Shown here: piece by piece, positions 1 to 64,000 of the stretch
How positions within the stretch are numbered: the stretch's first letter is position 1
Layout: each line of letters starts with the position of its first letter
Origin: Gemmatimonadota bacterium
GTDB lineage: Bacteria > Gemmatimonadota > Gemmatimonadetes > Gemmatimonadales > GWC2-71-9
DNA: 64,000 nt
Direction of reading: 5' to 3'
NCBI GenBank assembly: GCA_009692185.1
Contig: SHZT01000001.1
Coordinates: 205,247 to 269,246, forward strand
Notes under the pieces: generated by a model
Databases searched by the model: none
Seen by the model: the letters and a program-made list of their open reading frames with translations, nothing else
What the model was told of the DNA's origin: nothing
Program-made: the position numbers and the translations under genes

Positions 1-1
1 G

Positions 2-1081
2 TTCATGGGCGTCCGGGCCATGGGCGACAGCGTGCGCGTGTTTGCCACCGCGATTCCCCTCACGATCGTCACCGGTTGGAGCATACCGACCTCGGTCCTG
101 ATCCTGGGCGTCTTCACAGTGATCTACACCTGGGCCGGCGGCCTCAAGGCGGTCGTGTGGGTGGATGTCATGCAGCTGGGCGTGTACGTGATGGGCGGCA
201 TCACGGCGCTCTACGTCGCGGTCTGGCTCGCGGGCGGCGCGGACGTCGTGTGGGCGCACGCCACCACCGGCAACAAGCTCCGCGTGTTCGATTTCTCGTT
301 CTCCTTCTCGCAGACTTACACGTTCTGGGGTGGCCTGCTGGGCGGCGCCATGCTTTCGGCCGCCTCTCACGGCACCGACCACCTGATCGTCCAGCGCCTG
401 CTCGCATCCCGCGGGCTCCGCGACGCCAGGAAGGCGTTGTTGTGGTCGGGCATCGTCGTGCTTTTCCAGTTCGCCTTGTTCCTGCTCATTGGTATCGCGA
501 TATCGGCGTCCGGCCAGACCGACCCCACCATCGCGGGCGATCGCATCTTCCCCCAGTTCGTGGTGGATCACCTGCCAGCCGGCCTGGCAGGGCTGGTCGT
601 GGCCGGCATCCTCGCTGCCGCGATGAGCACCATCAGTTCGTCCCTCAATTCCCTCGCCTCGGCCACGACCCACGATTTCTACGCGCCCCTTTCAGGCCAG
701 CGCGACGAACGGCGCCTCCTGACCGTCGGCCGATGGGCGACCGCCGGGTGGGCCGTGATCCTCAGCCTCGGGGCGCTGCTGTTCCGAGGCAGCGGCCAGC
801 CGGTGGTGGAGCTGGCCTTGTCAATCGCGTCCATCACGTACGGCGGGCTGCTCGGCACCTACATCCTGGCGGGCACGGTTCCCCGGGCCCGCGGCCGGGA
901 CGCGATCCTCGCGATCGCAGTCACCGGCGTGGTCATGGCCGTCGTCGTCCTGGCCAAGCCGGGTCCGTTCGCACACCTGGCGTTCCCGTGGTACGTGCCG
1001 ATGGGTGTGGGGATTGCGCTGTTGGTGGGGTTGGTGTCTTCACTGGTCGGAACGAGGGAACGAGGGAACGAGGGAACGTGA
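2..1081 (+). CDS. Sodium:solute symporter (SSF) family transporter, 5' end outside window
   Basis: Frame is open from the window edge. Polytopic hydrophobic protein with SSF-like segments (YTWAGGLKAVVWVDVMQ, HGTDHLIVQRLLASR). The last codons are encoded by an AACGAGGG tandem repeat. Confidence 0.8.
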   Translation, partial: FMGVRAMGDSVRVFATAIPLTIVTGWSIPTSVLILGVFTVIYTWAGGLKAVVWVDVMQLGVYVMGGITALYVAVWLAGGADVVWAHATTGNKLRVFDFSFSFSQTYTFWGGLLGGAMLSAASHGTDHLIVQRLLASRGLRDARKALLWSGIVVLFQFALFLLIGIAISASGQTDPTIAGDRIFPQFVVDHLPAGLAGLVVAGILAAAMSTISSSLNSLASATTHDFYAPLSGQRDERRLLTVGRWATAGWAVILSLGALLFRGSGQPVVELALSIASITYGGLLGTYILAGTVPRARGRDAILAIAVTGVVMAVVVLAKPGPFAHLAFPWYVPMGVGIALLVGLVSSLVGTRERGNEGT

Positions 1082-1122
1082 CGACCAAAGCGCGCGCTCG
1101 TTCCCCCGCCTTCCTCGGCATC
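1049..1122. repeat. Tandem octamer (AACGAGGG x3.4) with an inverted partner, on the symporter/kinase junction
   Basis: GGAACGAGGGAACGAGGGAACGAGGGAACG at 1049-1078; complementary CTCGTTCCC at about 1097-1106. Confidence 0.8.
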
Positions 1123-2004
1123 GACGCCGGGGGCTCGCACACCGAGGCCGTCATCACCGACCGCGACGGCGCCGTCCTCTCCCGCGTTCGTGGTGGTCCG
1201 GGAGCGGTCACGCTGGACAACATCGCCCGCATTTCCAAGACCATCGCCGGGGTCGCGAAGGACGCCGCCCGGGAGGCCGGCATCAAGTTGCCCGCGGTTG
1301 CGCTGGTCGTCGGCGCCGCGGGCGCCGGGCGCGAGCAAGTGCGTGCAGGGTTGGAGCGTACGCTCAAGGCGCTCAAGGTGGCCCGCCGCACGCGCGTCAC
1401 GACGGACGGGGAGATCGCCCTGGCGGGCGCATTCCCGTCCGGACCGGGCATCGTCCTGATTTCGGGCACTGGTTCAATCGCTTACGGCCGTGATGCAACG
1501 GGAACGGTTCGCCGCGCGGGCGGGCTCGGGTGGCAACTGGGTGACGAGGGCGGCGGCTATGCAATGGGCCGCATGGCGCTGGCGGCCGTGGGCCGGGCGC
1601 TGGATGGCCGCGGCATTCGCACCGCGCTCAGCGAGGAACTGCTCCGAACCACCGGTGCCGCCGACCTCGATGCGCTGGTTGCGTGGGCGCAGACGGCAGA
1701 CCGCGCGGCCGTGGCGGCGCTCGCCCGCCCCGCGAGCGCCGCCGCGGAGCGGGGAGACCCGATCGCGCGGCAGTTGGTGAACGCCACAGCGGCCGACCTG
1801 GTTGCTCTCGTGGTGGGGCTGCTCCGGCAGTTTCCCTCGGGCGCCCCCGGCCAGCTCGCGCTCGCCGGGTCATTGCTCGGAGACGGCTCACCGGTCCGCG
1901 TGAGCCTGGTGTCGTCCATCAACCGGGCGGCACCGCATCTCCGGATTGAGACCAACCCGCCGGACCCCGCCCTCGGCGCCGCGAGGCTCGCGACCCAGGC
2001 ATGA
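1078..2004 (+). CDS. BadF/BadG/BcrA/BcrD-type ATPase, N-acetylglucosamine kinase-like
   Basis: GTG start overlaps the symporter stop. Motifs FLGIDAGGSHT, ISGTGSIAYG and GWQLGDEGGGYAMG are typical of the GlcNAc kinase family. The upstream part of ORF 76..2004 is an Arg/Pro-rich alternate frame. Confidence 0.75.
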   Translation: MTTKARARSPAFLGIDAGGSHTEAVITDRDGAVLSRVRGGPGAVTLDNIARISKTIAGVAKDAAREAGIKLPAVALVVGAAGAGREQVRAGLERTLKALKVARRTRVTTDGEIALAGAFPSGPGIVLISGTGSIAYGRDATGTVRRAGGLGWQLGDEGGGYAMGRMALAAVGRALDGRGIRTALSEELLRTTGAADLDALVAWAQTADRAAVAALARPASAAAERGDPIARQLVNATAADLVALVVGLLRQFPSGAPGQLALAGSLLGDGSPVRVSLVSSINRAAPHLRIETNPPDPALGAARLATQA

Positions 2005-3233
2005 CGGGGAAAGCGTCGTCCTTCCCCGCCCTCCAGCACCGTGACTTCCGGCTGCTCTGGGTCGGGATGCTCATTTCGTTCTCCGGCTCCGTCATGCAGT
2101 CAGCCGCGATCCTCTGGCACGTGTCATTGATGGTGCCGGCCGACCGGAAGGGGCTGGCGCTGGGAATGGTCGGCCTGGTGAAGGTGGTGCCGATCGTCGG
2201 GTTCTCGATTCTCTCCGGCGTCGTCGCCGACGCGGTGGACCGCCGGAAGGTGATGCTGGTCTCCCAGGTCCTGCTCGCGATCGTCGCAGCGGTTCTCGGT
2301 ATCCTCACGTTCTCCGGGCTCACGGCCGTCTGGCCGCTCTACCTGTTGGCGGCCCTCGTTTCGGCGGTCGCCGCGTTCGAGGGGCCGGCGCGCCAGGCGC
2401 TGGTGCCCAACATGGTGCCGCGAGAACATCTCTCGAACGCCATCAGCCTCAACACGATCATGTTCCAGGCGTCGTCCATCGTGGGGCCGTCGCTGGCGGG
2501 CATCGTCATCGCGACGCTGGGCATCGCCTGGGTGTACGTGATCAACGCGGTGTCGTTTGTGGCCGTAATGGCGGCGCTCCTTGCCATGAAGAGCCGCCCG
2601 CGGGCCGATGCCACCCGGGCAAGCACGATCAGCCTGGCGGCGGCGCGCGAGGGCATGCGGTTCGTGTTCGCCTCACCCATGATCCGCTCCACCATGCTGC
2701 TCGACTTCTTCGCGACGTTCTTCGCGTCCGCACAGGCACTTCTGCCGATCTATGCGCAGGACATCCTGAAGGTGGGGCCCAGAGGGTACGGCTGGCTCTA
2801 CGCGGCACCTTCCATCGGCGCGGGAGTGGCAAGCCTGGTCATGGTCCGGCAAATCGAGCGTATCGAGCGGCGCGGCGTGGTCCTGCTGTGGGCCGTGGTG
2901 GGATTCGGACTCGCGACGGTGGGTTTCGGATTCTCCCGCACGTTCTGGGTGACGCTGGCGTGCCTGGCCATCACGGGAGCCGCGGACACCGTGAGCATGG
3001 TGATCCGCAACATCGTCCGTCAGCTGGAAACACCGGACGAACTCCGCGGGCGCATGACCGGGGTCAACATGGTGTTCTTCATGGGCGGGCCCCAGCTCGG
3101 CGAGCTGGAAGCCGGCATGGTGGCACAATGGCTTGGGGCGACCGTGTCGGTGGTGACCGGCGGGATCGGGTGCCTGCTGGCAACCGCCTGGATTGCGGCG
3201 AGCACGCCGCAACTGCGGAGGTACCGACGCTAA
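2001..3233 (+). CDS. MFS transporter (EntS/MFS_3-like)
   Basis: ATGA overlap with the upstream gene. N-terminus FPALQHRDFRLLWVGMLISFSGSVMQ, about 12 TM segments. Confidence 0.8.
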   Translation: MTGKASSFPALQHRDFRLLWVGMLISFSGSVMQSAAILWHVSLMVPADRKGLALGMVGLVKVVPIVGFSILSGVVADAVDRRKVMLVSQVLLAIVAAVLGILTFSGLTAVWPLYLLAALVSAVAAFEGPARQALVPNMVPREHLSNAISLNTIMFQASSIVGPSLAGIVIATLGIAWVYVINAVSFVAVMAALLAMKSRPRADATRASTISLAAAREGMRFVFASPMIRSTMLLDFFATFFASAQALLPIYAQDILKVGPRGYGWLYAAPSIGAGVASLVMVRQIERIERRGVVLLWAVVGFGLATVGFGFSRTFWVTLACLAITGAADTVSMVIRNIVRQLETPDELRGRMTGVNMVFFMGGPQLGELEAGMVAQWLGATVSVVTGGIGCLLATAWIAASTPQLRRYRR

Positions 3234-3240
3234 CGGCCGA

Positions 3241-4797
3241 CTAGGCCTTCGCAGCCCGCAGCTTGCTGTGCCGGTAGCCGTACGCGAAGTAGACCACGAG
3301 TCCAATCGCCAGCCACACCCCGAAACGAACCCAGGTCACGAACGGCAACTGCACCATCAGGAACAGGCACGACACGATGGACAGGAGCGGAATGAGCGGC
3401 ACCCACGGTGCCCGGAACGGCCGCGCCCGGTCTGGGTCCTTGGCGCGCAGGATAAGGACGCCTGCCGCCACCAGCACGAATGCGAATAGCGTGCCGATGT
3501 TGGTGAGGTTGACCACCTCATCGATATTCGCGAACGCGGCAAAGATGGCGACGAGGACACCGGTGAGGATCGTGGTGACGTGCGGTGTACGAAACCGTGG
3601 ATGCACCCGCGCCGCCCACGGCGGCAGGAGGCCGTCGCGCGCCATGGAGAAGAAGATGCGCGGCTGGCCCAATTGGAATACCAGCAACACGGTTGTCATC
3701 GCCAGGACCGCGCCGAACGCCACGATGATCCGCGAGACGGCCAGCAGGGTGGGGTTTCCGCTGGCAAGATTCAGCGCCGTGAGGATAGGCTCCGCCGTGC
3801 CCAGCTGGCGCCAGTCGGTCATGCCGGTCATGACGACCGCCACCAGGATGAAGATGACGGTGCACACCACCAAGCTCATGATGATGCCGAATGGCATGTC
3901 GCGGCCGGGGTCCTTGGCCTCCTCGGCGGCAGTGGACACGGCGTCAAACCCGATGTACGAGAAGAAAATGATGGCTGCGGCAGCCTTGATCCCCGCGAAA
4001 CCGTTGGGGGCAAATCCGCCGAACTCGGTGTAGTTCGGAGGGTGAATCAGGGTGGCGCCTACCACGATGAAGAACAGCAAGATCGCCACCTTGAGCACGA
4101 CCATGATCGAGTTGGAAAACGCCGACTCCCGGATGCCGTAGACCAGGAGCACGGTGATGGCGAGCACGATAAGGACAGCCGGAATATTGAGGATGATGGG
4201 CAGGCCCGCGATATGCGGCGCCGAGGTGACGGCGCTGGCCAGGTCGAGTGTGCGAGCGTCCGTCGCCCCTGCGCCGGCCGCTGCCACAGCCTGAAACGCC
4301 GTCCGGTAGTCGGTCGTGAGCCACGCGGGAATGTGGATGCCCACGTCGGCCATGAGCTCGCGGAAATACCCCGCCCAGGAGATCGCCACGGCAATGTTGC
4401 CCACGGCGTACTCGATTATCAGGTCCCAGCCGATAATCCAGGCCACCAGCTCTCCAAACGATGCGTAGGCATAGGTGTACGCCGACCCGGAAATCGGCAC
4501 CATCGCGGCGAACTCCGCATAACACAGGGCCGCGAAACCGCAGGTGACCGCCGTGAGGACGAAGGACAGGACGATGGCGGGTCCCGCCCCGAGCCGGACA
4601 CCGGCCTCGCCCGCAATCGCCGTGCCCGTCGTCGCGAAGATACCGGCACCGATAATGCCACCGACGCCCAGCGCGGTGAGGTGCCACTTGCCCAGGACGC
4701 GCCGAAGGCCGCCCGTTGCGGTGTCCACCTCGGCTGTGAGCTGTCCTATGGTCTTTCGAGCAAAGAGCTGGGACACGAAACCTCCCGAAGTCGGCAC
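3241..4797 (-). CDS. APC-family amino acid permease (cationic amino acid transporter-like)
   Basis: 518 aa polytopic protein with a typical APC N-terminus (LRRVLGKWHLTALGVGGIIGAGIF) and the FSYIGFDAVSTAAEEAKDP segment. Confidence 0.85.
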   Translation of the reverse strand: MPTSGGFVSQLFARKTIGQLTAEVDTATGGLRRVLGKWHLTALGVGGIIGAGIFATTGTAIAGEAGVRLGAGPAIVLSFVLTAVTCGFAALCYAEFAAMVPISGSAYTYAYASFGELVAWIIGWDLIIEYAVGNIAVAISWAGYFRELMADVGIHIPAWLTTDYRTAFQAVAAAGAGATDARTLDLASAVTSAPHIAGLPIILNIPAVLIVLAITVLLVYGIRESAFSNSIMVVLKVAILLFFIVVGATLIHPPNYTEFGGFAPNGFAGIKAAAAIIFFSYIGFDAVSTAAEEAKDPGRDMPFGIIMSLVVCTVIFILVAVVMTGMTDWRQLGTAEPILTALNLASGNPTLLAVSRIIVAFGAVLAMTTVLLVFQLGQPRIFFSMARDGLLPPWAARVHPRFRTPHVTTILTGVLVAIFAAFANIDEVVNLTNIGTLFAFVLVAAGVLILRAKDPDRARPFRAPWVPLIPLLSIVSCLFLMVQLPFVTWVRFGVWLAIGLVVYFAYGYRHSKLRAAKA

Positions 4798-5519
4798 TAC
4801 AGCGTGATCGTGATCGTCGTCTCGCCATCGACCCGCGTGCCGTCGAGCTTGCGGGCCGGTTCGAACTCGTACTTGCGCAGCAGGGCCACGAACTGCGCGC
4901 GGTACGCCGCGTCCTTGATTTCCGGATCGACCTTCACGCGGGTGACCCGTCCCTGCGCATCTACCCAGAAGTGCACCTGGAGCGACCGGCCCTTGAGCGC
5001 ATTCGGCCGGGGGAGCGGAAGAATGGTGTACTTGACCTGCGGCGGGAAGGTGTCGCCGCCCTCCCCGCCCGTACCGGGCCCGCTATCCCGCCCGATTCCC
5101 GGTCCCTGCCCGCCCCCGGCGCCTCCACCCGACCCGATGACCCCGGCCGCCGCCGGTACGCCGGCCTGGGCCGCCAACGCCTCGGCGAGGGGCATGTCCA
5201 GCTTGCGAATGGTGAGCACCGGATCGGGCGGCGGCACAACCACGGGCTCGGGAGGCGGCTTCGCTGCCTGAAGGGCGGGCTGCGCCGCGGCGGCCGGCGG
5301 GGCCGCATCCAGCGTGATGTACCGGACGCCACCCCCACCGCCGCGTTCACCGGCCAGCCCCGGGCGCTTCGTGTCTGCCGGGTCGCTCTCGGGCCTGGAC
5401 TGGAGGTAGATGATGAACAGGACCACGAGCCCGTGGGCCAACACCGAGCCCAGGACCGACCATGTGTTGCGCTGGTCGGCCTGCGGGAGACGCAGGTTGG
5501 GGAGGCGATGGGGGGCCAT
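4797..5519 (-). CDS. TonB-family protein (second copy)
   Basis: One N-terminal TM, a Pro/Gly-rich spacer, and a C-terminal TonB-like domain (VHFWVDAQGRVTRVKV...EFEPA). ATG 5519 preferred; the ORF extends to 5570. Confidence 0.6.
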   Translation of the reverse strand: MAPHRLPNLRLPQADQRNTWSVLGSVLAHGLVVLFIIYLQSRPESDPADTKRPGLAGERGGGGGVRYITLDAAPPAAAAQPALQAAKPPPEPVVVPPPDPVLTIRKLDMPLAEALAAQAGVPAAAGVIGSGGGAGGGQGPGIGRDSGPGTGGEGGDTFPPQVKYTILPLPRPNALKGRSLQVHFWVDAQGRVTRVKVDPEIKDAAYRAQFVALLRKYEFEPARKLDGTRVDGETTITITL

Positions 5520-5609
5520 GGCCTTCAATAATACACGTCGGGCGCGAGAGCTTTTCCCCCCCGCGCCCAAATCGTTTCCCCACCCCGGGCTGACGCCCGG
5601 GGGTAGTGC

Positions 5610-6044
5610 CTAGTTCTTCTTGGCCGCGGCCTCGTCCGGCGGTGGCACAAACCCGATCACCTGTACGCCCGCGCCCCGCGCGATGTCCATGGCCACAATG
5701 ACGTCCTGGTATTTCCGCTTCCCGGCCACCTTCACGAACATGAGCTTCGCCGGCCGCTCGTCGTAGATCTTGTGGAGCTCGACATCCAGGGCACCGATCG
5801 CCACCGGCTTGGTGTTGATGGCATAGCCGCCGTTCTCGAGCAGCTCCAGCACGATCTGGTCGCTCTTCTCGTTCTGCTTTTTCTTGGTCTTTTCTTCCGC
5901 CGGCACCTGCACGTCCATCGCCATGCGGTTCATCGGAATCTGCATCATGAAAATGATGAGCAATACCAGCAGCACGTCGATCATCGGGACGACGTTCGGG
6001 TCTGACTTGAATGACGCCGTGTCGTCAGGAAGTTTGATTGACAT
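5610..6044 (-). CDS. exbD: ExbD/TolR biopolymer transport protein
   Basis: NVVPMIDVLLVLLIIFMM N-terminal TM signature; 144 aa. Confidence 0.85.
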   Translation of the reverse strand: MSIKLPDDTASFKSDPNVVPMIDVLLVLLIIFMMQIPMNRMAMDVQVPAEEKTKKKQNEKSDQIVLELLENGGYAINTKPVAIGALDVELHKIYDERPAKLMFVKVAGKRKYQDVIVAMDIARGAGVQVIGFVPPPDEAAAKKN

Positions 6045-6046
6045 GG

Positions 6047-6517
6047 TTACTTCTTCTTGAACACGGTGCGTTGTTCCCGTGTCAGCTCCGTGACCGCGGC
6101 CAGCACACGGACGCCCGCCTTCCGGGCCACTCCGATCGCTTCTTCAACCTTCGAGTACTCCAGCTGCTGGTCCGCCTTGAAGTAGAGAATCTTGTCGGTG
6201 CTGCGCGCATCGAAGATCCGCCTCAGGGTCTCTTCCAGCTGGTCCTTTTCAATTTTCCGGACCCGGGTGGTGCCGCCCGCGTCCTTGGAGCCGAGGAAGA
6301 ACGCCCCGTCCTTGTCGATGCCGAGCGTGATGTCGTTATCCTGGTCTTCCCGCTTCTCGATGTTCTTGCCCTCGGGCATCTTGGCTTCGAAGCCCGACGC
6401 GATGATGGGCGTGACCACCATGAAGATGATCAGCAGCACCAGCATCACGTCGATCATGGGCACGACGTTGGGCTCGAACTTGATTCCGCCCTTGCCGCCC
6501 CCGACATCCATTCCCAT
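6047..6517 (-). CDS. exbD: ExbD/TolR biopolymer transport protein (paralogue)
   Basis: NVVPMIDVMLVLLIIFMV signature; 156 aa. Confidence 0.85.
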   Translation of the reverse strand: MGMDVGGGKGGIKFEPNVVPMIDVMLVLLIIFMVVTPIIASGFEAKMPEGKNIEKREDQDNDITLGIDKDGAFFLGSKDAGGTTRVRKIEKDQLEETLRRIFDARSTDKILYFKADQQLEYSKVEEAIGVARKAGVRVLAAVTELTREQRTVFKKK

Positions 6518-6540
6518 AGGTGACTCCTTCCTTCAGGAAA

Positions 6541-7287
6541 TCAGGCTCCGGTGGAGTGCCCCGACTGCGTGGCCTTCTGGGCCTGGAATTCCTTCGTGAA
6601 GATCGACCGGCCGAGCTCGGCGCCGACGTTCTTGATCAGGAAGTCGATGAACTCCTTCGACGTGTACATCATTTCGACCGTGAGGTTTTCGATCTTGGTC
6701 TGGAAGTAGTTGTAGAGCCACACCGCCGGGATCGCGACCACGAGGCCGAAGCCGGTCGTGATGAGCGCCTCGGCGATACCGGCCGAAATGCCCGCCAAGC
6801 CGCCGGCGCCGCCGGCCGCCATGCCCATGAAGGAGTTGACGATGCCCGCGACCGTGCCGAGCAAGCCCACGAACGGCGCCGTGGCACCGACCGTCGCGAT
6901 GACACCCAGTCCGCGCTTGAGCTCGGACAGCAGGATCAGCATTTGCCGTTCGACCGCGCGCTCGGCCGAGTTGATATCGCCGGCGCCGACCGCAGCCTTG
7001 TTCCGGATCAGCGGCTTGATTTCCGTGAGGGCCTCACCCAGCACCCGGGCCACGTGGGAGACCTTGTTCTTCTCGGCCAGCGCAATTGCCTGGTCGAGCT
7101 GGTCTTCCTGCAGGAAGCGCGCGAATTCGGGGGCGAACTTCGCGGTCTGCTTCATGGACTTCCGGATGCGCCACCACTTGGCGCCCGCGATGCCCAGCGA
7201 GTAGACCGACATGAACGCCAGCATGTACACGATTCCCCGGGCGAACCCCTGCATGGAATCCCAGAGTACCAACAGGTCCATATTCAT
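6541..7287 (-). CDS. exbB: MotA/TolQ/ExbB proton-channel protein
   Basis: Three TM segments; the conserved GLLGTVAGIVNSF and GIAEALITTGFGLVVAIP motifs. Confidence 0.9.
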   Translation of the reverse strand: MNMDLLVLWDSMQGFARGIVYMLAFMSVYSLGIAGAKWWRIRKSMKQTAKFAPEFARFLQEDQLDQAIALAEKNKVSHVARVLGEALTEIKPLIRNKAAVGAGDINSAERAVERQMLILLSELKRGLGVIATVGATAPFVGLLGTVAGIVNSFMGMAAGGAGGLAGISAGIAEALITTGFGLVVAIPAVWLYNYFQTKIENLTVEMMYTSKEFIDFLIKNVGAELGRSIFTKEFQAQKATQSGHSTGA

Positions 7288-7343
7288 GAGTCGTAGGCCT
7301 CCGTTAAGCCGTTAGAACGATTGAAAACGGGGTCGCCGCCGGA

Positions 7344-8027
7344 CTACCGGCGGATGCTGAAGTTGATCGGCACCTGCACCAGCACGCGGACGGCCTGTCC
7401 ACGTACCCGGCCGGGCCGGTAGAGACTCTTGAGCACGGCGTCACGTGCGGACAACTCGAACGCCCGGTTGCTCGACTGCACGATGCGCATCGAGGCGGGT
7501 TCCGCGTGACCGGTGGTATCGATGATGACTTCGACCAGCACCGTGCCCTCGATGCCCGCCTGCCGGAGCAGGTCCGGGTAGTCGAGCTGGACCTGCGACA
7601 TGAGCGCGGGCTTCTCGTCCACCAGGGCCTCGATGAATGCCGCCCCGGGATCGACCTTCACGTCGGTGGTCAGGTTGGAGATGCCCTTCTCGATGCCGAC
7701 GCCGCTGAACTGGCTCGGGTCCCACTTCTCGTTCAGGTTGATGGGCGGAATGTTGGTCGGGATGTTCACCGGCGCGAGCAGCGCGGTGAATCCCTTGACC
7801 TCTTCCAGCTTCACCTCGGGCTGCTCCTGCTTCTTTTCCTCTTCCTGCTGGATGAAGACCATGGTGGTGTCCAGCGAGGTTGCGGAATCCTGCGAACCCG
7901 AGCCGATCGTCGCCTGCACCGCGATGTAAATCAGCACGGAATGCATGGCAATCGAGAGCGTGGTGCCCCCTCCGAACTTGCCGCCGATCCGGGCCTTCGG
8001 GTTGGACTCGATCAGTTGGTCGAACAC
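7344..8027 (-). CDS. tonB: Energy transducer TonB
   Basis: N-terminal TM, charged EEEKKQEQPE linker, C-terminal TonB domain (YPDLLRQAGIEGTVLVEVIIDTTGH...PGRVRGQAVRVLVQVPINF). Confidence 0.8.
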   Translation of the reverse strand: MFDQLIESNPKARIGGKFGGGTTLSIAMHSVLIYIAVQATIGSGSQDSATSLDTTMVFIQQEEEKKQEQPEVKLEEVKGFTALLAPVNIPTNIPPINLNEKWDPSQFSGVGIEKGISNLTTDVKVDPGAAFIEALVDEKPALMSQVQLDYPDLLRQAGIEGTVLVEVIIDTTGHAEPASMRIVQSSNRAFELSARDAVLKSLYRPGRVRGQAVRVLVQVPINFSIRR

Positions 8028-8116
8028 GCTGGTGCCTCCCCTGACGGTACGGGCATGAATCTATGCATCAGTGCATGTCCCACTAGCCCCCGGAATCTCG
8101 CACCCGTGGGACTCAC

Positions 8117-8145
8117 ATTACAGAATGCTAACAATCGAATGACAA
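8117..8145 (-). promoter_or_regulatory. Putative sigma70-type promoter for the tonB-exbB-exbD operon
   Basis: On the minus strand: TTGTCA, 17 nt, TGTAAT, inside a locally AT-richer intergenic stretch between the kinase stop and the tonB start. Confidence 0.3.
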
Positions 8146-8161
8146 GTCCCGGGGCGGGCGC

Positions 8162-9646
8162 TCAGGTCGTGGCGGGAGCTTCCTCGGGCGGTGCGGGCAC
8201 ATCGGCCCCTGCCGGCAGGGTCACGGTGAAGGTGGTCCCCCGCCCGACCCGGCTCTTCACGTCAATCGAGCCGCCGTGGGCCTCCGCGATCCATTTGCAG
8301 ATGGCGAGCCCCAGGCCGGCGCCGGGCCGCGCGCCCGTCCGGCTCCGCGCTTCGTCCACCCGCCAGAACCGGTCGAAAATGTGGGGCAGGTCGGTCGGCG
8401 CGATACCGATGCCGGTGTCGCGGACGGTCACGTTCACGCGCTGGTCGGCCATCGCCGACTCGATCCAGACGCTCCCACCCCTCGGCGTGTACTTGATCGC
8501 GTTGGTCAGGAGGTTCATCACCATTTGGTGAATCCGGCGGGCGTCGGCGGCCAGGACCTGGGGGGACTCGGGAATGACCATCGTGACGGACACGCCGGCC
8601 TGTTCGCTCAGCATGCCTGCCGTCTCGGTGATCTCCAGGAACAACTCGCGAATGTCCACCTTCTCGAGGTGGAGCGGCGCCCGGCCCTCGTCGGCCCGGG
8701 CCAGCGTGAGCAGGGAGTCCACCATCTCGGTCATCCGCTTGACCTCGATGAGCGTCTCCTCCAGGACCTCCATCACCTCGGGCGGCGCCTTGGGATGCGT
8801 GAGCGCCCGCTCGATGCCAGACCGGAGCACCGTGAGCGGCGTCTTGAGCTCGTGCGACGCATCCGCGGTGAAGCGGCGGAGGGAGGCGAAATTCCGTTCC
8901 AGCCGGGCCAGCATGGCGTTGAGCGTTGCCGTGAGGCGCTCGATTTCGTCGCGGGAGCGGGTGGTCTGGAGGCGGCGGTGGAGGCTCCGGCCGTCGGTGA
9001 TGGCCTCGACCTCGTCCACAATGTTCTCCACCGGGCGGAGCGTCCGGCCGACCAGCAGGTAGCCGATCAGGATGGACGCGATGAGGATGATCGGCGCCAC
9101 GTAGACCATGACCGTGAGCAGTCGCTGGGGCCCGAGCACCAGTTCCGCGGTGGACGCACCGGACAGCACCCAGCGTACTTGCGCTCCCGCCTCGACGATG
9201 GACCGTACGTAGTAGCGGATCTCGCCCGCTGGAGCGCCCAGCGTCAGGCGCCCGAACCCGACGGCGGCGTCGCCCCGGCTCACCACCTGGAGCAGGCGGT
9301 CCGCCTCGGTGAACGGCAGGACCCGAGTGTCGGCCGACAGGAACAGCGGCTCCCCCGACGGACCCAGCACGATGACGAAATCGGGAATCACCGCCAGCAA
9401 GTTGGCGACCCGGAAATCCAGCTCGGGCTTTCCGGTCGCGCGGTTGGTCACCACCACCCCGCCCGGTTCCCGCTGGGATACCTGGAGCAGGGCCGCGATG
9501 ACGTCGGCCTCGAGGCGGGTACGATCGTCCAGCTCGGAGAGGCTCTCGGAGCGCTGCACCAGGTAAATGGTGAGCGCGAAGACGAACATGGTCGTGCCGA
9601 GCGCCAGGGCGTAGGACCAGGCGAGCCGGCCGCGAATGGTGAGCAT
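8162..9646 (-). CDS. Sensor histidine kinase (periplasmic loop, HAMP, HisKA, HATPase_c)
   Basis: H-box FTADASHELKTPLT, N-box NLLTNAIKYT, G-boxes DTGIGI and GLGLAICKWI; two TM segments. Confidence 0.9.
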   Translation of the reverse strand: MLTIRGRLAWSYALALGTTMFVFALTIYLVQRSESLSELDDRTRLEADVIAALLQVSQREPGGVVVTNRATGKPELDFRVANLLAVIPDFVIVLGPSGEPLFLSADTRVLPFTEADRLLQVVSRGDAAVGFGRLTLGAPAGEIRYYVRSIVEAGAQVRWVLSGASTAELVLGPQRLLTVMVYVAPIILIASILIGYLLVGRTLRPVENIVDEVEAITDGRSLHRRLQTTRSRDEIERLTATLNAMLARLERNFASLRRFTADASHELKTPLTVLRSGIERALTHPKAPPEVMEVLEETLIEVKRMTEMVDSLLTLARADEGRAPLHLEKVDIRELFLEITETAGMLSEQAGVSVTMVIPESPQVLAADARRIHQMVMNLLTNAIKYTPRGGSVWIESAMADQRVNVTVRDTGIGIAPTDLPHIFDRFWRVDEARSRTGARPGAGLGLAICKWIAEAHGGSIDVKSRVGRGTTFTVTLPAGADVPAPPEEAPATT

Positions 9647-10314
9647 CAGGCCTTCAGGACGTAGCCCACGCCGCGCACCGTGTGGATGAGCTTGGGCGTA
9701 CGGAGGTGATCCAGCTTTTTCCGCAGCCGGTTGATGACCACGTCCACGATGTTGGTGCCCGGGTCGAAATGGTAATTCCAGGCGTACTCGGTGATGAGCG
9801 TGCGGGAGAGCACGCGCCCCGGGTTTCGCGCGAGGTATTCGAGCACGACGTATTCCTTGGGAGTCAGCTCGATGGCGACGTCGGCGCGGCGCACCTCGCG
9901 GCTCCCGGTGTCGATCGTGAGGTCCGCGATCTGCACGACCGGCGACACGATGGACTTGGGCCGCCGGGCCACCGCCTCCACCCGGGCGAGCAGTTCCTCG
10001 AACGCGAACGGCTTGGTGACGTAGTCATCGGCGCCGGCGCGGAGGGCCTGGACCTTGGATTCGAGAGCGTCCTGCGCGGTGAGGACGACGACCGGCGTGG
10101 TGATCCCGCGGTCACGGAGGGTGCGAAGCACTTCGATGCCGTTCATTTTCGGGAGCCGCAAGTCGAGCACGACGACGTCATACTGGCCGCTGGTCGCCCG
10201 CCGCAGTCCTTCTTCGCCATCGTCCACCAGGTCCGCGTACATCCGCTGTTCTTCGAGGCCGCGCTGTACGAACTGGCCGACGGTCCGGTCGTCCTCGATG
10301 ACCAGGACTTTCAC
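9646..10314 (-). CDS. OmpR-family response regulator
   Basis: GTG start at 10314. Receiver domain (VLVIEDD, DVVVLDLRLPKMNG, KPF) plus winged-helix output (LTPKEYVVLEYL, VRGVGY). Its stop overlaps the kinase start. Confidence 0.9.
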   Translation of the reverse strand: MKVLVIEDDRTVGQFVQRGLEEQRMYADLVDDGEEGLRRATSGQYDVVVLDLRLPKMNGIEVLRTLRDRGITTPVVVLTAQDALESKVQALRAGADDYVTKPFAFEELLARVEAVARRPKSIVSPVVQIADLTIDTGSREVRRADVAIELTPKEYVVLEYLARNPGRVLSRTLITEYAWNYHFDPGTNIVDVVINRLRKKLDHLRTPKLIHTVRGVGYVLKA

Positions 10315-11092
10315 CCTTCGCCGGACCCCCTGATCGGCAAACAGACGCGGAAAATGGACCCCCGGTCCGGCTGGGATTCGACCATGATGCGTCCATGGTG
10401 CTCCGCCACGATCCCGTAGCAGATGGACAGGCCGAGCCCCGTGCCGCGCCCCGGCGGCTTCGTCGTATAAAACGGCTCGAAGATCTTGGGCATGTCTTCC
10501 CGCGCGATGCCGTGGCCAGTGTCGGCAATGGACACGCGGACCTCGTCCTTCCGTTCGGGATTGAGCTCGGTGGTGACGGTGAGCGAGCCCGCGCCGTCCA
10601 TCGAGTCGATGGCGTTGATCATGAGGTCCAGGAATACCTGAAGCAACTGCTTGGCGTTGGCGAAGATCTCGGGCAGGCCCTCCGCCAGCTCGCGTTCCAG
10701 CTTGATCTGCTTGATTCGGGAAGCGACGCTTCGAGGAGCCCCAGGTGTTCGCCCGCGTGGGACAGCGGTATGCGGACCTGCCGGCGGTCGCCCACACGCT
10801 CCTGTGACTCCCCTTCTTTGACCTGCCGGGAGACCCGGTCGGCATCCTCGGAGCCGGGCTCGTCTCCACCGGCGGCCACGAATGCGCGGAAGGCCGATCC
10901 GTCGGGCGTGCGTACCCAGATTCGGCAATCCCGGGCCCCCACGCCGCGCTCCACGGCTGCGATGATGCCCTGGAATACCTCGTCGGTGCCAATCCCCGCC
11001 TCGAGGTAGCCGGTAACCTCGCGCAGCACGCGGAGACCCGGGTACTTTTCCAGGTCCACGGCTTCCGGTGCGGTTCGCACGGCCTCGTTCAC
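10311..11092 (-). pseudogene. Decayed GAF-histidine kinase; DHp/H-box missing and reading frame broken
   Basis: A GAF-like N-terminus (ORF 10619..11092) reads up to LGLLEASLPE. An intact HATPase_c (N-box FLDLMINAIDSM, DTGHGI, GTGLGLSICYGI) then continues in another frame to 10311. No H-box is present in any frame between them. Confidence 0.55.
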
Positions 11093-11142
11093 ACCGAGAA
11101 CCTATCGCTCGCGGACGCTGGGCGACACGACGAGCCGCGCCG

Positions 11143-11607
11143 TCACGCCAGCGCCGCGATCTGGCGCAGCAACTCGGCGTTGTCCCGCTTGTGACCCAGC
11201 TCGGCTTCGACGTGGCTCCAGCGCAGAACGCCTTTGCCATCCACCAGGAAATACGCCCGCTTCGAGTGGAACTTCTCCTCGATGAGCACGCCGTATGTCC
11301 GGCTGACATCGCGGCGGAAGTCGGAGAGCAGGTCCACCGTGATGCGTTCCTGCGCCTGGAAGGCCTTGAGGGATGGCACCATGTCCACCGAGATGCCGAG
11401 CACCTTGACCCCGGTGTCGGCGAAGGTCCCGAGCTCCTTCGAGAAATCGCAGAACTCGGCCGTGCAGGTCCGGGTGAACGCCAGCGGGAAGAACGCAAGG
11501 AGGACGGGCTTCCCCTGGAGACCGGAGAGCGTGACGTCGCCGCCCGCGGTCGACGGCAGGGTGAAATCGGGCGCCGGGGCGTGGGCGGCCGGGACGGTTT
11601 GGGGCAT
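11143..11607 (-). CDS. Peroxiredoxin (AhpC/TSA, Bcp/AhpE-like)
   Basis: PAPDFTLPS...GKPVLLAFFPLAFTRTCTAEFC with the peroxidatic Cys context. GGAGA lies 6 nt upstream of ATG 11607. Confidence 0.85.
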   Translation of the reverse strand: MPQTVPAAHAPAPDFTLPSTAGGDVTLSGLQGKPVLLAFFPLAFTRTCTAEFCDFSKELGTFADTGVKVLGISVDMVPSLKAFQAQERITVDLLSDFRRDVSRTYGVLIEEKFHSKRAYFLVDGKGVLRWSHVEAELGHKRDNAELLRQIAALA

Positions 11608-11723
11608 CTGGTCTCCGTGTCTCACTGCGTCGCGGGTCGTGAGTAAGTTAACGAGGTGGTCGCTCCCTTGTGCCCTCCCGGGTGCGACGACTTATTACGA
11701 AACACAACCCGAGGAGCGAGACG

Positions 11724-12332
11724 ATGGCGTACGAACTTCCCAAGCTGCCCTACGGCTTCGACGCGCTGGAGCCGCATATCGATACCCAGACCATGCAGAT
11801 CCACCACGGCAAGCACCACCAGGCCTACGTCACCAACCTCAACGCCGCCCTCGACAAGCACCCGGAGTTGCACAAGAAGGGGCTGGCCGAGTTGCTGGCG
11901 GACATCGCGACGGTCCCCGAGGACATTCGCGGCCCGGTGCGCAACAACGGCGGCGGGCATTTCAACCACTCGATGTTCTGGGAAACCATGGGCCCCAAGG
12001 GCGGCGGCGAGCCGAAGGGGAAACTGGCTGCCGCGATCCAGGCGGCGTTCGGAGAATTCGCCACGTTCAAGGAACAGTTCGCGGCCGCCGGCGTGGGACG
12101 GTTCGGCAGCGGCTGGGCCTGGCTGATCGCCAATCACGGCAAGGTCTTCATTGAGAGCACGCCCAACCAGGACAACCCGATCATGGACGGCAAGGCCGCC
12201 GTGCTCGGGCTCGACGTGTGGGAGCATGCCTACTACCTCAAGTACCAGAACCGCCGGGCGGACTACATCGCGGCCTGGTGGAACGTGGTCAACTGGGCGG
12301 AAGTCGGGAAACGTTTTGAAGGAGCCAAGTGA
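11724..12332 (+). CDS. sodA: Fe/Mn superoxide dismutase
   Basis: [36 protein letters not shown] and [15 protein letters not shown] motifs; GAGGAG RBS upstream of the ATG. Confidence 0.92.
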
Positions 12333-12333
12333 C

Positions 12334-12750
12334 ATGAACACGCGAATCGGAGTTCTGGCCCTGCTCGGCGGCGTCCTGGTGGCGGCCGCGTGGCAGGCAA
12401 GGGCGACGGCGGAGATCGTGTCCCCCGCGAACCGCGCCACGGTATCCAGCCCCGTCAAGCTGGTGCTCAAGGCGACCGGCGTGGAGATCACGCCAGCCAC
12501 CGAGGAGCGCGCCGGCACGGGGCACCATCACCTCTTCGTGGACCACGACGTCACGGTGGTCAACGACACAATCCCCCGGGGCGTGAGCGGCATCCTGCAC
12601 CTGGGCCGGGGACAGACGGAGTTCGTGTTCGACTCGACGACGACCGTCCTCAAGCCCGGTTCTCACCGGATCATCGACGTGGTGGCCGACTGGCATCACT
12701 CGCCGCTCAAGCCGTGGGCCGCAGACACGGTGACATTCACGGTGAAGTAG
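12334..12750 (+). CDS. Secreted DUF4399-like protein
   Basis: Signal peptide, then the GTGHHHLFVD motif. Starts 1 nt after the sodA stop. Confidence 0.65.
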   Translation: MNTRIGVLALLGGVLVAAAWQARATAEIVSPANRATVSSPVKLVLKATGVEITPATEERAGTGHHHLFVDHDVTVVNDTIPRGVSGILHLGRGQTEFVFDSTTTVLKPGSHRIIDVVADWHHSPLKPWAADTVTFTVK

Positions 12751-12783
12751 GAACAGGGAAACGAGCGAAGGGGTGAACGAGGC
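12751..12783. repeat. Degenerate copy of the GAACGAG motif family
   Basis: GAACAGGGAAACGAGCGAAGGGGTGAACGAGG, between the DUF4399 stop and the antiporter start. Confidence 0.4.
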
Positions 12784-14020
12784 AGGCCCCGGAGTCACCC
12801 GGACCGTCGCCCTCTACATCGCCAGCGCCGCCGCATCCGCGACGGCGTTTTGGTTGATTGCCCGCTACGGAGCCCAGTTGACCCCCGGGTCGCCCGCCCT
12901 GCCAGAGGCGGTCCGCGCACCTGCTTATCCCGCCCCCTCGATCAGCCTGGTGCATGTCCTGGTGGCGCTGGCTGTGATTGTCGCGACCGCGCGAATGACG
13001 GGTTACCTCTTCGCCCTCCTCAAACAACCGCGGGTGATCGGCGAGGTGCTCGCCGGCCTTCTGCTGGGGCCGTCCGCCCTTGGCCGGATTGCACCCGGTC
13101 TCAGCGACGGCTTGTTCGGCGCAGACACCGTTCCGTCCCTCGCCCTGCTGGCCCAGGTGGGCGTCGTCGGCTTCATGTTCCTCGTGGGCCTGGACCTCGA
13201 CACCGCCCACCTCCGCGCGCGGACCCGTTCAGCCATCACCATTTCGCACACGAGCGTTGTGGTCCCCTTCCTCCTGGGGTCGCTGCTCGCGCTCTTCCTG
13301 TATCCGCGGCTCGGCACCGCCGGCGTGCCCTTCGCCGATTTCGCGCTGTTCCTCGGCGTGTCGATGGCCGTCACCGCGTTCCCCGTGCTCGCCCGCATCG
13401 TGACCGAACGTGGACTCCTCCACACCACCGTGGGGACGCTGGCGCTTTCCTCGGCCGCGGTGGGTGACGTCGCAGCGTGGTGCCTGCTGGGGTTCCTCAC
13501 GGCACACGCCGCGGGCGGCGGGGACACGGGCGTTGACCCGCGGGCCTTCTTCGTGTCCGGTGCCTTCATGGCGGGCCTCCTGACGCCGAGGGGAGCCCGG
13601 GTCGCCGAGCCGCTCCGGCGCGTCATCGGAGGCACGTCACTGGTGCTCCTCCCGGTGTTCTTCGCCCTTACCGGCCTCAAGACCCGCGTGCAGCTCGTCG
13701 ACGGCGCCGTCGCCTGGGCGCTCTGCGCCGCCATTCTCGCGACTGCCTGCATCGGGAAGATGGGGGGCGGCATCATCGCGTCCCGGCTCACCGGACTTGG
13801 CTGGCGCGACTCGGCCGCGATCGGGGCTCTCATGAATACCCGGGGCCTGGTGGAGCTGGTCGTGCTCAACCTCGGGCTGGAACTGGGCATCATCTCGCCC
13901 ACCCTGTTCGCGATGCTGGTCATCATGGCCGTGATAACCACGGCGGCGACGATGCCCATGCTGCAGGTGATCGAGCGAACGAGGGAACGTTCTTTCTCCG
14001 TTCCACCATCGCTATCTTGA
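12773..14020 (+). CDS. Cation:proton antiporter (CPA2/Kef-type Na+/H+ exchanger family)
   Basis: Polytopic protein with LKQPRVIGEVLAGLLLGPS, FLVGLDLD, FPVLARI and GALMNTRGLVELVVLN segments. Confidence 0.85.
   Translation: MNEAGPGVTRTVALYIASAAASATAFWLIARYGAQLTPGSPALPEAVRAPAYPAPSISLVHVLVALAVIVATARMTGYLFALLKQPRVIGEVLAGLLLGPSALGRIAPGLSDGLFGADTVPSLALLAQVGVVGFMFLVGLDLDTAHLRARTRSAITISHTSVVVPFLLGSLLALFLYPRLGTAGVPFADFALFLGVSMAVTAFPVLARIVTERGLLHTTVGTLALSSAAVGDVAAWCLLGFLTAHAAGGGDTGVDPRAFFVSGAFMAGLLTPRGARVAEPLRRVIGGTSLVLLPVFFALTGLKTRVQLVDGAVAWALCAAILATACIGKMGGGIIASRLTGLGWRDSAAIGALMNTRGLVELVVLNLGLELGIISPTLFAMLVIMAVITTAATMPMLQVIERTRERSFSVPPSLS
13973..14004. repeat. Copy of the GAACGAG(G/C)G motif with a short inverted partner, at the antiporter 3' end
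   Basis: GAGCGAACGAGGGAACG ... CGTTCC; encodes the protein tail ..ERTRERSFSV. Confidence 0.5.
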
Positions 14021-14028
14021 ACACCATC

Positions 14029-14101
14029 GGGGCGGTAGCTCAGTTGGGAGAGCACGTGGTTTGCAACCACGGGGTCGTGGGTTCGAATCCCATCCGCTCC
14101 A
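14029..14101 (+). tRNA. tRNA-Ala (anticodon UGC)
   Basis: 73-nt cloverleaf read by eye. Acceptor GGGGCGG/CCGCTCC with the G3:U70 Ala identity pair, anticodon loop TTTGCAA, T-arm GTGGGTTCGAATCCCAT. CCA is not encoded. Confidence 0.95.
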
Positions 14102-14103
14102 CT

Positions 14104-14643
14104 ATGACACGCACTGCGATCATCGCCACGCTGCTGGTTGCCGCCGGGTGCTCCGGGGGCCGGGAGCAGGCCGCCCTGCCCCAGGACGCCGGAGCCAGGA
14201 CCGGCAAGTCGCGGTACACGACGCCCACGGTCACTCCCCCAACCCCACCGCCCCCGGCACCGGCCCCCGCGGTCGCACTCGCGCCGACGGCGCTGGGCAG
14301 CCTCATGACCGGGGCCTGGGACATTTCGCCGACCGGCGTCTTCGGCCCCCACCTCACCATTACCGTAGACTCGGCACGGGGCCCCGTGTTTTTCGGGCGA
14401 CTCACCCGAGTCGTGGCGGGCAGCGACGTCCTTCTCGACACCGACCGTTTCGAGCGGTTCGTGGGCATCATCGGCCCGGATTCCGTGGCGCGATTGACCG
14501 TGACGTGGAAGGACAAGCTCTCACCGCCCGCCGAGATCGCGGGGAAGGTGTCGGCCGGCGAGTGGCGTCTTTCCCGGTTCGTCTGGGGCGGCGAGCAACA
14601 GGTAGTGCAGAACCACATCTGGACGGGGCGGAAAGCGAAATAA
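14104..14643 (+). CDS. Hypothetical lipoprotein
   Basis: The ATG lies 3 nt after the tRNA. Signal peptide with lipobox LVAAGC, then a Pro-rich linker. No recognisable domain. Confidence 0.5.
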   Translation: MTRTAIIATLLVAAGCSGGREQAALPQDAGARTGKSRYTTPTVTPPTPPPPAPAPAVALAPTALGSLMTGAWDISPTGVFGPHLTITVDSARGPVFFGRLTRVVAGSDVLLDTDRFERFVGIIGPDSVARLTVTWKDKLSPPAEIAGKVSAGEWRLSRFVWGGEQQVVQNHIWTGRKAK

Positions 14644-14723
14644 CGAGGGAACGAGCGAACGCGATAAGGGGCGACCGATCTTTGGTCGCCCCTTTCGTTC
14701 CTCCGTTATCTCGTTCGCTCGTC
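14642..14723. repeat. Long imperfect palindrome with AACGAG-type repeat arms; core GC hairpin 14666-14694 is a likely bidirectional terminator
   Basis: Left arm AACGAGGGAACGAGCGAACG and right arm CGTTCCTCCGTTATCTCGTTCGCTCG flank AAGGGGCGACC-n7-GGTCGCCCCTT, between convergent genes. Confidence 0.6.
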
Positions 14724-15118
14724 TACGGTGCCAACGCCACCGAGTACCCGGTCAGCGAGTTGCGCGTCGCGTGGGCGCGGTTGGACACGGCCTGGATCGT
14801 CAGGGCGTAGGTGCCCGTGAGTTTTGTGTTTGACACGGCGACCCGGAACAGCGTGCCGGCCACAATCGGGCCCGTGAGGACGCCCTTGTATTGATTGTCG
14901 CTGACCTTCACGACGAAGAGCTTGCAACCGGCGCAGGCCGACGACACGCCGGTAATCACCTCGGGCGCGGTCGCGTTGGCGACGAACTGAATCGCGCCGT
15001 CATCCGAATTCGGCGTCGTCAGGCTGACGTTGAACTCGCCCGCCGTGGGGCCTTCCTTGCACGACGTGGCCAGGAGGGCCAGCGCCACGCCCGCCAGGGT
15101 CACCAGGTTGCGATTCAT
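14723..15118 (-). CDS. Hypothetical lipoprotein
   Basis: Signal peptide with lipobox LATSC; 131 aa; directly downstream of the M6 protease gene. Confidence 0.55.
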   Translation of the reverse strand: MNRNLVTLAGVALALLATSCKEGPTAGEFNVSLTTPNSDDGAIQFVANATAPEVITGVSSACAGCKLFVVKVSDNQYKGVLTGPIVAGTLFRVAVSNTKLTGTYALTIQAVSNRAHATRNSLTGYSVALAP

Positions 15119-15135
15119 TGAGGTGCCTCCCCGCT

Positions 15136-17724
15136 CTACAAGCTCGGCACCACAGATGCGGCGGCCGGAGCTGCATTGGTCTTCTCAACCCAGGCGAGGA
15201 AGTCGCCCACATCGTACGCGCTGCTCTTGTTCCCGATGAGGTCCAGGTAGCGCATGTCATCGGTGGAAAGGGTCGCGGTCGTACCCAGAAGGGCGCCGAG
15301 CACGTTGGCCAGGGTCAGGCTTGGCTCGGTGGCGTTTATCGATACGGCGGCGTCCGCGGTCTGCACGCCGGACGTGGCGCGCACGTTGGCGGTGAATGCC
15401 CCCGACACCGTCGAGGTACCGCTCACTGAACCATCTGCCGCGAGCGTCACGCCGGCTGGGAACGCCCCACCCACCTGGCTCCACGTGTAGAGGCCCGTGC
15501 CGCCCGTCGCGGCGAGCGTCGTCGTGTACGGCTTCCCCATGACCGGCGCGAGTGCGCTCGGGGCCGTGACCGCGAGCGAGGGCGAGAACACGGCCACCAC
15601 GGCGTACGGCTTCCCCATGGTCAACACGAGCGGGTTGGTCGTGACGTTGGTGTCACCGGTCCAACGCTCGAACACCTGCCCGGCGCCGGGCGTCGCGGTC
15701 AAGGTCATGCCGCTGGCCTTGGTGACGAATGTGCCGTTCGTATGGTCCACCGACGGGGATGAGGCAACCGTGCCGGTCCCCTGGACGGTGGCCTGGACTT
15801 TGACCTTGGTCGCGACGACCGCGGAAATCGAGTCGCCCGCGAAAGTACCGTTGATGTTGTGCGTCCGGAGCCCAGCATCCGACCAGGAAACCCAGACGAA
15901 CTGCGTCTTGCCGTCAGCCGTGGTCTGGGCGGAGTCCATGGAAATGCTGTGAATCGAACCGTCGGTGAAGAGGCCGGTGAACCGACTATAGGCCGTGCCG
16001 TCCACCTTCACCTGGGCGGTAGTGTCGGCCGCGCGGATCACTGTGACGCCACCGAACGCAATCTGGAAACTCATCGCGCCATCGGGGGCGACCTGGGTGA
16101 TATTGGAGATTTCCCAACCGATGAACGTGGAATCGACATGCTTGTTCGCGGCCGGCGTTGTGTTGAACGAGAACCGATTGTTGGGGAGCGAATCCACACC
16201 GTTCGCGCTGTAGCCGGGGAACAGGTCGCCCGCGTCGCCGCGGTTGGCGGCCGTCTCGAGCTGTTTTCGGTTGTCGGCTTGAACGAGCGTGAGGCCGTGG
16301 AATGTACCCGCGTTCATCTGGTTGACGCTCTTGCTCTGCTGGATCTTGGCCGAGTCCACCTGCCAGATAGCAAGCCCGCCATGGCAATTGGTGGGGAAGA
16401 CGAGGCCGCTCTTTGTGCACACGGTGCGGATGAGGGCCGTGTCGGACTGGGAGCCCTGCCGGTTCTCCAGCAGGAAGTACTCCTTCCGCGTGTTCGTGCC
16501 CTGTACCCGCACCAGGAACGTCGTGTCGGACGTCGGGGCCGGCCCGAACGAGTATGTGCCGTTGACGGTGATCGGACGGACCGTCACCCAGCCCAACTCG
16601 TTCAGTGACCATGCTTCCATGCGGGAGGGCGACGCGCCGCTCGACTGGTTGCCGCTCCCCATGAGGCCCCAGTTCCCGATGCCTTCGGATGACTGTTGAG
16701 TGTCGTACAGGTCCGGGAGCCCGAACGCGTGCCCCGACTCGTGTGCCGCCGTGCCGATGGACATGATCTGCGTCGGCTGGTTGCACCCCTGGGAACCGCC
16801 CACGCCCGACTGGAGCGTATAGTCGCGGAAACGGATGTTGCCGAACCCGGCCTTGGCACTGAGGTCGTTGGTGGTAACCGACATGGTCGAGCGGTGGGAC
16901 CACAGGTGCTGGTTGGTCGAGCTCCGGCAGGCGCCATCCAGCTCCGAGTGAATGAATATGGCCATGTCCACGAAGCCGTCATCATCACCCGAGTTGGCAG
17001 TACCGTCCGGGCCGTCATTGTCGAACTGCGAGAAGTTCACAGTCCCGTCGTACTTGGCCACCGCCTGCGTCAGTGCGTTCCGCATGGCGGTCGTCGCCGT
17101 GCCGCTCCAGATACCGTTGCAGTTTGAGTTGCCGTACGGGTTGGACCCGGAGCAGTTCTGCCCGCCCGTGTAGGTCCCTTCCGGACTCGCGAGCGTATCC
17201 CACCCAATAACGACGCCCTGGAGATCCAGCAGACCGTTGGACATCTGGTTGTAGAAGCTGCGAATCGAGTACGGCGTGCCGTAGGGGAATCCCGTGGGCG
17301 CCGTCGCGCTGAACAGGAGCTGGTTGTACTTGGACGTGTCACCCGCGCCGGCCGCGAGACCGGGCGCCCGGGCACTGTCGGCAAAGGAGAACAGAATAGC
17401 GGGAATCTTCTTTACGCCGCTCACCGCGGCGGGCGCGGGCACGGTACTGGGCGCCGCCATCGCCGCGTTGAGTCCCCGCCAGTTGCCCTGCTGCATGAGC
17501 AGGCGCCGCTGGGCCGCGACGCGGCGGGCGAGGACTCGCCACGCGCCGTCGGGGGCGAAGTCGAACACATCACCGTCGGCGTTGCGCAGGACCTCGGGCG
17601 CACGCTGACCCTGCGCGTGCGCGGAGGCAGGGACCGCGAGCGCGGCGACCGCGAGAAGGACGACAAGACGTGCCAGTGTGCGATGCATCACAACTCCCGC
17701 AGGCACTTGAGATAACGTCACCAA
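15136..17724 (-). CDS. M6-family (immune inhibitor A-like) secreted zinc metalloprotease with C-terminal Ig-like and dockerin-like regions
   Basis: HESGHAFGLPDLYD zinc motif and a signal peptide. The likely start is MHRTLARL at 17688. The C-terminal segment reads LDLIGNKSSAYDVGDFLAWV. Confidence 0.85.
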   Translation of the reverse strand: MVTLSQVPAGVVMHRTLARLVVLLAVAALAVPASAHAQGQRAPEVLRNADGDVFDFAPDGAWRVLARRVAAQRRLLMQQGNWRGLNAAMAAPSTVPAPAAVSGVKKIPAILFSFADSARAPGLAAGAGDTSKYNQLLFSATAPTGFPYGTPYSIRSFYNQMSNGLLDLQGVVIGWDTLASPEGTYTGGQNCSGSNPYGNSNCNGIWSGTATTAMRNALTQAVAKYDGTVNFSQFDNDGPDGTANSGDDDGFVDMAIFIHSELDGACRSSTNQHLWSHRSTMSVTTNDLSAKAGFGNIRFRDYTLQSGVGGSQGCNQPTQIMSIGTAAHESGHAFGLPDLYDTQQSSEGIGNWGLMGSGNQSSGASPSRMEAWSLNELGWVTVRPITVNGTYSFGPAPTSDTTFLVRVQGTNTRKEYFLLENRQGSQSDTALIRTVCTKSGLVFPTNCHGGLAIWQVDSAKIQQSKSVNQMNAGTFHGLTLVQADNRKQLETAANRGDAGDLFPGYSANGVDSLPNNRFSFNTTPAANKHVDSTFIGWEISNITQVAPDGAMSFQIAFGGVTVIRAADTTAQVKVDGTAYSRFTGLFTDGSIHSISMDSAQTTADGKTQFVWVSWSDAGLRTHNINGTFAGDSISAVVATKVKVQATVQGTGTVASSPSVDHTNGTFVTKASGMTLTATPGAGQVFERWTGDTNVTTNPLVLTMGKPYAVVAVFSPSLAVTAPSALAPVMGKPYTTTLAATGGTGLYTWSQVGGAFPAGVTLAADGSVSGTSTVSGAFTANVRATSGVQTADAAVSINATEPSLTLANVLGALLGTTATLSTDDMRYLDLIGNKSSAYDVGDFLAWVEKTNAAPAAASVVPSL

Positions 17725-17881
17725 GCTACGTTAGCCGGGGGCACGAAACCAGACCGTGCCGTGGGTCACCCGGAACCTTCAGGGCTCGCAGGGGGTGACA
17801 CCCGGGGATACGCGCCACCCCTACGCGGGGCCTCGGGCTAAGAGGCCGTCCCGTCGTGACATGGCTCACGTCCGGCAACCC

Positions 17882-17910
17882 TTGTGGAGGAGGGAGTCGA
17901 GGGCTAAAAT
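17882..17910 (+). promoter_or_regulatory. Putative sigma70-type promoter upstream of the alpha-oxoamine synthase cluster
   Basis: TTGTGG, 17 nt, TAAAAT, about 40 nt upstream of the TTG start at 17951. Confidence 0.25.
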
Positions 17911-17950
17911 CGTAGAGTCCATTCCCTAAACCGTAATCCCTGAGGCGCCG

Positions 17951-19153
17951 TTGGACACCCAGATCCTGCAACACGTCGCGCTGTTCGACAAATGCAAGAA
18001 TTTCACCAAGGCCAAGGAGATCCAGGCCTCGGGCCTGTACCCCTATTTCAAGCCGATTTCCGAATCGGAAGACACCGTCGTCGTCATTGACGGGCAGAAG
18101 AAAGTCATGATGGGGTCCAACAACTACCTGGGCCTCACCCACCACCCAAAAGTCCTGGAATCGGCCAAGGCGGCCCTCGAGCGGTACGGCTCGGGCTGCA
18201 CCGGCAGCCGGTTCCTGAACGGCACGCTCGACCTGCACGAAATGCTGGAGGCCCGCCTCGCCGAGTTCTTCGGCAAGGAAGCGGCGCTGGTGTTCTCCAC
18301 CGGGTACCAGGCCAACCTGGGGCTCATCTCGTGCCTCGTAGGCCGGGGCGACGTTGTCCTGCTCGACAAGCTGGACCATGCGTCCATCGTGGACGGCGCG
18401 AAAATGTCGTGGGGCGATACCCAGCGGTTCAACCACAACGACCTGGCCCAGCTCGAGCGCCTGCTGCAGCGGAACGCCGACAAGGGCACGATGATCATCG
18501 TGGACGGTGTCTACTCCATGGAGGGAGACATCGCCGACGTGCCGGCCCTGCTCAAGCTGGCCCAGCGCTACAGCGCGGCACTCGCGATTGACGATGCCCA
18601 CGCCACCGGGGTCCTGGGCCCCCGCGGAGACGGCACGGCGGCGCATTTCGGCCTCACCGAGGAAGTAGACCTCGTGGTCGGGACGTTCTCCAAGTCCCTG
18701 GCCTCCATCGGCGGGTTCGTGGCGGGCACCGAAAACGTCATCCACTACCTCAAGCACAACTCCCGGCCGCTCATCTTCACGGCCGCGTTGCCCCCCGCCA
18801 ACACCGCGGGCGTGCTGGCGGCGCTCGAGGTCATGATTGCCGAGCCGCATCGCCGGGACCAGCTCTGGGAAAACACCCGGCGCCTCCAGGACGGCTTCCG
18901 GAGCTTGGGGTTCGACATCGGCCCCACCCAGACGCCCATCGTGCCGGTCCTCATCGGCGACATGACCAAGACGTTCCTCTTCTGGCGGAAGCTGTTCGAC
19001 GCCGGGGTGTTCACCAACCCGGTCGTCCCGCCCGCCGTGTCCGCCACCGAGTGCCGGCTCCGCACCAGCCTCATGGCCACGCACACGGCCGAGCAGATCG
19101 ACTTCGCGCTCGATACGTTCGCACGCCTCGGCAAGGAGCTGGGGGTCATTTGA
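17951..19153 (+). CDS. Alpha-oxoamine synthase (PLP, class II aminotransferase), serine palmitoyltransferase-like
   Basis: [41 protein letters not shown] and the PLP-Lys context GTFSKSL. Overall collinear with bacterial SPT/KBL/BioF as I recall them. Confidence 0.85.
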
Positions 19154-20280
19154 GCCCGCCGGTGGTCGTCCGGCCGATCACTTCGGCCGGCGACCTCGAA
19201 CGATTTATCGCGCTGCCGTACGACTTGTTCCGTGGGGACCCCGTGTGGGTCCCCCAGTTGCGTATGGACGTCCGCACCATGCTGTCCCGCACGAAGAATC
19301 CGTTCTTCCAGCATTCCGAGGCGGAGTACTTCCTGGCCGAGCGGAATGGGGAAGTCGTGGGCCGCATTGCGGCAGTCCACAACCGGGCGCACATCGACTA
19401 CTACAAGGACACCACCGGCTTCTTCGGCTTCTTCGAGTGCGTGGACGACCAGGTGGTGGCGAATGCCCTGTTCGCCGCCGCGGCGGCGTGGCTCACGCAA
19501 CGGAACCTCACCGTCATGCGCGGGCCCACGTCCTTTTCGACCAACGACGAGTGCGGTCTCCTAGTCGACGGCTTCGACACGCCACCCACATTGCTCAACC
19601 CGCACAACCCGGCGTACTACGTGCCGCTGGTCGAGCGTGCCGGGTTCCTGAAGGCGAAGGACATGTACCAGTACTGCATCGCGGTGACCGACCAGGATAC
19701 CGCCGTGCCGGAACGGCTGCTCCGCGGCGCCCAGATCGTGGCCGAGCGCAACAACCTCACCGCGCGCAAGCTCGACATGAAGCACTTCAAGGAGGAAGTG
19801 AACCGCATCAAGCAGATCTACAACTCGGCCTGGGACAAGAACTGGGGGTTCGTCCCGCTGACCGAGGCCGAGATCGATCACCTGGCCAAGCAGCTCAAGC
19901 CCATCGTGGTGCCCGACGGGGTGGTGTTCATCGAGAAGGAAGGCCAGCTCGTCGGCTTCGCCGCCGCCCTGCCCGACTTCAACGTCGCCCTGAAGAAGAA
20001 TCCCTCGGGGAAACTCTTCCCCGGCATCCTCAAGGTCCTCTGGCACGGGCGCAGGATCAAACGCGGGCGTATCCTGCTCCTCGGCCTCCTCCCGGAGTAC
20101 CGGAAGACCGGCGCGGAAGTCCTGCTGTACAAGTGGCTCTGGGAGAAGGGCTACAAGCTTGGCTTCCGCTGGGCGGAAGCCGGCTGGATCCTCGAAGACA
20201 ACACCCCGATGAACAACGGGCTCACCCACATGGGCTTTCAGCGCCACAAGACGCTCCGCCTCTACGACCGCGCACTGTGA
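19150..20280 (+). CDS. Large GNAT-fold N-acyltransferase-like protein (~376 aa)
   Basis: TTG start in a TTGA overlap with the upstream stop. C-terminal GNAT-like core ([18 protein letters not shown]...[11 protein letters not shown]). Confidence 0.65.
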
Positions 20281-21281
20281 AAGTCTTCGTCACGGGTGGA
20301 ACCGGCTTCCTCGGTTCACACCTGGTCGAAGCCCTCCTCGCCCGGGGCGATGACGTCGTCTGCCTGGTGCGGGACCCCGGCAAGGTAGACCGGGTGTTCG
20401 ACAAGCAGCGCCCCCGTTTGGTTGCCGGAAATCTCAACGACGTGGCCGCCCTCGAAACCGGCGCCGGCGGCGCGGACCTCGTGTTCCACGTCGCCGGGCT
20501 CATCGCCGCCGTTTCCCGCGCCGATTTCTTCAACGCCAACGCCGAGGGCACGAGGCGGGTGGCGCGCGCGGCGGCGAAGGTGGCGCCGAATCTCCAGCGA
20601 TTCGTCTATGTCAGCAGCCAGGCCGCATCGGGACCCTCGCGCCGCGGCGAGGCGCTCACCGAGTCCGCCAAGCCCAACCCGCTCACGGAATACGGCCGCA
20701 GCAAGCTCGCCGGCGAAGAGGCCGTGCGGGAATGCACGTTCCCCTGGACGATCGTGCGCCCGCCGGTGGTCTACGGGCCGCGCGACACGGAAGTCCTGCG
20801 GATGTTCCGGACCGTGCGCATGGGCGTCGCCCCCATTTTCGGCGACGGCAAGCAGGAACTCTCGGTCATCTACGTCGAAGACCTCGTCACGGCCCTGCTG
20901 AAGGCTGCGGCCAGCCCGAAGCCGGGCGCCACCTACTTCGCCGCGCACCGGCAGGTGCTCACCAGCCGGGATTTCGTGTCCGCGATCTACCACGCCGTGC
21001 GAGGTACCGAACCGCAGAAGTCGGCCCGCGCCTCGGGTCCGTTCCTCCTGCCGATTCCCAGCATGGTGGCCAGGGGAGCGCTCTGGATGACCGAGAAGGC
21101 CGCGCAGCTCACCGGCAAGCCGACGCTCCTCACGCCTGACAAGGCGAACGAGTTCCTGGCCGAGGCGTGGGTGTGCTCGTCGGCCGCGCTGGAACGCGAC
21201 ACGGGGTGGGTGGCGCAGTTTGACCTGGGGACGGGACTCTCCCGGACCGCCGCGTGGTACCGCAGTCACGGGTGGCTATAG
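20277..21281 (+). CDS. NAD-dependent epimerase/dehydratase-family reductase (extended SDR)
   Basis: GTGA overlap with the upstream gene. Rossmann motif VFVTGGTGFLGSHLV and the catalytic YGRSK (YxxxK). Confidence 0.8.
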   Translation: MKVFVTGGTGFLGSHLVEALLARGDDVVCLVRDPGKVDRVFDKQRPRLVAGNLNDVAALETGAGGADLVFHVAGLIAAVSRADFFNANAEGTRRVARAAAKVAPNLQRFVYVSSQAASGPSRRGEALTESAKPNPLTEYGRSKLAGEEAVRECTFPWTIVRPPVVYGPRDTEVLRMFRTVRMGVAPIFGDGKQELSVIYVEDLVTALLKAAASPKPGATYFAAHRQVLTSRDFVSAIYHAVRGTEPQKSARASGPFLLPIPSMVARGALWMTEKAAQLTGKPTLLTPDKANEFLAEAWVCSSAALERDTGWVAQFDLGTGLSRTAAWYRSHGWL

Positions 21282-21291
21282 CAGCTGCGAC

Positions 21292-22368
21292 TCAGTGCTT
21301 GTGCTCGGCAGGTTTCTTCTTGTCAGCCGGCGGGGCCATGATCACCGCCATCGTTCCGGTCACTTCCCGCATGTAATGCTTGCGATCCATCACGTACAGG
21401 AACTCCTTCACGTCCGTCGCGAGCCACTGTTCACCGCTCGACGGCAGGAATATTCCCGCCACCACGCCCATCCCGCCTGACGGCATCGTGTCGGGCTTCG
21501 GGTTCTGATAGTCCACGGTCACCCGGTACAGGTGTGACGTGTCCACCTTCATGCCCAGGTTCTTGAGGAAACTGCTCGTGGTCAGGCTGTTCACGTTGCC
21601 ATTGTCATCCATGTAGGGCGTGGCGTCGAAAATGAGCTTGCCGGTCGTGGCATCCTGGAAGCGGAGCCGCGTGGCGTACTCGTGCAGGTGCCCGCCCATA
21701 ATCAGGATCTTGCCGTTCACCGCCGGTTTCCCCTCCCACGAGCGGCTCGACGCCCCGGGTGGCAGGTCCCATGACTTGTCACCGAAGGGAAATGCCGCAT
21801 CCACCTGGAACGGCTGGATGGGAAAGAGCGGCCAGGGGCGTCCGGTCTTCTGGTACGTCATGGTGAACCGCACGGTCGCGCCGTGGTAGGCGGTGCTCGT
21901 GGGGTTGTGCAACATGGCGGCAACGACCAGCCGGTCTCCCTTGTTCACCGGGAGGCCAAACAGAAACCAGGGCATGGCCTGGTCCCCGGTTTCGCCTCCC
22001 GCCGCGGCCACGCGCCGCGAAATGGGGAGAAAGAGCTCGCGGTGATCCGGATCGATGAAGTTGAGGTGATGTACGACCTGGTTGGGAACTGTTTTCCCAT
22101 CCTGGTCCACCACGTCGTAGCTGAACCCCGTGAGGTAGCCGGTCATGGGGAAGCTCACGGTTTCGACCGGCGGCAAGATGCCGCCATGTGCGCCGTGATG
22201 CTCGCCCATGACGGGCAGCTCGATGGGCCCGATCAGGATGGTAAACCGGCTTTGCGCGTCGTCGTTGACGACGCGGACGGTTTGCGCGGCGGCCGCAGAC
22301 GGCGCCAGCACGAGAAGAAGCGTGAAGAGATTCTTGCGCGTCATTGTGACAGAAGAGAAGTGCTTCAT
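21292..22368 (-). CDS. Secreted hypothetical protein with a copper-monooxygenase (PHM/DBH)-like His/Met pattern
   Basis: Signal peptide, then spaced VVHHLNF, H (MLHNP or AYHGATV), GGHLHEY (HxH) and a later GGMGV. This mimics the HH..H / HxH..M arrangement of type II Cu monooxygenases. Fold assignment is inference only. Confidence 0.7.
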   Translation of the reverse strand: MKHFSSVTMTRKNLFTLLLVLAPSAAAAQTVRVVNDDAQSRFTILIGPIELPVMGEHHGAHGGILPPVETVSFPMTGYLTGFSYDVVDQDGKTVPNQVVHHLNFIDPDHRELFLPISRRVAAAGGETGDQAMPWFLFGLPVNKGDRLVVAAMLHNPTSTAYHGATVRFTMTYQKTGRPWPLFPIQPFQVDAAFPFGDKSWDLPPGASSRSWEGKPAVNGKILIMGGHLHEYATRLRFQDATTGKLIFDATPYMDDNGNVNSLTTSSFLKNLGMKVDTSHLYRVTVDYQNPKPDTMPSGGMGVVAGIFLPSSGEQWLATDVKEFLYVMDRKHYMREVTGTMAVIMAPPADKKKPAEHKH

Positions 22369-22371
22369 GGC

Positions 22372-22512
22372 CTAGGGCGCAACCGTCAGCGTCCCGACCA
22401 TGCCCATGAGCTCGTGCGGCTGACAGGCGTACGCGTAGGTACCCGCCGGGGCGGGCTTGTCGCCCCCGCACGCGAGCGCGAGGAGGCTGATTCCCGTTAA
22501 GATTCGTTTCAC
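22372..22512 (-). CDS. 46-aa lipoprotein carrying only the C-terminal cupredoxin ligand loop
   Basis: GGAGG RBS 6 nt upstream of GTG 22512. Lipobox LALACGG, then YAYACQPHELMGMVGTLTV, which matches the YxCxPHxxxGMxGxxxV type-1 Cu loop. The stop lies 3 nt before the next gene's ATG. Confidence 0.5.
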   Translation of the reverse strand: MKRILTGISLLALACGGDKPAPAGTYAYACQPHELMGMVGTLTVAP

Positions 22513-22608
22513 CTGTGACCTCCGGTCGGACGTGAGCCCTGCATCGTGCGTCGAAGAAAGATAACGGACGCCTTGATTCTTGAAGCAAATCGTCGAGCTT
22601 GCTACGCG

Positions 22609-22992
22609 ATGCAATGCCGTGCCCTGCTTGCACTTGTGACTGTCGCGTCCAGCCCGACTTGTCTGTCGCAGAACAAACTCGCTCATCCAGTACCGCTGGC
22701 GGTCATGGACGGCCGCGTCGTGTCGTTCGAGACCGGTGAGCCAATTCCCCACGTCGAGGTGTGCGTGTTTGGCAGCGACACGACTTGTGTGCGCAGTGAT
22801 GCCGCGGGCCGTTACCGCGCCCGCGTCACCCCCGGGACGGTCACGGTACGGTTTCGGACACCAGGGCTTCCTCTCGCGCTGGTGCGGAACATCGAGATCG
22901 CCGCGACGGCACCCGGGTCGGTCAGCTGCGCGATGACCGGCCGGATCGGCCTCTCTGAGGAAACGTCCTGCCTGCCGGTGCGCACCCAGTGA
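22609..22992 (+). CDS. Secreted carboxypeptidase-regulatory-like (CarboxypepD_reg) domain protein
   Basis: Signal peptide MQCRALLALVTVASS, then GRVVSFETGEPIPHVEVCVFGSDTTCVRSDAAGRYRARVTPGTVTVRF. Confidence 0.55.
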   Translation: MQCRALLALVTVASSPTCLSQNKLAHPVPLAVMDGRVVSFETGEPIPHVEVCVFGSDTTCVRSDAAGRYRARVTPGTVTVRFRTPGLPLALVRNIEIAATAPGSVSCAMTGRIGLSEETSCLPVRTQ

Positions 22993-23753
22993 AGCCCGCC
23001 GTTCCCGACTGCCAGTCGATGGGATCCCATTGCCGGGAGCTGCCGGTCCTGCTCCGCGTGGCCGAACTGAGCGAAGACGACGGCCCGTTCCGGGACATGA
23101 TCGGGACCTGGCTCATGGGACACGTCGAGAACCTGGACTTCGGCACTCCACGGGTGTTGGGAGATCGCGTGGTGGTGGACACGACGATCCACGCCGAATG
23201 CCGGTACTTCCAGGCCGATGGTCCCTCGTTCCGGTGTCTGGCCCATGGCTTCCGGGGGGCGTTGCCCGACGAGGCCCGGCCGACGGAGCAACCGTTTATC
23301 GCCAACGGCACGGTCACACTCATGCAGGACGACCGGGTTCAGACTGTCGCCCTTTCGGCCCGCGCGAAACCCAGCCGCGCCCTACCCACACTCGACGTGA
23401 ACCCCTGTCTCGGGGCGCCGTGCCGTACGGCGGACAACGTGCAGGGCGCGGCATGCTGCCGCGACCTCACGCTCGAGGTGATCATCCCCGCCTGGAATAC
23501 CGAGACGGAGACCCTGCTGGAAACACGGCAGACGCCCTACGTGACCAAGGTCGAGCGGGTCAGCGAAGACATCGTCGAGTGCGAGGTGATCTCTGCTTGC
23601 GGGTACCTCGGGGCCGACGGCGTGGCGTGCGGGTTGCACGACCTCGAGCGCGCGGACGGTTCACCGGCCAAGCCGGCCATCTGCTCCGACTGGCCTGACC
23701 TCGACGAAGACTGCGACTGGCACCCGGGCTGCCGCCTGGTGGAGAAGGCATGA
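22989..23753 (+). CDS. Cysteine-cluster protein, C-terminal half YkgJ/UPF0153-like (putative Zn/Fe-chelating)
   Basis: GTGA overlap upstream and ATGA overlap downstream. Cys patterns CLGAPCRTADNVQGAACC and CGLHD...KPAICSDWP; 17 Cys in total. Confidence 0.6.
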   Translation: MKPAVPDCQSMGSHCRELPVLLRVAELSEDDGPFRDMIGTWLMGHVENLDFGTPRVLGDRVVVDTTIHAECRYFQADGPSFRCLAHGFRGALPDEARPTEQPFIANGTVTLMQDDRVQTVALSARAKPSRALPTLDVNPCLGAPCRTADNVQGAACCRDLTLEVIIPAWNTETETLLETRQTPYVTKVERVSEDIVECEVISACGYLGADGVACGLHDLERADGSPAKPAICSDWPDLDEDCDWHPGCRLVEKA

Positions 23754-26617
23754 CCGCGGACTCCCGTCGCATTCCCGATGTGCAGGCCGCCGTGGGCGAC
23801 CGGTACGAAATCACTTCCCTGCTCCGCGCCGGCGGCCGCGGCGTCGTCTACGCGGGGCGGGACCGGACGGCCAATACCCGCGTGGCGATTACGGTGCTGG
23901 GGCCGGAAGTCGCAGCGACGGCCGGGTTGGCCGCCCGGTTCCGGCGCGAGGCCGCCCAGGTGGCGCACCTGCCCCACCCTCACATCGTCCCGGTGCTCGA
24001 GTTCGATATCCGGGCCGACCTGGCCTTCGTGGTCACGCCCATCGTCGACGGCGTCACGCTGGACGTGTACGTCGCGGGACACGGACGCTTGTCGCTGGGC
24101 GAGGCATCGGAGTTGCTTCGCCAGGTGGGCAGCGCGCTGGCCTTTGCGCACTCCCGCGGCGTCGTGCACGGGGGCGTGCGGCCGTCGAGCATTCAACGGG
24201 AGCGGACCACCGGACGCTGGCGGCTGGCTGACTTCGGCATGACCCACAGGGAGGCAGAGGCCGGCGCACCGACGACTCCCGACGCCCAAGCCGACCTCAC
24301 CGCGCTTGCGGCGACGGTCGTGTACGGGCTTACCGGCGCCGAGGCGGCACTCACCGGCGACCGCGCCGGCCTTGCTCGCACGCTCCGCGCCGCACGGCCC
24401 GACCTCACCACCGCGGTGGTGCGGGCTATTTCGGCCCCGCTCGCCCTCGAGCCCGACGGCGTGCCCGGCACCGTGGACGACTGGATAGACCTGGTGCGGG
24501 CCGCTGAGCGGTACCGCCCGGTCAAGCCGTGGGCCGCGGTCGTCGCCCTGCTGGTGGCCGCCGTGGGTGGCTGGTGGGCGATTTCGCGCCAGCCGGAGGC
24601 CGTGACCGCCGCCCGGCCCACGGTGGCGGTCCTGCCGTTCACGCTCACGGGCAGCGCACCGGCCGTTCCGCTCGACGCGGTCCTGCCACAGGCATTTGCC
24701 TGGCAGCTCCAGATGCTCCCGCAGTACCGCGTCCTGGGCGCCCCGGTCATGATGGCCGCGGTGCACCGGCGGTTTGGCGGTGAGCCGCAGAGCGAAGACA
24801 CGCTGACGGCCCTGGCGCGACAGCTTGGCGCCGACGTCGTGGTCGCGGGCCAGGCGGAAACCTCCAATGGCCAGATCACGATCCATATCCGCGTTTCCGA
24901 CCTGCGCCGGCGCCGGACCATCGCGGCCGCGGACACCAGCGGGCCGCTGGACAGCCTCGACGTGCTGGTGTCGAGCCTGGTGGCGCGCGGGTTTGCGTCG
25001 CGGCTCGCGCGCGAGGTGCCCGGCAGCACCGCGCCGTCGCTTCCCCGCGGCATCACAGCGATCGCCGCCTACTTCCAGGGCGACCAGGATCTGCGGCACG
25101 CACAGTATCGGAGTGCGGTGGAGCAATTCACCCGCGTCATTTCACTCGACTCGGCGTATGCGCCGGCCTACCTCAAGCGCGTGCTCGCGCTGATCCAGCT
25201 GGTACCGACCGAGGACGAGATCCGGTCGGCCCTGCCCAGCCTGGCGTACAAGGACCGGCTGGACCCGGTATCCCGCGACTTGCTCACGGGGTACGAGAAA
25301 TTGATCAACGACGGGGACGTGCTGGAGGCGGAGCGCATCTTCCGCCGCCTGCTCAACGACTTCCCCGACGCGGTGGACGGGTGGTTCGCGCTGGGAGAGC
25401 TGCAATTCCATTTCGGGACGCTGATGGGCATTCCGCTCTCGGAATCCCGGGCGGCATTCCAGGAAGTCCTGCACCGCGATCCGTCGTACGCGACCGCGGT
25501 GGCGCACCTCCTGATGCTGGCGCTGGCCGAAGGCGACGAACCGACGGCGCGGCAGTATTTCCGCCGCTACGTCGAGATCGACAGCACGTCCGTGGTCGCG
25601 GAGCTGGTGGGAGCCGGCGACACGCTCCTCCACCATGCCCCTCTGGCGCCACGGGTCCTCGCGTCGTTCCCGCGGCGGTCCCGCGAATTCCTCGACAACG
25701 TCGCGTTCATCTCGAGCGAGTTCGGCCGGTCGGCGCCGGAGCGGGTCGTCGGGGGCAAGGCACTGGACGCCATCTGGGGTCGAGCGTCGCGCGGGGACGA
25801 GCGGGCGCGGGCCTTCCGGATGCGGCTGGCCGGCCTGCTCGGCTCCGGCCGGTACGCCACCGCGCTGCGGTTCTTCCGCGGCGCGCGAAGCGCCGGGGTG
25901 CCGCAGGGCGAGGTGGACCGGTGGATGGTCCTCTCCGGCGTGACGCCGTTGCCCGACTTCGGCGACGACTCATCCCAGGCGGCCGCCGTGCGCCGGTTGA
26001 CCGGCGCCGACGACGACCAGCTCATGGCCCGCTGGCTGGTGGCCCGCTGGTTTGCCCGCCGCGACGCGGACCGCGCGCAGGACGCCCTGGCCGATCTCAA
26101 GCGCATCGTGCACCCGCCGGGGAGCGCGTCGCCGCTCGAGCTGTCGCTCCTCGACGACCTGACCGCCATGGATTTCCTGGCCTCCGGCGATACCGCCGGT
26201 GCCCTGGCCACCTGGCGCCGCGCCACGCAGCGGTTCAGCGTCGAGCAGGTGCCATTCTCGCTGGTCGCGTCACTCTGGCCGCTCCGCGCCGGCCGGGTCC
26301 GCATCGCCTCGCTCACCGGGCGGTACCGGGAGGCGCTCGATGCCTCGGCGACATTCCTCCGGGTCGCCGCGTTCGTGGACCAGGCCGTGTGGCCCGAGAT
26401 CATGCCGCTCCGGGCCGAGGCGGCGCTGGCGCAGGGGGACACCGTCCTCGCGATCAACACCTACGTGGAACTGCTGCAGATTCTCGAAATGGCGGACGGC
26501 GACGGGTTGCTGGTGCGCGAGCGGGCACTGCAGGCGCTGGACGATCTCAAGACGCGGTGGAAGGTGACGCCCGGAGATTCCGGGGCGGTCGAGCGGCCCG
26601 CGGCCACCGCCGGCTAG
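23750..26617 (+). CDS. Membrane-anchored Ser/Thr-kinase-like pseudokinase with periplasmic and TPR-like C-terminal region
   Basis: Hanks-type fold is recognisable, but VAIK is VAIT and HRDxKxxN is HGGVRPSS. DFG is kept and APE is absent. One TM (WAAVVALLVAAVGGWWAI), then about 650 aa of helical-repeat region. Confidence 0.8.
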   Translation: MTADSRRIPDVQAAVGDRYEITSLLRAGGRGVVYAGRDRTANTRVAITVLGPEVAATAGLAARFRREAAQVAHLPHPHIVPVLEFDIRADLAFVVTPIVDGVTLDVYVAGHGRLSLGEASELLRQVGSALAFAHSRGVVHGGVRPSSIQRERTTGRWRLADFGMTHREAEAGAPTTPDAQADLTALAATVVYGLTGAEAALTGDRAGLARTLRAARPDLTTAVVRAISAPLALEPDGVPGTVDDWIDLVRAAERYRPVKPWAAVVALLVAAVGGWWAISRQPEAVTAARPTVAVLPFTLTGSAPAVPLDAVLPQAFAWQLQMLPQYRVLGAPVMMAAVHRRFGGEPQSEDTLTALARQLGADVVVAGQAETSNGQITIHIRVSDLRRRRTIAAADTSGPLDSLDVLVSSLVARGFASRLAREVPGSTAPSLPRGITAIAAYFQGDQDLRHAQYRSAVEQFTRVISLDSAYAPAYLKRVLALIQLVPTEDEIRSALPSLAYKDRLDPVSRDLLTGYEKLINDGDVLEAERIFRRLLNDFPDAVDGWFALGELQFHFGTLMGIPLSESRAAFQEVLHRDPSYATAVAHLLMLALAEGDEPTARQYFRRYVEIDSTSVVAELVGAGDTLLHHAPLAPRVLASFPRRSREFLDNVAFISSEFGRSAPERVVGGKALDAIWGRASRGDERARAFRMRLAGLLGSGRYATALRFFRGARSAGVPQGEVDRWMVLSGVTPLPDFGDDSSQAAAVRRLTGADDDQLMARWLVARWFARRDADRAQDALADLKRIVHPPGSASPLELSLLDDLTAMDFLASGDTAGALATWRRATQRFSVEQVPFSLVASLWPLRAGRVRIASLTGRYREALDASATFLRVAAFVDQAVWPEIMPLRAEAALAQGDTVLAINTYVELLQILEMADGDGLLVRERALQALDDLKTRWKVTPGDSGAVERPAATAG

Positions 26618-26630
26618 CGGGAGGCCCTCC

Positions 26631-27188
26631 TCACCACTGCTGGTCGGTAGAGAAAACGAAGACCGATCCGGCCACGTGATCCACCGGCGGGGCAATGCTG
26701 AACCCGATCCCTCCCCCGAACAACCTGAGGCTCAGGCTCACCGTTCCGCGGATGCGGCCCGTGGGCCGCGTGGCGAGCGACGCCCCCGCCCAGCCGCTCT
26801 GGATGCCGACCGACAGCAACGGCGACAGGCTCGGAAGGTAGAGCCAGCGTCCGACGCGAATCGGCGCGTTGAGCCATGGTAGCTGGTAGGCGGCAGACAG
26901 GCGCAGCAACGCTGCCCGATCCCCGCCGAACTCCTTGTAGGTGTAGCCCGGCAGGCCCTCGTTCTCGCCGAACTCGATCAGCCGCTGAGGCGGCAGCTGC
27001 CGACCCAGCACCGCGGCGCCATCAAACCGCGCCCTGTAGACCACGGGGCCCCAGGAATGCCGCCCGACCAACCGCGCCTCGACCCGTTGCCACTGGAGCT
27101 CGCCGTCCCCCCGCTCGTAGGAGAATCCGGCGCCGACGCCCGGCTCGAGAAACTGTCCACTCACGTCCGGATGGAACTCGAAACCCAC
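26631..27188 (-). pseudogene. Omp85/BamA-type beta-barrel, C-terminal fragment only
   Basis: IEFGENEGLPGYTYKEFGGDRAAL, alternating beta-strand pattern and a terminal aromatic residue (..DQQW). Barrel-like coding continues without any ATG/GTG/TTG up to a stop at 27366-27368, inside the 3' end of the GGDEF gene. Confidence 0.5.
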
Positions 27189-27357
27189 GAGGCTCCGGAA
27201 GTACAGTCCCTCGACCGAGTAGCGGTTGGGCCGGATCGTTCCCCCGTGAATGAGGCCAGAGCGCAGGCGGGAGATCTCGGGCTCATCTTCCGCGGGCCCC
27301 CCCCTCGAGGCGAGGCGGCGGTCATGTGGACGGTTCCCAGGGGCGAGAGGGCCACCG

Positions 27358-28224
27358 TCAGGGCTTCATGACGTGGGCGCTGGCGACCGAAACGACGACG
27401 CGATCCTTCCCGGCGGCCTTCGCCAAATACATCATGGCATCGGCCTGCCGGATCAGTTCGGCGATATCCATGGGCGGCTCCAGGAACGACACCGCCCCGA
27501 TGCTCACGGTGACCCGGCCGGGAGCGGGCCCCAAGGCATCGGACAGTGACAGGCGCAGGCGCTCGAGAAGGGTACGGGCCCCGTCGGGGCCAGTTTCGGG
27601 CAGCAGTACCAGGAACTCGTCTCCTCCCACCCGGGCCGGGATGTCACCCGTGCGGATGGTGCGCCGAATGAGGTCCGCGGTGGCCCGGAGCATGTCGTCG
27701 CCACGGTGGTGGCCCAGCGTGTCGTTGACCACCTTGAAGTTGTCGAGGTCTATGTAGGCCAGCGTGACGGGATGGTGGTGGCGGCGGCCGAGGGCGAGGA
27801 TGCGGCCGGCCTCCTCGGAGAAGGCCCGCGCATTGATCAACAGTGTCAGGTGATCCGTCCGGCCCGCGTCCTCGGCATGCAGCAGGGCATCACGCACGGC
27901 GGCGAACAGCACGGCAACGACCGCGAAGGACACGAATTGCATGCCGAAGTTGATGAACCAGACCCACTCACCGGAGTAGAGGAGACCCGCCCAGTAGTTA
28001 GAGCTGATCCAGGCGACCGCGCAGAGGGCCGCGCCGCCAAGCCCCCAGGCCCGGCCGAGGTGCCACGCCAACAGGGACAGGGGCACATAGTACAGGGGAA
28101 GGACCCGGTACTCGGTACCCGAGTAGTAGTCCACCAGCCCGATGAGCGCGATGCCGACAGTCGAAACCGCCACGACGCGTGGCGCGGGCATGGTGTTGGG
28201 GTTAGTCAGCCAACGGGGGCTCAT
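27358..28224 (-). CDS. Diguanylate cyclase (GGDEF) with N-terminal integral-membrane sensor region
   Basis: Intact GGDEF and an RxxD I-site (RTGD) 5 residues upstream; DLDNFKVVND; 4-5 N-terminal TM segments. ATG at 28224. Confidence 0.85.
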   Translation of the reverse strand: MSPRWLTNPNTMPAPRVVAVSTVGIALIGLVDYYSGTEYRVLPLYYVPLSLLAWHLGRAWGLGGAALCAVAWISSNYWAGLLYSGEWVWFINFGMQFVSFAVVAVLFAAVRDALLHAEDAGRTDHLTLLINARAFSEEAGRILALGRRHHHPVTLAYIDLDNFKVVNDTLGHHRGDDMLRATADLIRRTIRTGDIPARVGGDEFLVLLPETGPDGARTLLERLRLSLSDALGPAPGRVTVSIGAVSFLEPPMDIAELIRQADAMMYLAKAAGKDRVVVSVASAHVMKP

Positions 28225-28235
28225 ATATGGTGCGC

Positions 28236-29111
28236 CTAAGGTGCCGACCGAGCGGCAAAGGGCGCAAGGAGGGGGCGCTCCGCACGCCGCGACACCAGCC
28301 AAACGCCGACGAACAGCGCCGGCGCGGCAACGAGCATCGCGCGAGTTGGCGTTTCGCCGAACGCCCCCCAGCTCACCAGCCCGGTAATCAGCGGCTGGGC
28401 ATAAATGTAGATCGTCGTGGTAGACGCCTCGAGCCGGGACAGGGCAAACATGTTGCACAGGTACGCGATTACGGTTGGGAACACGACGATGTACGCCAGG
28501 GCCCACCACACCGCCGCGTGGCCAAGAGCGGGAACGACCTGCTGACCCCACGCGAACCACGGCACGAATGGGAGGGAGAAGACGTACACCCACGCGATCA
28601 CCGCGGCCGGCGGGTACCGGACGAGCAGCGGCTTGGAGACAATGAAGTACAACGAGTACGAGAACGCGCCGGCGGCGATCAGAAGATTACCCAGCCCGTA
28701 GCGACCGAGGGTGGTGAATCCGCCATTCAGGACCAGCGGCACGATGCCCGCAAACGCCACAAGGACGCCGGTCAGCCGGACGCCGTTGAACCGCTCGAGG
28801 CCGAAGACGGCGGCGAGGGTGAACGTGAACACGGGAATCAGGCACGTCATGAGCACGGCGTTCACGGGGGTCGAGCGTGCGAGGCCTTCAAGGAACAGCG
28901 CCTGGTTGAACGCCCCACCCAACCAGGAGGCCATGACGAAGCGGAGGAGATCTTCCCGGGCGGGCAAGGCCGTCCACGCCCGCCGGGCGAGCATGATCGG
29001 CACCAGGATGGCCGCACCGAGGCCCAGTCGCCATGCGCTCAGGCCGAGCGGGCTGAAGCCGCCCGGCTGGAAGACGACCGGCCCGAGGACGGGGGTGAGG
29101 GCAAACGCCAC
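28236..29111 (-). CDS. EamA/DMT-family transporter
   Basis: 10-TM protein with duplicated EamA-like halves; 291 aa. Confidence 0.8.
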   Translation of the reverse strand: MAFALTPVLGPVVFQPGGFSPLGLSAWRLGLGAAILVPIMLARRAWTALPAREDLLRFVMASWLGGAFNQALFLEGLARSTPVNAVLMTCLIPVFTFTLAAVFGLERFNGVRLTGVLVAFAGIVPLVLNGGFTTLGRYGLGNLLIAAGAFSYSLYFIVSKPLLVRYPPAAVIAWVYVFSLPFVPWFAWGQQVVPALGHAAVWWALAYIVVFPTVIAYLCNMFALSRLEASTTTIYIYAQPLITGLVSWGAFGETPTRAMLVAAPALFVGVWLVSRRAERPLLAPFAARSAP

Positions 29112-29158
29112 CTGGGCGCCGGCCAGCGCCAGGTGCGCAGGAAGGAGACGGGGCCGGG

Positions 29159-29512
29159 CTACCGCGCCAGGTACGGCCAGAACACCAACCAGCCGACGAC
29201 CGCGGCGCCCACGGCCATCAACAAGACCCCCCCGGCGGCAACGTCCTTTGCCACCGCGACCAGCGGATGCGGTTGGGGGACGCTGGCGTCACTCAGGTTC
29301 TCGACGGCGGTGTTGAGCGCCTCGGCGCACCACACACCGGCCATGGTGAGCACCAGGGCAACCCACTCCATGCGCGAGACCGAATAGAACAAGCCGGCCC
29401 CGATGACCACGATCGTGGCCAGCAGGTGAATACGGGCATTGGCCTGGGTGCGCAGCAGCGTCCACACCCCCCGCGACGCGAAGCCTACGCTCCTGATGAA
29501 AGCGGAAATCAT
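29159..29512 (-). CDS. dgkA: Diacylglycerol kinase (prokaryotic DgkA family)
   Basis: 117 aa, 3 TM, motifs AEALNTAVE and AKDVAAGGVLL. Confidence 0.85.
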   Translation of the reverse strand: MISAFIRSVGFASRGVWTLLRTQANARIHLLATIVVIGAGLFYSVSRMEWVALVLTMAGVWCAEALNTAVENLSDASVPQPHPLVAVAKDVAAGGVLLMAVGAAVVGWLVFWPYLAR

Positions 29513-29530
29513 GACGCCAAGATAGCGGGT

Positions 29531-29848
29531 TCAGCCATCGCCGCCGCCGCCCCCACCGTCTCCCCCGCCCCCACCATCTCCGCCGCCGCCACCATCGCTC
29601 CCTCCAGCATCGCCGGTTCCGCCATCCGCGCCTGCACCATCGCTTCCCCCATCATGCCCTCCCGCATCATGGCTATGGTGACCATCGCCATGATGATGAC
29701 CGTGATGATGCCCGGAAGTGCTCGTGTCGAAATCCCCGGTGGAGTCTCCGGTTCCCCCGCGCCGGCGACGAGGCACCGCGCTCCCGAATACTGTTACGAG
29801 CACGCCGATCGACAGCATGACAACAACGATGACGAATAGCGTCGCCAT
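29531..29848 (-). CDS. Small membrane-anchored His/Gly/Asp-rich low-complexity protein
   Basis: N-terminal TM (ATLFVIVVVMLSIGVLVTVFG), RRRR, then GHHHGHHHGDGHHSHDAGGHDGG followed by (D/G)n. A GGAAGGG RBS-like stretch lies upstream. Confidence 0.5.
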   Translation of the reverse strand: MATLFVIVVVMLSIGVLVTVFGSAVPRRRRGGTGDSTGDFDTSTSGHHHGHHHGDGHHSHDAGGHDGGSDGAGADGGTGDAGGSDGGGGGDGGGGGDGGGGGGDG

Positions 29849-29860
29849 GAGCCCTTCCGG

Positions 29861-30307
29861 TTACCTGAGCGCGGCGAGTCCCGCCGCGTCCATCTCGATG
29901 ATCGTGGGCGGGTCGGTGCGGGAGTCGCTGTAGCGCAACCACAGCGGACGCACGCGAAGATGCATGATCCCCTTCACCCCCAGCCGATCCCGGCCATCGG
30001 GGAACTTCCGGAAATAGAGCTCCTCGACCACGCGCATATCCGAGCTCCGCAGGCGCTCGGCCAGGCCCTCGCACTGCACTGTCTGCTCCTCGCCATCCCG
30101 CACGCCGCCGATCACCAGGGCGATGCGGGAGTCCGCGGCGAGGTTCTTCGCCTTGCGTGACGTATCCACCGTGTCGAACACAATGGCGAAGTCGTCGGCC
30201 ACCGCGATCCCGACCACGGCGGCCTGCACCCCGGCCTCGGCGGAGACCGACGCCTGCACGGCATAGCGCTGGCTCCGCAGGAACGCCAGGAGTTCCGCGC
30301 GCGTCAC
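29861..30307 (-). CDS. Pyridoxamine 5'-phosphate oxidase-family (FMN-binding split-barrel) protein
   Basis: GTG start in a GTGA overlap with the upstream gene; typical LAFLRSQRYAVQASV...ALVIGG pattern; 148 aa. Confidence 0.65.
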   Translation of the reverse strand: MTRAELLAFLRSQRYAVQASVSAEAGVQAAVVGIAVADDFAIVFDTVDTSRKAKNLAADSRIALVIGGVRDGEEQTVQCEGLAERLRSSDMRVVEELYFRKFPDGRDRLGVKGIMHLRVRPLWLRYSDSRTDPPTIIEMDAAGLAALR

Positions 30308-30969
30308 CTTGCAGCCAAGGCGTTGATGTCCGGGTTCTCGAGCACGCGTTTGGCATACCCCTTCGTAGTGAGCGCAATCATGGCCCGGCCCACGTTCTCC
30401 GTCGTCGTGACGTGGCGGGGCAACATGACCCTCAACAGCGGATAGAGCGGCCCCATCACGTTGTAGAACGCCTGATACCACGCCGTCTTGGAGCGGACAC
30501 CCTTCCGTGGCTGAATAAACCCCGGCCGCAGCATGTACGCCTTGAGTAGCATGCCGATGAGATGGTTCTCGGTCTTGCCCTTCACGCGAGCCCACATGCT
30601 GCGCCCACGTTCCGTGCTGTCGGCACCCTCGCCGGATATGTAGCAGAACGTGAGACCGGGATTCACGGACCCCAGGGCCTCGGCCGTCGCCACGGTCAAG
30701 TCGAACGTCACCCGGTGGTAGTCCGCCTCCTTCATGCCGACCGCGGACACGCCGAGGCAGAAGAAACAGGCATCGTAATCCCTGAAATCCGCGGTTGCCT
30801 CGCGATAATCCAGGAAGCCGGAGCGGAGCAGCTCCTGGACCTTGGGATGGACGACCCCACAGGGCTTCCGGCCGACGACGAGAACGGAGGACACCCGCGG
30901 ATCCTCGATGCATTCGATGAGCGCGCCGCCGCCGATCATGCCGGTCGCACCGAAGATGATGACCTTCAC
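30304..30969 (-). CDS. NAD(P)H-binding atypical SDR (NmrA/epimerase-like)
   Basis: GTG start preceded by GGAGAA; VIIFGATGMIGGG Rossmann motif; 221 aa. Confidence 0.75.
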   Translation of the reverse strand: MKVIIFGATGMIGGGALIECIEDPRVSSVLVVGRKPCGVVHPKVQELLRSGFLDYREATADFRDYDACFFCLGVSAVGMKEADYHRVTFDLTVATAEALGSVNPGLTFCYISGEGADSTERGRSMWARVKGKTENHLIGMLLKAYMLRPGFIQPRKGVRSKTAWYQAFYNVMGPLYPLLRVMLPRHVTTTENVGRAMIALTTKGYAKRVLENPDINALAAR

Positions 30970-30984
30970 GGCTGTTTCTCCTGG

Positions 30985-31062
30985 GGGAACGCGGAGGCCG
31001 GAAGTGCGAACGCGGAAGTGGAGACCTTCCCCACTTCCGCGTTCCGACTTCCGGCCTCGTTC
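30985..31062. repeat. 78-bp imperfect palindrome with internally repetitive arms (GAACGCGGA / GGAAGTG units); probable terminator after the LVIVD gene
   Basis: Left arm GAACGCGGAGGCCGGAAGTGCGAACGCGGAAGTGG. Right arm CCACTTCCGCGTTCCGACTTCCGGCCTCGTTC, which overlaps the stop codon at 31061. Confidence 0.6.
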
Positions 31063-33094
31063 AGCTAATGCTGCGCGAGCACCCGACCGGGTTCTGCGCG
31101 CCAACCAGGTCCGTCACGGCGCCGGCCAGCTTCCGGACCTTGGGCGCATCCATGGCCGTCATGGCATCGGCATTCAGTTCACCCGCCAGGGCCGTCAGCG
31201 CCGTACGGCGCGCGTCCCCGGAAGCGGCCTCCGCACGGGCCAGCGCGGCACGGGCCGACGAGATCCGCCCGGCGCCGAGGCCGTTCGACCGCTGGAGCTG
31301 GTCGAGATACGAGCAGGCCAGCGCAAAGCTCGGAGGCCAGACCAGCTTGGGCTGGCCCTGGGGATTGAAATAGGGCAGGACGACGGACTTTGCCGCGATC
31401 AGCTCGTTCTCCGAGATGAACTCGCTGGGCGTCAACTCGACCACGTCGAACCCGCGGGCGATCTCCGAGCTGTACATGTTCCCGTTGTACCAGTACGCGG
31501 ACCACGAGCCGCCCGAAACCAGGCGCGTGGAATCCACCGGTCCGCGATCGAAGTACGCGATTTCCTTCACCTGATCCGGATCGGTCCAGTCGAACACCGA
31601 GATGCCGCCCTGGTACCACCCCTGGATCATCACGTCACGGCCGGGAATCGGAATCAGCGAGCCGTTGTGCGCCACGCAATTCTCGAACGCCGTCTGGGCG
31701 GCCGCGATCTTGTAGTAGCTGCGAAACTTGAGCTGGTTGCCGTTCTCGATCGAGAAGATCGCGTTCGCGCCCCATTCCTTCGGGTCATCCGCGCGGCACT
31801 TGGGAGTCGAACCGCCGCCCCACTCGTCCGACCACAGGATCTTGGTGCCGTCGTTGTTGAAGGTGACCGAATGCCACGCGGTCATGTTCGTGGTATCGGT
31901 CGCGGCGGTGATGCGCTTGGGGTTGATCGGGTCGCGAATGTCCAGCAGGATGCCGTACCCCTGGCACGCGCCGCCACCGATACCGGCCTCAGGGTACAGC
32001 GTGATGTCATGGCACTGGTTGGGGCCGGTCGGCCGGCCTCCGCCACCCCCGCCGGGGCCGCCCACCGCGATCGTCATGCGGGGAATGGCCGCCCGGAGCG
32101 CCACGCTGTCCGCGCGGGTACGGGTACCCGCGCCACCGCGGGCCGTGGCGATGCTGTCCAGCAGGCGGTTGGCCACCTGGCCCGGCATGACCTGTTCACG
32201 GCCACCAACTGTCATGACGAAGCCGTTCCCGGCCTTGGCGCCGGCGAGCGCAAGTTGCGCGGCCAGGATGTCGGCCGGCGCATCACCGTGCCGGGGGCCC
32301 GCCGGGCCCATGTTCTCGAAAATGCGGGCTCCGTTCGCGATCGCGGCCGCGGCCGGATTGGCCAGCGGTATGCGGATGATCTCGACGCGGAACTGCGCCG
32401 TGGCCGGGTTCGAGTCCGTGGTCCCGCCGGTGCAGCCGGAGAGCTCGTTGGGCGACCGGACACCGGACGAACCCGACACATAGATGTAGACGTTGTCCCT
32501 GTCCTTCGGGTCCACCAGCACCGTGTGTGTGTGCGAGCCACGGCAGGTCTGGACGCTGGTGATGTACTTGGGGTTCCGGATGTCCGTGATGTCGAAGATG
32601 CGGATGCCGCGCATGCGCTCGGCGCTCACGGAATCCGTGACGCCCTGGATGCCGCAGTCGAGCCGGGCACTCGGGGCTTCGGCGGACATGAACAGCAGCT
32701 GCTGCTTGTAGACCGACACGTCGTTCTGGGACGCCGGGCATACAAAGGACGACACCAGCGTCGGGGACGAGGGATTCGACAGGTCGTAAATCAGGAAGCC
32801 GTGGTAGTTACCCTGCACCGCGTATTTCCCGGTGAACGCGAGGTCCGAGTTGGTGGCGCTGTTGAATCCCGCGCCGGAATTCGCCTTCGGCGCGGAGCTC
32901 AGAAGCCGCGCGTTCCAGATGGCCTCGCCGGCGGTCGACTGGCCGGCCTTGAGACCCACGCGCGGGTCAGCGGCCGCGGTCGGCGCGGGCTGGGCGGGGG
33001 CCGGTGCGGGGCTGGCACTCTGCGAGACAGAACTGGAGTGCGAACAAGCCGCAAGCGCGGCCAGGACGACCACCAGGAAACTCCGGGACGTCAT
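31061..33094 (-). CDS. LVIVD-repeat beta-propeller lipoprotein (COG5276-like), paralogue 1
   Basis: Lipobox LAACS. Repeated propeller segments (YAVQGNYHGFLIYDLSNP, CRGSHTHT, CHDITLYPE, WYQGGISVFDW). Helical C-terminal domain. Confidence 0.75.
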   Translation of the reverse strand: MTSRSFLVVVLAALAACSHSSSVSQSASPAPAPAQPAPTAAADPRVGLKAGQSTAGEAIWNARLLSSAPKANSGAGFNSATNSDLAFTGKYAVQGNYHGFLIYDLSNPSSPTLVSSFVCPASQNDVSVYKQQLLFMSAEAPSARLDCGIQGVTDSVSAERMRGIRIFDITDIRNPKYITSVQTCRGSHTHTVLVDPKDRDNVYIYVSGSSGVRSPNELSGCTGGTTDSNPATAQFRVEIIRIPLANPAAAAIANGARIFENMGPAGPRHGDAPADILAAQLALAGAKAGNGFVMTVGGREQVMPGQVANRLLDSIATARGGAGTRTRADSVALRAAIPRMTIAVGGPGGGGGGRPTGPNQCHDITLYPEAGIGGGACQGYGILLDIRDPINPKRITAATDTTNMTAWHSVTFNNDGTKILWSDEWGGGSTPKCRADDPKEWGANAIFSIENGNQLKFRSYYKIAAAQTAFENCVAHNGSLIPIPGRDVMIQGWYQGGISVFDWTDPDQVKEIAYFDRGPVDSTRLVSGGSWSAYWYNGNMYSSEIARGFDVVELTPSEFISENELIAAKSVVLPYFNPQGQPKLVWPPSFALACSYLDQLQRSNGLGAGRISSARAALARAEAASGDARRTALTALAGELNADAMTAMDAPKVRKLAGAVTDLVGAQNPVGCSRSIS

Positions 33095-33187
33095 GGGGCT
33101 ACCTCGTCAAAGTTGGTCGAAAGTTGGGGGGGGGGCGTAGCGCTTCAACCTACGATTTACGCACCGCCACCGTAAGGTGTTGAAGGG

Positions 33188-33787
33188 TCATGGGGTCGGA
33201 GGCAAGAGGTGGCCGACGGACTGCCAGTTCTTGATAGCCTCGATCGGATAGACGAGCATGATGATGTTGAGCGTCAGGTTGTCGCGCACCAACCAGAGCA
33301 GCACCAGCTCCGTCGCGATGATTCCGGCGACGCTCACCCACAGCTTGAGCCGACGTGCCAGGAGGAACCCCAGGGACATCATGAACACGTCGCTCAAGGA
33401 ATTCAGGATGCTGTCGCCCACGTAGCCAAGCGAAATCGTCACGGCTCGATAGCGGTTGATGATGATCGGCGAGTTCTCCAGAACCTCCCACGCTCCTTCA
33501 AGCACCACCGCGGCAATCAGCCGGTACCGGACGGGGAGCTTTCGGGCGGCGAGCCACAGTATGCCATAGAACAGGAAGCCGTGAATGACGTGCGAGAAGG
33601 AGTAGGGGTCGGCGAACCGCTGGGACTGCTCGCTGCTCCAGATGTCCCCTTCCCACAAACCGAACACGCCGTCGGGCCCGAGCCATGAGCGGCCCATGGA
33701 AAACTCCACCGTTGCGACCGCGGCGCAGACGGCGGCGCACGAGACCAGGACCCATTTGTATCGGGCGAGGAAAAAGGGCAGCGTCAT
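33188..33787 (-). CDS. DUF2585/UPF0314-family membrane protein
   Basis: SEQSQRFADPYSFSHVIHGFLFY and EGAWEVLENSPIIINRYR segments, as I recall for this family. Confidence 0.75.
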   Translation of the reverse strand: MTLPFFLARYKWVLVSCAAVCAAVATVEFSMGRSWLGPDGVFGLWEGDIWSSEQSQRFADPYSFSHVIHGFLFYGILWLAARKLPVRYRLIAAVVLEGAWEVLENSPIIINRYRAVTISLGYVGDSILNSLSDVFMMSLGFLLARRLKLWVSVAGIIATELVLLWLVRDNLTLNIIMLVYPIEAIKNWQSVGHLLPPTP

Positions 33788-33804
33788 GGCGTCATGCCGA
33801 AGAT

Positions 33805-33848
33805 CACAAAACGGCGCGCCGCGGGGAACCGCCCCGCGGTGCGCCGTT
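33805..33848 (-). terminator. Rho-independent terminator after LVIVD paralogue 2
   Basis: Minus strand: AACGGCGCACCGCGGGGC-GGTT-CCCCGCGGCGCGCCGTT followed by TTTGTGATCTT. Confidence 0.6.
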
Positions 33849-33860
33849 CTGTGTCCTCAC

Positions 33861-35876
33861 CTAGCTGATGCTGCGCGAGCACCCAACCGGGTTCTGCGCG
33901 TTCACCAGGTCCGACACCGCGCCGGCCAGCTTCCGGACCTTCGCGGCATCCGTGGCCGTGGCTGCATCGGTATTCAGTTCACCGGCCAGGGCCGTCAGCG
34001 CCGTACGGCGCGCGTCCCCGGAGGCGGCTTCCGCGCGGGCCAAGGCGGCACGGGCACTTGAGATTCTCCCTGCGGCGAGGCCATTCGACCGCTGGAGTTG
34101 GTCGAGGTAGGAACAGGCCAGCGCGAAGCTCGGGGGCCAGACCAGCTTGGGCTGACCCTGGGCATTGAAGTAATCGAAGCGGACCGTGTTGGCCGCCAGG
34201 AGTTCATTCTGTGAGATGTGCTCGCTCGGCGTGAGCTCCATGATGTCGAGCCCGCGCGCGATTTCGGAGCTGATCATGTGGCCGTTGTACCAGTACACTG
34301 ACCACGAGCCGCCAGGGCCCTGGCGCGTCGAGTCCGACGGACCGCGATCGAAGAACGCGATTTCCTTTGGGTTCGCCGCGTCGGTCCAGTCGAACACCGA
34401 GATGCCGCCCTGGTACCACGCCTGCACCATCACGTCCCGGTCGGGAATCGGGATGAGCGAGCCGTTGTGGGCGACGCAGTTCTCCAGCGCGGTCTGTGGC
34501 GCGGAGAGCTTGTAGTAGCTCTTGAAGCTCATCTTGTTGTTGTTTTCGATCGAGAAGATCGCGTCGGCGCCCCATTCCTTCGGGTCGCTGGCGCGGCACT
34601 TGGGCGAGCCACCGCCACCCCATTCATCGGAGAACAGGAGTTTGGTGCCGTCGTTGTTGAACGTCGCGGAGTGCCAGTAGGCGAAGTTCGAGTCGGCTAC
34701 CGCCGCAATACGGATCGGGTTGGTCGGGTCCTTGATGTCCAGCAGGACCCCGTACCCACCGCACGCACCGCCGGCGATTCCCAGCTCCGGGTAGACGGTG
34801 ATGTCATGACACTGGTTCGGGCCGGTGCGGGGAGCGGCGGCCTGCGCGGCCACCTGCGCCGCGACCATGCCGGGGAGCGCCGCCCGCAACGCGGCACTGT
34901 CAACGCCAGACGGAAGTCCGGTACCGCCCCGGGCTTTCATGACGCTGTCGAGCATCGCGGTCACCTGGAACGGCGGAAGTACCTGCTCCAGGCCACCCCT
35001 CGTAACGATGAACCCGCCCGCGGCCTTCGCGCGCGCGACATTGGCAAGGCGGAGCGCCTTGTCGTCCGGCGCCTCGCCGTGGGACGTGATCGGGTTCAAG
35101 CCCATGAGGAAGGGCGAGCGGCTGACGATCGCGGCCGCCGCGGGATTCGCGAGCGGGACCCGAATGATTTCGATCTTGAAGAGCGAAGAGTTCGGGTCCT
35201 TGTCCGGCATCTCCCGCACGCAGCCGGGCATTTCCCTGGGCGAACGGACGCCTGACGAACCGGAGACATAGATGTAGAGGTTCGCCTTGTCCTTCGGATC
35301 CTCGACCAGCGTGTGCGTGTGCGAGCCACGGCAGGTCTGGACGCTGGTGATGTACTTGGGGTTCCGGATGTCGCGGATGTCGAAGATACGGACCCCGCGA
35401 ATCCGGTCAGGACTGACGGAGTCCGCCGGGGTGAACCCCTGCTTGCCGCAGTCGAGCCGGGCATTCGGCGCCTCGGCCGACATGAACAGCAGTTCCTGCT
35501 TGTAGACCGAGATGTCGTTCTGCGACGCCGGGCAGGTCACCGCCGACACGATCACGGGCGCCGCCGGGTTGGCCATGTCCCAGATCTGGAAACCGTTGTA
35601 ATTCCCCTGCACCGCGTACTGGCCGGTGAACGAGATGTCGGAGTTCGTGATGCCATTGAATCCCTCCGGCGACGGCACCTTGGACAGGACACGCATGTTG
35701 GACGTCGCCTCGCCGGCGTCGAACATGCCGGCCTTGAGGCCCACGCGCGGATCTGTGGCCGGTCTGGCGGCCACGGGCGCCGGCGCCGGGCTCGGCGCGG
35801 ATGCCACGGACGAGGACTTGCCGCACGCCGCGACGGACAAAAGGCCAAGCGCCAACAGTTTCAGATCGGATCTCAT
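33861..35876 (-). CDS. LVIVD-repeat beta-propeller lipoprotein, paralogue 2
   Basis: Collinear with 31061..33094 throughout. The C-terminal ~100 aa are nearly identical and the 3' ~300 nt look roughly 85-90% identical by eye. Confidence 0.75.
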   Translation of the reverse strand: MRSDLKLLALGLLSVAACGKSSSVASAPSPAPAPVAARPATDPRVGLKAGMFDAGEATSNMRVLSKVPSPEGFNGITNSDISFTGQYAVQGNYNGFQIWDMANPAAPVIVSAVTCPASQNDISVYKQELLFMSAEAPNARLDCGKQGFTPADSVSPDRIRGVRIFDIRDIRNPKYITSVQTCRGSHTHTLVEDPKDKANLYIYVSGSSGVRSPREMPGCVREMPDKDPNSSLFKIEIIRVPLANPAAAAIVSRSPFLMGLNPITSHGEAPDDKALRLANVARAKAAGGFIVTRGGLEQVLPPFQVTAMLDSVMKARGGTGLPSGVDSAALRAALPGMVAAQVAAQAAAPRTGPNQCHDITVYPELGIAGGACGGYGVLLDIKDPTNPIRIAAVADSNFAYWHSATFNNDGTKLLFSDEWGGGGSPKCRASDPKEWGADAIFSIENNNKMSFKSYYKLSAPQTALENCVAHNGSLIPIPDRDVMVQAWYQGGISVFDWTDAANPKEIAFFDRGPSDSTRQGPGGSWSVYWYNGHMISSEIARGLDIMELTPSEHISQNELLAANTVRFDYFNAQGQPKLVWPPSFALACSYLDQLQRSNGLAAGRISSARAALARAEAASGDARRTALTALAGELNTDAATATDAAKVRKLAGAVSDLVNAQNPVGCSRSIS

Positions 35877-35878
35877 AG

Positions 35879-36514
35879 TTACCTCGAAGGAAGGTTTGCG
35901 AGCATGCCCTGCATGCGCTCGATTTCGGCGCTCTGATCGGCGAAAATGTCGGACGAGAACTTGTAGACCGCGTCATCCTGGGCCGCGCCCGGTGACTCCA
36001 TGAGCGTGTTCACCATGGTGATGGCGCCACCGTGATGCTGGATCATGAACGTCAGGAAGTTCCGGTCGAAGTCCACACCGTGGGACGCCTCCAGGACTTT
36101 CATCTGCTCATCGGTGAGCATGCCGGGCATCATCATGGCGTGCTCGACGCCGTTCATCATCATCTTGGTCGGCATGGGCTTGGCCTCCGTGATGGGCAGG
36201 CCGCGGTCCTTCTCCCACTGCTGAAAAATATTGATCTCGTCGGTCTGGGCGTTCACGATGCGCGCACAAAGGACGCCGACGGACCGGCTCGCACCGTGCG
36301 AGGGCGCCCAGTTGGCCATGATGATGGCCTGGGCGTGATGGCTGATCATGCCGGAGACGAAGTCGATGTCGCCCCGGGTAATGGGATAGCGCCCCGGGTA
36401 GTCCGACGTTCCCGCGACCAGCTTTCGCCCGGCCTGGGCGTGCACGGGCAGTGTGGCGGCCAGCGCGAGCGCGGCGGCCAGGACAAATCGGACGGACAGT
36501 CTTGATTCGCGCAT
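35879..36514 (-). CDS. DUF305-family (ferritin-like four-helix) secreted protein
   Basis: Signal peptide, then two repeats with MISHHAQAI and MIQHHGGAI plus D..F....I.HH.GA motifs. Confidence 0.8.
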   Translation of the reverse strand: MRESRLSVRFVLAAALALAATLPVHAQAGRKLVAGTSDYPGRYPITRGDIDFVSGMISHHAQAIIMANWAPSHGASRSVGVLCARIVNAQTDEINIFQQWEKDRGLPITEAKPMPTKMMMNGVEHAMMMPGMLTDEQMKVLEASHGVDFDRNFLTFMIQHHGGAITMVNTLMESPGAAQDDAVYKFSSDIFADQSAEIERMQGMLANLPSR

Positions 36515-36637
36515 GTGTGTCTTTTCCCAACGGAGGTAAGAGCCGAACGACAAGGCATAACGTTCGGCCGTTTGACAGTAGGACGCAAGGAGGGTGTACC
36601 CCGGGGGGGGCGCAGGTGTTCGCGGGTGAAACGACGT

Positions 36638-37057
36638 TCAAGCGGTAGCAGTTGCCCCGCGGGACCCCCGGAGGACCCAGAGGCCGGTCACGATGACGAT
36701 TGAGTGCAGCACGACCCAGACCGCAGGCACCGTGACGTCGTTGCCCCGCGCGATCGAGTAGGCATCGGCAATGAGTCCCCGCCCCACCTCGATCGCGATA
36801 ATCGTCCAGACCAGCGCCCGCGCCTGGTGCGGCATGCGGGAGGCGACCAGCAACCCAACGCCCACCGCGCCCACCTCGAGACCGAATATCACCCAGGTAT
36901 CCACGACGAACCGGGCCAGGGCGTCTCCCGACGCAGCCAGCTCCAGCGTGCCCGCAGGCCCGGTGGTACGAATAGGCACCTTGACGAATACCATCACCGC
37001 GAACTGCAGCAGGTAGAACACGCCGACAACCCGGAGCCACCACACCAGGCGTGTCAT
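36638..37057 (-). CDS. Hypothetical 4-TM membrane protein
   Basis: 139 aa with four hydrophobic helices; no motif recognised. Confidence 0.5.
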   Translation of the reverse strand: MTRLVWWLRVVGVFYLLQFAVMVFVKVPIRTTGPAGTLELAASGDALARFVVDTWVIFGLEVGAVGVGLLVASRMPHQARALVWTIIAIEVGRGLIADAYSIARGNDVTVPAVWVVLHSIVIVTGLWVLRGSRGATATA

Positions 37058-37323
37058 CAGGCGAACCGCTTTTGGGCGCGCTCCCGTGCCTTCCGGGCCT
37101 CTTCCTCGCGGTTCCTCGGCGGGGCGTTTACCCGCAACGACTCGATCAGGTGCCGCGCGATGTGCGTCACCTCATCCACCGCGTGATTGAACGCCGCCTC
37201 GTTCGCCCTGGACGGCTTGGTGGCGCCGCTCAGCTTCCGAACGAAGTGAAGTGCGGACGCGCGGACCTCGTCGGTGAAGGCGGGCGGTTCGAAATTGGCG
37301 AGCGTCTTGATATTCCGGCACAT
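37057..37323 (-). CDS. DUF2277-family protein
   Basis: MCRNIKTLANFEPPAFTDEVRASALHFVRKLSG is the typical family N-terminus. A GAGGAG RBS lies 6 nt upstream of ATG 37323. Confidence 0.75.
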   Translation of the reverse strand: MCRNIKTLANFEPPAFTDEVRASALHFVRKLSGATKPSRANEAAFNHAVDEVTHIARHLIESLRVNAPPRNREEEARKARERAQKRFA

Positions 37324-38374
37324 GGGGGGCTCCTCTGCCAGTCGCAGGGCGTGTCGGAACAAGCTTCGGAAGGAACGGCCGGGTGCGCAAGATGCCAGGC
37401 GACCGCCGAGCCGACTGAAAACACGAACGCCGGGGGCGGACCGTACTCCGGCGCGAACACGTAGGCCACGTGCTTCGCGGAATCAACCGCGATCGTCTTG
37501 CCGCCCACCATCGTGGGAACGGTGGCGACCGTGGTGTACTTGTCGGGCGAATCCTGGTGCACGACGGTGATGTTCCCCGAGCGGCCGGCCGGTATGTAGA
37601 TCAGCTTCTCGGCCGGGTCCCAGCCCAGGGCGTCCACGCCCTCGCCGTTGGCGATCTTCGCAACCACCTTGCCGGTGCTCGCGTTGATCACGACCGAAGT
37701 GTCGCTGCAGCCGCTGAAGATCCGGTCCGAGGCGCGGTCGTAGGCGATGCCCGTCGGGCGTCACAGGGGGAGATCGGCCAGGACGCGAGCACCTTCATCA
37801 TCTTGGCGTCGAGCACCTGGATCGTGTTCTTGCTCTCGTTGTTGACGAAGATCTTCCCCTTGCCGTCGCTCGCGGCGCCTTCGGGGGCGTCGTCTTCGAG
37901 CACGGCCTGGCCCGCGATGGCCCCGGTATTGGGGTTGATCGCGGTCGCGGTACCCGGCTTGCTGTGATTCGGGAGGATGATCAAGTCGTCCGCCTCGTCG
38001 TACATGACCCCATCGAGACCGCCCGCGGGGATCTTCGTTTTCTTGATGGCCGCGAGGGTCTTGGTGTCGAACATCGTCACGGTCGAATCGCCGGCGTTGG
38101 TGGTGAAGCCGTGATTCCATTTCAGCGCGACGGCCGACCCGTGCGTACGCGGCGTGTCGGGAATGTCCCCGATCACCTTGCCGGTGGCGCCGTCAATCAG
38201 AGTTGAGCGCGAAACAAACACCCGGCCGGTGCCGGGCTCCGCGTAGATGTAGTCGTGGCCGCCGTCTCCCCCGACGCTGACCTTCTGGACCTTGAAGTTC
38301 TGGGCCTCCCCGGCGCGCGCGGCGGCCAGGGTCACGATGCACGCGGTCAACGCGGCACGGGAATGTCTGGTCAT
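37230..38374 (-). pseudogene. YncE/YVTN-type beta-propeller protein, frameshifted
   Basis: The N-terminal part (signal peptide to ..VLASWPISPC) stops at 37688. The propeller continues in the +1 frame as PTGIAYDRASDRIFSGCSDTSVVINASTGKVV. A single missing nucleotide near 37745 would join the two. The 3' tail overlaps the DUF2277 gene, so its end is uncertain. Confidence 0.6.
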
Positions 38375-38554
38375 GCGATCCTCGATAGGGGCGGCGGGAC
38401 GATGTGGTTCAAGCCACAATCTTATGACACGGCCGACCTGTCAGGACGATGACACGAGGGGTTCAGCGTCTGGCGAACTTGAGGTGCGCGACGCCCGGCG
38501 CCGCCGAGGGACATGGAGATCTTGAAGCGGAGCGTTGACGCGTTTGGCGCTTCC

Positions 38555-38977
38555 CTAGTGAGGAAGGCGCGGCCGCAGGTACCCGTAGGCCCAGGTGCCG
38601 GCCAGCGCCGCGGTGATGGCAACCCACATGACGCCCACGCCTCCGCCGACCAGCGCGAACAGTGGACCGGGGCACGCGCCGGTCAGCGCCCAGCCGAGGC
38701 CGAACAGCGTGCCGCCTGCCCAGAACCGCGTGCGTTCGCCGGGTGGCGGCCCCAGCGTCCCGTCATCCAGGTCGCCGCACAAGACCGAGACCGAGTGGCG
38801 AACGAGTCGCCGGGTCACGCCGGCGACGAGCACCGCCGAGCCGAGCACGCCGTACATGTGAAAGGACTGGAAGCGAAACATTTCCTGGATCCGGAACCAG
38901 GAAATCACCTGGGTCTTGGTGAGCACAATGCCGAAGAGCGTGCCCAGGACGAAGTGCAACAGGAGCCCGCGCCTCAT
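38555..38977 (-). CDS. YeeE/YedE-family sulfur-compound transporter half
   Basis: GLGWALTGACPGP motif; 4 TM; ATGA-type overlap with the upstream half. Confidence 0.8.
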   Translation of the reverse strand: MRRGLLLHFVLGTLFGIVLTKTQVISWFRIQEMFRFQSFHMYGVLGSAVLVAGVTRRLVRHSVSVLCGDLDDGTLGPPPGERTRFWAGGTLFGLGWALTGACPGPLFALVGGGVGVMWVAITAALAGTWAYGYLRPRLPH

Positions 38978-39537
38978 GAGATCAGCGGGAGAACGAGGAA
39001 GGTGCCCAGCAGCCCGCCGGCGAAGAACCCGAGCACGGCGATGAATGATGCCGGCTGGAGACTGGCCATTCCGGTGACGCCATGTCCCGACGTACAGCCG
39101 CCCGCCCAGGCGGTCCCGAAGCCCACCAGGAACCCGCCGACGACCACGCTGATGATCCCCCGGAGCGTGAAGAGGCTCGCCCAGCTGAAGATCTCGCGGG
39201 GCACGAGGCCGGTGAAGTCATGAACGCCGAGCGTCGCGAGGCTGGCCTGTGTCGCCGGCGAGATCGCGATGTCTGTCCAGGCGAAGGAGCGGGTCGCGAT
39301 AAACCCGCCCAGCACGGTGCCGGCGGTGAGCGTCAGGTTCCAGAGCCCTGAGCGTTTCCAGTCGTATTGGAAGAACGTGAGGTTTCCGGGCACGGTTGCG
39401 GCGCACAGGTGCCGGAGCGCGGGCGACATGCCGAACCGGTGGTTCCCGAGCCAAAGGAGCGCGGGGACCATGAGGCCGATCAGCGGGCCACCGACGTACC
39501 ACGGCCAGGGAGCGCGGATGATTTCGGGAAGCGTCAT
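38974..39537 (-). CDS. YeeE/YedE-family sulfur-compound transporter half
   Basis: GFGTAWAGGCTSGHG motif; polytopic. Confidence 0.8.
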   Translation of the reverse strand: MTLPEIIRAPWPWYVGGPLIGLMVPALLWLGNHRFGMSPALRHLCAATVPGNLTFFQYDWKRSGLWNLTLTAGTVLGGFIATRSFAWTDIAISPATQASLATLGVHDFTGLVPREIFSWASLFTLRGIISVVVGGFLVGFGTAWAGGCTSGHGVTGMASLQPASFIAVLGFFAGGLLGTFLVLPLIS

Positions 39538-39570
39538 CGGGCCAATCTAATGGGCGAAGAACAGGTTGAC

Positions 39571-39975
39571 CTACGTCCGCTCGGTACCGCGCTGGACCAG
39601 GTCCCACCAGTTCCCGTACAGATCCTCGAACACCGCCACCGTCCCGTACTCGGCGGTCTTGGGCTCGCGCACGAAGTGGATTCCGGCGGCAACCATGGCG
39701 TTGTAGTCCCGCCAGAAGTCGTCAGTGGAGAGGAAAAGGAATACCCGCCCACCGGTCTGGTTGCCGATAGCCGCGGCCTGTTCGGGCGTAGACGCGCGGG
39801 CGAGGAGAATCGTGGTGCCGGTGGATCCCGGCGGCGCGACGACGACCCACCGCTTGTCCTGCTCAGGCTGGTAGGTGTCCTCGACCAGGGTGAACCGAAG
39901 TTTCTGGCAGAAGAACGCGATCGCCTCGTCGTAGTCCCTGACGACCAGCGCGACGTGGAAGATGGACTGCCGCAT
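39571..39975 (-). CDS. VOC-family (glyoxalase/bleomycin-resistance/dioxygenase) protein
   Basis: IFHVALVVRDYDEAIAFFCQKLRF...YGTVAVFEDLYGNWWDL; 134 aa. Confidence 0.8.
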   Translation of the reverse strand: MRQSIFHVALVVRDYDEAIAFFCQKLRFTLVEDTYQPEQDKRWVVVAPPGSTGTTILLARASTPEQAAAIGNQTGGRVFLFLSTDDFWRDYNAMVAAGIHFVREPKTAEYGTVAVFEDLYGNWWDLVQRGTERT

Positions 39976-40235
39976 GATCCGGCCTAGTGGCCGTCACGCA
40001 GCCGCGTGCACGCCATCAAGGCGACCGGAACGTCAGCGTCGCTCCGGTGCTGGTGGTGAGCGTCAAAGTCCCACCCGTCTGATGGCCGAGGTTCCTGTCG
40101 AGTTTCATGTACCTGCTCCGTTGAGGGCGTTTGTTCACGGCGGTGGGCTGGACGAACGTACCCACCCCAGTCGCGACACCGCTGTCCCTCAAAAGGAGTA
40201 CGCCCCGCCCTTCTCGCCACCCCGTGAATTCGAGC

Positions 40236-40855
40236 TCACGGCGGGCCGCGTCTGCGGCCGAACGAAAGCATGCTGACCAGCTTGTCACGGAGCTTCATGG
40301 GGTGGTGCCGCAACAAGGCGGACAGGAGCCTCGGGAAAAGGCGCTTGAGATGCACGGTGTACATCTCCGACCCGCCTACCAACGCCTCCTCCTTCCCCCG
40401 CGCGACCGCCTGGAGCGTCTGCCGGGCACACTCTGCCGGGTCCATGCCCTGCTCCTGCACCGCCAGCATCTTCCCGTAGGTGCCGCCGCCGCCGGTGACG
40501 GCGCTGCTCAGGATCGGCGTGCGAACGAACCCGGGCACGATGAACGTGATCCGGATGCCGCCGGCGTGGACTTCCGCGCGCAGCGACTCGAAGAAGCCGT
40601 GCAACGCGTGTTTGGACGCAGCGTAGGACGAGAGCTGCGGTCCGCCGTACTTGCCGGAGAGGCTGCTGATGACGACAAAGCAGCCAGCGCCACGCTGCAG
40701 CATGGCCGGCAGGAGCGCCTTCGTCAGTACGACCGGGCCAAAGTAGTTCACGGCCATGAGGCGTTGATCGATGGCGACGGTCGTATCCACCACGCGGTTT
40801 CGCCGGCGGCGACAATGTCTGCTGCGGCAGTCCAGATGGAAGTGCGGTCGGACAT
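40236..40855 (-). pseudogene. Classical SDR (DHRS7-like) remnant lacking the Rossmann N-terminus, with a probable frameshift
   Basis: ORF 40236..40793 begins about where NNAG would be (VNYFG, SSLSG, YAASKHAL, PGFVRT are present). TGxxxGIG is absent. The short upstream frame MSDRTSIWTAAADIVAAGETA joins with a 1-nt shift, and a stop lies 4 codons upstream of its ATG. Confidence 0.55.
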
Positions 40856-40884
40856 GCTGGAAATCTAAGCGGAGCGAAGGGGCA

Positions 40885-40904
40885 GACGAGAACGAGGGAA
40901 CGAG
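40885..40904. repeat. Copy of the GAACGAG(G/C)G motif family
   Basis: GACGAGAACGAGGGAACGAG between the cysO stop and the SDR remnant. Confidence 0.5.
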
Positions 40905-40909
40905 CCCTC

Positions 40910-41191
40910 CTACCCCCCCGCCATGCTCGGCACAATGGCGATCTCGTCACCGGCCGCGAGGGGCGTGGCTTCGCGTTCCAGCTCGCGGATATCGCGGTCG
41001 TTCAGGTAGATGTTCACGAAGCTCCGCAGGCGACCGTCCTCCCCGTACAGGTGCCCCTTCACCCGCTGGTGGGTGCTGGTGAGCACCCCGAGGGCTTCGC
41101 CCACGGTCTTCGCTTCAACGCTCACCTCGACCAACCCCGCAACCGACGGCCGGAGCGCCGATGGAATCAGAATCGTTACGGACGTGCTCAC
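40910..41191 (-). CDS. cysO: MoaD/ThiS-family sulfur-carrier protein (CysO-like), C-terminal GG
   Basis: 93 aa beta-grasp-type protein ending ..AIVPSMAGG. Overlaps the JAMM gene by 4 nt and lies downstream of cysM. Confidence 0.75.
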   Translation of the reverse strand: MSTSVTILIPSALRPSVAGLVEVSVEAKTVGEALGVLTSTHQRVKGHLYGEDGRLRSFVNIYLNDRDIRELEREATPLAAGDEIAIVPSMAGG

Positions 41192-41625
41192 GAATCCCCC
41201 ACGTTCAATGTGTGTTCCTCAAACCCCATGCGATCATCGGCCAGCTGCCAGACGCGGACATCGCGGGCCACACCCAGCTCCACCGAAATGATCAGGTACC
41301 GGTACCAGGGCCACGCGTGTTCGCGGTCGTACTCCGATGGCTTCGCCGGGTGGTCCGGGTGCGAATGGTACGTGCCGAGAATGTCGAGGCCCTCCCGCCG
41401 GAGTTTCTTCTCGGTCGTGAGGAAATCCCCGGGGGCGATCTCGTAGCGATTCCTCGCCGATCCGGCCTCCACGCGCTGGTTGTGCACCGGCTCATGCCGC
41501 CGCACTACCGCCTCCCCGTTCTCGCCCGCCTCGCCGACCAGGAACCCGCACCCCTCGGCCGGATACGCCGCCTCGAGCGCGCCACGTATGGCCTCGAGCA
41601 CCGAGGGTTCAATGCGCAGGGTCAC
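41188..41625 (-). CDS. mec: JAMM/MPN+ metalloprotease (Mec-like)
   Basis: E..GFLVG, HSHPDHPAKPSEYD (HxHx7Sx2D). GTG start at 41625. Confidence 0.8.
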   Translation of the reverse strand: MTLRIEPSVLEAIRGALEAAYPAEGCGFLVGEAGENGEAVVRRHEPVHNQRVEAGSARNRYEIAPGDFLTTEKKLRREGLDILGTYHSHPDHPAKPSEYDREHAWPWYRYLIISVELGVARDVRVWQLADDRMGFEEHTLNVGDS

Positions 41626-42574
41626 GCAGCAACCGCCCGACTTCAGAGAGATACCGCTGGCCGCCATCCGGCCCGATGACGACCACGACCGGCTCCTCGC
41701 CCCGGGGACCGCGTGCGCCGCTCGCCAGCAACCGGCGCGCCGCCGACACGGCCGCGCCGGTAGACCACCCGGCATAGAGCCCTTCTTCCCGCGCCAGCTC
41801 CCGCACCCGCACCTCGGCGTCCTCGGTCGAGACATGCACCGTCGCGTCAATGAGCGCGGCGTCGTAGACCGGCGGAACAATCGCTGTCTCCATGTGCTTG
41901 AGGCCTTCCAGTCCGTGGAACGGGCCATCCGGCTCCACCGCGATCGTGTAGATGTCCCGGCGCCGCTCCTTGAGGTAGCGCCCGGTGCCGATCAGCGTAC
42001 CGCTCGTCCCGACGCCGGCCACGAGGTGCGTAACCGCCCCGCTCGTGGCCTGCCAGATCTCGGGACCGGTCGTCAGGTAGTGCGCGCGCGGATTCGCCGC
42101 ATGGGAATACTGATCCGCGTACCAGTACCGCTCCGGCCAGCGTTCGGCGAGTTCCCGCGCCCGGCGGATCGCGCCGTCACTCCCCTCCAGCGGGTCGGTC
42201 TCGACCAGCTCGGCGCCGTACGCGGCCAGCAACCCGCGCCGTTCGGGCGACGCGTTGGACGGTACGCAGACCGTGACGCCGATGCCCGCCGCGGCACCGA
42301 GCAATGCGTACCCGACGGCGGTGTTGCCGCTCGACGCGTCCAGCAGGCGGCGGCCGCGAAGGGCCCCCGAGCGGAGGCCCGCGCGCAGGATCTCCCGCGC
42401 CGCGCGGTCCTTCACCGAGCCGCTCGGGTTCGCCCATTCGGCCTTGAGCAGGAGACGCCCCTCCCCCGGCACGCTCCCCGACACCAGGGGCACGAGCGGC
42501 GTGTTCCCCACGAGCCCCCAGACCGCGGGTTCGTGGGTCGCCTCCGTCGAAATTGCCGATACGCCGACTGCCAT
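41609..42574 (-). CDS. cysM: PLP-dependent cysteine synthase, CysM-type
   Basis: GNTPLV, NPSGSVKDR (PLP Lys), SSGNTAVGYAL, GVGTSGTLIG. ATG 42574; the TTG at 42613 lies inside the terminator T-tract. Confidence 0.85.
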   Translation of the reverse strand: MAVGVSAISTEATHEPAVWGLVGNTPLVPLVSGSVPGEGRLLLKAEWANPSGSVKDRAAREILRAGLRSGALRGRRLLDASSGNTAVGYALLGAAAGIGVTVCVPSNASPERRGLLAAYGAELVETDPLEGSDGAIRRARELAERWPERYWYADQYSHAANPRAHYLTTGPEIWQATSGAVTHLVAGVGTSGTLIGTGRYLKERRRDIYTIAVEPDGPFHGLEGLKHMETAIVPPVYDAALIDATVHVSTEDAEVRVRELAREEGLYAGWSTGAAVSAARRLLASGARGPRGEEPVVVVIGPDGGQRYLSEVGRLLRDPAH

Positions 42575-42604
42575 GTCCCTGCTGAAGCCCCTTCGTATAG
42601 GGCC

Positions 42605-42644
42605 GACAAACAAAAAGGCCGCGAACCTGAAAGGATTCGCGACC
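42605..42644 (-). terminator. Rho-independent terminator/attenuator in the cysM leader
   Basis: Minus strand: GGTCGCGAA-TCCTTTCAGG-TTCGCGGCC followed by TTTTTGTTTGT, ending about 30 nt before the cysM ATG. Confidence 0.65.
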
Positions 42645-42671
42645 GTGTGACTGCTTCGGAACGAGCTAGAC

Positions 42672-42758
42672 CTAAGTCATGCCGCCGGCAGTGGCCGCGA
42701 ATTCCCCTCTGCGACAACAGAGAGGCTTCGGACAGCGGCAACACCGTGTGATCGACAT
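42672..42758 (-). promoter_or_regulatory. Candidate Cys-rich leader peptide (28 codons) of cysM-mec-cysO
   Basis: MSITRCCRCPKPLCCRRGEFAATAGGMT. It has 5 Cys codons, 4 of them the rare TGT. A TTGACC-18nt-TAGGTT promoter-like pair places the predicted TSS at about the ATG (leaderless). Confidence 0.45.
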
Positions 42759-42820
42759 GATGCGAACCTAAGGGGCGACACCTTGTCAGGTCAAGATGGG
42801 CCCATTACGTTGCTCGAACG

Positions 42821-42910
42821 ATGATCAACCGCCCGAACTCCGCCATGTGTTGTACCACGTGTCCCAGCTCTCGCGAGCGTCCGGGGAACACGGGGGGTTG
42901 TCTGTCATAG
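42821..42910 (+). promoter_or_regulatory. Candidate Cys-rich leader peptide (29 codons) of cysG-sir
   Basis: MINRPNSAMCCTTCPSSRERPGNTGGCLS. It has 4 Cys codons, all TGT. A TTGTCA-17nt-TACGTT promoter-like pair at 42783-42811 ends 9 nt before the ATG. Confidence 0.4.
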
Positions 42911-42944
42911 CGCTCTAGCAGCACTTCAACCCGTCTGATTCCGT

Positions 42945-42979
42945 CCGGCCGCTCAACCCGAGCGGCCCTTTTCGTTTTA
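42945..42979 (+). terminator. Rho-independent terminator/attenuator in the cysG-sir leader
   Basis: CCGGCCGCTC-AACCC-GAGCGGCC followed by CTTTTCGTTTT, 30 nt upstream of the RBS (GGAGAG) and ATG 43011. Confidence 0.65.
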
Positions 42980-43010
42980 CGGGCCCTTTGTCTTACGGCA
43001 GGAGAGTGCC

Positions 43011-44408
43011 ATGAGTGCGTACTACCCCGTATACCTGGACCTTCGCGGCCGCCGAGTGGTGGTCGTCGGCGGCGGAACCGTCGCCCAGCACAAGATCCGC
43101 GAGCTGCTGAAAGCCGGCGCCGCGGTCACCGTCGTGACCCCGGCCTCGGCTCCGGGGCTGGAAGACCTGGCCGACGAGGGAAGCGTCGAGATCCTGTGGC
43201 GTCCCTACCGAACCGGGGACCTCGAAGGGGCGTTCCTCGCCATCGCCGCCACGGATGACCGCTCGGTGAATCACGACGTAAGGGCCGAGGCGGAGCGTCT
43301 CCACATTCCCGTGAACGCGGTGGACGACCTGCCGAACTGTACGTTCATCGCCCCGGCGGTTCATCGTCAGGGCGACCTGACCATCACGGTCTCGACGTCG
43401 GGCCACGCGCCCGCGCTCGCCGCGCGGCTCCGGGATCGCATCGCCTCATGGATCGGGCCGGAGTACGACGCGCTGGTGGCCCTGCTCGGAACGCTGAGGG
43501 CCGAGATCGCCGCGCGGGAGCCGGACTTCAAGACCCGCGCCCGCTTGTGGTACCGGATCGTGGACTCGGACATTCTCGCGCTGGTCCGCCGCGGCGACCG
43601 CGAGGCCGCCGAAACGCTGGCCCGGCAGGTCATTTCCGGTAGCATACCGGCGGGCAAGGTCTACCTCGTGGGCGCGGGACCGGGCGACCCCGGGCTCATC
43701 ACCGTGCGTGGCCGCGACGTGCTCGGCCAGGCAGACGTGGTCGTATATGACCGCCTGGTGCACCCCGCCCTGCTCGAACTCATCCCGCCAAAGGCGGAGC
43801 GCCTGTTTGTCGGCAAAGGCCCGCAAGGCGAATCCACCAGCCAGGAGCAGATCAACGACTTGCTCGTGTCCCTGGGCCTTGAGGGCCGGCGCGTTGTGCG
43901 GCTCAAGGGCGGCGATCCGTTCGTCTTCGGCCGTGGCGCGGAGGAGTGCGAGGCGCTGGCGGCCGCAGGCGTGGCGTTCGAGGTCGTACCGGGCATCACG
44001 TCGGCCGTTGCCGTGCCGGGCGCCGCGCTCATTCCGCTCACCCACCGCCGCTGGAGTTCAGGGTTCGCCGTGGTCGCGGGCCACGAGTGCGACGGCGGCT
44101 CCGACCTGGACTGGTCCGCGCTGGCCCAGATGCCCACGCTCGTGGTTCTCATGGGCCTTCGCACGCTGGGCGACGTGGTGTCCAACCTGCGGGCCGCGGG
44201 CAAGGACGCCACGACGCCGGCCGCGGTCATCGCGGAGGGGACACTCCCCACACAGCGTGTCGTGGTTGGGACGCTGGCGACGATCGCGGAGCGCGTGAAG
44301 GCAGAAGGACTCGAATCCCCCGCCACGCTGGTCATTGGCGACGTCGTCCGGGTACCCGAACAATTGTCCGGCAGTCTCACGCCGGTGGAGGCAGGGGTAG
44401 CTGCATGA
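43011..44408 (+). CDS. cysG: Siroheme synthase (precorrin-2 dehydrogenase/ferrochelatase fused to uroporphyrinogen-III C-methyltransferase)
   Basis: N-terminal YPVYLDLRGRRVVVVGGGTVA Rossmann motif. C-terminal VYLVGAGPGDPGLITVRG...VVRLKGGDPFVFGRG methyltransferase motifs. Confidence 0.9.
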   Translation: MSAYYPVYLDLRGRRVVVVGGGTVAQHKIRELLKAGAAVTVVTPASAPGLEDLADEGSVEILWRPYRTGDLEGAFLAIAATDDRSVNHDVRAEAERLHIPVNAVDDLPNCTFIAPAVHRQGDLTITVSTSGHAPALAARLRDRIASWIGPEYDALVALLGTLRAEIAAREPDFKTRARLWYRIVDSDILALVRRGDREAAETLARQVISGSIPAGKVYLVGAGPGDPGLITVRGRDVLGQADVVVYDRLVHPALLELIPPKAERLFVGKGPQGESTSQEQINDLLVSLGLEGRRVVRLKGGDPFVFGRGAEECEALAAAGVAFEVVPGITSAVAVPGAALIPLTHRRWSSGFAVVAGHECDGGSDLDWSALAQMPTLVVLMGLRTLGDVVSNLRAAGKDATTPAAVIAEGTLPTQRVVVGTLATIAERVKAEGLESPATLVIGDVVRVPEQLSGSLTPVEAGVAA

Positions 44409-46189
44409 CGACCGAGCTTACACCCGACGTTCCCGGGATTATCCCGTACTTCCCCGAGGAGGTGGACGAGTTCGACACGCTCATTGCGCGGGTTCGGGTC
44501 AAAGACCTCGACGACAAGGAGTTCACCGGGCATCGCCTGCTCCGCGGCGTATACGGCCAGCGCCAGCCCGACCGGCAGATGGTCCGTATCAAGATTCCGT
44601 TGGGGCGCCTCGACGCCCGCCAGATGGAAGTGCTCGCGGATGTGATCGAGCAGTTTGCGCCCCTGGGGCACGGCCATTTCACGACGCGCGAGAACATGCA
44701 GCTGCACCACGTTCCGCTCGACGGGACCCCGACCCTGATGCGGATGCTGGGCAAGGTCGGGATCACCACCCGCGAAGCCTGTGGCAACACGGTCCGCAAC
44801 GTGACCGGCTGCGCCCTCGCCGGAGTCTGTCCCGACGAGCAGTTCGACGCCTCGCCCTACGCGGCGGCGTATGCCCGCTACCTCGTCCGGCGGGATTTCG
44901 CCATGAAAATGCCGCGCAAGGTCAAAACGGCCTTCGTCGCCTGCCGGGAAGACCATGCGGTGATACGCATTCACGACATCGGGTTTGTGGGAAGCGTCCG
45001 GCAAATCAGCGGCCAGCCCGTGCGGGGGTTCCGGATCGTGGTCGGCGGCGGCACGTCCATCGAGCCCGTCCTGGCGCCTGAGCTCTACGAGTTCGTCACG
45101 GCGGACGACGGCGCATACCTCAGGGTGTCCGAGGCCGTGCTCCGCGTGTTCAACCGGTCCGACGAACTCCGGAAGAACCGCATGAAGGCGCGGATCAAGA
45201 TCCTCATCAAGCGGATCGGCATTGACGCCTTCCGAGAACTCGTGGAGAAGGAACTCACGGAACCATGGGCGAAACTGCCGATTGACGTGCCGGCCTTGAG
45301 CGCGGGACTCCCGCGCGAGGGGAAGATCCCCGCGGCGGCACCGTTCGAACGGCCGCCTGAGACGAATGCGGCATTCGCCGAGTGGCTCCGGACCAACGCA
45401 GTCCCGCAGAAACAGGCGGGCTACCACGGGGCATTCGTCACCATTCCGACGGGAGACGTGACCCCCGCCCAGTGCCGAGGGCTCGCAGCCATCGCGCGCG
45501 CCCACGGGACCGGGGAGATTCGCGTAACCTACGACCAGAACGTGGTGATTCGCTGGGTGCCGGGAGGCCGACTGCACGGGGTCTGGTCAGACCTGGCCGC
45601 CATCGGGCTTGGCGCGCCCGGAGCCCAGCGGGTGACGGACGTGGTGTCCTGTCCCGGGACCGACTCCTGCAAGCTCGGCATCACGTCATCCATGGGACTC
45701 AACCGGGCCGTGCGGTCCATGCTGGCAAGCCGGCCGGACCTGACCCGCGATCCGCTGATTGACCGGATGCACATCCGGATCAGCGGGTGCCCCAACGGTT
45801 GCGGGCAGCACCATATCGGCGACATCGGGTTTCACGGCGCGGCGGCGAAGGGCGACCAGAAGATGTACGTGCCCGCCTACGAGGCGTTCATCGGCGGGAT
45901 GTACCAGGGGAGCCTGGTGCGCTATGGCATCCGGCCCAAGGGCAAGATCCCGGCGAAGAGCCTGCCGGACGCCATAGCGGAGATGCTGACGTGGTACCGG
46001 GACCAGCGGCATGCCGAGGAGCAGTTCAGCGCATTCGTGGACCGCGTGGGGACGGCGCCCTTCGAGGCTATCGTCTCGAAATTCGGCGATATCCCGACCT
46101 TCGACGCAAAGGCGCCCGCGTTCTACCAGGACTGGGAGCGGACCGCGCTCTACAAGGTGGAGCGGGGTGAAGGAGAGTGTGCGATGTAG
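44405..46189 (+). CDS. sir: Sulfite reductase hemoprotein, ferredoxin-dependent type (NirA/Sir family)
   Basis: ATGA overlap with cysG. Two NIR_SIR repeats. Siroheme/4Fe-4S Cys motifs CPGTDSCKLG and SGCPNGCGQHH. Confidence 0.9.
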   Translation: MTTELTPDVPGIIPYFPEEVDEFDTLIARVRVKDLDDKEFTGHRLLRGVYGQRQPDRQMVRIKIPLGRLDARQMEVLADVIEQFAPLGHGHFTTRENMQLHHVPLDGTPTLMRMLGKVGITTREACGNTVRNVTGCALAGVCPDEQFDASPYAAAYARYLVRRDFAMKMPRKVKTAFVACREDHAVIRIHDIGFVGSVRQISGQPVRGFRIVVGGGTSIEPVLAPELYEFVTADDGAYLRVSEAVLRVFNRSDELRKNRMKARIKILIKRIGIDAFRELVEKELTEPWAKLPIDVPALSAGLPREGKIPAAAPFERPPETNAAFAEWLRTNAVPQKQAGYHGAFVTIPTGDVTPAQCRGLAAIARAHGTGEIRVTYDQNVVIRWVPGGRLHGVWSDLAAIGLGAPGAQRVTDVVSCPGTDSCKLGITSSMGLNRAVRSMLASRPDLTRDPLIDRMHIRISGCPNGCGQHHIGDIGFHGAAAKGDQKMYVPAYEAFIGGMYQGSLVRYGIRPKGKIPAKSLPDAIAEMLTWYRDQRHAEEQFSAFVDRVGTAPFEAIVSKFGDIPTFDAKAPAFYQDWERTALYKVERGEGECAM

Positions 46190-46224
46190 GTTTAGGCCGC
46201 GCCTGAACTGGAGTTGCGGAAAGC

Positions 46225-48735
46225 ATGAGCGGCCGGTCTCAACCAACACCTGACATACACAAGTTCGGCGGCGCTTCGCTCGCCGATGCCGCCGCCATTG
46301 GCGGAGCGCTCCGGCTGGTGCGCGAAATGCGCGGCACGCCGGTCATCGTGGTATCCGCCCTCGCGGGCGTCACCGACGGGCTCCTCGGCGCCATCTCCGC
46401 GGCGACACTCGGTGACGGGCCCTCCACGCGGACATTGGCCAACACGCTTCGCGCACGATACCGCCGGGCGGCGACCGCGTTGCTGCGGAAGGAGCGGCGT
46501 GAGGTGCTCGAATCCGTACGCGAGTCTTTCGATGAACTCGATCGCCTGCTCGTCTCCATCGGCTCGCTCAAGGAAGCGAACGCCCGCACGCAGGACTACG
46601 TCCTCGCCCGCGGCGAACGGCTGGCGGCCACGCTGTTCGCCGCGGGCCTGCGGCAGGCCGGGCGCCAGGCGCGCTATATAGACGCGCTCGACGTGATCCG
46701 GACGAACGGACCGTTCGGCAACGCCACGCCCAACCTCAAGGCGACGGACCGGAGCGCCCGCAAGGCGCTCCTCCCGCTCCTCCGGCGCGGCATTATCCCC
46801 GTGGTTCCCGGATTCCTCGGCGCGGGTCCTGATGGCGAACTCACGACGCTCGGCCGGGGCGGCGCGGACCTCACGGCCACGCTCCTGGCCCGCTCCCTCG
46901 GGTCGCCCGAAGTCACGCTGTGGAAGGACGTGGCCGGAATCCTCACGGCTGACCCGCGCACCGTTCCCGGCGCGCGCGTCATCCCGCAATTGCACCTTCG
47001 CGAGGCGGCGGAGCTCGCGTACTACGGGGCCCGGGTGCTGCACCCGCGCGCCCTGATTCCGCTCACCGGGAAACGGACGGCGATCCGTGTTCGCCCGTTT
47101 GCCCAGCCCGCCGCGCTGGGCACCGAGGTCTCCCGGCGGCAAGGCCTGGCGGGCTTTCCTGTCAAGGCACTGTCCGCGATCTCCGGGCAGGCGCTGGTCA
47201 CCGTGGCCGGGAACGGCATGCTGGGTGTGCCCGGCATCGCCGCGCGAACGTTCGAGGCGGTACACCGCGAGGGGATCTCGGTCACGTTCATCACGCAGGC
47301 GTCGTCCGAGCACTCCATTTCGTTCGCGATCCCCGAGGCGAGCGCCCATGCCGCACGCGCCAGCCTCGCGCGCGAGTTCCGGCGGGAAATCGCCCGCCGG
47401 GAGATTGACGGCGTCGAGATCCGGGGCGACGTCGGGATCCTCGCGGTCGTGGGGATGGGCATCGCCGGCAAGCCGGGGATCACCGCCCGCGTGTTCGCGG
47501 CGCTGGCCGAGGCCGGCATCAATGTCCTCGCCACGGCGCACGGCTCATCGGATCTCAACCTGTCGGTCGTGCTCGACGCCGCAGATGCGCCCAGGGCCCA
47601 GCGGCTGGTGCACGCGGCATTCCAGCTGGACAAGCTCGGTGGCGGGGCCCTCTCCCGCCGCCGGGGCCTCGACGTTGTGCTCCTGGGATTCGGCCAGGTA
47701 GGCCGGGCGCTGGCGCCCCTCATCGCCGCGCAATCGCGGACGCCCGTGAGCGCCCGCGTCGTGGGCGTGATTGACCGGAGTGGCTTCGTGTTCGACCCGG
47801 CGGGGTTCTCCCTCGCACGACTGCGGACGCTGGCCGGGGCCAAGGGAGGAGGCGCGTCGCTGGTGCGGGTCGCGGGCGGGCACGCCGGCAGTGCCACCGA
47901 CGCGATCCAGTTCCTCTCGACGCACGCGCTTCGCGAGCCGGTTCTCGTGGACGTCACCGCGGGCGAAACCGGAACGGTGCTCGAGGCCGCCCTGCGGGCC
48001 GGGTTCGACCTGGTGCTCGCCAACAAGCGCCCGCTCGCCGGGTCTCAGCGCGCCTTCGACCGGCTCCGCGCCACCGCCGTCGAACACGGCCGGCGCCTGC
48101 TACACGAAGCGACCGTGGGCGCTGGCCTGCCCATCATCGACACGTTCCGGAAACTCGTCGAGGCGGGCGACCGCGTCTTGCGGATCGAGGCGTGCCCCTC
48201 GGGGACGCTCGGCTTCCTGTTTGGCGAATTGGGCCGCGGCCGTCCTTTCTCGGCTGCGCTGCGGGACGCGATGGACAAGGGCTACACCGAGCCCGACCCA
48301 CGGGACGACCTGTCGGGGCTCGACGTCGCGCGGAAGGCGCTGATCCTCGGCCGCCTGCTTGGCTTCCGCGGGGAACTCAAGGGCGTGGCCGTGGAATCGC
48401 TGGTCACTCCCGCGACCCGGCGCCTCACGACGGCCGAGTTCCTGCGACACCTCGAGCGTGATGACGCCCTGTGGGCGCGCCGCATTGCCGCCGCGGCCGC
48501 CCGCGGGCGGGTGCTTCGCTACCGGGCAGTTGCCACCTCGCGGCGGGTCCAGGTGGGGTTGAGGCTGGTGGATCCGTCGAGTCCCACGGCGTCACTCAAC
48601 GGCACGGACAACCAGTTCGTGTTCACCACGCTCCGCTATCGCGACAATCCGCTGGTGATCACCGGCCCGGGCGCCGGCCCGGCCGTCACCGCGGGCGGCG
48701 TCCTGAACGACATCCTCAGGCTGGGCGGCGCGTGA
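46225..48735 (+). CDS. thrA: Bifunctional aspartokinase / homoserine dehydrogenase
   Basis: KFGGASL and VVSALAGVTD kinase motifs, an ACT region, then a C-terminal homoserine dehydrogenase (VVLLGFGQVGRAL, EATVGAGLPII). Confidence 0.9.
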   Translation: MSGRSQPTPDIHKFGGASLADAAAIGGALRLVREMRGTPVIVVSALAGVTDGLLGAISAATLGDGPSTRTLANTLRARYRRAATALLRKERREVLESVRESFDELDRLLVSIGSLKEANARTQDYVLARGERLAATLFAAGLRQAGRQARYIDALDVIRTNGPFGNATPNLKATDRSARKALLPLLRRGIIPVVPGFLGAGPDGELTTLGRGGADLTATLLARSLGSPEVTLWKDVAGILTADPRTVPGARVIPQLHLREAAELAYYGARVLHPRALIPLTGKRTAIRVRPFAQPAALGTEVSRRQGLAGFPVKALSAISGQALVTVAGNGMLGVPGIAARTFEAVHREGISVTFITQASSEHSISFAIPEASAHAARASLAREFRREIARREIDGVEIRGDVGILAVVGMGIAGKPGITARVFAALAEAGINVLATAHGSSDLNLSVVLDAADAPRAQRLVHAAFQLDKLGGGALSRRRGLDVVLLGFGQVGRALAPLIAAQSRTPVSARVVGVIDRSGFVFDPAGFSLARLRTLAGAKGGGASLVRVAGGHAGSATDAIQFLSTHALREPVLVDVTAGETGTVLEAALRAGFDLVLANKRPLAGSQRAFDRLRATAVEHGRRLLHEATVGAGLPIIDTFRKLVEAGDRVLRIEACPSGTLGFLFGELGRGRPFSAALRDAMDKGYTEPDPRDDLSGLDVARKALILGRLLGFRGELKGVAVESLVTPATRRLTTAEFLRHLERDDALWARRIAAAAARGRVLRYRAVATSRRVQVGLRLVDPSSPTASLNGTDNQFVFTTLRYRDNPLVITGPGAGPAVTAGGVLNDILRLGGA

Positions 48736-50000
48736 TCCAGCGCTGCGCCGCGTGTGGGGCGGAATACGCCGAGTCAGACCCCCGGGCCGAGTGCCCGTGT
48801 GGCGGCCTGCTGGACATCGAGCACCCGGCGCCGTCTTTGACCGGCGGCGAGTTGCGGGCCTTGTTCGACAGCCGGCTCGGCGAGCCGACGGGCGCACTGG
48901 CCTCGGGTGTGTGGCGATTCCGGGAGATCGTCCACCCGGCCGCCGGCAACGACGTCGTGACCTGGCCCGAAGGCAATACTCCCCTCCTGTCCCGCGAGGT
49001 GGTGTCGCGCTGGGCCGCCTGCCCCGGGCTCCTCCTGAAACACGAAGGCCAGAACCCCACCGGCTCGTTCAAGGATCGGGGAATGACCGTGGCGGTGACC
49101 CAGGCCCGGCGCCTTGGCGCCAGCGCGGTAGCCTGCGCGACCACGGGAAACACCGGGGCCTCACTCGCCGCCTACGCGGCCATCGCCGGCATCGCAGGGC
49201 TCGTGCTCGTGCCGCGCGGGGGCGTGGCAGCCGGAAAACTGGCGCAGGTCATGGCCTACGGCGCGCGGACGCTGGTCGTTCGGGGAGATTTCGACGCGTG
49301 CCTGCGGCTGGCGCGCGAGGTAGCGGAGGAGCTGGGCGTCTACCTCCTCAACTCGATCAACCCGTTCCGGGTCGAGGGGCAGAAGACCATCGTGCTGGAA
49401 CTGCTCCAGCAGCTTCGGTGGGACCCACCCGCGTGGATCGTCGTGCCGGCCGGCAACCTCGGCAACACGGCCGCGTTCGGGAAGGCATTGCGCGAGGCCC
49501 GGGCGTTCGGGCTTGTCTCACGCGTGCCCCGACTCGCCGCGGTGCAGGCCGAGGGAGCGGCGCCCTTCGCGCAGAGTTTCCGGGACGGCTTCAGGACGAG
49601 GCACCCGGTGACCGCTGAAACCGTGGCGAGCGCCATCCGGATCGGCGACCCCGCCTCGTTCGATCGCGGGGTCCGCGCCATTCGCGAGACGAACGGCGTG
49701 GTGACGACGGTGAGCGACGCGGAGATCATGGAAGCGAAAGCGGTGATAGACGCCGCGGGCGTGGGCTGCGAGCCGGCCAGCGCCGCCAGTGTGGCCGGCG
49801 TGCGGCGACTCGTGCGAGAAGGCGTCATCTGGGCGGACGAACAGGTGGCGGCCGTGCTCACCGGGCACCTGCTCAAAGACCCCGGCATCGTCACGTGGTA
49901 TCACGTGGACGCCCAACCCCGGCCGCCGTTGGCCAACCCGCCGATCGAGATCGAGGCCCGCGTGTCCGAGGTGTCCCGGTTGCTGAAAAAAGAACGTTAG
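48732..50000 (+). CDS. thrC: Threonine synthase
   Basis: GTGA overlap with thrA. N-terminal Cys-x2-C zinc-ribbon-like segment, PLP-Lys context NPTGSFKDRG, and TGNTGASLAAYA. Confidence 0.9.
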   Translation: MIQRCAACGAEYAESDPRAECPCGGLLDIEHPAPSLTGGELRALFDSRLGEPTGALASGVWRFREIVHPAAGNDVVTWPEGNTPLLSREVVSRWAACPGLLLKHEGQNPTGSFKDRGMTVAVTQARRLGASAVACATTGNTGASLAAYAAIAGIAGLVLVPRGGVAAGKLAQVMAYGARTLVVRGDFDACLRLAREVAEELGVYLLNSINPFRVEGQKTIVLELLQQLRWDPPAWIVVPAGNLGNTAAFGKALREARAFGLVSRVPRLAAVQAEGAAPFAQSFRDGFRTRHPVTAETVASAIRIGDPASFDRGVRAIRETNGVVTTVSDAEIMEAKAVIDAAGVGCEPASAASVAGVRRLVREGVIWADEQVAAVLTGHLLKDPGIVTWYHVDAQPRPPLANPPIEIEARVSEVSRLLKKER

Positions 50001-51247
50001 TGCTGCAACTCCGCCGCGCGGGCCGCCAGCCTGGGACTCACCATCGGGAACGCCCGTGCGAACGCGCCATAGGCCAGCAGGTATAGCCCCAGGAAGCCGA
50101 GCATCACGCCGATTTCAGTCAGCCCGAACTCGGGCCCGTTCTCCGTGATCGACGGCTGGACCAGCAGGTAGCGCTCGAGCCACATGCCGGCGAGCGAGAC
50201 CAGGCTGAACAGCGTGAACGTGAACGGCGTCGTCTTCGACTTCACCCAGATCAATCCCCAGAACGGCACCAGGAACACGAGGATCGCCACCAGGATGGAC
50301 ACCGGCCGCCACGCTCCCCACAACCGGTAGAACACGAACGCCGTTTCCTCCGGCAGGTTGCCGTACCAGATGACCAGCACCTGGCTGAACATCGTGTACG
50401 CCCAGAACACCGAGAAGCCGAACACCAGCTTGCCCAGGTCATGGAATTGCTGGCGGCCGATGATCGACTCGAGCCCCAGCTGGCGGCGCCAGTAGACCAT
50501 GTTCAGGGCGAGCGTGGTGAGCCCCGACAAGTGGGCGCCCATGAAGAAGAAGGCGCCGAGCAGGGTGCTGACCCAGTACGGCGCGAGCGACATGATGAGA
50601 TCGAACGCGATCATCGTCATCCCGTACGCGTAGAGCACGATGAGCAGGGGCGAAAGCCAGCCGATCCGGCGGTCGTTCTCGGCCACCTGTTCCGGCGTGC
50701 CGGTGAACCCATTCGTGATGCGGTCGTAGAGCTTGCCGCGCCAGTCTTTCACCAGCGACCGGGCGCCGGCCAGGTCCGGTTTCAGGTCGTACCACACGAA
50801 CGCGATCGACACGCCGGAAAGCACCAGCAGGGTGAACAGGTCCCGCGCGAACACCCACCGCGTCGTGAGCCAGTTGCCCCGCACCGGCGTGGGATGGGCT
50901 ATCCACGGGAAGAGGTGCTCGCGACCGAAAAAGAGAATCACAAAAAGGACGAGCAACACGGGCATGAACGCGACGCCTGCCTCGGAGAACCGGATGATCG
51001 CGCCGCCCCACTTTGCCTTGGTGACCTTCTGGATGGCGGCGAAGACGATCCCGCCTTGCGTGAGCCCGAGGAAGAACAGGAAGTTGATGAGGTACGCGTG
51101 CCACGCGCGGGCGGGTTCGGAGCCTGAGAACCCGACGATGAACGTGACCAGCCCAACGCCCGCCAGCACCGAGCCCGCGACGACGTGACCGCGCAGGGGT
51201 GCGTGGAGCCCCCGCTCGCGGAGGTCCACGTGGGCTCCTCCGCTCAC
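49997..51247 (-). CDS. actF: Alternative Complex III subunit ActF (NrfD-like membrane subunit 2)
   Basis: 10-TM NrfD-like protein at the end of the act operon. Confidence 0.8.
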   Translation of the reverse strand: MSGGAHVDLRERGLHAPLRGHVVAGSVLAGVGLVTFIVGFSGSEPARAWHAYLINFLFFLGLTQGGIVFAAIQKVTKAKWGGAIIRFSEAGVAFMPVLLVLFVILFFGREHLFPWIAHPTPVRGNWLTTRWVFARDLFTLLVLSGVSIAFVWYDLKPDLAGARSLVKDWRGKLYDRITNGFTGTPEQVAENDRRIGWLSPLLIVLYAYGMTMIAFDLIMSLAPYWVSTLLGAFFFMGAHLSGLTTLALNMVYWRRQLGLESIIGRQQFHDLGKLVFGFSVFWAYTMFSQVLVIWYGNLPEETAFVFYRLWGAWRPVSILVAILVFLVPFWGLIWVKSKTTPFTFTLFSLVSLAGMWLERYLLVQPSITENGPEFGLTEIGVMLGFLGLYLLAYGAFARAFPMVSPRLAARAAELQH

Positions 51248-51867
51248 TGCGCCGCCTGGAGGGAGCGGATGTAGTTCACCAGGTGCCAGCGATCAGCCCC
51301 GCGCACCTTGTCTCCGTACATCGGCATGATGCCTCGGCCATAGCGGATCAGCGCGTAGAAGTAGCCGTCGGTGTACCCCTTGGCCTGAGCCGCGGTGAGC
51401 GAGGGCGGCTGGATGAACTTCTCCGTCACCGGCCCGTCGCCTTGCCCCGTCGGGCCGTGGCAGGGATAGCAGTAGATGCCGAAGACTTCCTTGCCCCGGT
51501 CCAACGACTCCGACGTCCGCGGAACGGGGTTCCGCGTCCGGTTGATGGCCGGCAGGTCGGCATCGTTGTCCACGTGAAATTCACGCTCGACCCCGGTGAT
51601 CGGCACCGTGCCCGGTACCGGCGGCCGCGAATGGTCGTAGGGCTGGAGCGCCGGCCCGCGATGCATAGTGGCGAACCACGGAATCAGCTTCACGGCGTCG
51701 TCCGGCGAGGGGAAGCGGTGCCAGGCTTCGCGCGAACAGGAAATCGTGGCAAGGGAGAGCGCCATGAGAACGAGGGGAAAAGGGAAAAGGGAAAAGGGAA
51801 AAGCAAGGCCGTGGGGAGTGAGCCCCACTTTTCCCTTTTCCCTTTTCCCCATTCCCTGGCTACTCAA
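51244..51867 (-). CDS. actE: Alternative Complex III mono-haem cytochrome c subunit ActE
   Basis: One CYPCH haem motif plus a distal Met (MPMYG). The alternative start at 51765 (MALSLATISC) would exclude the hairpin-encoded N-terminus. Confidence 0.8.
   Translation of the reverse strand: MSSQGMGKREKGKVGLTPHGLAFPFSLFPFPLVLMALSLATISCSREAWHRFPSPDDAVKLIPWFATMHRGPALQPYDHSRPPVPGTVPITGVEREFHVDNDADLPAINRTRNPVPRTSESLDRGKEVFGIYCYPCHGPTGQGDGPVTEKFIQPPSLTAAQAKGYTDGYFYALIRYGRGIMPMYGDKVRGADRWHLVNYIRSLQAAQ
51774..51850. repeat. Palindrome with heptamer-repeat arms: (GGGAAAA)x4 ... (TTTTCCC)x3
   Basis: The arms flank a GTGGGG-n6-CCCCAC inner hairpin. It lies between the actD stop (51860) and the internal ATG of actE (51765). 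Confidence 0.85.
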
Positions 51868-52363
51868 CTCGCACCTCTACCGCCCCGGCCGTCTTGAGCG
51901 CCTGCTCGACCGACGGACGCCTCTCGACCGGGCACGGCACGAAGATCCCGATGTGATCGTCACTGCACCGCGGGTCGTACGGCGTCTGTTTCGCCTCGCG
52001 CCACGTGTGAAAGAGCAGGCCCATGATCGTCGCCAATCCGCCGAAGAGGATCGTCATCTCGAACGCGATGACGATGTAGGGCGGAACGGAGCCCAGGGGC
52101 TTGCCGCCCACGACCACCGGGTAGTCGTATGACATCCAGAAGGTGATCGCGAAGCCGCTGAAGCAGCCGAACAAGCCGCCGAGCAAGGTCCAGAGCCGCA
52201 CCGGGCTCGTCGGGTGCCCGATGGCCGCGGCGATCTCGTGGTTCGGCACGGGCGTGTAGACCGTGAATCCCTTGTAGCCCGCTTCCTTGAGCTGGCGAAT
52301 AGCGTGGCTGGCCGAGTCCACGTGCTTGTACACGGCGAGGATCCCGCTCGGCGTGACGCTCAT
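51860..52363 (-). CDS. actD: Alternative Complex III subunit ActD (DUF3341)
   Basis: ATGA overlap with actC. GILAVYKHVDSASHAIRQLKEAGY N-terminus and two TM segments. Confidence 0.8.
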   Translation of the reverse strand: MSVTPSGILAVYKHVDSASHAIRQLKEAGYKGFTVYTPVPNHEIAAAIGHPTSPVRLWTLLGGLFGCFSGFAITFWMSYDYPVVVGGKPLGSVPPYIVIAFEMTILFGGLATIMGLLFHTWREAKQTPYDPRCSDDHIGIFVPCPVERRPSVEQALKTAGAVEVRVE

Positions 52364-53691
52364 TTGTGCGCCGTCGTCTTCCGCTGCATCGGGATGATCT
52401 CCTTCACCTCGGTCAGCGACACGGTGGGGAAGTTGCGCGCGAACAGCAGGAACCAGGTGAAGAACCAGGCAAAGCTCCCCGCCGTGATCGTCCAGTCCAC
52501 CCAGGTCGGCGTGTAGTGGTCCATCGCGAACGGCTCGTACTCGTGCGAGAGCGAGATCACGATGATCACGTAGCGCTCGAACCACATGCCCAGGTTGATG
52601 AACAGCGAGAGCACGAACATCATGGGGATGCTGCGGCGGATCTTGGGGAACCAGAGCAGCTGCGACAGGAACGCATTGCAGATGATCATAGTCCAGGTGG
52701 CCCACCAGTAATCCCCGAACGCGCGGAAGTAGAACGACTCCCGCTCGTATGGGCTCCCGCTGTACCAGGCGATGAAGTACTCGACCAGGTACGCATACCC
52801 CACGATCGACCCGGTGAGCAGCAGCAGCTTGCCCAGGTTGTCGAAATGTTCCTCGTGCACATAGCGCTCGAGCCCGAGCGTCGTGCGCAGCGGCACCAGG
52901 AGGGTGACCACCATCGCGAGCCCCGAGTAGATCGCGCCGGCCACGAAGTAGGGTGCGAAGATGGTCGTGTGCCACCCGGGCACGATGGACACGGCGAAAT
53001 CCCACGACACGACGCTGTGCACCGAGAGCACCAGCGGCGTCGCCAGGGCGGCCAGGAACAAGTAGGCCTTGGTGTAGTGCCGCCACTGCGAGTCGGTACC
53101 TCGCCAATTGAGCGCGAACAACTTGTAGATCTTCCCCCGGAAGCCCGTCACCTTGTCGCGCACGGCGGCAACGTCCGGCACGAGGCCCACGATCAGGAAC
53201 ACAGTGCTCACCGTGAAGTACGTGCTGATGGCGAACACGTCCCACAGGAGCGGCGACTTGAAGTTGGGCCAGAGCTGGCGCTGGTTGGGATAGGGGAACA
53301 ACCAGTAGGCGTACCACAGCCGCCCCAGGTGGATCACCGGGAAGAGGCCCGCCGTCATGACGGCGAACACGGTCATGGCCTCGGCCGTGCGGTACACCGC
53401 CGTTCGCCACGCGGAACGGAACAGGTAGAGAATGGCCGAGATGAGTGTCCCGCAGTGGGCGATACCGACCCAGAACACAAAGTCGGTGATGTACACCGCC
53501 CACATGACCGGGGGCTGGTAACCGGCCATGCCCAGCCCGTAGCGAATCTGGTAGAGGAATGCCACGCCGCCGGCCGCGAGCACGAACAGGACGAAGCCCA
53601 GCAGGATGTAATAGCCCCGCCCCGGCCGGCCCATGGAGGCGACGACGTCGCGGGTGACTTCCGAATAGGTCGGCTGGGTCGCCGTCGTCAC
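52360..53691 (-). CDS. actC: Alternative Complex III quinol-binding subunit ActC (NrfD/PsrC family)
   Basis: 443 aa, 10 TM, NrfD-like. Confidence 0.9.
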   Translation of the reverse strand: MTTATQPTYSEVTRDVVASMGRPGRGYYILLGFVLFVLAAGGVAFLYQIRYGLGMAGYQPPVMWAVYITDFVFWVGIAHCGTLISAILYLFRSAWRTAVYRTAEAMTVFAVMTAGLFPVIHLGRLWYAYWLFPYPNQRQLWPNFKSPLLWDVFAISTYFTVSTVFLIVGLVPDVAAVRDKVTGFRGKIYKLFALNWRGTDSQWRHYTKAYLFLAALATPLVLSVHSVVSWDFAVSIVPGWHTTIFAPYFVAGAIYSGLAMVVTLLVPLRTTLGLERYVHEEHFDNLGKLLLLTGSIVGYAYLVEYFIAWYSGSPYERESFYFRAFGDYWWATWTMIICNAFLSQLLWFPKIRRSIPMMFVLSLFINLGMWFERYVIIVISLSHEYEPFAMDHYTPTWVDWTITAGSFAWFFTWFLLFARNFPTVSLTEVKEIIPMQRKTTAHK

Positions 53692-53695
53692 CAGA

Positions 53696-56600
53696 CTACG
53701 CCTCGACCACGTTGCGGACTTTCCGCAGGTAGGTGACGCCGGGCCTGGTGTTCAGTCCATCGAGCACGTGGTAACCGGTCTCGAGCGCCGCCAGCCGGGA
53801 AACGCGCGAGTTCCGGTCGTTCAGGTCGCCGAACACGATGGCGTCGGCCGGGCAGGTCTGCTGGCAGGCCGTCTGGATCTCCCCGTCCTTGAGCGGCGTC
53901 CCCCGCATGCGAGCGTCGTGCTGTTTTCCGCGGATCCGCTGGACGCAGAAGGTGCATTTCTCCATGACGCCCTTGGAGCGCACGGTCACGTCCGGGTTGA
54001 GCAGGAGGTGCAGGGGCTCCGGCCAGGCATACGTCGTGTCGGCCGGGTTCGACGAGTCGAACCAGTTGAAGTAGCGGACCTTGTAGGGACAGTTGTTGGC
54101 GCAATAGCGCGTGCCCACACAGCGGTTGTACACCTGGCCGTTCAGGCCATCTGGCGTGTGATACGACGCGAAGACGGGGCACACGGGCTCGCACGGCGCG
54201 TTGCCGCACTGCTGGCACATCATGGGCAGAAACCGCGCCTCGAGCGGCCGGTCGTCGTCTCCGCCTTCGAAGTAGCGCTCGATCCGGATCCAGGACATTT
54301 CGCGGCCCCGCCGAACCTGGTCCACGCCTACCTGCGGAATGTTGTTCTCCGAGTAACAGGCGGTAACGCAGGCACTGCACCCGGTGCAGCGGGAGAGATC
54401 GATCGCCAGGCCCCAGCGGGGGTGGTCTCCCGCGTAAGGCGCATGGGCGTTGTAGTCGTCGTAGTGCTCCTGCTGAACTTCTTCGAGGAGTTTCTCGATG
54501 TTCTCCGGGAGGGGCGAGGCCTCATGCGACTCGGGCTCGCCGGTCTCCCCCGCCGCCAACTGCCCGACGGTCACCGCCTGGGCGATGCCGCGGCCCATCT
54601 GCCGCGCGCTCCCCTCGGTGGACGCCAGCCGCTCGTGCACGCCCGTCGCAGCCAGCGACACCGGCACGTAGTGATCCACTCCGCCAAAGGCCGTGGGCGT
54701 CGCCCCCAGCAGGCGATACGCGTTGGCGCCCACATTCTCGGCGAACCGGCCGAAGGCGGTGTGCCCCTGCCCCAGCGGCACAGCCACCACGTCGCGACGG
54801 ACGCCGTGATACACGTACGCCGGCACCGTGATCGAGCCCGACGCGGATTTCACTTCGACGTGATCGCCCTGCGATATGCCGAGCCGCCCCGCCGTGTCCG
54901 GATGGATCTCCACCCAGGTGCTCCAGGTGATCTTGCTGACCGGGTCCGGCAGTTCCTGGAGCCACGGGCGGTTGGCGCCCCGGCCGTCATGAAAGACGGG
55001 CGACGGATACACGATGGCGGTCAGCCCGTCCTCCGCTGAGGCGATCGGGGTCTCGGTGATGCGCGTGGCGGAGGCCGCGAGACCAACCGGGCGCGTCCGC
55101 GCCCGCCGGTACACGCCCCCGGCCCGCAATGACTCGTTCCAGAAGTCCTCGAACGCGCCCGCCACGCCCACCGTGCGCTGGACACCGTGCCACGCGTCCT
55201 TGAGGTAGGTCTCCCACGACGCGGCGGGAAGACGCCGGGCGGCGGTGCCGCCCAGCTTCTGCGCCACGCCGAGGAGCACGTCGCCGGTCTGCTTCGTGTC
55301 GAACACGTTGGACATGACCGGCTGCTGCAGGAGATGCATGCCCGCCCGCGGCTCGGAATCGTTCCACTGCTCCAGGGGATCGGAGTCCGGCAGGATGAGG
55401 TCGGCGCTCATTGCCGTTTCATCCCAGAACCGCGCGAAGCTCACCCTGAACTTCGCCGAGCCGAGTGCATCGCCGAACGCGGTGCCCGGCGTGCCATGCA
55501 CCGGGTTGGCGCCGTGGACGAACAGCACGTCCACCGTGCCATCGGTGATCGCCTTGGTGAGACCCGACAGGGCGGCGTAGCCCAGGCCCGGAAACGTGGC
55601 CTCGGCATCGAACTTGACCGTGCGGTTCACGTTCCCGGCGACGTAGTTAAGGATATGCACCGCCGCCGCGGTGAATGCCGCGTTCGCGTGCTGGGCGCCC
55701 ATGCCCCCGGCGATCGCCAAGCTCGGCCCCGCCACGAATTCCTTCGCCAGGCGTTCGATGATTTCCTCGGATACTCCCGAACGCTCGGCGACGTCCTCCG
55801 GCTCGTACCGGCCGAGCAGGCCACGCAGGGCGGACGCGGGCGGGCCGTTTTTCACGAGCCCGTCTTCCACGATCAGGTGTGCAATGGCGAGGGCCACCTG
55901 GCCCTCGGTACCAGAGTTGGGCGCGACCCATTCGTCCGCGCTCATGCCCGTCATGCCCATGCGAGGCTCGATATGCACGTACCGGGCACGCGTACCGGTG
56001 CGGGCCGCCCGCCCGTCGGCGAAGCCGCGTGTCTGCTCGACCGGCGACCCAAACGTCTCGAGGAAATCGGCGCCGAACGAGAGGACGTATTTCGCCGCGG
56101 CAAAATCGTAGACCGGCACGGCCTCGATGCCGAATACCTCGCGCGTCGCGCGCCTCAGCGCCTCGTGACCGAACGGCTCGAACGACACCCGGTTCGTGGA
56201 GCCGACGCCTCCGAGGAACTGCGTCACCAGGCGGTCGAACGATCCCGTCTCGTGCCCGGTGACGAACCAGACACGGTTCCCCGCCACGCCGGTCAGCTTC
56301 GCCGCCACTGCGGCAATCGCGGCATCCCACGGGATCGGGGCGAACGTGCCATTGGCCTGCTTGGCCATGGGCGTCCGGACGCGGTCGGGGTTGTAGAGAC
56401 CCTGGAGTCCCGCCTGGCCCCGCGCGCAGAGCTTGCCGCGGTTGATGGGGTTCTCCGGGTTCCCTTCGATCTTGACCGCGCGGCCTTCCCGCACCCGCAC
56501 GTGCAGGCCGCACCCCGCGGAACACTCACGGCAGGTGGTGGCGTAGTACGTGGCGATACCCGGCGTCTGGTCCTCGATCGGGACCAGGAACGGGATGAGC

Positions 56601-56797
56601 TTTTCGGCGGGCTCCGTGCAACCGGATGTCGTAGCCACAGCGGCGCTCGTGGCGCCCAGTACCGTCAGAAAGCGCCGACGGTCAATGCCTTCTGACCGGG
56701 CGGGCGGGACGGGCAAGACGGGCGTGGGCCCTTGCCCGTCCTGCCCGCCTCGCCCGTCCTGCCCGTCCTGCCCGTCCTGCCCGTCTAGTAGTGGCAT
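53696..56797 (-). CDS. actB: Alternative Complex III subunit ActB (molybdopterin-oxidoreductase-like fused to 4Fe-4S ferredoxin domain)
   Basis: Twin-arginine motif IDRRRFL, an MopB-like region, and C-terminal Cys clusters (CTGCSACVTAC, CQQCGNAPC, CVGTRYCANNCP, CTFC). The N-terminal 30 codons are encoded by a 9-nt tandem repeat. Confidence 0.9.
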   Translation of the reverse strand: MPLLDGQDGQDGQDGRGGQDGQGPTPVLPVPPARSEGIDRRRFLTVLGATSAAVATTSGCTEPAEKLIPFLVPIEDQTPGIATYYATTCRECSAGCGLHVRVREGRAVKIEGNPENPINRGKLCARGQAGLQGLYNPDRVRTPMAKQANGTFAPIPWDAAIAAVAAKLTGVAGNRVWFVTGHETGSFDRLVTQFLGGVGSTNRVSFEPFGHEALRRATREVFGIEAVPVYDFAAAKYVLSFGADFLETFGSPVEQTRGFADGRAARTGTRARYVHIEPRMGMTGMSADEWVAPNSGTEGQVALAIAHLIVEDGLVKNGPPASALRGLLGRYEPEDVAERSGVSEEIIERLAKEFVAGPSLAIAGGMGAQHANAAFTAAAVHILNYVAGNVNRTVKFDAEATFPGLGYAALSGLTKAITDGTVDVLFVHGANPVHGTPGTAFGDALGSAKFRVSFARFWDETAMSADLILPDSDPLEQWNDSEPRAGMHLLQQPVMSNVFDTKQTGDVLLGVAQKLGGTAARRLPAASWETYLKDAWHGVQRTVGVAGAFEDFWNESLRAGGVYRRARTRPVGLAASATRITETPIASAEDGLTAIVYPSPVFHDGRGANRPWLQELPDPVSKITWSTWVEIHPDTAGRLGISQGDHVEVKSASGSITVPAYVYHGVRRDVVAVPLGQGHTAFGRFAENVGANAYRLLGATPTAFGGVDHYVPVSLAATGVHERLASTEGSARQMGRGIAQAVTVGQLAAGETGEPESHEASPLPENIEKLLEEVQQEHYDDYNAHAPYAGDHPRWGLAIDLSRCTGCSACVTACYSENNIPQVGVDQVRRGREMSWIRIERYFEGGDDDRPLEARFLPMMCQQCGNAPCEPVCPVFASYHTPDGLNGQVYNRCVGTRYCANNCPYKVRYFNWFDSSNPADTTYAWPEPLHLLLNPDVTVRSKGVMEKCTFCVQRIRGKQHDARMRGTPLKDGEIQTACQQTCPADAIVFGDLNDRNSRVSRLAALETGYHVLDGLNTRPGVTYLRKVRNVVEA
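56698..56786. repeat. Palindrome with a 9-nt tandem repeat arm (GCCCGTCCT, ~5.8 copies)
   Basis: Left arm GGGCGGGCGGGACGGGCAAGACGGGCG is complementary to the repeat arm. It covers the actA stop / actB start junction. Confidence 0.8.
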
Positions 56798-57381
56798 GCC
56801 GTACAGTCCGTCGTCTGCTTGTTCTTCTTATGACAATCCAGGCACCAGCCCATTTTCAGCGACGAGTACTGGTAGACCCGTGCCATTTCCTGCACCGGCC
56901 CGTGACACGTCTGGCAGGTGATGCCCGCCCCTTTCACGTGCCGCATGTGAGGGAAGTGCACGAACGGAGGCAGCCGGTGAACCTTGACCCATTCCACCGG
57001 CTGATCGTTGCTGGCTGCCTCCCTGAGTCTTTCGACCTCGGGATTGTCCGTCCCGATGACCGTATGACACCCCATGCACGTGGGGCGGATGGACGGGATC
57101 CCGGCGTGCATGCTGGTCTCGGCCGCGAAATGACAGTACCGGCAGTCCATTTTGTACTGGCCGGCATGGACATCGTGGCGGTAGAAGACGGGCTGGACGG
57201 GACCGGGGAGACCTGCCGTATCGACTGTCGCGGGTGCGACGAAGTTATCTGCGGTGCGGGTCGGTACGGCTTCCTGGGCGTTCGAATTGAGGCATGCGCT
57301 CAGCACAAGCAGGGAGCCGGTGCCGAGCGTGGTAATCGCCAGAGCCAGCGGACCTCGAAGGTTCGGCATGACCCCCTGCAA
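56785..57381 (-). CDS. actA: Alternative Complex III penta-haem cytochrome c subunit ActA
   Basis: Five CxxCH motifs (CRYCH, CMGCH, CQTCH, CLDCH, CTACH) and an N-terminal anchor. Confidence 0.85.
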   Translation of the reverse strand: MQGVMPNLRGPLALAITTLGTGSLLVLSACLNSNAQEAVPTRTADNFVAPATVDTAGLPGPVQPVFYRHDVHAGQYKMDCRYCHFAAETSMHAGIPSIRPTCMGCHTVIGTDNPEVERLREAASNDQPVEWVKVHRLPPFVHFPHMRHVKGAGITCQTCHGPVQEMARVYQYSSLKMGWCLDCHKKNKQTTDCTACHY

Positions 57382-57432
57382 ACAGTGCTTCGTTCGTTTG
57401 AGCCGGCCGTCGGACCAGCTGGGTGAGAAGAT

Positions 57433-58635
57433 TCACGTGACGGCCGGGAAAGAAGATATCGATTCCCGGACATGCGGCAAGGCGGCAACGAGCTCCGCAT
57501 CAAGGGGCATCCGGGGGTCCAGGCGCGCATCCGGAACGGGCATGCGCCCCTGCGCGTCCATTGTCAGCTCGACCAGATCGACGCCCGGGACGTACCAGCG
57601 CTCGCTGGGCTCGATATCCGACGGATACACGAACCCGGCATGCCCGGCGAGGGCCAGCATGGCCTGGGCACCGAGCCCGGTTTCGGGCATGGTGCCCGCC
57701 CACAGCGCGATGCCAGCCTGGACCGCCCGGGCGTAGATCCGGCAGGCCTCCTCCAGCCCCCCGACCCGCTGGATCTTGAGGTTCCAGACCCGTGGGCCTT
57801 CCATCGCGATCACCTGTCGCGCGACGCTATCGGATACGAGGGATTCGTCCAGGCAAATGGGGGTCTTGAGCTCCCGTCCCAGCTCGCGGGAGTCCCAGAG
57901 CCCGTCCGCGGGAAGAGGTTGCTCGAGGAACAGGAGTTGCATGGAATCGAGTTTCCGCAGGGCGTCCTGGTCGCGCGTGGCATCATAGGAGCCGTTCGCG
58001 TCCACCCACATCGGCACCTCGCGCCGGGCGCGCTGCATTTCCTCGCGCGCGATCCGGATCGGTTCCACGTCCCAACCCGGCCGCACCTTGAGCTTGATCC
58101 GCTTGTACCCCCGGCCCAGCGCCTGCGCCACCCAGGTCCGCAGCACGCTAACGTTCATTTCGGGCGGTATGCCCAGCGCCACCCCGCAGTCGATGTGACT
58201 CCGTGTCGCGCGCCACTCCGCCGGAACACCCAGCTCGGCCAGCCGCTCGGACACCAGGGTGGCAAGTGTCACGCCGCGGCGGGCGGCGATCAGGTCCCAC
58301 CATGCCGTCTCCACGCCGGCGCGGGCCATCCGGTTTCCCTGCACCCCGGCCGACAGCAGTTCGGCGCACCGCGAGGGAACGGTCACGGGTTGGTCGAGCA
58401 CGCGCACCAGGAGAATGTCCCGCAGACAGGCCCGGGCCGATGCGACGGTCTCGCTGGAGTAGAACGGCTTCTCGAACGGCGCGGACTCGCCGAGGCCGAC
58501 CTTGCCGTGGGCATCCTTGAGCTCGACGATCAGCGACCGGCGCACCGTCAGGGAGCCGCCGCTGATGACGAACGGCTCCCGGAGCGGCAGGGCAACCTCG
58601 TAGACCCGCGTGCGCAGGATCCGGGGTTCAGTCAT
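57433..58635 (-). CDS. Enolase-superfamily enzyme (o-succinylbenzoate synthase / N-acylamino-acid racemase / dipeptide-epimerase-like)
   Basis: KxK (RIKLKV) and the metal ligands DANGSY, EQP and DES in canonical order. Confidence 0.8.
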   Translation of the reverse strand: MTEPRILRTRVYEVALPLREPFVISGGSLTVRRSLIVELKDAHGKVGLGESAPFEKPFYSSETVASARACLRDILLVRVLDQPVTVPSRCAELLSAGVQGNRMARAGVETAWWDLIAARRGVTLATLVSERLAELGVPAEWRATRSHIDCGVALGIPPEMNVSVLRTWVAQALGRGYKRIKLKVRPGWDVEPIRIAREEMQRARREVPMWVDANGSYDATRDQDALRKLDSMQLLFLEQPLPADGLWDSRELGRELKTPICLDESLVSDSVARQVIAMEGPRVWNLKIQRVGGLEEACRIYARAVQAGIALWAGTMPETGLGAQAMLALAGHAGFVYPSDIEPSERWYVPGVDLVELTMDAQGRMPVPDARLDPRMPLDAELVAALPHVRESISSFPAVT

Positions 58636-59797
58636 GCTTGCGTACCGCGTCGAGAAAGTGAATCACGCCGTCCCTCGGTTCGAGCCGTCCCGCCTCCTGG
58701 AGGTGCAAGAGCCAGACCACCAGCCCGTCGGTCGGGTGCAGCAACAGGGTGTGCAGGGCACGGGCGATCCGCCCGCCCCCCGTTCCCGTGTATTCCGAGA
58801 CCGGCAACTGAAAGAAAGTATGGACCTGGCCACTTTCACACCCCCGCAGGGCGTACTCCAGCATCATCCGCCCGGAACAGATATTCCCGGTCCCGACCAG
58901 GGGTGGCAGCGCCTCCGACCCGAGCCGGTCAAGCACCCGGAGGTTGCGATCCGACAGATCATAGCCGCCGAATGCAACACGCCGGTCCAGATCGAAGAGC
59001 CGGTTGAACACGACCAGGAACGCCGCCTTCCCGGCAGCACGCGTCATGTCCACCTGGAACTGATCATCGAACAAGGCGTTCATGAGCTTCAATCCCAGCT
59101 GGACCCCGCCGCCGACCAGGCACGGTACCTCCGCAATCCATTGAAGGATCGCCTCGCGCTGGCCGGCGCGGTCGTCCCCCGCCAACGTGGGACTGAAGTC
59201 CTTCTCCAGGATCATGTCCCCGCCACACCCCGCGCGGCCCCATACGCCCAGCATGGCGTCCGTGGTGTGGCGGTATTCCGCCGTGTCAAACGGTTCGCCG
59301 ACCTTGGGCAAATGGTACTTCACTGACGGAATGACCGGCATGTCCTTTTCGCGAGCCGCCCCGAGTGACTGCTCGAGGAATTCGAGGTATTCGGCCAGAG
59401 TCCCCGGCCATCCCCTCCCCTTCCACGTGACCGTCCAGCCTTCGCGTCCCGCCGCCGAGGTACGGTGCTCGACCTTCATCCGGGTCTCCCCCTGGGCCCA
59501 CGCGTCCATGCTGCGCCCGCCCGACGGATTCTCGGCGATGACGGTCTTGAGGACCATGAATGCCAGCCCCGCGGCGACGCCATCCTGAACCTGCTTGAGC
59601 GTGCAGGACAGCTGCCCCGCGCCGATCCCGAACGGATGGGGAATCGTCAGCCCGGCGTATCGGGCCGTCAGGTCTACCTGGAGTTCCTCGCGGATCACCC
59701 GGACAAGGTCTTCCGGTTGCCGGGCCGTCCGGCGGCTCAGTTCGGCAACCTGCGAGCGACGCTCGGCCCCCACGACGGGCACCCCGGGCAGGATCAT
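58628..59797 (-). CDS. Divergent TIM-barrel protein, dihydroorotate/dihydropyrimidine dehydrogenase-family-like
   Basis: ATGA overlap upstream. PHPFGIGAGQLS, FMVLKTV and LVGTGNICSG resemble DHOD-family segments. Weak assignment. Confidence 0.5.
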   Translation of the reverse strand: MILPGVPVVGAERRSQVAELSRRTARQPEDLVRVIREELQVDLTARYAGLTIPHPFGIGAGQLSCTLKQVQDGVAAGLAFMVLKTVIAENPSGGRSMDAWAQGETRMKVEHRTSAAGREGWTVTWKGRGWPGTLAEYLEFLEQSLGAAREKDMPVIPSVKYHLPKVGEPFDTAEYRHTTDAMLGVWGRAGCGGDMILEKDFSPTLAGDDRAGQREAILQWIAEVPCLVGGGVQLGLKLMNALFDDQFQVDMTRAAGKAAFLVVFNRLFDLDRRVAFGGYDLSDRNLRVLDRLGSEALPPLVGTGNICSGRMMLEYALRGCESGQVHTFFQLPVSEYTGTGGGRIARALHTLLLHPTDGLVVWLLHLQEAGRLEPRDGVIHFLDAVRKHD

Positions 59798-60762
59798 GAT
59801 GTTTCTCGTATCGCCCCGACGGCGTCGCGCACCCACTCGCGCTCCCGATCGGGCAGCTCCGGACCAAACGGATCCCGGGCCCCCTCGGGGATCACGCCGT
59901 CGGCCTCCAGGGCCCAGAGCATGCGCTGGACGTAGCCCTCCATGGGTTGCGTGAACGTCACCCGCGCGAATTCGTCCACTAGGGCGGACAACGCGATGAA
60001 CTGGGGAAGGCTCCGCGTGAACCAGGCCCGCATAAGCTTGGCGGTCAGGTCGGTGCACGCCGCCCCCAGCCCAATCAAGGCCGCCTCGGCGCCCATCATG
60101 AGTGAATAGCCGAGGAACCGGTCTTCGCCCGTGATCAAGAGGGAGCCGGAGCCGAGGACCACGCCGGACAGCTCCTGGTAGTCCACCACGCTATCCAGCG
60201 TGGCCAGTTTGATCCCGATGACACCGTCCAGCTGGAGCAGGCGTTCCACCAAGGCGGGCGTGTACGGCAGGCCCGAGGCCTGCTTGTACAGGTGAAACGC
60301 GATCACGGGGAGCCCGACAGCCGCCACGGCCTCGTGCAGGTCGGCCACGCGATCGTCCGCGTCCGGCAACGCTGCAAGCGCTTCGGGTGGATGCACCATG
60401 AGCCCCGCGGCGCCGCCATCGTGCGCCGCCTCAGCCATGCGCACCGTGAGGTCGATAGCCCGGTCGGTCCGCTCCCGGGGGTCCGTGGGAAGCGTTTCGC
60501 CCCGCGGGACGCCCACCCCGCAGATGACCGGGAGGTCCCGCGCCTCGTCGCGCCACGTCTGGAGAACCGCCCGCCGCTCCTCGTCGGTGAGCCAGAGACC
60601 GCGCCCCGTGTGCACCCACAGGGCCACGCCGCCCACCGGCTGGGACGCCATCCACCGGGCGTAGGCGCGGTGGGCACCCTCGTCAATACGACGGTGCCCG
60701 TCGAACGGCACGGGCACCGCAGGAATCAGCTGGCCACGGAGATGGTCAACGAGTGGCGTCAC
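59794..60762 (-). CDS. DapA/DHDPS-family class I aldolase-like protein
   Basis: (beta/alpha)8 pattern with IPAVPVPF, VALWVHTGRG, VICGVG, IGIKLA. GTG start at 60762. Confidence 0.65.
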   Translation of the reverse strand: MTPLVDHLRGQLIPAVPVPFDGHRRIDEGAHRAYARWMASQPVGGVALWVHTGRGLWLTDEERRAVLQTWRDEARDLPVICGVGVPRGETLPTDPRERTDRAIDLTVRMAEAAHDGGAAGLMVHPPEALAALPDADDRVADLHEAVAAVGLPVIAFHLYKQASGLPYTPALVERLLQLDGVIGIKLATLDSVVDYQELSGVVLGSGSLLITGEDRFLGYSLMMGAEAALIGLGAACTDLTAKLMRAWFTRSLPQFIALSALVDEFARVTFTQPMEGYVQRMLWALEADGVIPEGARDPFGPELPDREREWVRDAVGAIRETS

Positions 60763-60773
60763 GGCACTCGCGT

Positions 60774-61109
60774 TTAACTCACGACGACTTGGCCCTGCAT
60801 CCCGGCATGGATGGTGCACAAGTAGAGGTACGTTCCCGCGACCGTGAACTGCCGGTCGAACTGCCCGTTGGTCTGGACGTCGGAACTGGACCCGCCGTCG
60901 CTGAACTTCACGTCGTGCGGGTTGCTGCCATTCCACACCCACGACACGGGCTCACCCACCCTCGCGTTGAACGTCATGGGCGAGAACGAATTGTCGAGCA
61001 CCTGGATAACTGCGTTCGCAGCACCGGGGCTGCCGCACCCATTCCCCAGCAACATGAAGGCACCGAACAGGACGCACAGCACGCCACGCTTGATCATCCG
61101 CATTCGCAT
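60774..61109 (-). CDS. Cupredoxin (plastocyanin/pseudoazurin-like) lipoprotein
   Basis: Lipobox LLGNGC. Upstream His (NPHDVKF) plus the C-terminal loop YLYLCTIHAGMQGQVVV gives a full type-1 Cu ligand set. Confidence 0.75.
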   Translation of the reverse strand: MRMRMIKRGVLCVLFGAFMLLGNGCGSPGAANAVIQVLDNSFSPMTFNARVGEPVSWVWNGSNPHDVKFSDGGSSSDVQTNGQFDRQFTVAGTYLYLCTIHAGMQGQVVVS

Positions 61110-61166
61110 CTCATCGGAAAGGAGTTCACGCCGTTGCGCGGCACAGGCCGCGATGGGAACAGGATA

Positions 61167-61937
61167 TCAGGACACTCGCCAGCGATCGAGGTTCCCCGCA
61201 AGGACCAGCCGGCGCCGTTCCGGGGTCAGGTCCAGCAGGTCGAGTCGCGCGAATGCGGTGTCGGGAATCCGGAGCGGCATGCCGGTACCCAGGACGAACC
61301 GCTCGATACCCATGGTTTCAACCAGCAGGGCCAGGTGATCCTCCGGCGGCCCCCACACCCACGCAATGTCCCATAAAATACGCCGGGCCTCGCCTGGCGT
61401 CGATCCGAAGTGGACCTCCTCGATGAAGCTCCGCTCGGCGTGGCTCACCAGCAGGCGCACCTCGGGATCCGCCCGCACCAGCGCCCGGACGGCCGCCGCA
61501 GGGAGGTCGGGCGCGGTGTCCTGCGGCTGTCGCTGGCGCGGATCCTCGAACCGCACCGCCAGCACAATGGGCAGGCCGGCCGCAGCCGCTCCGCTCGCCA
61601 GCACCCGCATTTCGGCGCCGGCCGGGTCCAGTCCCCGCTGCATGGGATACACGCGCACGGCCGGCGCCCCCGCGGCCCCGGCCTCGTTCAGGTCCTGGGC
61701 AAACTGCGGCCCCGGGTGGACCGTGGGCACCGGCAGCAGGCGGTCGCTGTGTGGCTTGAGCGTTCGGAGCAAGTCCGGGGTGCCAGACGCCGATTCGCTG
61801 AACGCGGACGGCAGGTGTCCGACCCACGCCTGGTCAATGCCGAGCCGGTCCATGTGCCGGAGCAGTCCGCCGGGCGTGACGTCGGGCAGGTGGCGGTAGG
61901 GATACGCCCCGACGTACGCGGCAACATCGGTGGTCAT
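61167..61937 (-). CDS. Amidohydrolase-2-like TIM-barrel protein lacking an obvious N-terminal HxH
   Basis: ATGA overlap upstream. Collinear with metal-dependent hydrolase folds, but YPYRHL replaces HxH. Confidence 0.6.
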   Translation of the reverse strand: MTTDVAAYVGAYPYRHLPDVTPGGLLRHMDRLGIDQAWVGHLPSAFSESASGTPDLLRTLKPHSDRLLPVPTVHPGPQFAQDLNEAGAAGAPAVRVYPMQRGLDPAGAEMRVLASGAAAAGLPIVLAVRFEDPRQRQPQDTAPDLPAAAVRALVRADPEVRLLVSHAERSFIEEVHFGSTPGEARRILWDIAWVWGPPEDHLALLVETMGIERFVLGTGMPLRIPDTAFARLDLLDLTPERRRLVLAGNLDRWRVS

Positions 61938-62734
61938 TTCCCGAACACCCCCGCGGGGAACAGCTCCCGCGCATTCCCGCTCTTGATGCGCTCGATGTCG
62001 GCCTTGGGCAGACCCAGCGACTCGAGATACCGGAGCTTCCCCCAACCGGTGCAGAGCGTGATGTCGGCGCCCCACACCATGCGCCTCGCGCCGACGGCGG
62101 CCAGCGTGGCCTCGAGCATGCCGATATCCACGCCACTCCCGGACAGGTCAATCCAGATGTTCGTGGTCTCGGCGACCGCCCGGAGCGTATGAGCCCAGTC
62201 TCCGCCCCCGCCGATGTGCGCGAGCAGGAACCGCGTATTCGGATGCCGCTCCGCCAGCTGGGCCAGCTCGACACCGTCAGACGCTTCCTGGCCGGGCCAG
62301 TCGCGCCGGCGGTGCTGCCAGATATGGTGCAGAATGGGGACGCCCTTCTCCGCCGCCCGCGCAGCAATGGGATCCACCAGGATGTCATTTGCGCGCCGGC
62401 TCGCCGCGAGCTTTATGCCGATCATGCCCTGCGTGAGCCGCGTGTCGATTTCCCTGAGGGCGTGGTCGGTGTAGTTGGGATTCACCGTGCAGTAGCCAAA
62501 CACTTTGCCCGGGTGCTCGTTCTGGAGCCGCAGCATTTGCTCGTTGCCGTACGTCACGTCGTCGGGCGACGGGAAATAGATGGGGGAGCGGAACCCCCAG
62601 GTGCCCAAGACGGACGCCACGTGGACGGTGACACCCATGCGCTCACCGGCGGCGATGCGGCGCGCGTTCACCTCGCGCCAGTCGGCCCGGCCCGACCGTT
62701 CATGATAGAAATGCGCGTGGACGTCGATCAGCAT
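61934..62734 (-). CDS. Amidohydrolase-family metal-dependent hydrolase (TIM barrel)
   Basis: MLIDVHAHF (HxH), later HIW..H and a D near the C-terminus; 266 aa. Confidence 0.75.
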   Translation of the reverse strand: MLIDVHAHFYHERSGRADWREVNARRIAAGERMGVTVHVASVLGTWGFRSPIYFPSPDDVTYGNEQMLRLQNEHPGKVFGYCTVNPNYTDHALREIDTRLTQGMIGIKLAASRRANDILVDPIAARAAEKGVPILHHIWQHRRRDWPGQEASDGVELAQLAERHPNTRFLLAHIGGGGDWAHTLRAVAETTNIWIDLSGSGVDIGMLEATLAAVGARRMVWGADITLCTGWGKLRYLESLGLPKADIERIKSGNARELFPAGVFGK

Positions 62735-63861
62735 GCCTTCTCCACATCATCCAGCGCGTGGGCGAGCCGCTCCAGCGCGGTATCGATGTCACGATCATCG
62801 TGGGCCAGCGATACAAAGTTGTACGCGGACCGCTTGAACAGGAGCCCGTGTTGCGCGGCGCGGGCGGCGACGGCGACGGAGACCGCGTCATCCGGAAAGG
62901 CGAGGTAGCACATCTCCGGCACTCCCCGGACGCCGCTCACCAGCCGGGGGTGCGCAGCCGCGAGCGCGCCGAGTCCCGAATGGAAACGGGCGCCGGCATT
63001 GGCGATCTGCTCCTGCGCCTTTTCCTCCTGGAAGATATCCATGACGGCGAGCGCGGCCCGGAGACTCACGAACTCGGTGGCGAGCGTCGAGGAAATCCAG
63101 GTGCGGCTCGCGGCTTCCAGGAGGGATCGCGGGCCAGACACCGCGGCGATCGGGAACCCGTTGCCGAGGGCCTTGCCCGTCACGACGAGGTCAGGCGTGA
63201 CGGCGAACGGTCGCAGGCGGAAGGCCGTCTTGATCGCGTCGAAAATGAGCACGGCCCCAGCACCCTGCGCCGACCGCTTGAGGCTCTCGAGCCACTTGAG
63301 GTCGGGCGCCGCGTCTACCACCGGTTCGACCACGATCGCGGCAAGGGGCGGGGACTCGCGCACCGCGCGCTCCAGCGCGGCGATGTCGTTGAACGGGATC
63401 TCCCGTCGCAGCTCGAGCAGCGCCCGGGGCACCCCTTCCCCGCCCTGGCACCAATCCAGCCAGCCGTGGTACCCGCAGGTCAGCACGTGCTCCCGGCCCG
63501 TGTGGACCCGTGCGATGCGCACGGCCGCCGCCACGGCCTCCGCCCCCGTCTTCAGAAAACGCGATGACTCGACCCCCGGGAGGACCGCCGCCAACCGCTC
63601 GGCGAGCTTCGCTTCTTCCACCGGCGCGAGGGAGCCCACGGCCCCGTCCCGCATGGCTCCCTCCGCCGCTTCCACGACGGCCGGGTGCGCGTACCCCAGC
63701 GCCACGGCACCCAGCGCCATGATGGTATCGAGATACTCACGGTCCTCGTCGTCCCACAGCCGGCAGCCGCGGGAGCGCGACATGCGGAGCGGCACGCCCG
63801 GCAGGCCGCCAAACAGGGCTTCGGGCCGCTTGCTCCCGGTGGAGGAAAAGCCGGGAATCAC
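62728..63861 (-). CDS. Class III aminotransferase (glutamate-1-semialdehyde aminomutase-like)
   Basis: GTG start in a GTGA overlap with the upstream gene's stop. GFSSTGSKRP, TGAEAVAAAVRIAR, FDAIKTAFR (PLP Lys). Confidence 0.8.
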   Translation of the reverse strand: MIPGFSSTGSKRPEALFGGLPGVPLRMSRSRGCRLWDDEDREYLDTIMALGAVALGYAHPAVVEAAEGAMRDGAVGSLAPVEEAKLAERLAAVLPGVESSRFLKTGAEAVAAAVRIARVHTGREHVLTCGYHGWLDWCQGGEGVPRALLELRREIPFNDIAALERAVRESPPLAAIVVEPVVDAAPDLKWLESLKRSAQGAGAVLIFDAIKTAFRLRPFAVTPDLVVTGKALGNGFPIAAVSGPRSLLEAASRTWISSTLATEFVSLRAALAVMDIFQEEKAQEQIANAGARFHSGLGALAAAHPRLVSGVRGVPEMCYLAFPDDAVSVAVAARAAQHGLLFKRSAYNFVSLAHDDRDIDTALERLAHALDDVEKAC

Positions 63862-64000
63862 GATAGCGTTCCGGTCCGTTCCAGGAACCGCACGACCTCG
63901 ATGCACATGGCCCGGATCAACTTGGCCTCGCGCTGGTCCAGCGGCACCCGGTGCACGACTTCGCGCACGCTGCGCATCACCGTTTCCCGCTGGCGGGTCT
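63858..64000 (-). CDS. Hypothetical protein, C-terminal 47 codons only (gene continues beyond the window)
   Basis: Manual translation gives ..RQRETVMRSVREVVHRVPLDQREAKLIRAMCIEVVRFLERTGTLS*. The stop overlaps the aminotransferase GTG. Confidence 0.4.
   Translation of the reverse strand, partial: TRQRETVMRSVREVVHRVPLDQREAKLIRAMCIEVVRFLERTGTLS

Follow-up and report, generated by a model that had tools for sequence, protein, structure and literature searches.

A translationally coupled operon in a Gemmatimonadota genome predicts an AcpR-independent bacterial ceramide-backbone pathway

The bacterial ceramide pathway of Caulobacter crescentus (Olea-Ozuna 2021; Stankeviciute 2022; summarized in PMC11087976 and PMC11324152) uses three enzymes: Spt (CC_1162/CCNA_01220), bCerS (CC_1154/CCNA_01212) and CerR (CC_1164/CCNA_01222). 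In Caulobacter, as in other Alpha-, Beta- and Gammaproteobacteria, the pathway further depends on an acyl carrier protein (AcpR) and an acyl-ACP synthetase (AasR) dedicated to it, and cerS sits in an operon separate from spt and cerR. Escherichia coli B / BL21 has an aasR-epi-acpR-spt cluster plus a divergently transcribed yghO; its pathway is AcpR/AasR-dependent, YghO is the counterpart of CC_1154 and the acyltransferase required for dihydroceramide synthesis, and the Spt enzyme of BL21(DE3) has been assayed (PMC9386255). In Bacteroidota such as Bacteroides, the pathway genes are reported to be unclustered. Actinobacterial-type operons (Streptomyces sp. NBC_01001 plasmid, Rubrobacter radiotolerans plasmid 1) have the order spt-bcerS-cerR with overlapping junctions, and neither AcpR nor AasR. 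The capnine/sulfonolipid pathway (CapB/SulA plus the reductase CapC) follows the same logic of condensation by an alpha-oxoamine synthase (AOS), keto-reduction and N-acylation. The occurrence of the ceramide trio across many phyla has already been published (PMC11334938).

We analyzed a 64-kb stretch of DNA (the window) from a Gemmatimonadota metagenome-assembled genome (MAG), where a preliminary description based on the sequence had pointed to three coupled genes of the same enzyme classes as the Caulobacter trio. From gene structure, homology, conserved linkage and natural fusions, we consider it probable that these genes make up one translationally coupled operon for a bacterial ceramide-backbone pathway that is complete and independent of an ACP. 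The trio is the known bacterial ceramide pathway gathered into one operon and not a new kind of system. The features of the locus are as follows.

15136-17724, - strand: M6 peptidase gene, divergent from the trio
17725-17950, + strand: intergenic region between the M6 peptidase gene and spt; presumed operon promoter and spt ribosome-binding site
17951-19153, + strand: spt, serine palmitoyltransferase-like AOS, 400 aa, TTG start
19150-19153, + strand: TTGA overlap, bcerS start TTG on spt stop TGA; translational coupling
19150-20280, + strand: bcerS, tandem-GNAT N-acyltransferase of the YghO / CC_1154 (bacterial ceramide synthase) family, 376 aa, TTG start
20277-20280, + strand: GTGA overlap, cerR start GTG on bcerS stop TGA
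20277-21281, + strand: cerR, extended SDR of the NAD-dependent epimerase family, CerR/epi type, 334 aa, GTG start
21282-21291, no strand: 10-bp spacer from the cerR stop to the stop of the convergent gene
21292-22344, - strand: gene with no assigned function, convergent to the trio

The open reading frames confirmed these coordinates, and gene calls in public records of identical contigs list the same three products, with lengths of 400, 376 and 334 aa. Reading the junction letters (cat-TTGA-gc between spt and bcerS, ct-GTGA-aa between bcerS and cerR) bore out the 4-nt overlaps that the preliminary description had reported at both junctions. The divergent M6 peptidase gene and the convergent gene bound the trio on both sides, making it a self-contained unit. 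The spt start is preceded by GAGG 5 nt upstream (17943-17946). A search upstream of spt found no sigma-70 consensus site and no match to Rfam families, riboswitches included, so an operon promoter within 17725-17950 is only presumed. We did not find a convincing terminator for the trio.

The first protein matches the AOS domain PF00155 (199.7 bits), and its PLP-lysine (GTFSKS), HASIVDG and DDAHATG motifs all align with those of Sphingobacterium multivorum SPT (PDB 3a2b, 8guh), where the PLP-lysine, His and Asp motifs are conserved. The S. multivorum enzyme is soluble and uses acyl-CoA. It is also the best match in the PDB (435.7 bits, with the next matches at ~305), and the two proteins are 50% identical over 387 columns (8guh). 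Other AOS enzymes in the PDB score lower: E. coli KBL 272, BioF about 210-219, ALAS 196 and CqsA 149 bits. An E. coli Spt is 41.6% identical (E 3e-101). Among NCBIfam models, the SPT (SPT-CFB) model NF047600 ranks first with 545 bits, although the protein falls below the trusted cut-off of every SPT model (NF047600, 545 against 640; NF047599, 415 against 500; NF047603, 342 against 670). These models were built for CFB, Beta- and Alphaproteobacteria, and the lineage of the window protein falls outside their training sets. The BioF model TIGR00858 scores 408 against a cut-off of 426, 18 bits short, and the KBL model 390. In a neighbor-joining tree, the protein groups with Spt sequences that are linked to a GNAT, and Kbl and BioF branch outside this group. 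Together, these comparisons support placing gene 1 in the SPT clade of alpha-oxoamine synthases and not with KBL/BioF, as had been proposed. Amino-acid specificity is not readable from the sequence; serine is the predicted substrate.

The second protein weakly matches PF00583 (27 bits, residues 219-356), and no NCBIfam model matches it. Its similarity to bacterial ceramide synthases, which the preliminary description had anticipated, extends over the full length: it is 35% identical to E. coli YghO across residues 5-376 (372 of 376 aa, E 8e-71) and 40% identical (E 3e-77) to a Roseomonas pRo-1 gene at the CC_1154 position. Gene order on pRo-1, LptF/G-LptF/G-(desaturase)-GNAT-nucleotidyltransferase, is the Caulobacter order CC_1156-1155-1154-1153, and the replicon also has aasR, cerR, acpR, spt, a ceramide-kinase-like gene and a CDP-alcohol transferase. 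The link from bCerS to CC_1154 runs through these published (E. coli YghO) or positional (Roseomonas) orthologues and not directly through CCNA_01212, and the same holds for CerR and CCNA_01222. In an alignment of bCerS, YghO and the Roseomonas protein, 46 columns are invariant. The C-terminal GNAT domain carries the acyl-CoA motif R318-x-x-G321-A322, whose R318, G321 and A322 do not vary among close relatives; proteobacterial bCerS proteins carry four additional residues at the corresponding R-x-x-G-x-A motif, an insertion that the window protein lacks. An AlphaFold model (pLDDT 95.4) has a tandem GNAT fold, with tandem GNATs such as MshD as top Foldseek matches (TM about 0.6). By sequence, no solved structure is related (best 2ozg, E 0.32). 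These data support gene 2 as a full-length homologue of the bCerS family, with N-acylation of 3-ketosphinganine or sphinganine as its predicted function.

The third protein matches PF01370 (133.6 bits) and has the Rossmann motif VTGGTGFLG at residues 6-14 and the YxxxK motif YGRSK. Pfam names of this kind are generic, and the BioF model score lies near its cut-off, which would allow the three genes to be read as chance neighbors, namely a KBL or BioF enzyme, an ordinary acetyltransferase and a sugar-nucleotide epimerase. Over its full length, CerR is 27-37% identical to the SDRs of the reference clusters, with the proteobacterial references at 27-31%. In the 4.8-Mb E. coli chromosome NZ_OL790696.1, its best match, and the only one among those listed (E <= 1e-15), lies at 757257-758141 and adjoins yghO (760263), ~2 kb apart. 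The best match in an 11.9-Mb Nonomuraea record is adjacent to the GNAT gene. Among 72,556 plasmid records, only 59 contain a match (E <= 1e-15), and the GNAT is also present in most of the 59. The nearest other family is the HpnA-type epimerases at 91-95 bits; ceramide-cluster SDRs score 88-159 bits, the E. coli chromosome being the lowest. These results support gene 3 as the CerR/epi type and not a sugar epimerase, in line with the reductase assignment first suggested for it. We saw no signal peptide in CerR or in its Roseomonas, Klebsiella and E. coli homologues; a periplasmic location has been reported for Caulobacter CerR.

We then turned to linkage in other genomes, using a sample retrieved with the GNAT alone and consisting of the best 80 species-representative loci, all from MAGs. 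In 61 of the 80, the GNAT is immediately preceded by an AOS gene on the same strand, and an SDR is present in 62, adjacent or divergent in 59, frequencies at which the spt-bcerS-cerR arrangement is not due to chance. At least 32 species-level genomes among these loci are Gemmatimonadota, and in most of their loci the tblastn matches abut as they do in the window. At the spt/bcerS junction, matches abut likewise, with a gap of -1, in several related Gemmatimonadota loci; at the bcerS/cerR junction, they abut in 24 of the 33 loci where the SDR comes immediately after the GNAT. Natural Spt::bCerS fusions also exist (P0131, P0245), and a 780-aa Spt::bCerS fusion sits in an SDR-fusion-PAP2_3 operon. 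An apparent GNAT-SDR fusion (P0262) is missing ~55 residues from the end of the GNAT and could reflect a frameshift artefact, and we did not rely on it. The 4-nt overlaps at both junctions, linkage across many phyla, the Spt::bCerS fusions and a whole-genome best SDR match that is cerR and not galE/rfb, together with the absence of tdh or bio genes near the trio in the window, effectively refute the chance-neighbor reading, to which we give almost no credence.

A genome scan with a 14-sequence alignment placed the module in at least 596 species genomes, and in other lineages it lies beside membrane-lipid genes (PlsY, PAP2_3, LptF/G paralogues, dgkA). Within Gemmatimonadales, the window's own neighbors are kept in up to 13 loci, the M6 peptidase gene in 11 and a 244-aa gene in 13. 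Two conserved neighbors, the 244-aa protein and a 350-aa secreted protein, are without a Pfam match. This vertical conservation and the breadth and lipid-gene context of the module argue against the product being a diffusible secondary metabolite, such as an acylated amino-ketone or amino-alcohol signal or antibiotic, instead of a membrane lipid. AOS enzymes do also produce the CAI-1 signal (the CqsA match scores 149 bits), and the trio on the Streptomyces plasmid is followed by a condensation-domain protein; in the window, however, no PKS, NRPS, regulator or exporter gene accompanies the trio, and we regard a secondary metabolite as very improbable.

Set against the described systems, the locus shares with Caulobacter the three enzyme families and the predicted chemistry of condensation, N-acylation and keto-reduction, as well as bCerS and CerR proteins that are soluble, with no predicted transmembrane segments or N-terminal signal peptides. 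It departs from Caulobacter and the other proteobacteria in having all three genes translationally coupled and in lacking both AcpR and AasR. A tblastn search of all 64 kb, with three references each for AcpR and AasR (E <= 1e-3), gave no match, which agrees with and extends the earlier remark that no ACP or acyl-ACP synthetase gene is adjacent; across the 80 species loci, AcpR was found in none and an AMP-ligase in only one. This absence is expected because the host is outside the Alpha-, Beta- and Gammaproteobacteria. The trio is not the Rhodobacteria-type (AcpR/AasR-dependent) pathway. Nor does it resemble the E. coli B / BL21 system in arrangement or AcpR/AasR dependence, although YghO (35%), epi (27%) and Spt (42%) are homologues of the window proteins, and the single operon differs from the unclustered genes of Bacteroides. 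The actinobacterial-type operons are alike in gene order, overlapping junctions and absence of AcpR and AasR, and have the highest identities to the trio among the named references: Rubrobacter Spt 52%, bCerS 42% and CerR 33%, and Streptomyces Spt 46%, bCerS 39% and CerR 37%. These systems differ in the fourth gene, which encodes a condensation-domain protein in Streptomyces, an LTA-synthase/sulfatase-family protein in Rubrobacter and a PAP2_3 protein in most Gemmatimonadota, whereas the window has none.

[quoted passage not shown] The order of acylation then reduction is taken from the Caulobacter model, and the reverse order is possible. Acylation of 3-ketosphinganine ahead of its reduction would accord with both the Spt::bCerS fusion and the close coupling of spt to bcerS. 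We infer the substrates, the order of steps and the actual making of a membrane sphingolipid from the family assignments.

We were concerned that the same enzyme types could build on a base other than serine, giving a 1-deoxyceramide (alanine), a capnine/sulfobacin sulfonolipid (cysteate) or a glycine- or lysine-derived lipid. AOS specificity is not predictable from overall similarity, the SPT equivalog cut-offs are missed, and Ding et al. have proposed that Spt-like enzymes might accept different amino acids. Against this, the cysteate acyltransferases (CapB/SulA-type) in the PDB score 249 (28eh) and 235 bits (7u7h) compared with 436 for true SPT, the protein is 50% identical to a crystallized SPT with every PLP-site motif conserved, and no cysteate synthase gene adjoins the trio. 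The AOS is nearer to SPT, and the GNAT belongs to the bCerS/YghO family, which makes a capnine/sulfonolipid pathway less likely for these genes.

The fourth gene bears on the same question. In 28 of the 33 loci with the window's gene order, an Aur1-like PAP2_3 transferase gene follows the SDR gene as a fourth operon member, and close relatives whose AOS is 75-83% identical carry it. The relatives' enzyme would place a phospho-head group on the C1 hydroxyl, and its recurrence after the SDR points to a serine-derived product, whose C1 hydroxyl would be free. The window itself lacks this gene, with the 10-bp spacer at 21282-21291 occupying its position, and is without the gene that implies a C1 hydroxyl in the relatives; even so, the close relatives' Aur1-like gene weighs against a non-serine base, which we judge unlikely overall.

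The literature on Gemmatimonadota combined with bCerS, sphingolipid, serine palmitoyltransferase or ceramide yielded only unrelated soil and gut surveys, and the phylum is not mentioned in the available portion of the supplements of Ding et al. Among the best 120 matches of two large protein searches, none came from a cultured Gemmatimonadota. The preliminary description had foreseen an unreported sphingolipid-like lipid if the host belonged to a poorly studied phylum; the Gemmatimonadota host and the absence, in the literature searched, of a link to SPT or ceramide agree with this, but the multi-phylum spread of the trio (PMC11334938) takes away part of the novelty. The operon predicts sphingolipids in Gemmatimonadota, a phylum for which we found no sphingolipid report. 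If this is true, Gemmatimonadota, among the most abundant soil phyla, would join the sphingolipid producers, with consequences for the assignment of soil and sediment ceramides, which are usually credited to fungi, Bacteroidota and Sphingomonads, and for the understanding of the cell envelope in a phylum that is difficult to culture. The fusion, the coupling and the fourth gene are small additions to an open debate that leave the known pathway unchanged.

In the window, no head-group enzyme, flippase or transporter gene accompanies the trio. The absence of PAP2_3 at this locus suggests that the end product is free dihydroceramide or that the lipid is completed by an enzyme encoded elsewhere. 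Tentatively, this lineage may have lost the Aur1-like transferase, so that free dihydroceramide accumulates or a head group is added by a kind of enzyme new to bacterial sphingolipids, with Gemmatimonadota making ceramide independently of AcpR. The recurrent Aur1-like fourth gene is, for its part, a candidate ceramide phospho-head-group transferase in many non-proteobacterial phyla.

Three plus-strand genes in the window (G+C ~67%) encode an alpha-oxoamine synthase (AOS), a GNAT-fold protein and an SDR reductase, with a 4-nt overlap at each junction, TTGA between AOS and GNAT and GTGA between GNAT and SDR:

17951-19153, +, AOS gene (spt), 400 aa, TTG start, GAGG 5 nt upstream
19150-20280, +, GNAT gene (bcerS), 376 aa, TTG start
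20277-21281, +, extended SDR gene (cerR), 334 aa, GTG start

This arrangement had been proposed in the preliminary description, and it is borne out by the coordinates and by independent public gene calls, which contain the same three products. An M6 peptidase gene lies upstream and divergent, and a convergent gene of unassigned function ends 10 bp past the SDR stop (21282-21291); the trio (17951-21281) is therefore a self-contained operon. The remaining window genes are housekeeping (TonB/ExbBD, two-component system, SOD, Na/H exchanger, Ser/Thr kinase, aspartokinase-homoserine dehydrogenase, sirohaem synthase and a molybdopterin/NrfD complex), and no lipid gene was found outside the trio in the 64-kb window except a dgkA-like gene ~8 kb off. 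Gemmatimonadota MAG contigs are identical to the window, and one GNAT-homologous protein from our protein search (P0001, titled 'MAG: N-acetyltransferase [Gemmatimonadetes bacterium]') is 100% identical.

On sequence similarity, we assign the AOS as an SPT-type enzyme, as the earlier reading of an SPT-like PLP enzyme had it. Searched against all PDB sequences, its top matches were two Sphingobacterium multivorum serine palmitoyltransferase entries (435.7 bits), followed by Thermus-type AOS and sphingomonad SPTs (295-305 bits), KBL (264-272 bits), cysteate acyltransferases (235-249 bits) and BioF (~210-219 bits). It is 50% identical to 8guh over 387 columns, with the PLP-lysine, His and Asp motifs kept. 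The best NCBIfam model was the SPT model NF047600, at 545 bits against a cut-off of 640 in a model built for other lineages; the BioF model left the AOS 18 bits under its own cut-off. A neighbor-joining tree that took in E. coli Kbl and BioF placed the window AOS within a clade of GNAT-linked AOS enzymes that also holds the Spt sequences from the Roseomonas, Klebsiella, Streptomyces and Rubrobacter clusters.

The GNAT gave only a weak Pfam match (PF00583) and no match among NCBIfam models or PDB sequences, and its family is very large (10,427 cluster representatives, nearly all ~375 aa, in a profile search at E<=1e-3); its link to a characterized enzyme was obtained via annotated plasmids. By blastp, a homologue on Roseomonas gilardii pRo-1 is 40% identical over its full length and stands in the order LptF/G-LptF/G-desaturase-GNAT-nucleotidyltransferase, matching the Caulobacter order CC_1156 (LptF2)-CC_1155 (LptG2)-CC_1154 (cerS)-CC_1153 (nucleotidyltransferase) (PMC11324152). 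pRo-1 also bears aasR, cerR, a flippase, acpR, spt, an acylglycerol-kinase-family gene, a CDP-alcohol transferase and a metallophosphoesterase, a set that together amounts to the entire Caulobacter sphingolipid locus. E. coli YghO is 35% identical to the window GNAT (residues 5-376, E 8e-71), and Padilla-Gomez et al. (PMC9386255) list 'CC_1154, yghO ECD_02850, Swit_3908...' as acyltransferase genes needed for dihydroceramide synthesis. An alignment of the window GNAT with YghO and the Klebsiella, Roseomonas, Streptomyces, Rubrobacter, Cloacimonas and fusion-protein homologues was collinear throughout, with 46 invariant columns. We thus class the GNAT as a bCerS/YghO-family protein, the type originally suggested for it. 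Its AlphaFold model (pLDDT 95.4, pTM 0.92) is a tandem GNAT, and so are its best structural neighbors, mycothiol synthase among them (TM ~0.6); the C-terminal domain, which holds the Pfam match and an R318-x-x-G321-A322 motif, is the likely acyl-CoA site, judging from other tandem GNATs. The R-x-x-G-x-A motif is retained in all non-proteobacterial lineages of the alignment and lost in AcpR-type proteobacterial bCerS/YghO, which carry a 4-residue insertion (columns ~335-345, window residues 316-322) that may mark a different acyl-donor site.

The Caulobacter-like locus of Roseomonas is all plasmid-borne, and its bCerS orthologues (L087 5971-7128, WP_247560850.1, on R. gilardii pRo-1, and others on further Roseomonas plasmids) are titled 'dATP pyrophosphohydrolase' in RefSeq, apparently through a mis-annotation passed on from record to record.

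By its motifs and matches, the SDR is of the CerR/epi type, in keeping with the epimerase/NDUFA9-like reductase first described; NDUFA9 is among its PDB neighbors. It contains TGGTGFLG and YGRSK motifs and, like its proteobacterial CerR counterparts, has the Rossmann motif right at the N terminus and no signal peptide. Full-length identities were 37% (Streptomyces), 33% (Rubrobacter), 31% (Roseomonas), 29% (Klebsiella) and 27% (E. coli). Fifty-nine of 72,556 plasmid records matched it (E<=1e-15), most of them also containing the GNAT; the best and only match listed for a whole E. coli chromosome in that collection (757257-758141) lies ~2 kb from yghO, and the best match in an 11.9-Mb Nonomuraea record adjoins a GNAT. 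Ceramide-cluster SDRs scored 88-159 bits, the E. coli chromosome lowest, and the nearest other family, HpnA-type epimerases, 91-95 bits.

A genome scan with the GNAT found homologues in at least 596 species, and the best 80 loci were kept, from Gemmatimonadota (32), Acidobacteriota, Ignavibacteria, Bacteroidota, Eisenbacteria, Binatia, Zixibacteria, Chlorobiota, Anaerolineae, Latescibacterota, Bdellovibrionia and others. Among these 80, an AOS lies immediately 5' of the GNAT in 61 and is absent from the entire locus in 14, five of which are cut off on that side. An SDR lies immediately 3' in 33, which is how Gemmatimonadota and Eisenbacteria arrange it; in 21 (Ignavibacteria, Bacteroidota) it is upstream and divergent, and in five it is upstream but shares the strand. 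Streptomyces and Rubrobacter plasmids repeat the window order exactly, overlaps included. Natural AOS::GNAT fusions also occur, in P0245 and in P0131 (780 aa; L095 6001-8343), the latter in an SDR-fusion-PAP2_3 operon on an 819-kb metagenomic contig; such a Rosetta-stone link fits 3-ketosphinganine being handed directly to the acyltransferase. AcpR and AasR were found in proteobacterial references only and in neither the window, as the preliminary description had noted for genes adjacent to the trio, nor the other loci. This distribution agrees with PMC9386255, in which they are reportedly confined to Alpha-, Beta- and Gammaproteobacteria.

A Klebsiella michiganensis IncFIB conjugative plasmid (NZ_CP106839.1, 115876-122422) carries a complete aasR-cerR-acpR-spt set with divergent yghO-like bCerS and dgkA, and Rahnella and Pseudomonas plasmids are further examples of plasmid-borne clusters; with a full set on a conjugative plasmid of an enterobacterium, the ceramide pathway appears able to move between Gammaproteobacteria. 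In Candidatus Cloacimonas, the bCerS homologue (L003 10001-12074) is flanked by plsY and a PAP2_3 gene, and neither Spt nor SDR occurs within 10 kb of it; for Cloacimonadota, Ding et al. (PMC11334938) reported no bCerS near Spt. The gene is present, but in a different lipid-gene neighborhood.

Out of sight of the preliminary description was a fourth gene, PAP2_3, carried by most Gemmatimonadota relatives. Of the 33 loci that share the window gene order, 28 have it after the SDR, often with an overlap. Two examples are:

L005 (closest species-level relative), 10728-11582, PF14378 at 72.5 bits, weak PAP2_C match
L019 (another comparison locus), ~12078-12986, PF14378 at 63.4 bits, weak PAP2_C match

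We take PF14378 to be the Aur1/Ipt1 inositol-phosphorylceramide-synthase family, so this membrane protein is a candidate ceramide phospho-head-group transferase. An HMM of 29 homologues found none among the ORFs of the 64-kb window (best E 2.3). In L005, the gene occupies the interval between the SDR and the convergent gene, which in the window is only 10 bp long, and L006, like the window, has no such gene; loss in the window lineage is the simpler reading. On the Actinomycetota plasmids, the fourth gene encodes a condensation-domain (PapA-like) acyltransferase (Streptomyces, L086 8042-9289) or an LTA-synthase/sulfatase-family protein (Rubrobacter, L091 8221-10290), which suggests lineage-specific ceramide tailoring.

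These results support the ceramide-pathway interpretation first put forward. We consider it most likely from sequence that Spt would condense serine with an acyl thioester to 3-ketosphinganine, that bCerS would N-acylate this product and that CerR would then reduce the 3-keto group. The sequences themselves show the homology, the linkage and the fusions; substrates, step order and product are what we infer. Serine is supported as the substrate because the Aur1-like gene of close relatives needs a C1 hydroxyl, and we infer acyl-CoA as the Spt donor because AcpR and AasR are absent and the AOS is close to the Sphingobacterium enzyme. The proposed order, acylation before reduction, follows Caulobacter localization work (PMC11087976), and the Spt::bCerS fusion fits it. 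The pathway is already known, and its spread over many phyla has been published (nine in Stankeviciute 2022; 38 in Black Sea MAGs in Ding 2024, PMC11334938); the trio is therefore a further, Gemmatimonadota example rather than a new system. In a literature search that did not take in the phylum lists of these two studies, we found no paper tying Gemmatimonadota to SPT, ceramide or bCerS.

Two window proteins without a Pfam match, a secreted one of 350 aa (21292-22344, -) and one of 244 aa (23019-23753, +), are conserved as neighbors of the operon, the first in 8 Gemmatimonadales loci and the second in 13, which may reflect shared ancestry rather than functional linkage. A publicly called 195-aa ORF (14056-14643, +) overlaps a tRNA-Ala(TGC) gene (14029-14102, +), and its opening residues are translated tRNA; the true start is probably ~16 codons in, at the lipoprotein-like signal MTRTAIIATLLVAAGC. 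The minus strand at 52360-56827 encodes a molybdopterin/4Fe-4S fused protein of 1043 aa and, next to it, an NrfD-family membrane protein; as a pair they look like either a polysulfide-reductase-like module or alternative complex III.

Follow-up and report, generated by a model that had tools for sequence, protein, structure and literature searches.

Two reading frames lie in tandem on the reverse strand of the window (the whole stretch of 64,000 nt analysed here, from a Gemmatimonadota genome): a 46-codon ORF and, directly downstream of it, a 358-codon ORF for a predicted secreted protein.

22519..22523, reverse strand: GGAGG, Shine-Dalgarno-like site, 6 nt 5' of the small-ORF GTG
22510-22512, reverse strand: GTG start codon of the small ORF
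22372..22512, reverse strand: small ORF, 46 codons, remnant of a plastocyanin-family lipoprotein gene
21292..22368, reverse strand: large gene, 358-codon ORF for a secreted protein of predicted PHM/DBH fold, probable start ATG 22344 (350 aa)
22285..22344, reverse strand: predicted Sec signal peptide, MTRKNLFTLLLVLAPSAAAA, residues 9-28 of the 358-codon ORF
21295..21306, reverse strand: C-terminal E-H-K-H tail of the large protein, AF2 pLDDT <50, with an H-x-H end in most homologues

The 46-residue product of the small ORF runs M, VKRILTGISLLALAC, GGDKPAPAGTYAYACQPHELMGMVGTLTVAP, with ALAC as a lipobox-like motif. Codons 1-19 encode a signal peptide, the lipobox Cys15 and GGDK, and the last 27 codons encode two C-terminal strands with Cys30, His33 and Met38, confirming the preliminary description in its account of the gene (GGAGG ribosome-binding site, GTG start, lipobox and a Cys-His-Met end that lacks the upstream His strand). 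In a Pfam search, residues 23-44 matched positions 77-98 of the 99-position Copper-bind profile (PF00127) at 28.2 bits (gathering score 21.2; E = 2.5e-6), and the NCBIfam plastocyanin, pseudoazurin and halocyanin models matched the same stretch; by these matches, the small ORF is homologous to cupredoxins and is no chance match. The complete Greek-key beta-sandwich of about 90-100 residues is absent, the mature part comprising about 31 residues, and the four-ligand type-1 copper set is incomplete, with Cys30, His33 and Met38 present and the His of PHNV deleted. The cupredoxin fold needs more than two beta-strands, and because about 31 mature residues with only Cys, His and Met cannot build the sandwich, the 46-residue product is in all likelihood no blue-copper protein, a type recognised by its charge-transfer band at about 600 nm. 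A word-index search for homologues of the peptide returned no candidate sharing enough 5-residue words, which is uninformative, as is, for this phylum, the empty result of a promoter and terminator consensus scan of positions 21150-22750.

The TAG of the small ORF is followed by GCC and then by the ATG of the 358-codon ORF, and the 3-nt stop-to-ATG spacing reported earlier is thus literally true; the true start, however, probably lies further downstream. The closest syntenic relative (locus L062) has CTG at the position of the upstream ATG, the identical large protein is annotated by NCBI as 350 aa (P0001), and homologues start at the position of M9, which together place the real start most likely at 22344 and give a spacer of 27 nt after the small ORF. 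The signal peptide has neither a twin-arginine motif nor a lipobox, and an N-terminal hydrophobic segment with an A-x-AQ end is conserved among the homologues. The large protein contains no cysteine, carries a His-rich N-terminal loop (GEHHGAH), and ends in the H-x-H tail, possibly a metal-capture tail, which falls in columns 501-533 of the alignment of homologues. The gene is intact, with a dN/dS of 0.15 against the relative.

Fold and candidate copper ligands of the large protein

The AF2 model of the large protein (pLDDT 88.5, pTM 0.83) consists of two beta-domains. When the PDB was searched with Foldseek, PHM entries took ranks 1-15 (probability 1.0, E = 1.3e-9 to 1e-7), followed at rank 16 by DBH (4zel), with TM-scores of only 0.4-0.53 between the model and PHM/DBH; the structure prediction proposed in the preliminary description thus gave the PHM-like fold that it had anticipated. 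Other double jelly rolls, which have no copper (PNGase F, DUF2961, viral capsids), stood lower in the list with much weaker E-values, and PHM and DBH were ahead of every other fold match by at least three orders of magnitude in E-value. Model and structural matches together point to a double jelly-roll, two-domain core of the PHM/DBH type, and the product is predicted to be a Sec-exported periplasmic protein of two jelly-roll domains with the PHM/DBH fold.

Profile methods gave no such match. A Pfam search returned nothing at E ≤ 1 for the large protein and nothing at E ≤ 10 for 45 homologues, an NCBIfam search returned chance matches only, as did sequence and profile searches of the PDB (single sequence, 45- and 95-sequence profiles), with no PHM or DBH among them, and hhalign of the family profiles against PHM gave local probabilities of 1-4% and nonsense in global mode. 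The PHM sequence used for comparison was verified, along with its residue numbering, against PDB 1sdw. A non-significant local hhalign alignment pairs LPPG with IPPG and HLH with the HTH of PHM, which is consistent with the fold match and is not evidence for it. The PHM/DBH likeness suggested earlier is borne out for the fold (the 16 best Foldseek matches), and the ligand pattern is conserved; the PF01082 and PF03712 profiles gave no match.

The candidate ligands, with their proposed counterparts in PHM, are:

22066..22071, reverse strand: H100-H101 codons, candidate counterparts of PHM CuH H107/H108
21907..21909, reverse strand: H154 codon in the motif M-L-H-N-P, candidate third CuH ligand (PHM H172)
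21682..21690, reverse strand: H227-L-H229 codons, candidate counterparts of PHM CuM H242/H244
21469..21471, reverse strand: M300 codon in GGMGVV, candidate counterpart of PHM CuM M314

The HH...H...HxH...M pattern to which the preliminary description drew attention is real: H100, H101, H154, H227, H229 and M300 are invariant among the 45 homologues. Across 150 representatives of 50%-identity clusters from the wider family, five of the six candidates are at least 97% conserved, with His at H100 and H101 in 132/135 and 135/136 of the aligned representatives, and the residue retained in 143/144 at H227, 140/144 at H229 and 132/135 at M300. Over the same representatives, HH, HxH and M, in PHM order and spacing, make up precisely the five polar positions that are best conserved. 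The exception is the position of H154, which is His in only 74/141, the flanking M152 (99/142) and N155 (124/141) being better kept. Successive ligand spacings are 53/73/71 residues, compared with 64/70/70 in PHM, H154 lying 53 residues past HH where the third CuH His of PHM lies about 64 past it; the CuM-type pattern, an H-x-H with a Met 71 residues downstream, is recognised at the sequence level only.

In PHM and DBH, the six ligands are grouped in two clusters on an interdomain cleft, with the copper ions about 11 Å apart. Together with tyramine beta-monooxygenase, PHM (PDB 1PHM/1SDW) and DBH (4ZEL) constitute the non-coupled binuclear copper monooxygenases (PF01082 + PF03712), which carry two Cu per protein and hydroxylate C-H bonds with O2 and a reductant. 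The large protein resembles PHM and DBH in its two-jelly-roll fold, in the order HH...H then HxH...M with similar spacing, and in its extracytoplasmic location. It differs from them in being bacterial and Sec-exported, in its lack of detectable sequence similarity, and in being Cys-free where PHM is disulfide-rich, such that the conserved disulfide framework of the eukaryotic PHM/DBH proteins is absent. Further differences from PHM are that the third CuH His is not kept across the wider family whereas the Met two residues upstream is, that a His-rich loop and an HxH tail have been added, that the substrate-anchoring residues which follow the Met ligand in PHM are not found at the same place, and that the reductant is likely to be a protein (a cupredoxin) and not ascorbate.

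An alternative that we consider unlikely is that the large protein is no monooxygenase, being instead a periplasmic protein that binds or buffers copper, or a double jelly roll without redox function (PNGase F-like, carbohydrate- or lipid-binding) in which the His and Met residues are incidental. The GEHHGAH loop and the C-terminal HxH tail resemble those of metal-buffering proteins, the variable third CuH His and the missing sequence similarity to PHM are as this alternative would have it, and the fold class also holds PNGase F, DUF2961 and capsid proteins (PMC8812541). PNGase F and DUF2961/GH172 are grouped with PHM in Pfam clan CL0612, PHM being described as broadly distributed among eukaryotes and PNGase F among bacteria (PMC8812541). 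These mostly bacterial proteins have the same overall fold class as the large protein but appear at lower Foldseek ranks (E = 1e-4, compared with 1e-9 for PHM) and lack the HH/HxH/M set. The lead of PHM and DBH over all other fold matches, and the agreement of the best-conserved polar positions with the PHM ligands in order and spacing, argue for the PHM-like assignment; the sequences of the loop and the tail show little conservation, as would fit accessory roles.

A full-length cupredoxin gene in related loci

Locus L062 has the same gene order as the window, with a neighbouring protein 87% identical, and at the position of the small ORF it encodes a 147-aa Copper-bind lipoprotein (66 bits). 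The DNA of the small ORF is homologous to both ends of this gene, and the alignment contains one clean, in-frame gap of 303 nt with both flanks alignable, such that the window gene lacks 101 of the 147 codons. The GGAGG site is shared, the two sequences aligning as GGAGGTC(A/G)C(A/T)GGTG.

22455..22456, reverse strand: deletion junction, between codon 19 (AAG) and codon 20 (CCC) of the small ORF

In 29 of 63 related loci (L062 and 28 others), the large gene has a full-length cupredoxin orthologue upstream of it in the same orientation. The 29 orthologues have the His of PHNV and then C-x-P-H-x4-M, the typical plastocyanin-type arrangement, and the G-x-P-H-N-V-x-F strand that supplies the first His ligand is invariant among them; in the alignment, this strand is missing from the window ORF, which has lost about six strands along with the first His ligand. 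Compared with plastocyanin, pseudoazurin and amicyanin (PF00127), the full-length orthologues are typical except that they are lipoproteins in which a long linker of low complexity follows the lipid-anchored Cys; the window ORF retains the homologous stretch of 22 residues at the end. Elsewhere the gene has been lost repeatedly: in L022, just 134 nt separate the flanking genes, L063 has no cupredoxin gene, and L019 keeps a different 3' stub that has another upstream part and no signal peptide. No second genome among the 63 related loci carries a conserved mini form, the others being full-length, absent or, in L019, the stub. A second assembly (ENA, 124 kb contig) with an identical large protein has the same 264-nt spacing between the CarboxypepD_reg gene and the large gene, and no cupredoxin gene is called in it.

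The presence of full-length cupredoxin genes at this position in relatives supports a simple deletion, which the preliminary description had offered as its fallback, naming such relatives as a refutation of its preferred reading, and which the L062 gene, the 303-nt gap and the 28 further loci now bear out. On this comparison of sequences, the small ORF is a decayed gene for a 147-aa cupredoxin lipoprotein that has suffered one in-frame 303-nt deletion, and we put at about 0.8 the probability that the pair consists of a cupredoxin gene in decay and, next to it, the intact gene of a bacterial PHM-like copper protein. In the ancestor, the 147-aa plastocyanin-family lipoprotein gene immediately preceded the large gene in the same orientation, and in this lineage a single deletion joined signal peptide and lipobox to the final two beta-strands, taking out the body of the fold along with the G-x-P-H-N-V-x-F strand and its His ligand. 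In the L062 gene, GGCGC occurs at nt 58 and again at nt 361, a distance of exactly 303 nt, at both edges of the gap, and the deletion may have arisen between these pentamers. The gene ends, ribosome-binding site and frame may have persisted through a continuing role in carrying transcription and translation on into the gene downstream.

The small ORF still has an intact frame, ribosome-binding site, start codon and lipobox. Over its 46 codons, dN/dS relative to the relative is 0.30 (0.15 for the large gene), a value that has no statistical power on so few codons and that includes the time before the deletion; as it gives no sign of free drift, some residual function is possible. The reading preferred in the preliminary description, that of a working minimal copper peptide whose lipid-anchored Cys-His-Met loop passes Cu(I) or electrons to the neighbouring enzyme, its function born of the deletion, is nevertheless very unlikely. 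It can draw on the intact ORF with its ribosome-binding site, GTG, lipobox and all three C-terminal ligands, on the in-frame nature of the deletion, and on a dN/dS of the kept codons that is not about 1. The mini form is, however, confined to this genome lineage, the closest relative having the full gene and other relatives the full gene or none; the search upstream of homologues of the large protein that had been proposed as a check found full-length cupredoxins, losses or the L019 stub, the last lacking a signal peptide and differing in its upstream part. Moreover, the word-index search with the 46-aa sequence turned up no homologue, the small ORF is missing from the gene calls of the second assembly, the dN/dS estimate is powerless and spans pre-deletion time, and two beta-strands are insufficient for the cupredoxin fold as known from structures of the family. 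It is scarcely credible that the true genome has a full cupredoxin gene from which 303 nt were collapsed between short repeats during assembly or binning: the source is a metagenome-assembled genome and the GGCGC microhomology is present at both edges in L062, but the identical large protein occurs on four contigs of different sources and lengths, amid largely the same neighbour proteins, one of these contigs (ENA, 124 kb) showing the same 264-nt gap, a 5-nt repeat is far too short for collapse in a de Bruijn assembly, and the junction is a clean in-frame join.

The small gene is thus an ordinary remnant, and it warns that even a short ORF of good form, with a proper ribosome-binding site and an above-threshold Pfam match, can be the product of a deletion; the intact large gene matters more.

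Family, gene neighbours and possible function

The family of the large protein comprises 1068 clusters at E ≤ 1e-3, mainly in Gemmatimonadota and with no annotation. PHM-type copper monooxygenases are regarded as essentially eukaryotic; on the modelled fold and the aligned ligand positions, more than 1000 unannotated bacterial sequence clusters would share the PHM fold and ligand set. Conserved neighbours of the large gene are a PAP2 gene and a trio of SPT-like, GNAT-like and epimerase genes, and the family includes fusion proteins in which the PHM-like part is joined to PAP2 or preceded by GT2/GT21. No fusion of a cupredoxin to a PHM-like protein was seen among the long family members, and no cupredoxin neighbours of divergent members were found in other contexts. 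A 104-aa upstream ORF in L068, considered as a cupredoxin, was rejected as a STAS-like C-terminus. Where the cupredoxin gene is present, a BTAD/AAA regulator, a Phosphodiest-family protein and a VTT/DedA protein are often encoded between it and the large gene.

Cupredoxins encoded in operons with their partners include amicyanin (mauC) with methylamine dehydrogenase, and pseudoazurin or azurin with nitrite reductase. The full-length arrangement is similar in that a small blue-copper gene lies beside the gene of a putative periplasmic redox enzyme, suggesting a dedicated electron-transfer pair; unlike those systems, the enzyme here would take electrons for O2 activation, and the pairing is read from synteny only. 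The synteny that links cupredoxin and large protein is that of one clade. Many lineages, this one among them, have lost the linked cupredoxin, which is therefore dispensable.

The large protein would bind two separate copper ions, with O2 activated at the His2Met site, and where the cupredoxin is kept, the latter would stand in for ascorbate as reductant of the His site; here, that task would have to fall to another periplasmic donor. Gene neighbours and domain fusions hint weakly at an envelope lipid or glycolipid as the substrate. Taken as a whole, the proposal that these proteins are a widespread, undescribed bacterial branch of PHM/DBH-type periplasmic monooxygenases, which act on an envelope lipid or glycolipid with a lipid-anchored plastocyanin-like protein and not ascorbate as donor, and that the window lineage has dropped this donor, is possible but doubtful. 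The substrate might then be a sphingolipid which the products of the adjacent SPT-like, GNAT-like and epimerase genes make and which the PAP2 enzyme, neighbouring or fused, processes. Searches of the literature for a published bacterial system of PHM-like protein and cupredoxin brought up nothing relevant. If active, the large protein would be a Cys-free, easily expressed model of how two copper sites separated by about 11 Å cooperate, those relatives in which the cupredoxin persists would offer a defined protein electron donor instead of ascorbate, and the family could point to a new oxidative modification of the Gemmatimonadota cell envelope.

The window encodes a second, full-length cupredoxin, which the preliminary description had used for comparison and which is real:

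60774-61109, reverse strand: comparison cupredoxin, 111 aa, 34.8 bits against Copper-bind

Considered as a paralogous replacement of the decayed gene, it was rejected as an orthologue, having a different ligand loop (CTIHAGM) and another family signature in that it also matches Cupredoxin_1; it could serve as an alternative donor.

Decay of the cupredoxin gene

Both genes of the preliminary description were confirmed on the minus strand, the sole correction concerning the start of the large gene:

22372-22512, minus strand: small ORF, GTG at 22512 to TAG at 22372, product M/VKRILTGISLLALACGGDKPAPAGTYAYACQPHELMGMVGTLTVAP (46 aa)
22519-22523, minus strand: GGAGG, 6 nt 5' of the GTG of the small ORF
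21292-22368, minus strand: large gene ORF, 358 codons, ATG 3 bases past the stop of the small ORF

Residues 23-44 of the small-ORF product match the final 22 of the 99 positions of the Pfam Copper-bind profile at 28.2 bits, exceeding the gathering score of 21.2, and are also matched by the NCBIfam plastocyanin, pseudoazurin and halocyanin models. Of the defining features tested, the product has neither the complete cupredoxin fold nor all four cupredoxin ligands; its proper name is therefore a remnant, not a mini-cupredoxin.

The origin of the remnant is revealed by contig L062, which encodes the closest homologue of the large protein (P0002, 87% identity) and has the same gene order as the window: a Ser/Thr kinase, a Cys-rich 255-aa protein and a CarboxypepD_reg protein, then the divergent cupredoxin/large gene pair. 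Here, a 147-aa plastocyanin-type lipoprotein cupredoxin (Copper-bind, 66 bits) is encoded divergently from the CarboxypepD_reg gene, with the large gene 26 nt after it and a convergent epimerase-family gene next. When the DNA of L062 and that of the window are aligned pairwise, a single gap of exactly 303 nt appears between two well-aligned flanks, one comprising the RBS, the GTG and codons 1-19, the other the last 27 codons and the spacer. The small ORF is a decayed cupredoxin gene, formed by internal deletion of a normal gene, as the preliminary description had allowed as its alternative. The reading that it favoured, a minimal Cu-binding or Cu-delivery peptide, is refuted by the test it had itself proposed, because full-length cupredoxins occupy the same position in L062 and related loci. 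The pentamer GGCGC occurs at both edges of the missing segment (nt 58 and nt 361 in the L062 gene, exactly 303 nt apart), which is compatible with microhomology-mediated deletion, a GC-rich 5-mer being weak evidence. The flanking genes in the window are 264 nt apart, as they are in a 124-kb ENA contig with an identical large protein; a one-off assembly error is therefore an unlikely cause of the short gene. The 46 retained codons give a dN/dS of 0.30 against L062, too few codons to tell drift.

The scan for related loci, limited to one genome per species, yielded 61 loci, or 63 with L062 and L063 added. A full-length cupredoxin orthologue lies upstream, on the same strand as the large gene, in 29/63. 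The motif G-x-P-H-N-V-x-F, from the strand supplying the first His ligand, is invariant in the alignment of these orthologues and lies wholly inside the segment missing from the window ORF. In L022, 134 nt alone separates the flanking genes, with no cupredoxin, and the same flanking genes occur without a cupredoxin in L029, L012, L031, L034-L037 and L063. In L019 (a MAG labelled Bacteroidota), a stub at 3601-3807, directly upstream of the PHM-like gene, comprises only the last ~23 codons (...EVGEYRYFCTPHEMLGMKATLKR), without a signal peptide; it differs from that in the window and is an independent, second decay product of the same cupredoxin gene. No second genome among the related loci has the 46-aa form. 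The loci without a cupredoxin, together with the different stub in L019, therefore establish repeated loss of the cupredoxin gene, of which the window is one stage. The ends of the remnant may persist as carriers of signals expressing the downstream large gene, and polarity would be avoided by the deletion being in frame.

In ~12 loci (L004, 2008-3876, and 11 others) the cupredoxin and PHM-like genes are separated by a gene for a BTAD + AAA_16 (SARP/AfsR-like) regulator of 600-620 aa; elsewhere the intervening gene encodes a Phosphodiest-family protein (~480 aa) or a VTT/DedA membrane protein (~235 aa).

Fold and predicted copper ligands of the large protein

The CTG in L062 at the position of the upstream ATG of the 358-codon ORF, the 350-aa NCBI annotation of the identical protein P0001 and the start of homologues at the position of M9 place the true start most likely at 22344, with MTRKNLFTLLLVLAPSAAAA as a predicted Sec signal peptide. 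The dN/dS of the large gene against L062 is 0.15. The large protein belongs to a large, unannotated PHM-like family. It has >1000 homologues, most of them from Gemmatimonadota and almost none with a name, and an exhaustive profile search at E<=1e-3 gave 1068 clusters of 50% identity. In P0121 (677 aa), from the representative search, the profile matched in two stretches; the entire PHM-like unit may be duplicated in tandem there, or two gene calls may have been fused.

No sequence method (Pfam, NCBIfam, PDB sequence and profile searches) placed the large protein. The AlphaFold2 model (45 homologues; mean pLDDT 88.5, pTM 0.83) contains two beta-sandwich domains, at ~residues 31-175 and 185-310. 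When it was compared with the PDB using Foldseek, ranks 1-15 were all rat peptidylglycine alpha-hydroxylating monooxygenase (PHM; E 1.3e-9 to 1e-7, probability 1.0, TM 0.41-0.53) and rank 16 was human dopamine beta-hydroxylase (DBH). Lower matches, from E 4e-6, were double-jelly-roll proteins (PM2 and PBCV-1 capsid proteins, GH172/DUF2961 and PNGase F-II), in agreement with the published grouping of PHM with other double-jelly-roll folds (PMC8812541).

H100, H101, H154, H227, H229 and M300 are invariant across the 45 homologues, with a ligand spacing of 53/73/71 residues compared with 64/70/70 in PHM (H108, H172, H242 and M314, verified against the PDB sequence). Among 150 cluster representatives, conservation of H100, H101, H227, H229 and M300 is 97-99%; position 154 carries His in no more than 74/141, and is less well kept than M152 (99/142) and N155 (124/141). 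This pattern points to a CuM-like site throughout the family and to a CuH-like His3 site only in the subfamily of the window gene.

The earlier PHM-like proposal is supported at the level of fold; by sequence, the large protein does not belong to the PHM/DBH Pfam families. As modelled, the large protein is exported, intact and conserved, with a PHM fold and the full predicted ligand set; it looks like, and perhaps works like, PHM and DBH. It differs from PHM in lacking cysteine altogether and in having a loop rich in His (GEHHGAH), an HxH tail at the C-terminus and near-invariant Y281, R282, Y287 and N289. The large protein is most aptly regarded as a new bacterial form of the non-coupled binuclear copper monooxygenase architecture; in full-text literature searches, no account of a bacterial PHM-like family of this kind, or of a cupredoxin partner, came to light.

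Proposed copper chemistry and electron donor

The large protein would bind two copper ions, with O2 activation at its His2Met site, and in relatives the adjacent lipoprotein cupredoxin would reduce the His site. That the neighbouring cupredoxin is the electron donor is a tentative proposal, somewhat doubtful on present evidence, its basis being synteny within a single clade. A BTAD/AAA regulator, Phosphodiest-family or VTT/DedA gene often parts the two genes, and no cupredoxin neighbours the family members examined in other contexts. In the window genome another donor would serve, possibly a cytochrome, a small reductant or the following protein, a candidate substitute electron carrier in the periplasm:

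60774-61109, minus strand: second cupredoxin lipoprotein, intact, 111 aa (Copper-bind 34.8 bits, Cupredoxin_1 29.8 bits), loop CTIHAGM

This cupredoxin was rejected as an orthologue of the deleted gene, to which it is unrelated.

Gene neighbours and fusions

Other genes noted in the window are:

15136-17724, minus strand: secreted protein, 862 aa, from the ORF list, with a motif of HExxH type (AAHESGHAFGLPDLYD) and a C-terminal region that is long and repeat-like
17951-21281, plus strand: three co-directional genes (alpha-oxoamine synthase, GNAT-like 376-409-aa protein, NAD-epimerase-family protein), convergent with the PHM-like gene
22989-23753, plus strand: Cys-rich protein, 254 aa, motifs ...APCRTADN..GAACCRDLTLEV... 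and ...ISACGYL..DG..C...

In most loci a PAP2 gene adjoins the large gene convergently; after it come genes for an epimerase-family protein, a GNAT-like protein and an SPT-like alpha-oxoamine synthase. Most related loci share the SPT-like/GNAT-like/epimerase order. The top NCBIfam match of the window synthase is serine palmitoyltransferase, at 545 bits (under the 640 cut-off), and the trio represents the three families of the bacterial ceramide pathway (Spt, bCerS, CerR). Two fusions were found: P0200 (L064 5001-6674, 557 aa) joins a PHM-like protein to a C-terminal PAP2, and P0149 (L065 5001-7163, 720 aa), encoded within a glycosyltransferase/methyltransferase/sulfatase cluster, joins an N-terminal GT2/GT21 glycosyltransferase to a PHM-like protein. 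Together, neighbours and fusions hint weakly that the substrate could be a lipid or glycolipid of the envelope.

The 254-aa Cys-rich protein has no Pfam or NCBIfam match; its gene, divergently upstream of the cupredoxin/PHM-like pair, is conserved in ~40/63 loci. The 862-aa protein is probably a zinc metalloprotease.

Follow-up and report, generated by a model that had tools for sequence, protein, structure and literature searches.

Probable cysteine-keyed leader-peptide attenuators before the cysM-mec-cysO and cysG-sir operons of a soil Gemmatimonadota bacterium

Cysteine-keyed leaders described so far

In the classical attenuators of E. coli and Salmonella (trpL, hisL, leuL, thrL, ilvL and pheL), an upstream open reading frame (uORF) rich in codons for the end product, rare synonymous ones included, lies directly before a biosynthetic operon, and the transcript follows a four-segment logic of 1:2, 2:3 and 3:4 pairings; the Salmonella leu leader, for instance, uses rare Leu codons. 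To our knowledge, cysteine has long been the conspicuous gap among the amino acids served by leader-peptide attenuation. A mycobacterial ‘Cys ribulon’ (Ms5788A, Rv2334A), made up of leaderless polycysteine small ORFs (sORFs), has been shown experimentally to act by attenuation (Canestrari et al. 2020; 10.1101/834739), and in M. smegmatis Ms5788A exerts translational control, the ribosome-binding site being unmasked (10.1101/834739). Attenuation keyed to cysteine has been predicted for the uORFC-8-2 motif before cysS in Rhodobacterales (Brewer et al. 2021, PMC8632094) and for the cysS gene of Deinococcus deserti, whose 10-aa Cys-Cys leader is leaderless, the mapped transcription start coinciding with its AUG (de Groot et al. 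2014, PMC4007540). Comparative genomics also revealed short ORFs with Cys runs before cysteine-metabolism operons of Actinobacteria (Seliverstov 2005, PMC1262725); there the mechanism was left open, and Rho was suggested, because neither terminators nor conserved hairpins had been detected.

The DNA analysed here, which we call the window, is a 64-kb stretch from the MAG of an uncultured soil Gemmatimonadota bacterium, in which two small Cys-rich upstream genes, each with a terminator at its 3' side, lie between divergent operons of cysteine synthesis and sulfur assimilation. Judging from the sequence, it is likely that this region comprises two independent, divergent ribosome-mediated transcription attenuators which sense the charging of Cys-tRNA(Cys). 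The initial annotation of this DNA named no characterised paired cysteine attenuator of this kind; however, uORF attenuators keyed to cysteine have been published (10.1101/834739; PMC8632094; PMC4007540; PMC1262725), and what the present leaders most likely add to an already known type of control is the cysM and cysG operons and the phylum Gemmatimonadota. In the literature on Gemmatimonadetes we found no paper describing leader-peptide attenuation.

With the classical attenuators these leaders share the pairing logic (with a 1:2 pairing that is strong in the cysM leader and weak in the cysG leader), the richness in end-product codons, the use of rare synonyms and the place directly before a biosynthetic operon. 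Unlike them, they are keyed to cysteine, belong to Gemmatimonadota and have uORFs which lack a Shine-Dalgarno sequence and are, by prediction, leaderless; the uORF stop codon follows segment 2 and falls within the antiterminator hairpin, whereas in classical attenuators it precedes it, and no sequence or Rfam relationship connects the two groups. Consecutive Cys codons in unannotated sORFs before cysteine-related operons are common to the mycobacterial Cys ribulon and the present leaders (leaderless translation being a prediction in our case), and several mycobacterial loci per genome answer the same signal independently, as we propose here. In the dissected mycobacterial case, however, the polyCys tract pairs with a downstream ribosome-binding site and there is no terminator, whereas the leaders described here carry a terminator (hairpin and U-tract) and an antiterminator, and the ribosome-binding site is outside the structure; they also come from another phylum and show no evident sequence similarity. 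The uORFC-8-2 motif and the D. deserti leader resemble ours in their tandem Cys codons, 3' U-run terminator and predicted ribosome-mediated attenuation, but they control the gene for Cys-tRNA synthetase rather than cysteine biosynthesis or sulfite reduction, and uORFC-8-2 is an alphaproteobacterial, UGC-dominated motif, while UGU dominates (55 vs 20) in the leaders collected here, from other taxa. As to the Actinobacteria, their Cys leaders have no terminators or conserved hairpins (PMC1262725), whereas here the full terminator/antiterminator set is kept.

Two Cys-rich uORFs between divergent operons

The intergenic stretch spans 436 bp, from the cysM start at 42574(-) to the cysG start at 43011(+), and its GC content (0.585-0.625) is lower than that of the flanks (about 0.69-0.76), as had been annotated. 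NCBIfam and Pfam matches bore out the identities given to the flanking genes (cysM-like, JAMM/Mec, ThiS/CysO, CysG and NirA/Sir; Table 1). The genes behind both leaders (cysM-mec-cysO and cysG-sir) make cysteine or depend on it, cysM-mec-cysO representing cysteine synthesis via the sulfur-carrier-protein route. Downstream of sir, after a 35-nt gap, lie thrA and thrC.

Table 1. Features of the cysM-cysG region, in window positions.
Feature	Position	Strand	Basis or remark
cysM-mec-cysO operon	40910..42574	-	NCBIfam and Pfam
cysM	42574-41609	-	cysM-like, NCBIfam/Pfam
mec/JAMM	about 41616-41188	-	JAMM/Mec, NCBIfam/Pfam
cysO/ThiS-like	41191-40910	-	ThiS/CysO, NCBIfam/Pfam
cysM-leader intrinsic terminator	42607..42644	-	terminator scan, hairpin -17.3 kcal/mol
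cysM leader uORF MSITRCCRCPKPLCCRRGEFAATAGGMT	42672..42758 (42758..42672)	-	28 codons + UAG
cysM segment 2 (antiterminator 5' strand) GGAAUUCGCGGCC	42692..42706	-	inside codons 18-23
cysM segment 1 (anti-antiterminator 5' half)	42704..42740	-	folding
-10-like hexamer TAGGTT	42765..42770 (read 42770-42765)	-	18 nt past -35, 6 nt before uORF ATG
-35-like hexamer TTGACC, cysM-leader promoter	42789..42794 (read 42794-42789)	-	sequence and conservation
-35-like hexamer TTGTCA, cysG-leader promoter	42783..42788	+	sequence
-10-like hexamer TACGTT	42806..42811	+	17 nt past -35, 9 nt before uORF ATG
cysG leader uORF MINRPNSAMCCTTCPSSRERPGNTGGCLS	42821..42910	+	29 codons + UAG
cysG segments 1 and 2	42867..42884	+	folding
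cysG-leader intrinsic terminator	42945..42978	+	terminator scan, hairpin -17.2 kcal/mol
cysG-sir operon	43011..46189	+	domain/family matches
cysG, siroheme synthase	43011-44408	+	
sir/nirA-family sulfite reductase	44405-46189	+	ATGA overlap with cysG

Both Cys-rich uORFs named in the initial annotation are present, and so are the two intrinsic terminators that it placed about 30 nt before the cysM and cysG starts: a terminator scan found exactly these 2 sites, against 0.5 expected, and with stricter settings all 64 kb gave 3 sites only, of which 2 are the terminators of these leaders. The start codons and Shine-Dalgarno sequences of cysM and cysG lie outside the hairpins, about 30 nt downstream; no Shine-Dalgarno sequence precedes either uORF. 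Cysteine occupies 5/28 and 4/29 leader codons versus 0.88% in the genes of the window, and just 3 of its 185 ATG-started sORFs of 15-45 aa contain at least 4 Cys, two of them being these leaders. The third (22614-22739) was rejected, as it occupies another frame of a 148-aa ORF and no terminator follows it. The claim that eight of the nine leader Cys codons are TGT, a rare synonym in this DNA, proved right as well (8/9 versus 16/111, or 14%, in the gene-like ORFs of the window; P about 1.5e-6).

Promoter-like elements TTGTCA-17-TACGTT (+) and TTGACC-18-TAGGTT (-), with the two -35 hexamers back-to-back, exist as annotated but are weak consensus matches: a stricter promoter consensus scan returned 0 sites, which counts against attenuation, and the elements gain weight solely because they are kept in relatives (metagenomic loci designated by L and a number). 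On the cysM side, TTGAC(C/A/G) at the same spacing is kept in L081, L082, L083, L084, L166, L167 and L169, and TAnnnT, 6-7 nt before the ATG, in L081, L082, L084, L166, L167 and L169; on the cysG side, L081 and L082 have TACCTT at a distance of 9 nt from the ATG. Most of the 19 leaders collected have such elements 6-10 nt before the ATG. The -10 position would predict a leaderless transcript for the cysM leader and a 5' UTR of 0-4 nt for the cysG leader, and the conserved short spacing from -10 to ATG supports the leaderless translation suggested in the initial annotation. Our literature search found no documented leaderless translation in Gemmatimonadota, a point against the attenuation reading.

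In the cysM uORF the Cys codons (4 TGT and 1 TGC) stand at positions 6, 7, 9, 14 and 15, giving CC at codons 6-7 and 14-15. Segment 1, consisting of UGCCGC...GAA and the hairpin CCUCUCUG-UUGU-CGCAGAGGG, includes Cys codons 7-15 and forms a 1:2 fold of -23.3 kcal/mol together with segment 2; L081 and L082 have a counterpart of the hairpin with altered stem bases. Segment 2 nearly duplicates the terminator 3' arm, as annotated: on the minus strand AAUUCGCGGCC pairs with GGUCGCGAAU over 10 bp, one of them G.U, and the repeat GGCCGCGAA is identical at 42617-42625 and 42693-42701. The 2:3 duplex (RNAduplex) reaches -17.7 kcal/mol in its core and -21.5 when extended, with 0/200 shuffles as good. The terminator stem (42644-42617) has 11 bp and runs into TTTTTGTTTG; it is composed of segment 3 (GGUCGCGAAUC, 42644-42634) and segment 4 (GGUUCGCGGCC, 42627-42617), after which comes UUUUUGUUUG, and it is kept in L081, L082, L083 and L166.

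The four Cys codons of the cysG uORF (positions 10, 11, 14 and 27, with CC at 10-11) are all TGT; homologues of this uORF are MINRPSSAMCCTACPSSCERPGNTGVCP in L081 and MINQPNFSMCCCMCPSSFERPGEIGACSR in L082, and remoter relatives occur in L003(-) and L102-L127. Its 1:2 pairing is a small hairpin, GCUC-UCGC-GAGC, whose weakness (-5.1 kcal/mol, plus a possible outer pairing) counts against attenuation. Segment 2, the antiterminator strand GAGCGUCCGG (42875-42884), is unchanged in L081 and L082 and, in agreement with the initial annotation, pairs 9/10 with CCGGCCGCUC on the plus strand, the 2:3 duplex having -18.0 kcal/mol and one U.C mismatch; in L003 and the L102-type leaders its counterpart covaries with the terminator. 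The latter comprises segment 3 (CCGGCCGCUC, 42945-42954) and segment 4 (GAGCGGCC, 42960-42967), followed by CUUUUCGUUUU, its stem (42947-42967) having 8 bp and leading into CTTTTCGTTT, and is kept in L081 and L082.

Recurrence, folding and covariation in related loci

Both leaders recur before the same operons in related metagenomic loci (n = 19 leaders), and the uORFs with their in-frame Cys runs are kept before orthologous operons, a check which the initial annotation had proposed and which supports its attenuation reading. A homologous Cys-run uORF precedes cysM in 11 loci (L081, L082, L083, L084, L166-L169, L002, L052 and L054), the cysG/sir leader is found in L081, L082, L003 and L102-L127, and the cysM-mec-cysO trio itself recurs in L081, L082, L083 and L166. 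What is kept in the 19 leaders is an ATG-initiated ORF with in-frame Cys clusters, the remaining residues being variable; a hairpin with a U-tract follows in 19/19, and in 19/19 the terminator is part of the ribosome-free full-length MFE structure. Dense-Cys sORFs occur before cysM in 10/78 loci versus 17/685 random regions (P = 1.4e-4), and TGT makes up 55/75 Cys codons in the leaders versus 34/170 in flanking genes (P = 3e-15). Besides this UGU bias, the leaders show a bias towards UAG as the stop codon. Similar leaders occur in Chloroflexota and Acidobacteriota.

The distance between the two leader start codons is 62 bp in the window, about 126 bp in L082 and about 448 bp in L081, and either leader type is also found on its own in other loci. 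Because of this variable spacing and separate occurrence, the leaders are independent modules and their pairing is incidental, so the ‘paired’ attenuator of the initial annotation has to be abandoned. Some relatives without a leader, L170 among them, have an Rrf2-family regulator gene directly before cysM instead; regulator swapping of this sort has been described for attenuators (PMC2965389). In the search for a cultured carrier, L170 was the one recovered contig that exceeds 1 Mb. A metagenome scan anchored on CysG covered 80 loci, just 57-64% identical, most of which have no leader directly before cysG because this gene is internal to the operon; in L102, L108, L110, L115, L120 and L127 a leader stands at the operon start, before sir. 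Two kinds of candidates were discarded: the Cys sORFs of L004, L005 and L006, which overlap a rhodanese gene in another reading frame, and antisense ‘hits’ before cysM, which are artefacts due to the conserved 5' coding part of cysM.

The folding check proposed in the initial annotation gave a full switch for one leader only. When Cys codon 9, 14 or 15 is occupied by a masking ribosome, the MFE structure of the cysM leader changes from terminator to antiterminator. In the full-length cysG leader, however, the terminator stays the MFE structure at every masked ribosome position, which speaks against attenuation, and the antiterminator is confined to the co-transcriptional stage, when segment 4 is still to be made. 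Both leaders form 2:3 at that stage. In the window's leaders the truncated transcript favours 2:3 even when free of ribosomes, again a point against attenuation, and therefore termination in replete cells needs an assumed tight coupling of transcription and translation.

For each terminator 5' arm, the best partner invariably lies at uORF nt 49-87, upstream of the stop and 0-19 nt (mostly 4-13) past the last clustered Cys codon. As MAFFT alignments across subfamilies (A2, A3) misaligned segments 1 and 2, they were not used for pair counts, and alignment-free duplex energies, own versus cross, were subjected to a permutation test instead. Among 10 leader types, pairing with the own terminator exceeds cross-leader pairing (summed -183.0 kcal/mol vs -148.1 +/- 7.8 permuted, 0/20,000 permutations being as good), in a comparison that is solely between subfamilies not alignable at the nucleotide level and involves phylogenetically non-independent leaders. 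Differences in terminator sequence between subfamilies are matched by differences in the uORF segment, and that the antiterminator segment follows its own terminator supports the attenuation reading put forward in the initial annotation. So does the D-type subfamily, in which pairing amounts to 87.5% (1:2), 97.5% (3:4) and 100% (2:3), versus 37-65% with partners slid. Several points count against this reading, among them the restriction of the covariation to comparisons between such subfamilies and the non-independence of the leaders. The own-versus-cross advantage of the cysG leader is modest (-16.3 vs a mean of -14.0, rank 2 of 10), and in L022, L127 and L102 the duplex energies are no better than those of shuffles. 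The pair count in the D-type subfamily gave zero double-sided compensatory changes and is thus uninformative for covariation; such changes are missing within subfamilies because the stems are nearly invariant. The antiterminator evidence is weaker for the cysG leader than for the cysM leader.

Attenuation and the competing readings

From the elements, their conservation and alternative pairings, and the covariation across subfamilies observed in silico, we infer the following start of transcription, uORF translation, stalling and regulatory outcome. The transcript probably starts at, or a few nt from, the uORF AUG, and therefore translation would be leaderless. Four segments would be transcribed. 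The first contains the Cys codons or borders on them, the second lies in the 3' third of the uORF and nearly duplicates the terminator 3' arm, and the third and fourth make up the intrinsic terminator. With ample cysteine, the ribosome would pass segment 2 and reach the UAG stop, which is located between segments 2 and 3 and within the potential antiterminator hairpin, or else 1:2 may re-form behind the ribosome. By either route segment 3 would be free, 3:4 would form and transcription would stop about 30 nt short of cysM or cysG. Under cysteine shortage, the ribosome would stall over segment 1 at the clustered Cys codons, mostly UGU, leaving segment 2 open, 4-13 nt past the last clustered Cys codon; 2:3 would then form first, there would be no terminator, and cysM-mec-cysO and cysG-sir would be transcribed.

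The Cys uORFs might also sense cysteine with a translational or Rho-dependent output, the hairpins and U-tracts being constitutive or leaky. On one hand, the sole experimentally dissected Cys uORF acts translationally (10.1101/834739), Rho was suggested for the terminator-free Cys leaders of Actinobacteria (PMC1262725), and the cysG antiterminator is never the full-length MFE structure. On the other hand, the starts and Shine-Dalgarno sequences of cysM and cysG lie beyond the hairpins, canonical terminators are otherwise nearly absent from the 64 kb while a hairpin and then a U-tract follow 19/19 uORFs, and segment 2, which covaries with the terminator, would be purposeless in a purely translational switch; we regard this output as improbable. 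It seems very unlikely, too, that the Cys codons are incidental and the leaders work as RNA switches which bind a metabolite, in the manner of a riboswitch, or a protein, such as a sulfur-responsive regulator. Such switches would fit the conserved CTAG motif near the stop and the coincidence of the peptide stretches ERPG and AEVGTS with conserved RNA stems, which indicates nucleotide-level constraint, but stems are wholly different between subfamilies, no extended aptamer-like fold is conserved among the leaders, the only constants are the ATG ORF, the in-frame Cys clusters 5' of segment 1/2 and the four-segment logic, and Cys density is far over background. As the initial annotation had allowed for a riboswitch, we note that Rfam 15 gave no match in the window at the gathering threshold, nor in the region at E<=10; 9 related loci gave nothing at the gathering threshold, the searches overall yielded tRNAs and noise only, and the best local scores were 11-16 bits against gathering scores of 42-100.

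Harder still to credit is the idea that the uORFs encode functional Cys-rich micro-proteins (metal- or redox-binding, or RiPP-like precursors) near sulfur genes. Cys-rich small proteins do exist, and CxxC-like spacing (CCRCP, CCTTCP) is seen here; yet length and non-Cys residues are poorly kept between subfamilies, no modification or transport genes are adjacent, the rare-codon bias speaks against selection for efficient expression, and an exact-match look-up of five leader peptides in a 15-billion-protein collection found none of them. A downstream terminator would agree with a monocistronic mRNA, but the duplicated arm would be left unaccounted for. GC-rich hairpins and random small ORFs, both common in GC-rich DNA, could also have come together by chance, the more so as some duplex energies fall within the shuffle range. 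This explanation is effectively refuted by the comparative data, namely the architecture kept in 19 leaders, terminator-matched pairing in 10/10 leader types compared and the enrichment of dense-Cys sORFs before cysM, and 2/3 strict terminators and 2/3 sORFs with at least 4 Cys in the 64 kb coincide at this very place.

Returning to attenuation, we tend, with considerable reservation, to the view that these leaders may be the first terminator/antiterminator attenuators on operons of cysteine biosynthesis and sulfite reduction, and an undescribed cross-phylum set (Gemmatimonadota, Anaerolineae of the Chloroflexota and some Acidobacteriota) in which leaderless translation, wobble-decoded UGU and the position of a UAG/CTAG stop context within the antiterminator hairpin have all been tuned. 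In practical terms the impact is modest, and the mechanism itself is well understood and is not challenged here. If true, classical attenuation would reach cysteine biosynthesis (the CysO/CysM pathway and the siroheme/sulfite-reductase genes), and it would work in Gemmatimonadota and be combinable with leaderless translation. The preference for UGU over UGC together with the UAG-stop bias offers a testable hypothesis on how attenuator sensitivity is tuned, and a polyCys uORF followed by a terminator provides a simple annotation signature for sulfur-assimilation regulons of uncultured soil bacteria. Should the cross-phylum reading be true, soil bacteria would widely use a ribosome-run ‘Cys regulon’ in place of protein regulators of the CymR/Rrf2 or CysB type.

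Two Cys-rich leaders between cysM and cysG

The divergent leaders in front of cysM and cysG had been read in the initial annotation as trp/his-type attenuators keyed to cysteine. This reading was upheld in silico for both, and it is quite probable that each is a transcription attenuator sensing Cys-tRNA, the cysM leader being the better supported of the two. Cys-rich uORFs were present on both strands, one intrinsic terminator per strand was recovered by scanning, the proposed pairings between arms and the exact GGCCGCGAA repeat proved correct, and the lower GC content of the intergenic region was measured as 0.585-0.625 versus about 0.7 in the flanks.

Features of the leaders, of the genes around them and of similar upstream regions (window positions unless a locus is named)
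Feature	Position	Strand	Sequence or remark	Basis
cysM leader uORF	42758..42672	-	MSITRCCRCPKPLCCRRGEFAATAGGMT	
cysG leader uORF	42821..42910	+	MINRPNSAMCCTTCPSSRERPGNTGGCLS	
UAG stop, cysM leader uORF	42672-42674	-		
UAG stop, cysG leader uORF	42908-42910	+		
CTAG near uORF stops	~42666-42669 and 42917-42920			
cysM-leader terminator	stem 42644-42617	-	followed by TTTTTGTTTG	terminator scan
cysG-leader terminator	stem 42947-42967	+	followed by CTTTTCGTTT	terminator scan
-35-like hexamer, cysG leader	42783-42788	+		sequence
-35-like hexamer, cysM leader	42794-42789	-	adjoins plus-strand -35 back-to-back	sequence
thrA	46225-48735	+	bifunctional aspartokinase/homoserine dehydrogenase	
Unassigned 221-aa ORF	40285-40950	-	downstream of cysO	
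Glyoxalase/VOC protein	39571-39975	-	downstream of cysO	
ORF with YeeE/TsuA-type sulfur-transport domain	38974-39537	-	downstream of cysO	
cysM-upstream regions, Anaerolineae (Chloroflexota)	L033 3706-4000			
	L051 3760-4000			
	L056 3760-4000			
	L060 3649-4000			
	L076 940-1199			
	L079 3720-4000			

The 436-bp intergenic region contains two terminator sites, with 0.5 expected from shuffling. A stricter criterion (perfect stem of at least 7 bp, at least 6 U in 8) left three sites on both strands of the whole 64 kb, two of them being the leader terminators and none lying at the 3' end of a gene; canonical intrinsic terminators seem to be kept in this genome for regulatory leaders. Only three of the 185 ATG-started sORFs of 15-45 aa in the window have at least four Cys, namely both leader uORFs and an artefact (22614-22739) lying out of frame inside a gene.

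The flanking genes are those first guessed: a CysM-type cysteine synthase, a JAMM/Mec protein and a ThiS/MoaD-like CysO on the minus strand, and full-length CysG followed by a NirA/Sir-family sulfite reductase on the plus strand, the sir ATG overlapping the cysG stop (ATGA, 44405-44408). CysM of the window has 100% identity to a Gemmatimonadota MAG protein, which rules out an actinobacterial origin. The three same-strand ORFs tabulated downstream of cysO may belong to the same Cys-regulated unit. On the other side, thrA begins 35 nt after sir and a thrC-like gene follows thrA with zero gap (within 44405-50000, plus strand). Control by the cysG-leader attenuator may thus extend to thrA-thrC; alternatively, the thrC-like enzyme may serve a function linked to sulfur.

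TGT is, as had been assumed, the rare Cys synonym here, making up 14% (16/111) in the window's gene-like ORFs, and yet it accounts for 8/9 leader Cys codons (P ~1.5e-6). Across 15 leaders TGT:TGC is 55:20, with 34 and 170 in flanking genes (P = 3e-15). Such a bias is consistent with tuning through slow decoding of this codon.

The promoter-like hexamers proposed for both leaders are present, although weak, falling below the consensus filter. The two -35-like hexamers together form a 12-bp near-palindrome, TTGTCAGGTCAA (42783-42794). In the related loci L081 and L082 this arrangement is not kept and the promoters lie far apart; the near-palindrome is probably incidental and not a shared operator. 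Most leaders follow the layout TTGAC(C/A/G), 17-18 nt, TAnnnT, 6-10 nt, ATG, and no Shine-Dalgarno sequence precedes the uORF ATGs in leaders of this layout. Because of this absence and the short promoter-to-ATG spacing, we infer leaderless or near-leaderless uORF mRNAs. Two cysM leaders, L083 (12 nt from the -10-like element to ATG) and L168 (28 nt, possible GGGA), may give transcripts with short leaders. Mapping has shown leader-peptide mRNAs of Deinococcus deserti (PMC4007540) and of mycobacteria (10.1101/834739) to be leaderless.

Folding of the leaders and pairing across subfamilies

In modelled folds, a four-segment attenuator scheme (1:2, anti-antiterminator; 2:3, antiterminator; 3:4, intrinsic terminator) appears to fit both leaders. 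Segment 1 of the cysM leader (UGCCGC...GAA plus the hairpin CCUCUCUG-UUGU-CGCAGAGGG) contains Cys codons 7-15 and can base-pair to segment 2 (GGAAUUCGCGGCC, codons 18-23), with energies of -23.3 (1:2), -21.5 (2:3) and -17.3 kcal/mol (3:4). The minimum free energy (MFE) fold of the full-length, ribosome-free RNA combines 1:2 with the terminator. It changes to the antiterminator when a ribosome footprint is masked on Cys codon 9, 14 or 15, and returns to the terminator with the ribosome at the stop, so the switch first proposed was borne out in this leader.

For the cysG leader it stood only in part. There, segment 2 is GAGCGUCCGG, and the energies are -5.1 (1:2, a GCUC-UCGC-GAGC hairpin), -18.0 (2:3, one U.C mismatch) and -17.2 kcal/mol (3:4). 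The antiterminator is the MFE fold only until segment 4 is transcribed and never at full length, ribosome-masked folds included; the switch must therefore be kinetic, as is that of E. coli trp.

The uORF stop of every leader falls between segments 2 and 3, within the antiterminator hairpin, and thus a terminating ribosome occupies the structure to be prevented. This stop is UAG in 14/19 leader uORFs versus 17/74 flanking genes (P = 7e-5), and CTAG, which the window contains about 15 times less often than expected (13 versus ~195), occurs -8 to +24 nt from the stop in 13/19 leaders. UAG and CTAG could serve as a back-up or other-frame stop, or could make RF1-dependent release slow and so keep the ribosome within the antiterminator.

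The best partner of the terminator 5' arm lies at uORF nt 54-87 in 14 of the 15 leaders folded (the exception, L022, has it at nt 103-113), and in the 19-leader set at nt 49-87, 0-19 nt (mostly 4-13) past the last clustered Cys codon. There are about ten terminator sequence types (e.g. GGUCGCGAA.., CCCACCUCCGAU.., CCCGCCUCCG.., GCCGGCCGCGGC.., CCGGCCGCUC.., GGGCCCGCUUCCC..), and in an own-versus-cross matrix the uORF segment of each type pairs better with its own terminator than with those of other leaders. The summed own energy over 10 types is -183.0 kcal/mol versus -148.1 +/- 7.8 when permuted, and 0/20,000 permutations were as good. Helices of the D-type subfamily are 87.5%, 97.5% and 100% paired versus 37-65% with slid partners. 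No double-sided changes were found within this subfamily, so the covariation evidence lies between, not within, subfamilies; the single-leader duplexes of L022, L102 and L127 were not better than shuffles.

Leaders in related loci and other phyla

Relatives were gathered with a CysM anchor in reference genomes, exact look-up of close CysM homologues and a CysG anchor in metagenomes. Conservation of the uORFs and their Cys runs was found before the same operons. L081 and L082 (CysM 86% and 78% identical, respectively) have the same divergent layout with both leaders, the peptides being MPRVPASRFSCCCPDGLCCCRDV... and MTIHRAPVCCCCPEPLCCCRGV... for cysM, and MINRPSSAMCCTACPSSCERPGNTGVCP and MINQPNFSMCCCMCPSSFERPGEIGACSR for cysG. 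Further leaders precede cysM (L083, L166, L084/L085, L167, L168, L169, L002, L052, L054) or sir/cysG operons (L003(-), L102, L108, L110, L115, L120, L127). An ATG-started ORF of ~22-38 codons, in-frame Cys clusters and a downstream GC hairpin with U-tract are constant; the remaining residues vary.

The idea of a paired attenuator did not survive this comparison. The start codons of the two leaders are 62 bp apart in the window, ~126 bp in L082 and ~448 bp in L081, and each leader type also occurs alone; the two are therefore independent modules joined by gene order. Between the leaders of L081, the closest relative, there is a 73-nt tRNA-like gene (1336-1408, minus strand; tRNA-Ser(GCT) according to ARAGORN, 48.7 bits with the Rfam tRNA model). 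This length is unusually short for tRNA-Ser, and the window has no counterpart of the gene.

Two further Gemmatimonadota loci, L001 and L170 (CysM 69-70% identical), lack a Cys leader. In both, the gene directly 5' of cysM encodes an Rrf2-family (CymR/IscR-like) regulator (~2341-2523 and 2467-2916, respectively); it looks as though control of cysM by RNA and control by a protein have replaced one another.

Among CysM-anchored loci from many phyla, 10/78 have a dense-Cys sORF within 330 nt 5' of cysM versus 17/685 random regions (odds ratio 5.8, P = 1.4e-4). Anaerolineae contribute five of these ten loci and Acidobacteriota two, and no Rfam match was found among those searched. The Anaerolineae polyCys uORFs (examples are MFKAICCCCCHKMGR, MNYTCACCCLRRGR and ..YCCCCCLWTGA) are Shine-Dalgarno-led, and those of the five loci just counted end in ..CCCLKRG... 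Downstream come nested hairpins with two U-tracts in succession. These leaders seem to form a distinct Cys-leader family that is so far undescribed.

Precedents and meaning

Polycysteine leaderless sORFs have been shown experimentally to attenuate mycobacterial cysteine operons (Canestrari et al., 10.1101/834739), although there the control is translational, via unmasking of the ribosome-binding site. According to its authors, Cys uORF attenuation had not previously been described, and other loci might be transcriptional. Cys leaders were predicted without terminators in Actinobacteria (Seliverstov et al., PMC1262725), an upstream Cys-codon uORF with a terminator was predicted for Rhodobacterales cysS (Brewer et al., PMC8632094), and a leaderless Cys-Cys leader was mapped upstream of D. 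deserti cysS (de Groot et al., PMC4007540). Our literature search turned up neither a paper about leader-peptide attenuation in Gemmatimonadota nor one about a terminator-type Cys attenuator at cysteine-biosynthesis genes. There is precedent for each ingredient (Cys codons, leaderless uORF, terminator/antiterminator), but none for the combination, the target operons or the phylum. Mechanistically unsurprising, the two leaders offer a clean case, open to testing, with which classical attenuation also covers cysteine, until now a gap, and they point to an unannotated cross-phylum family of Cys leaders.
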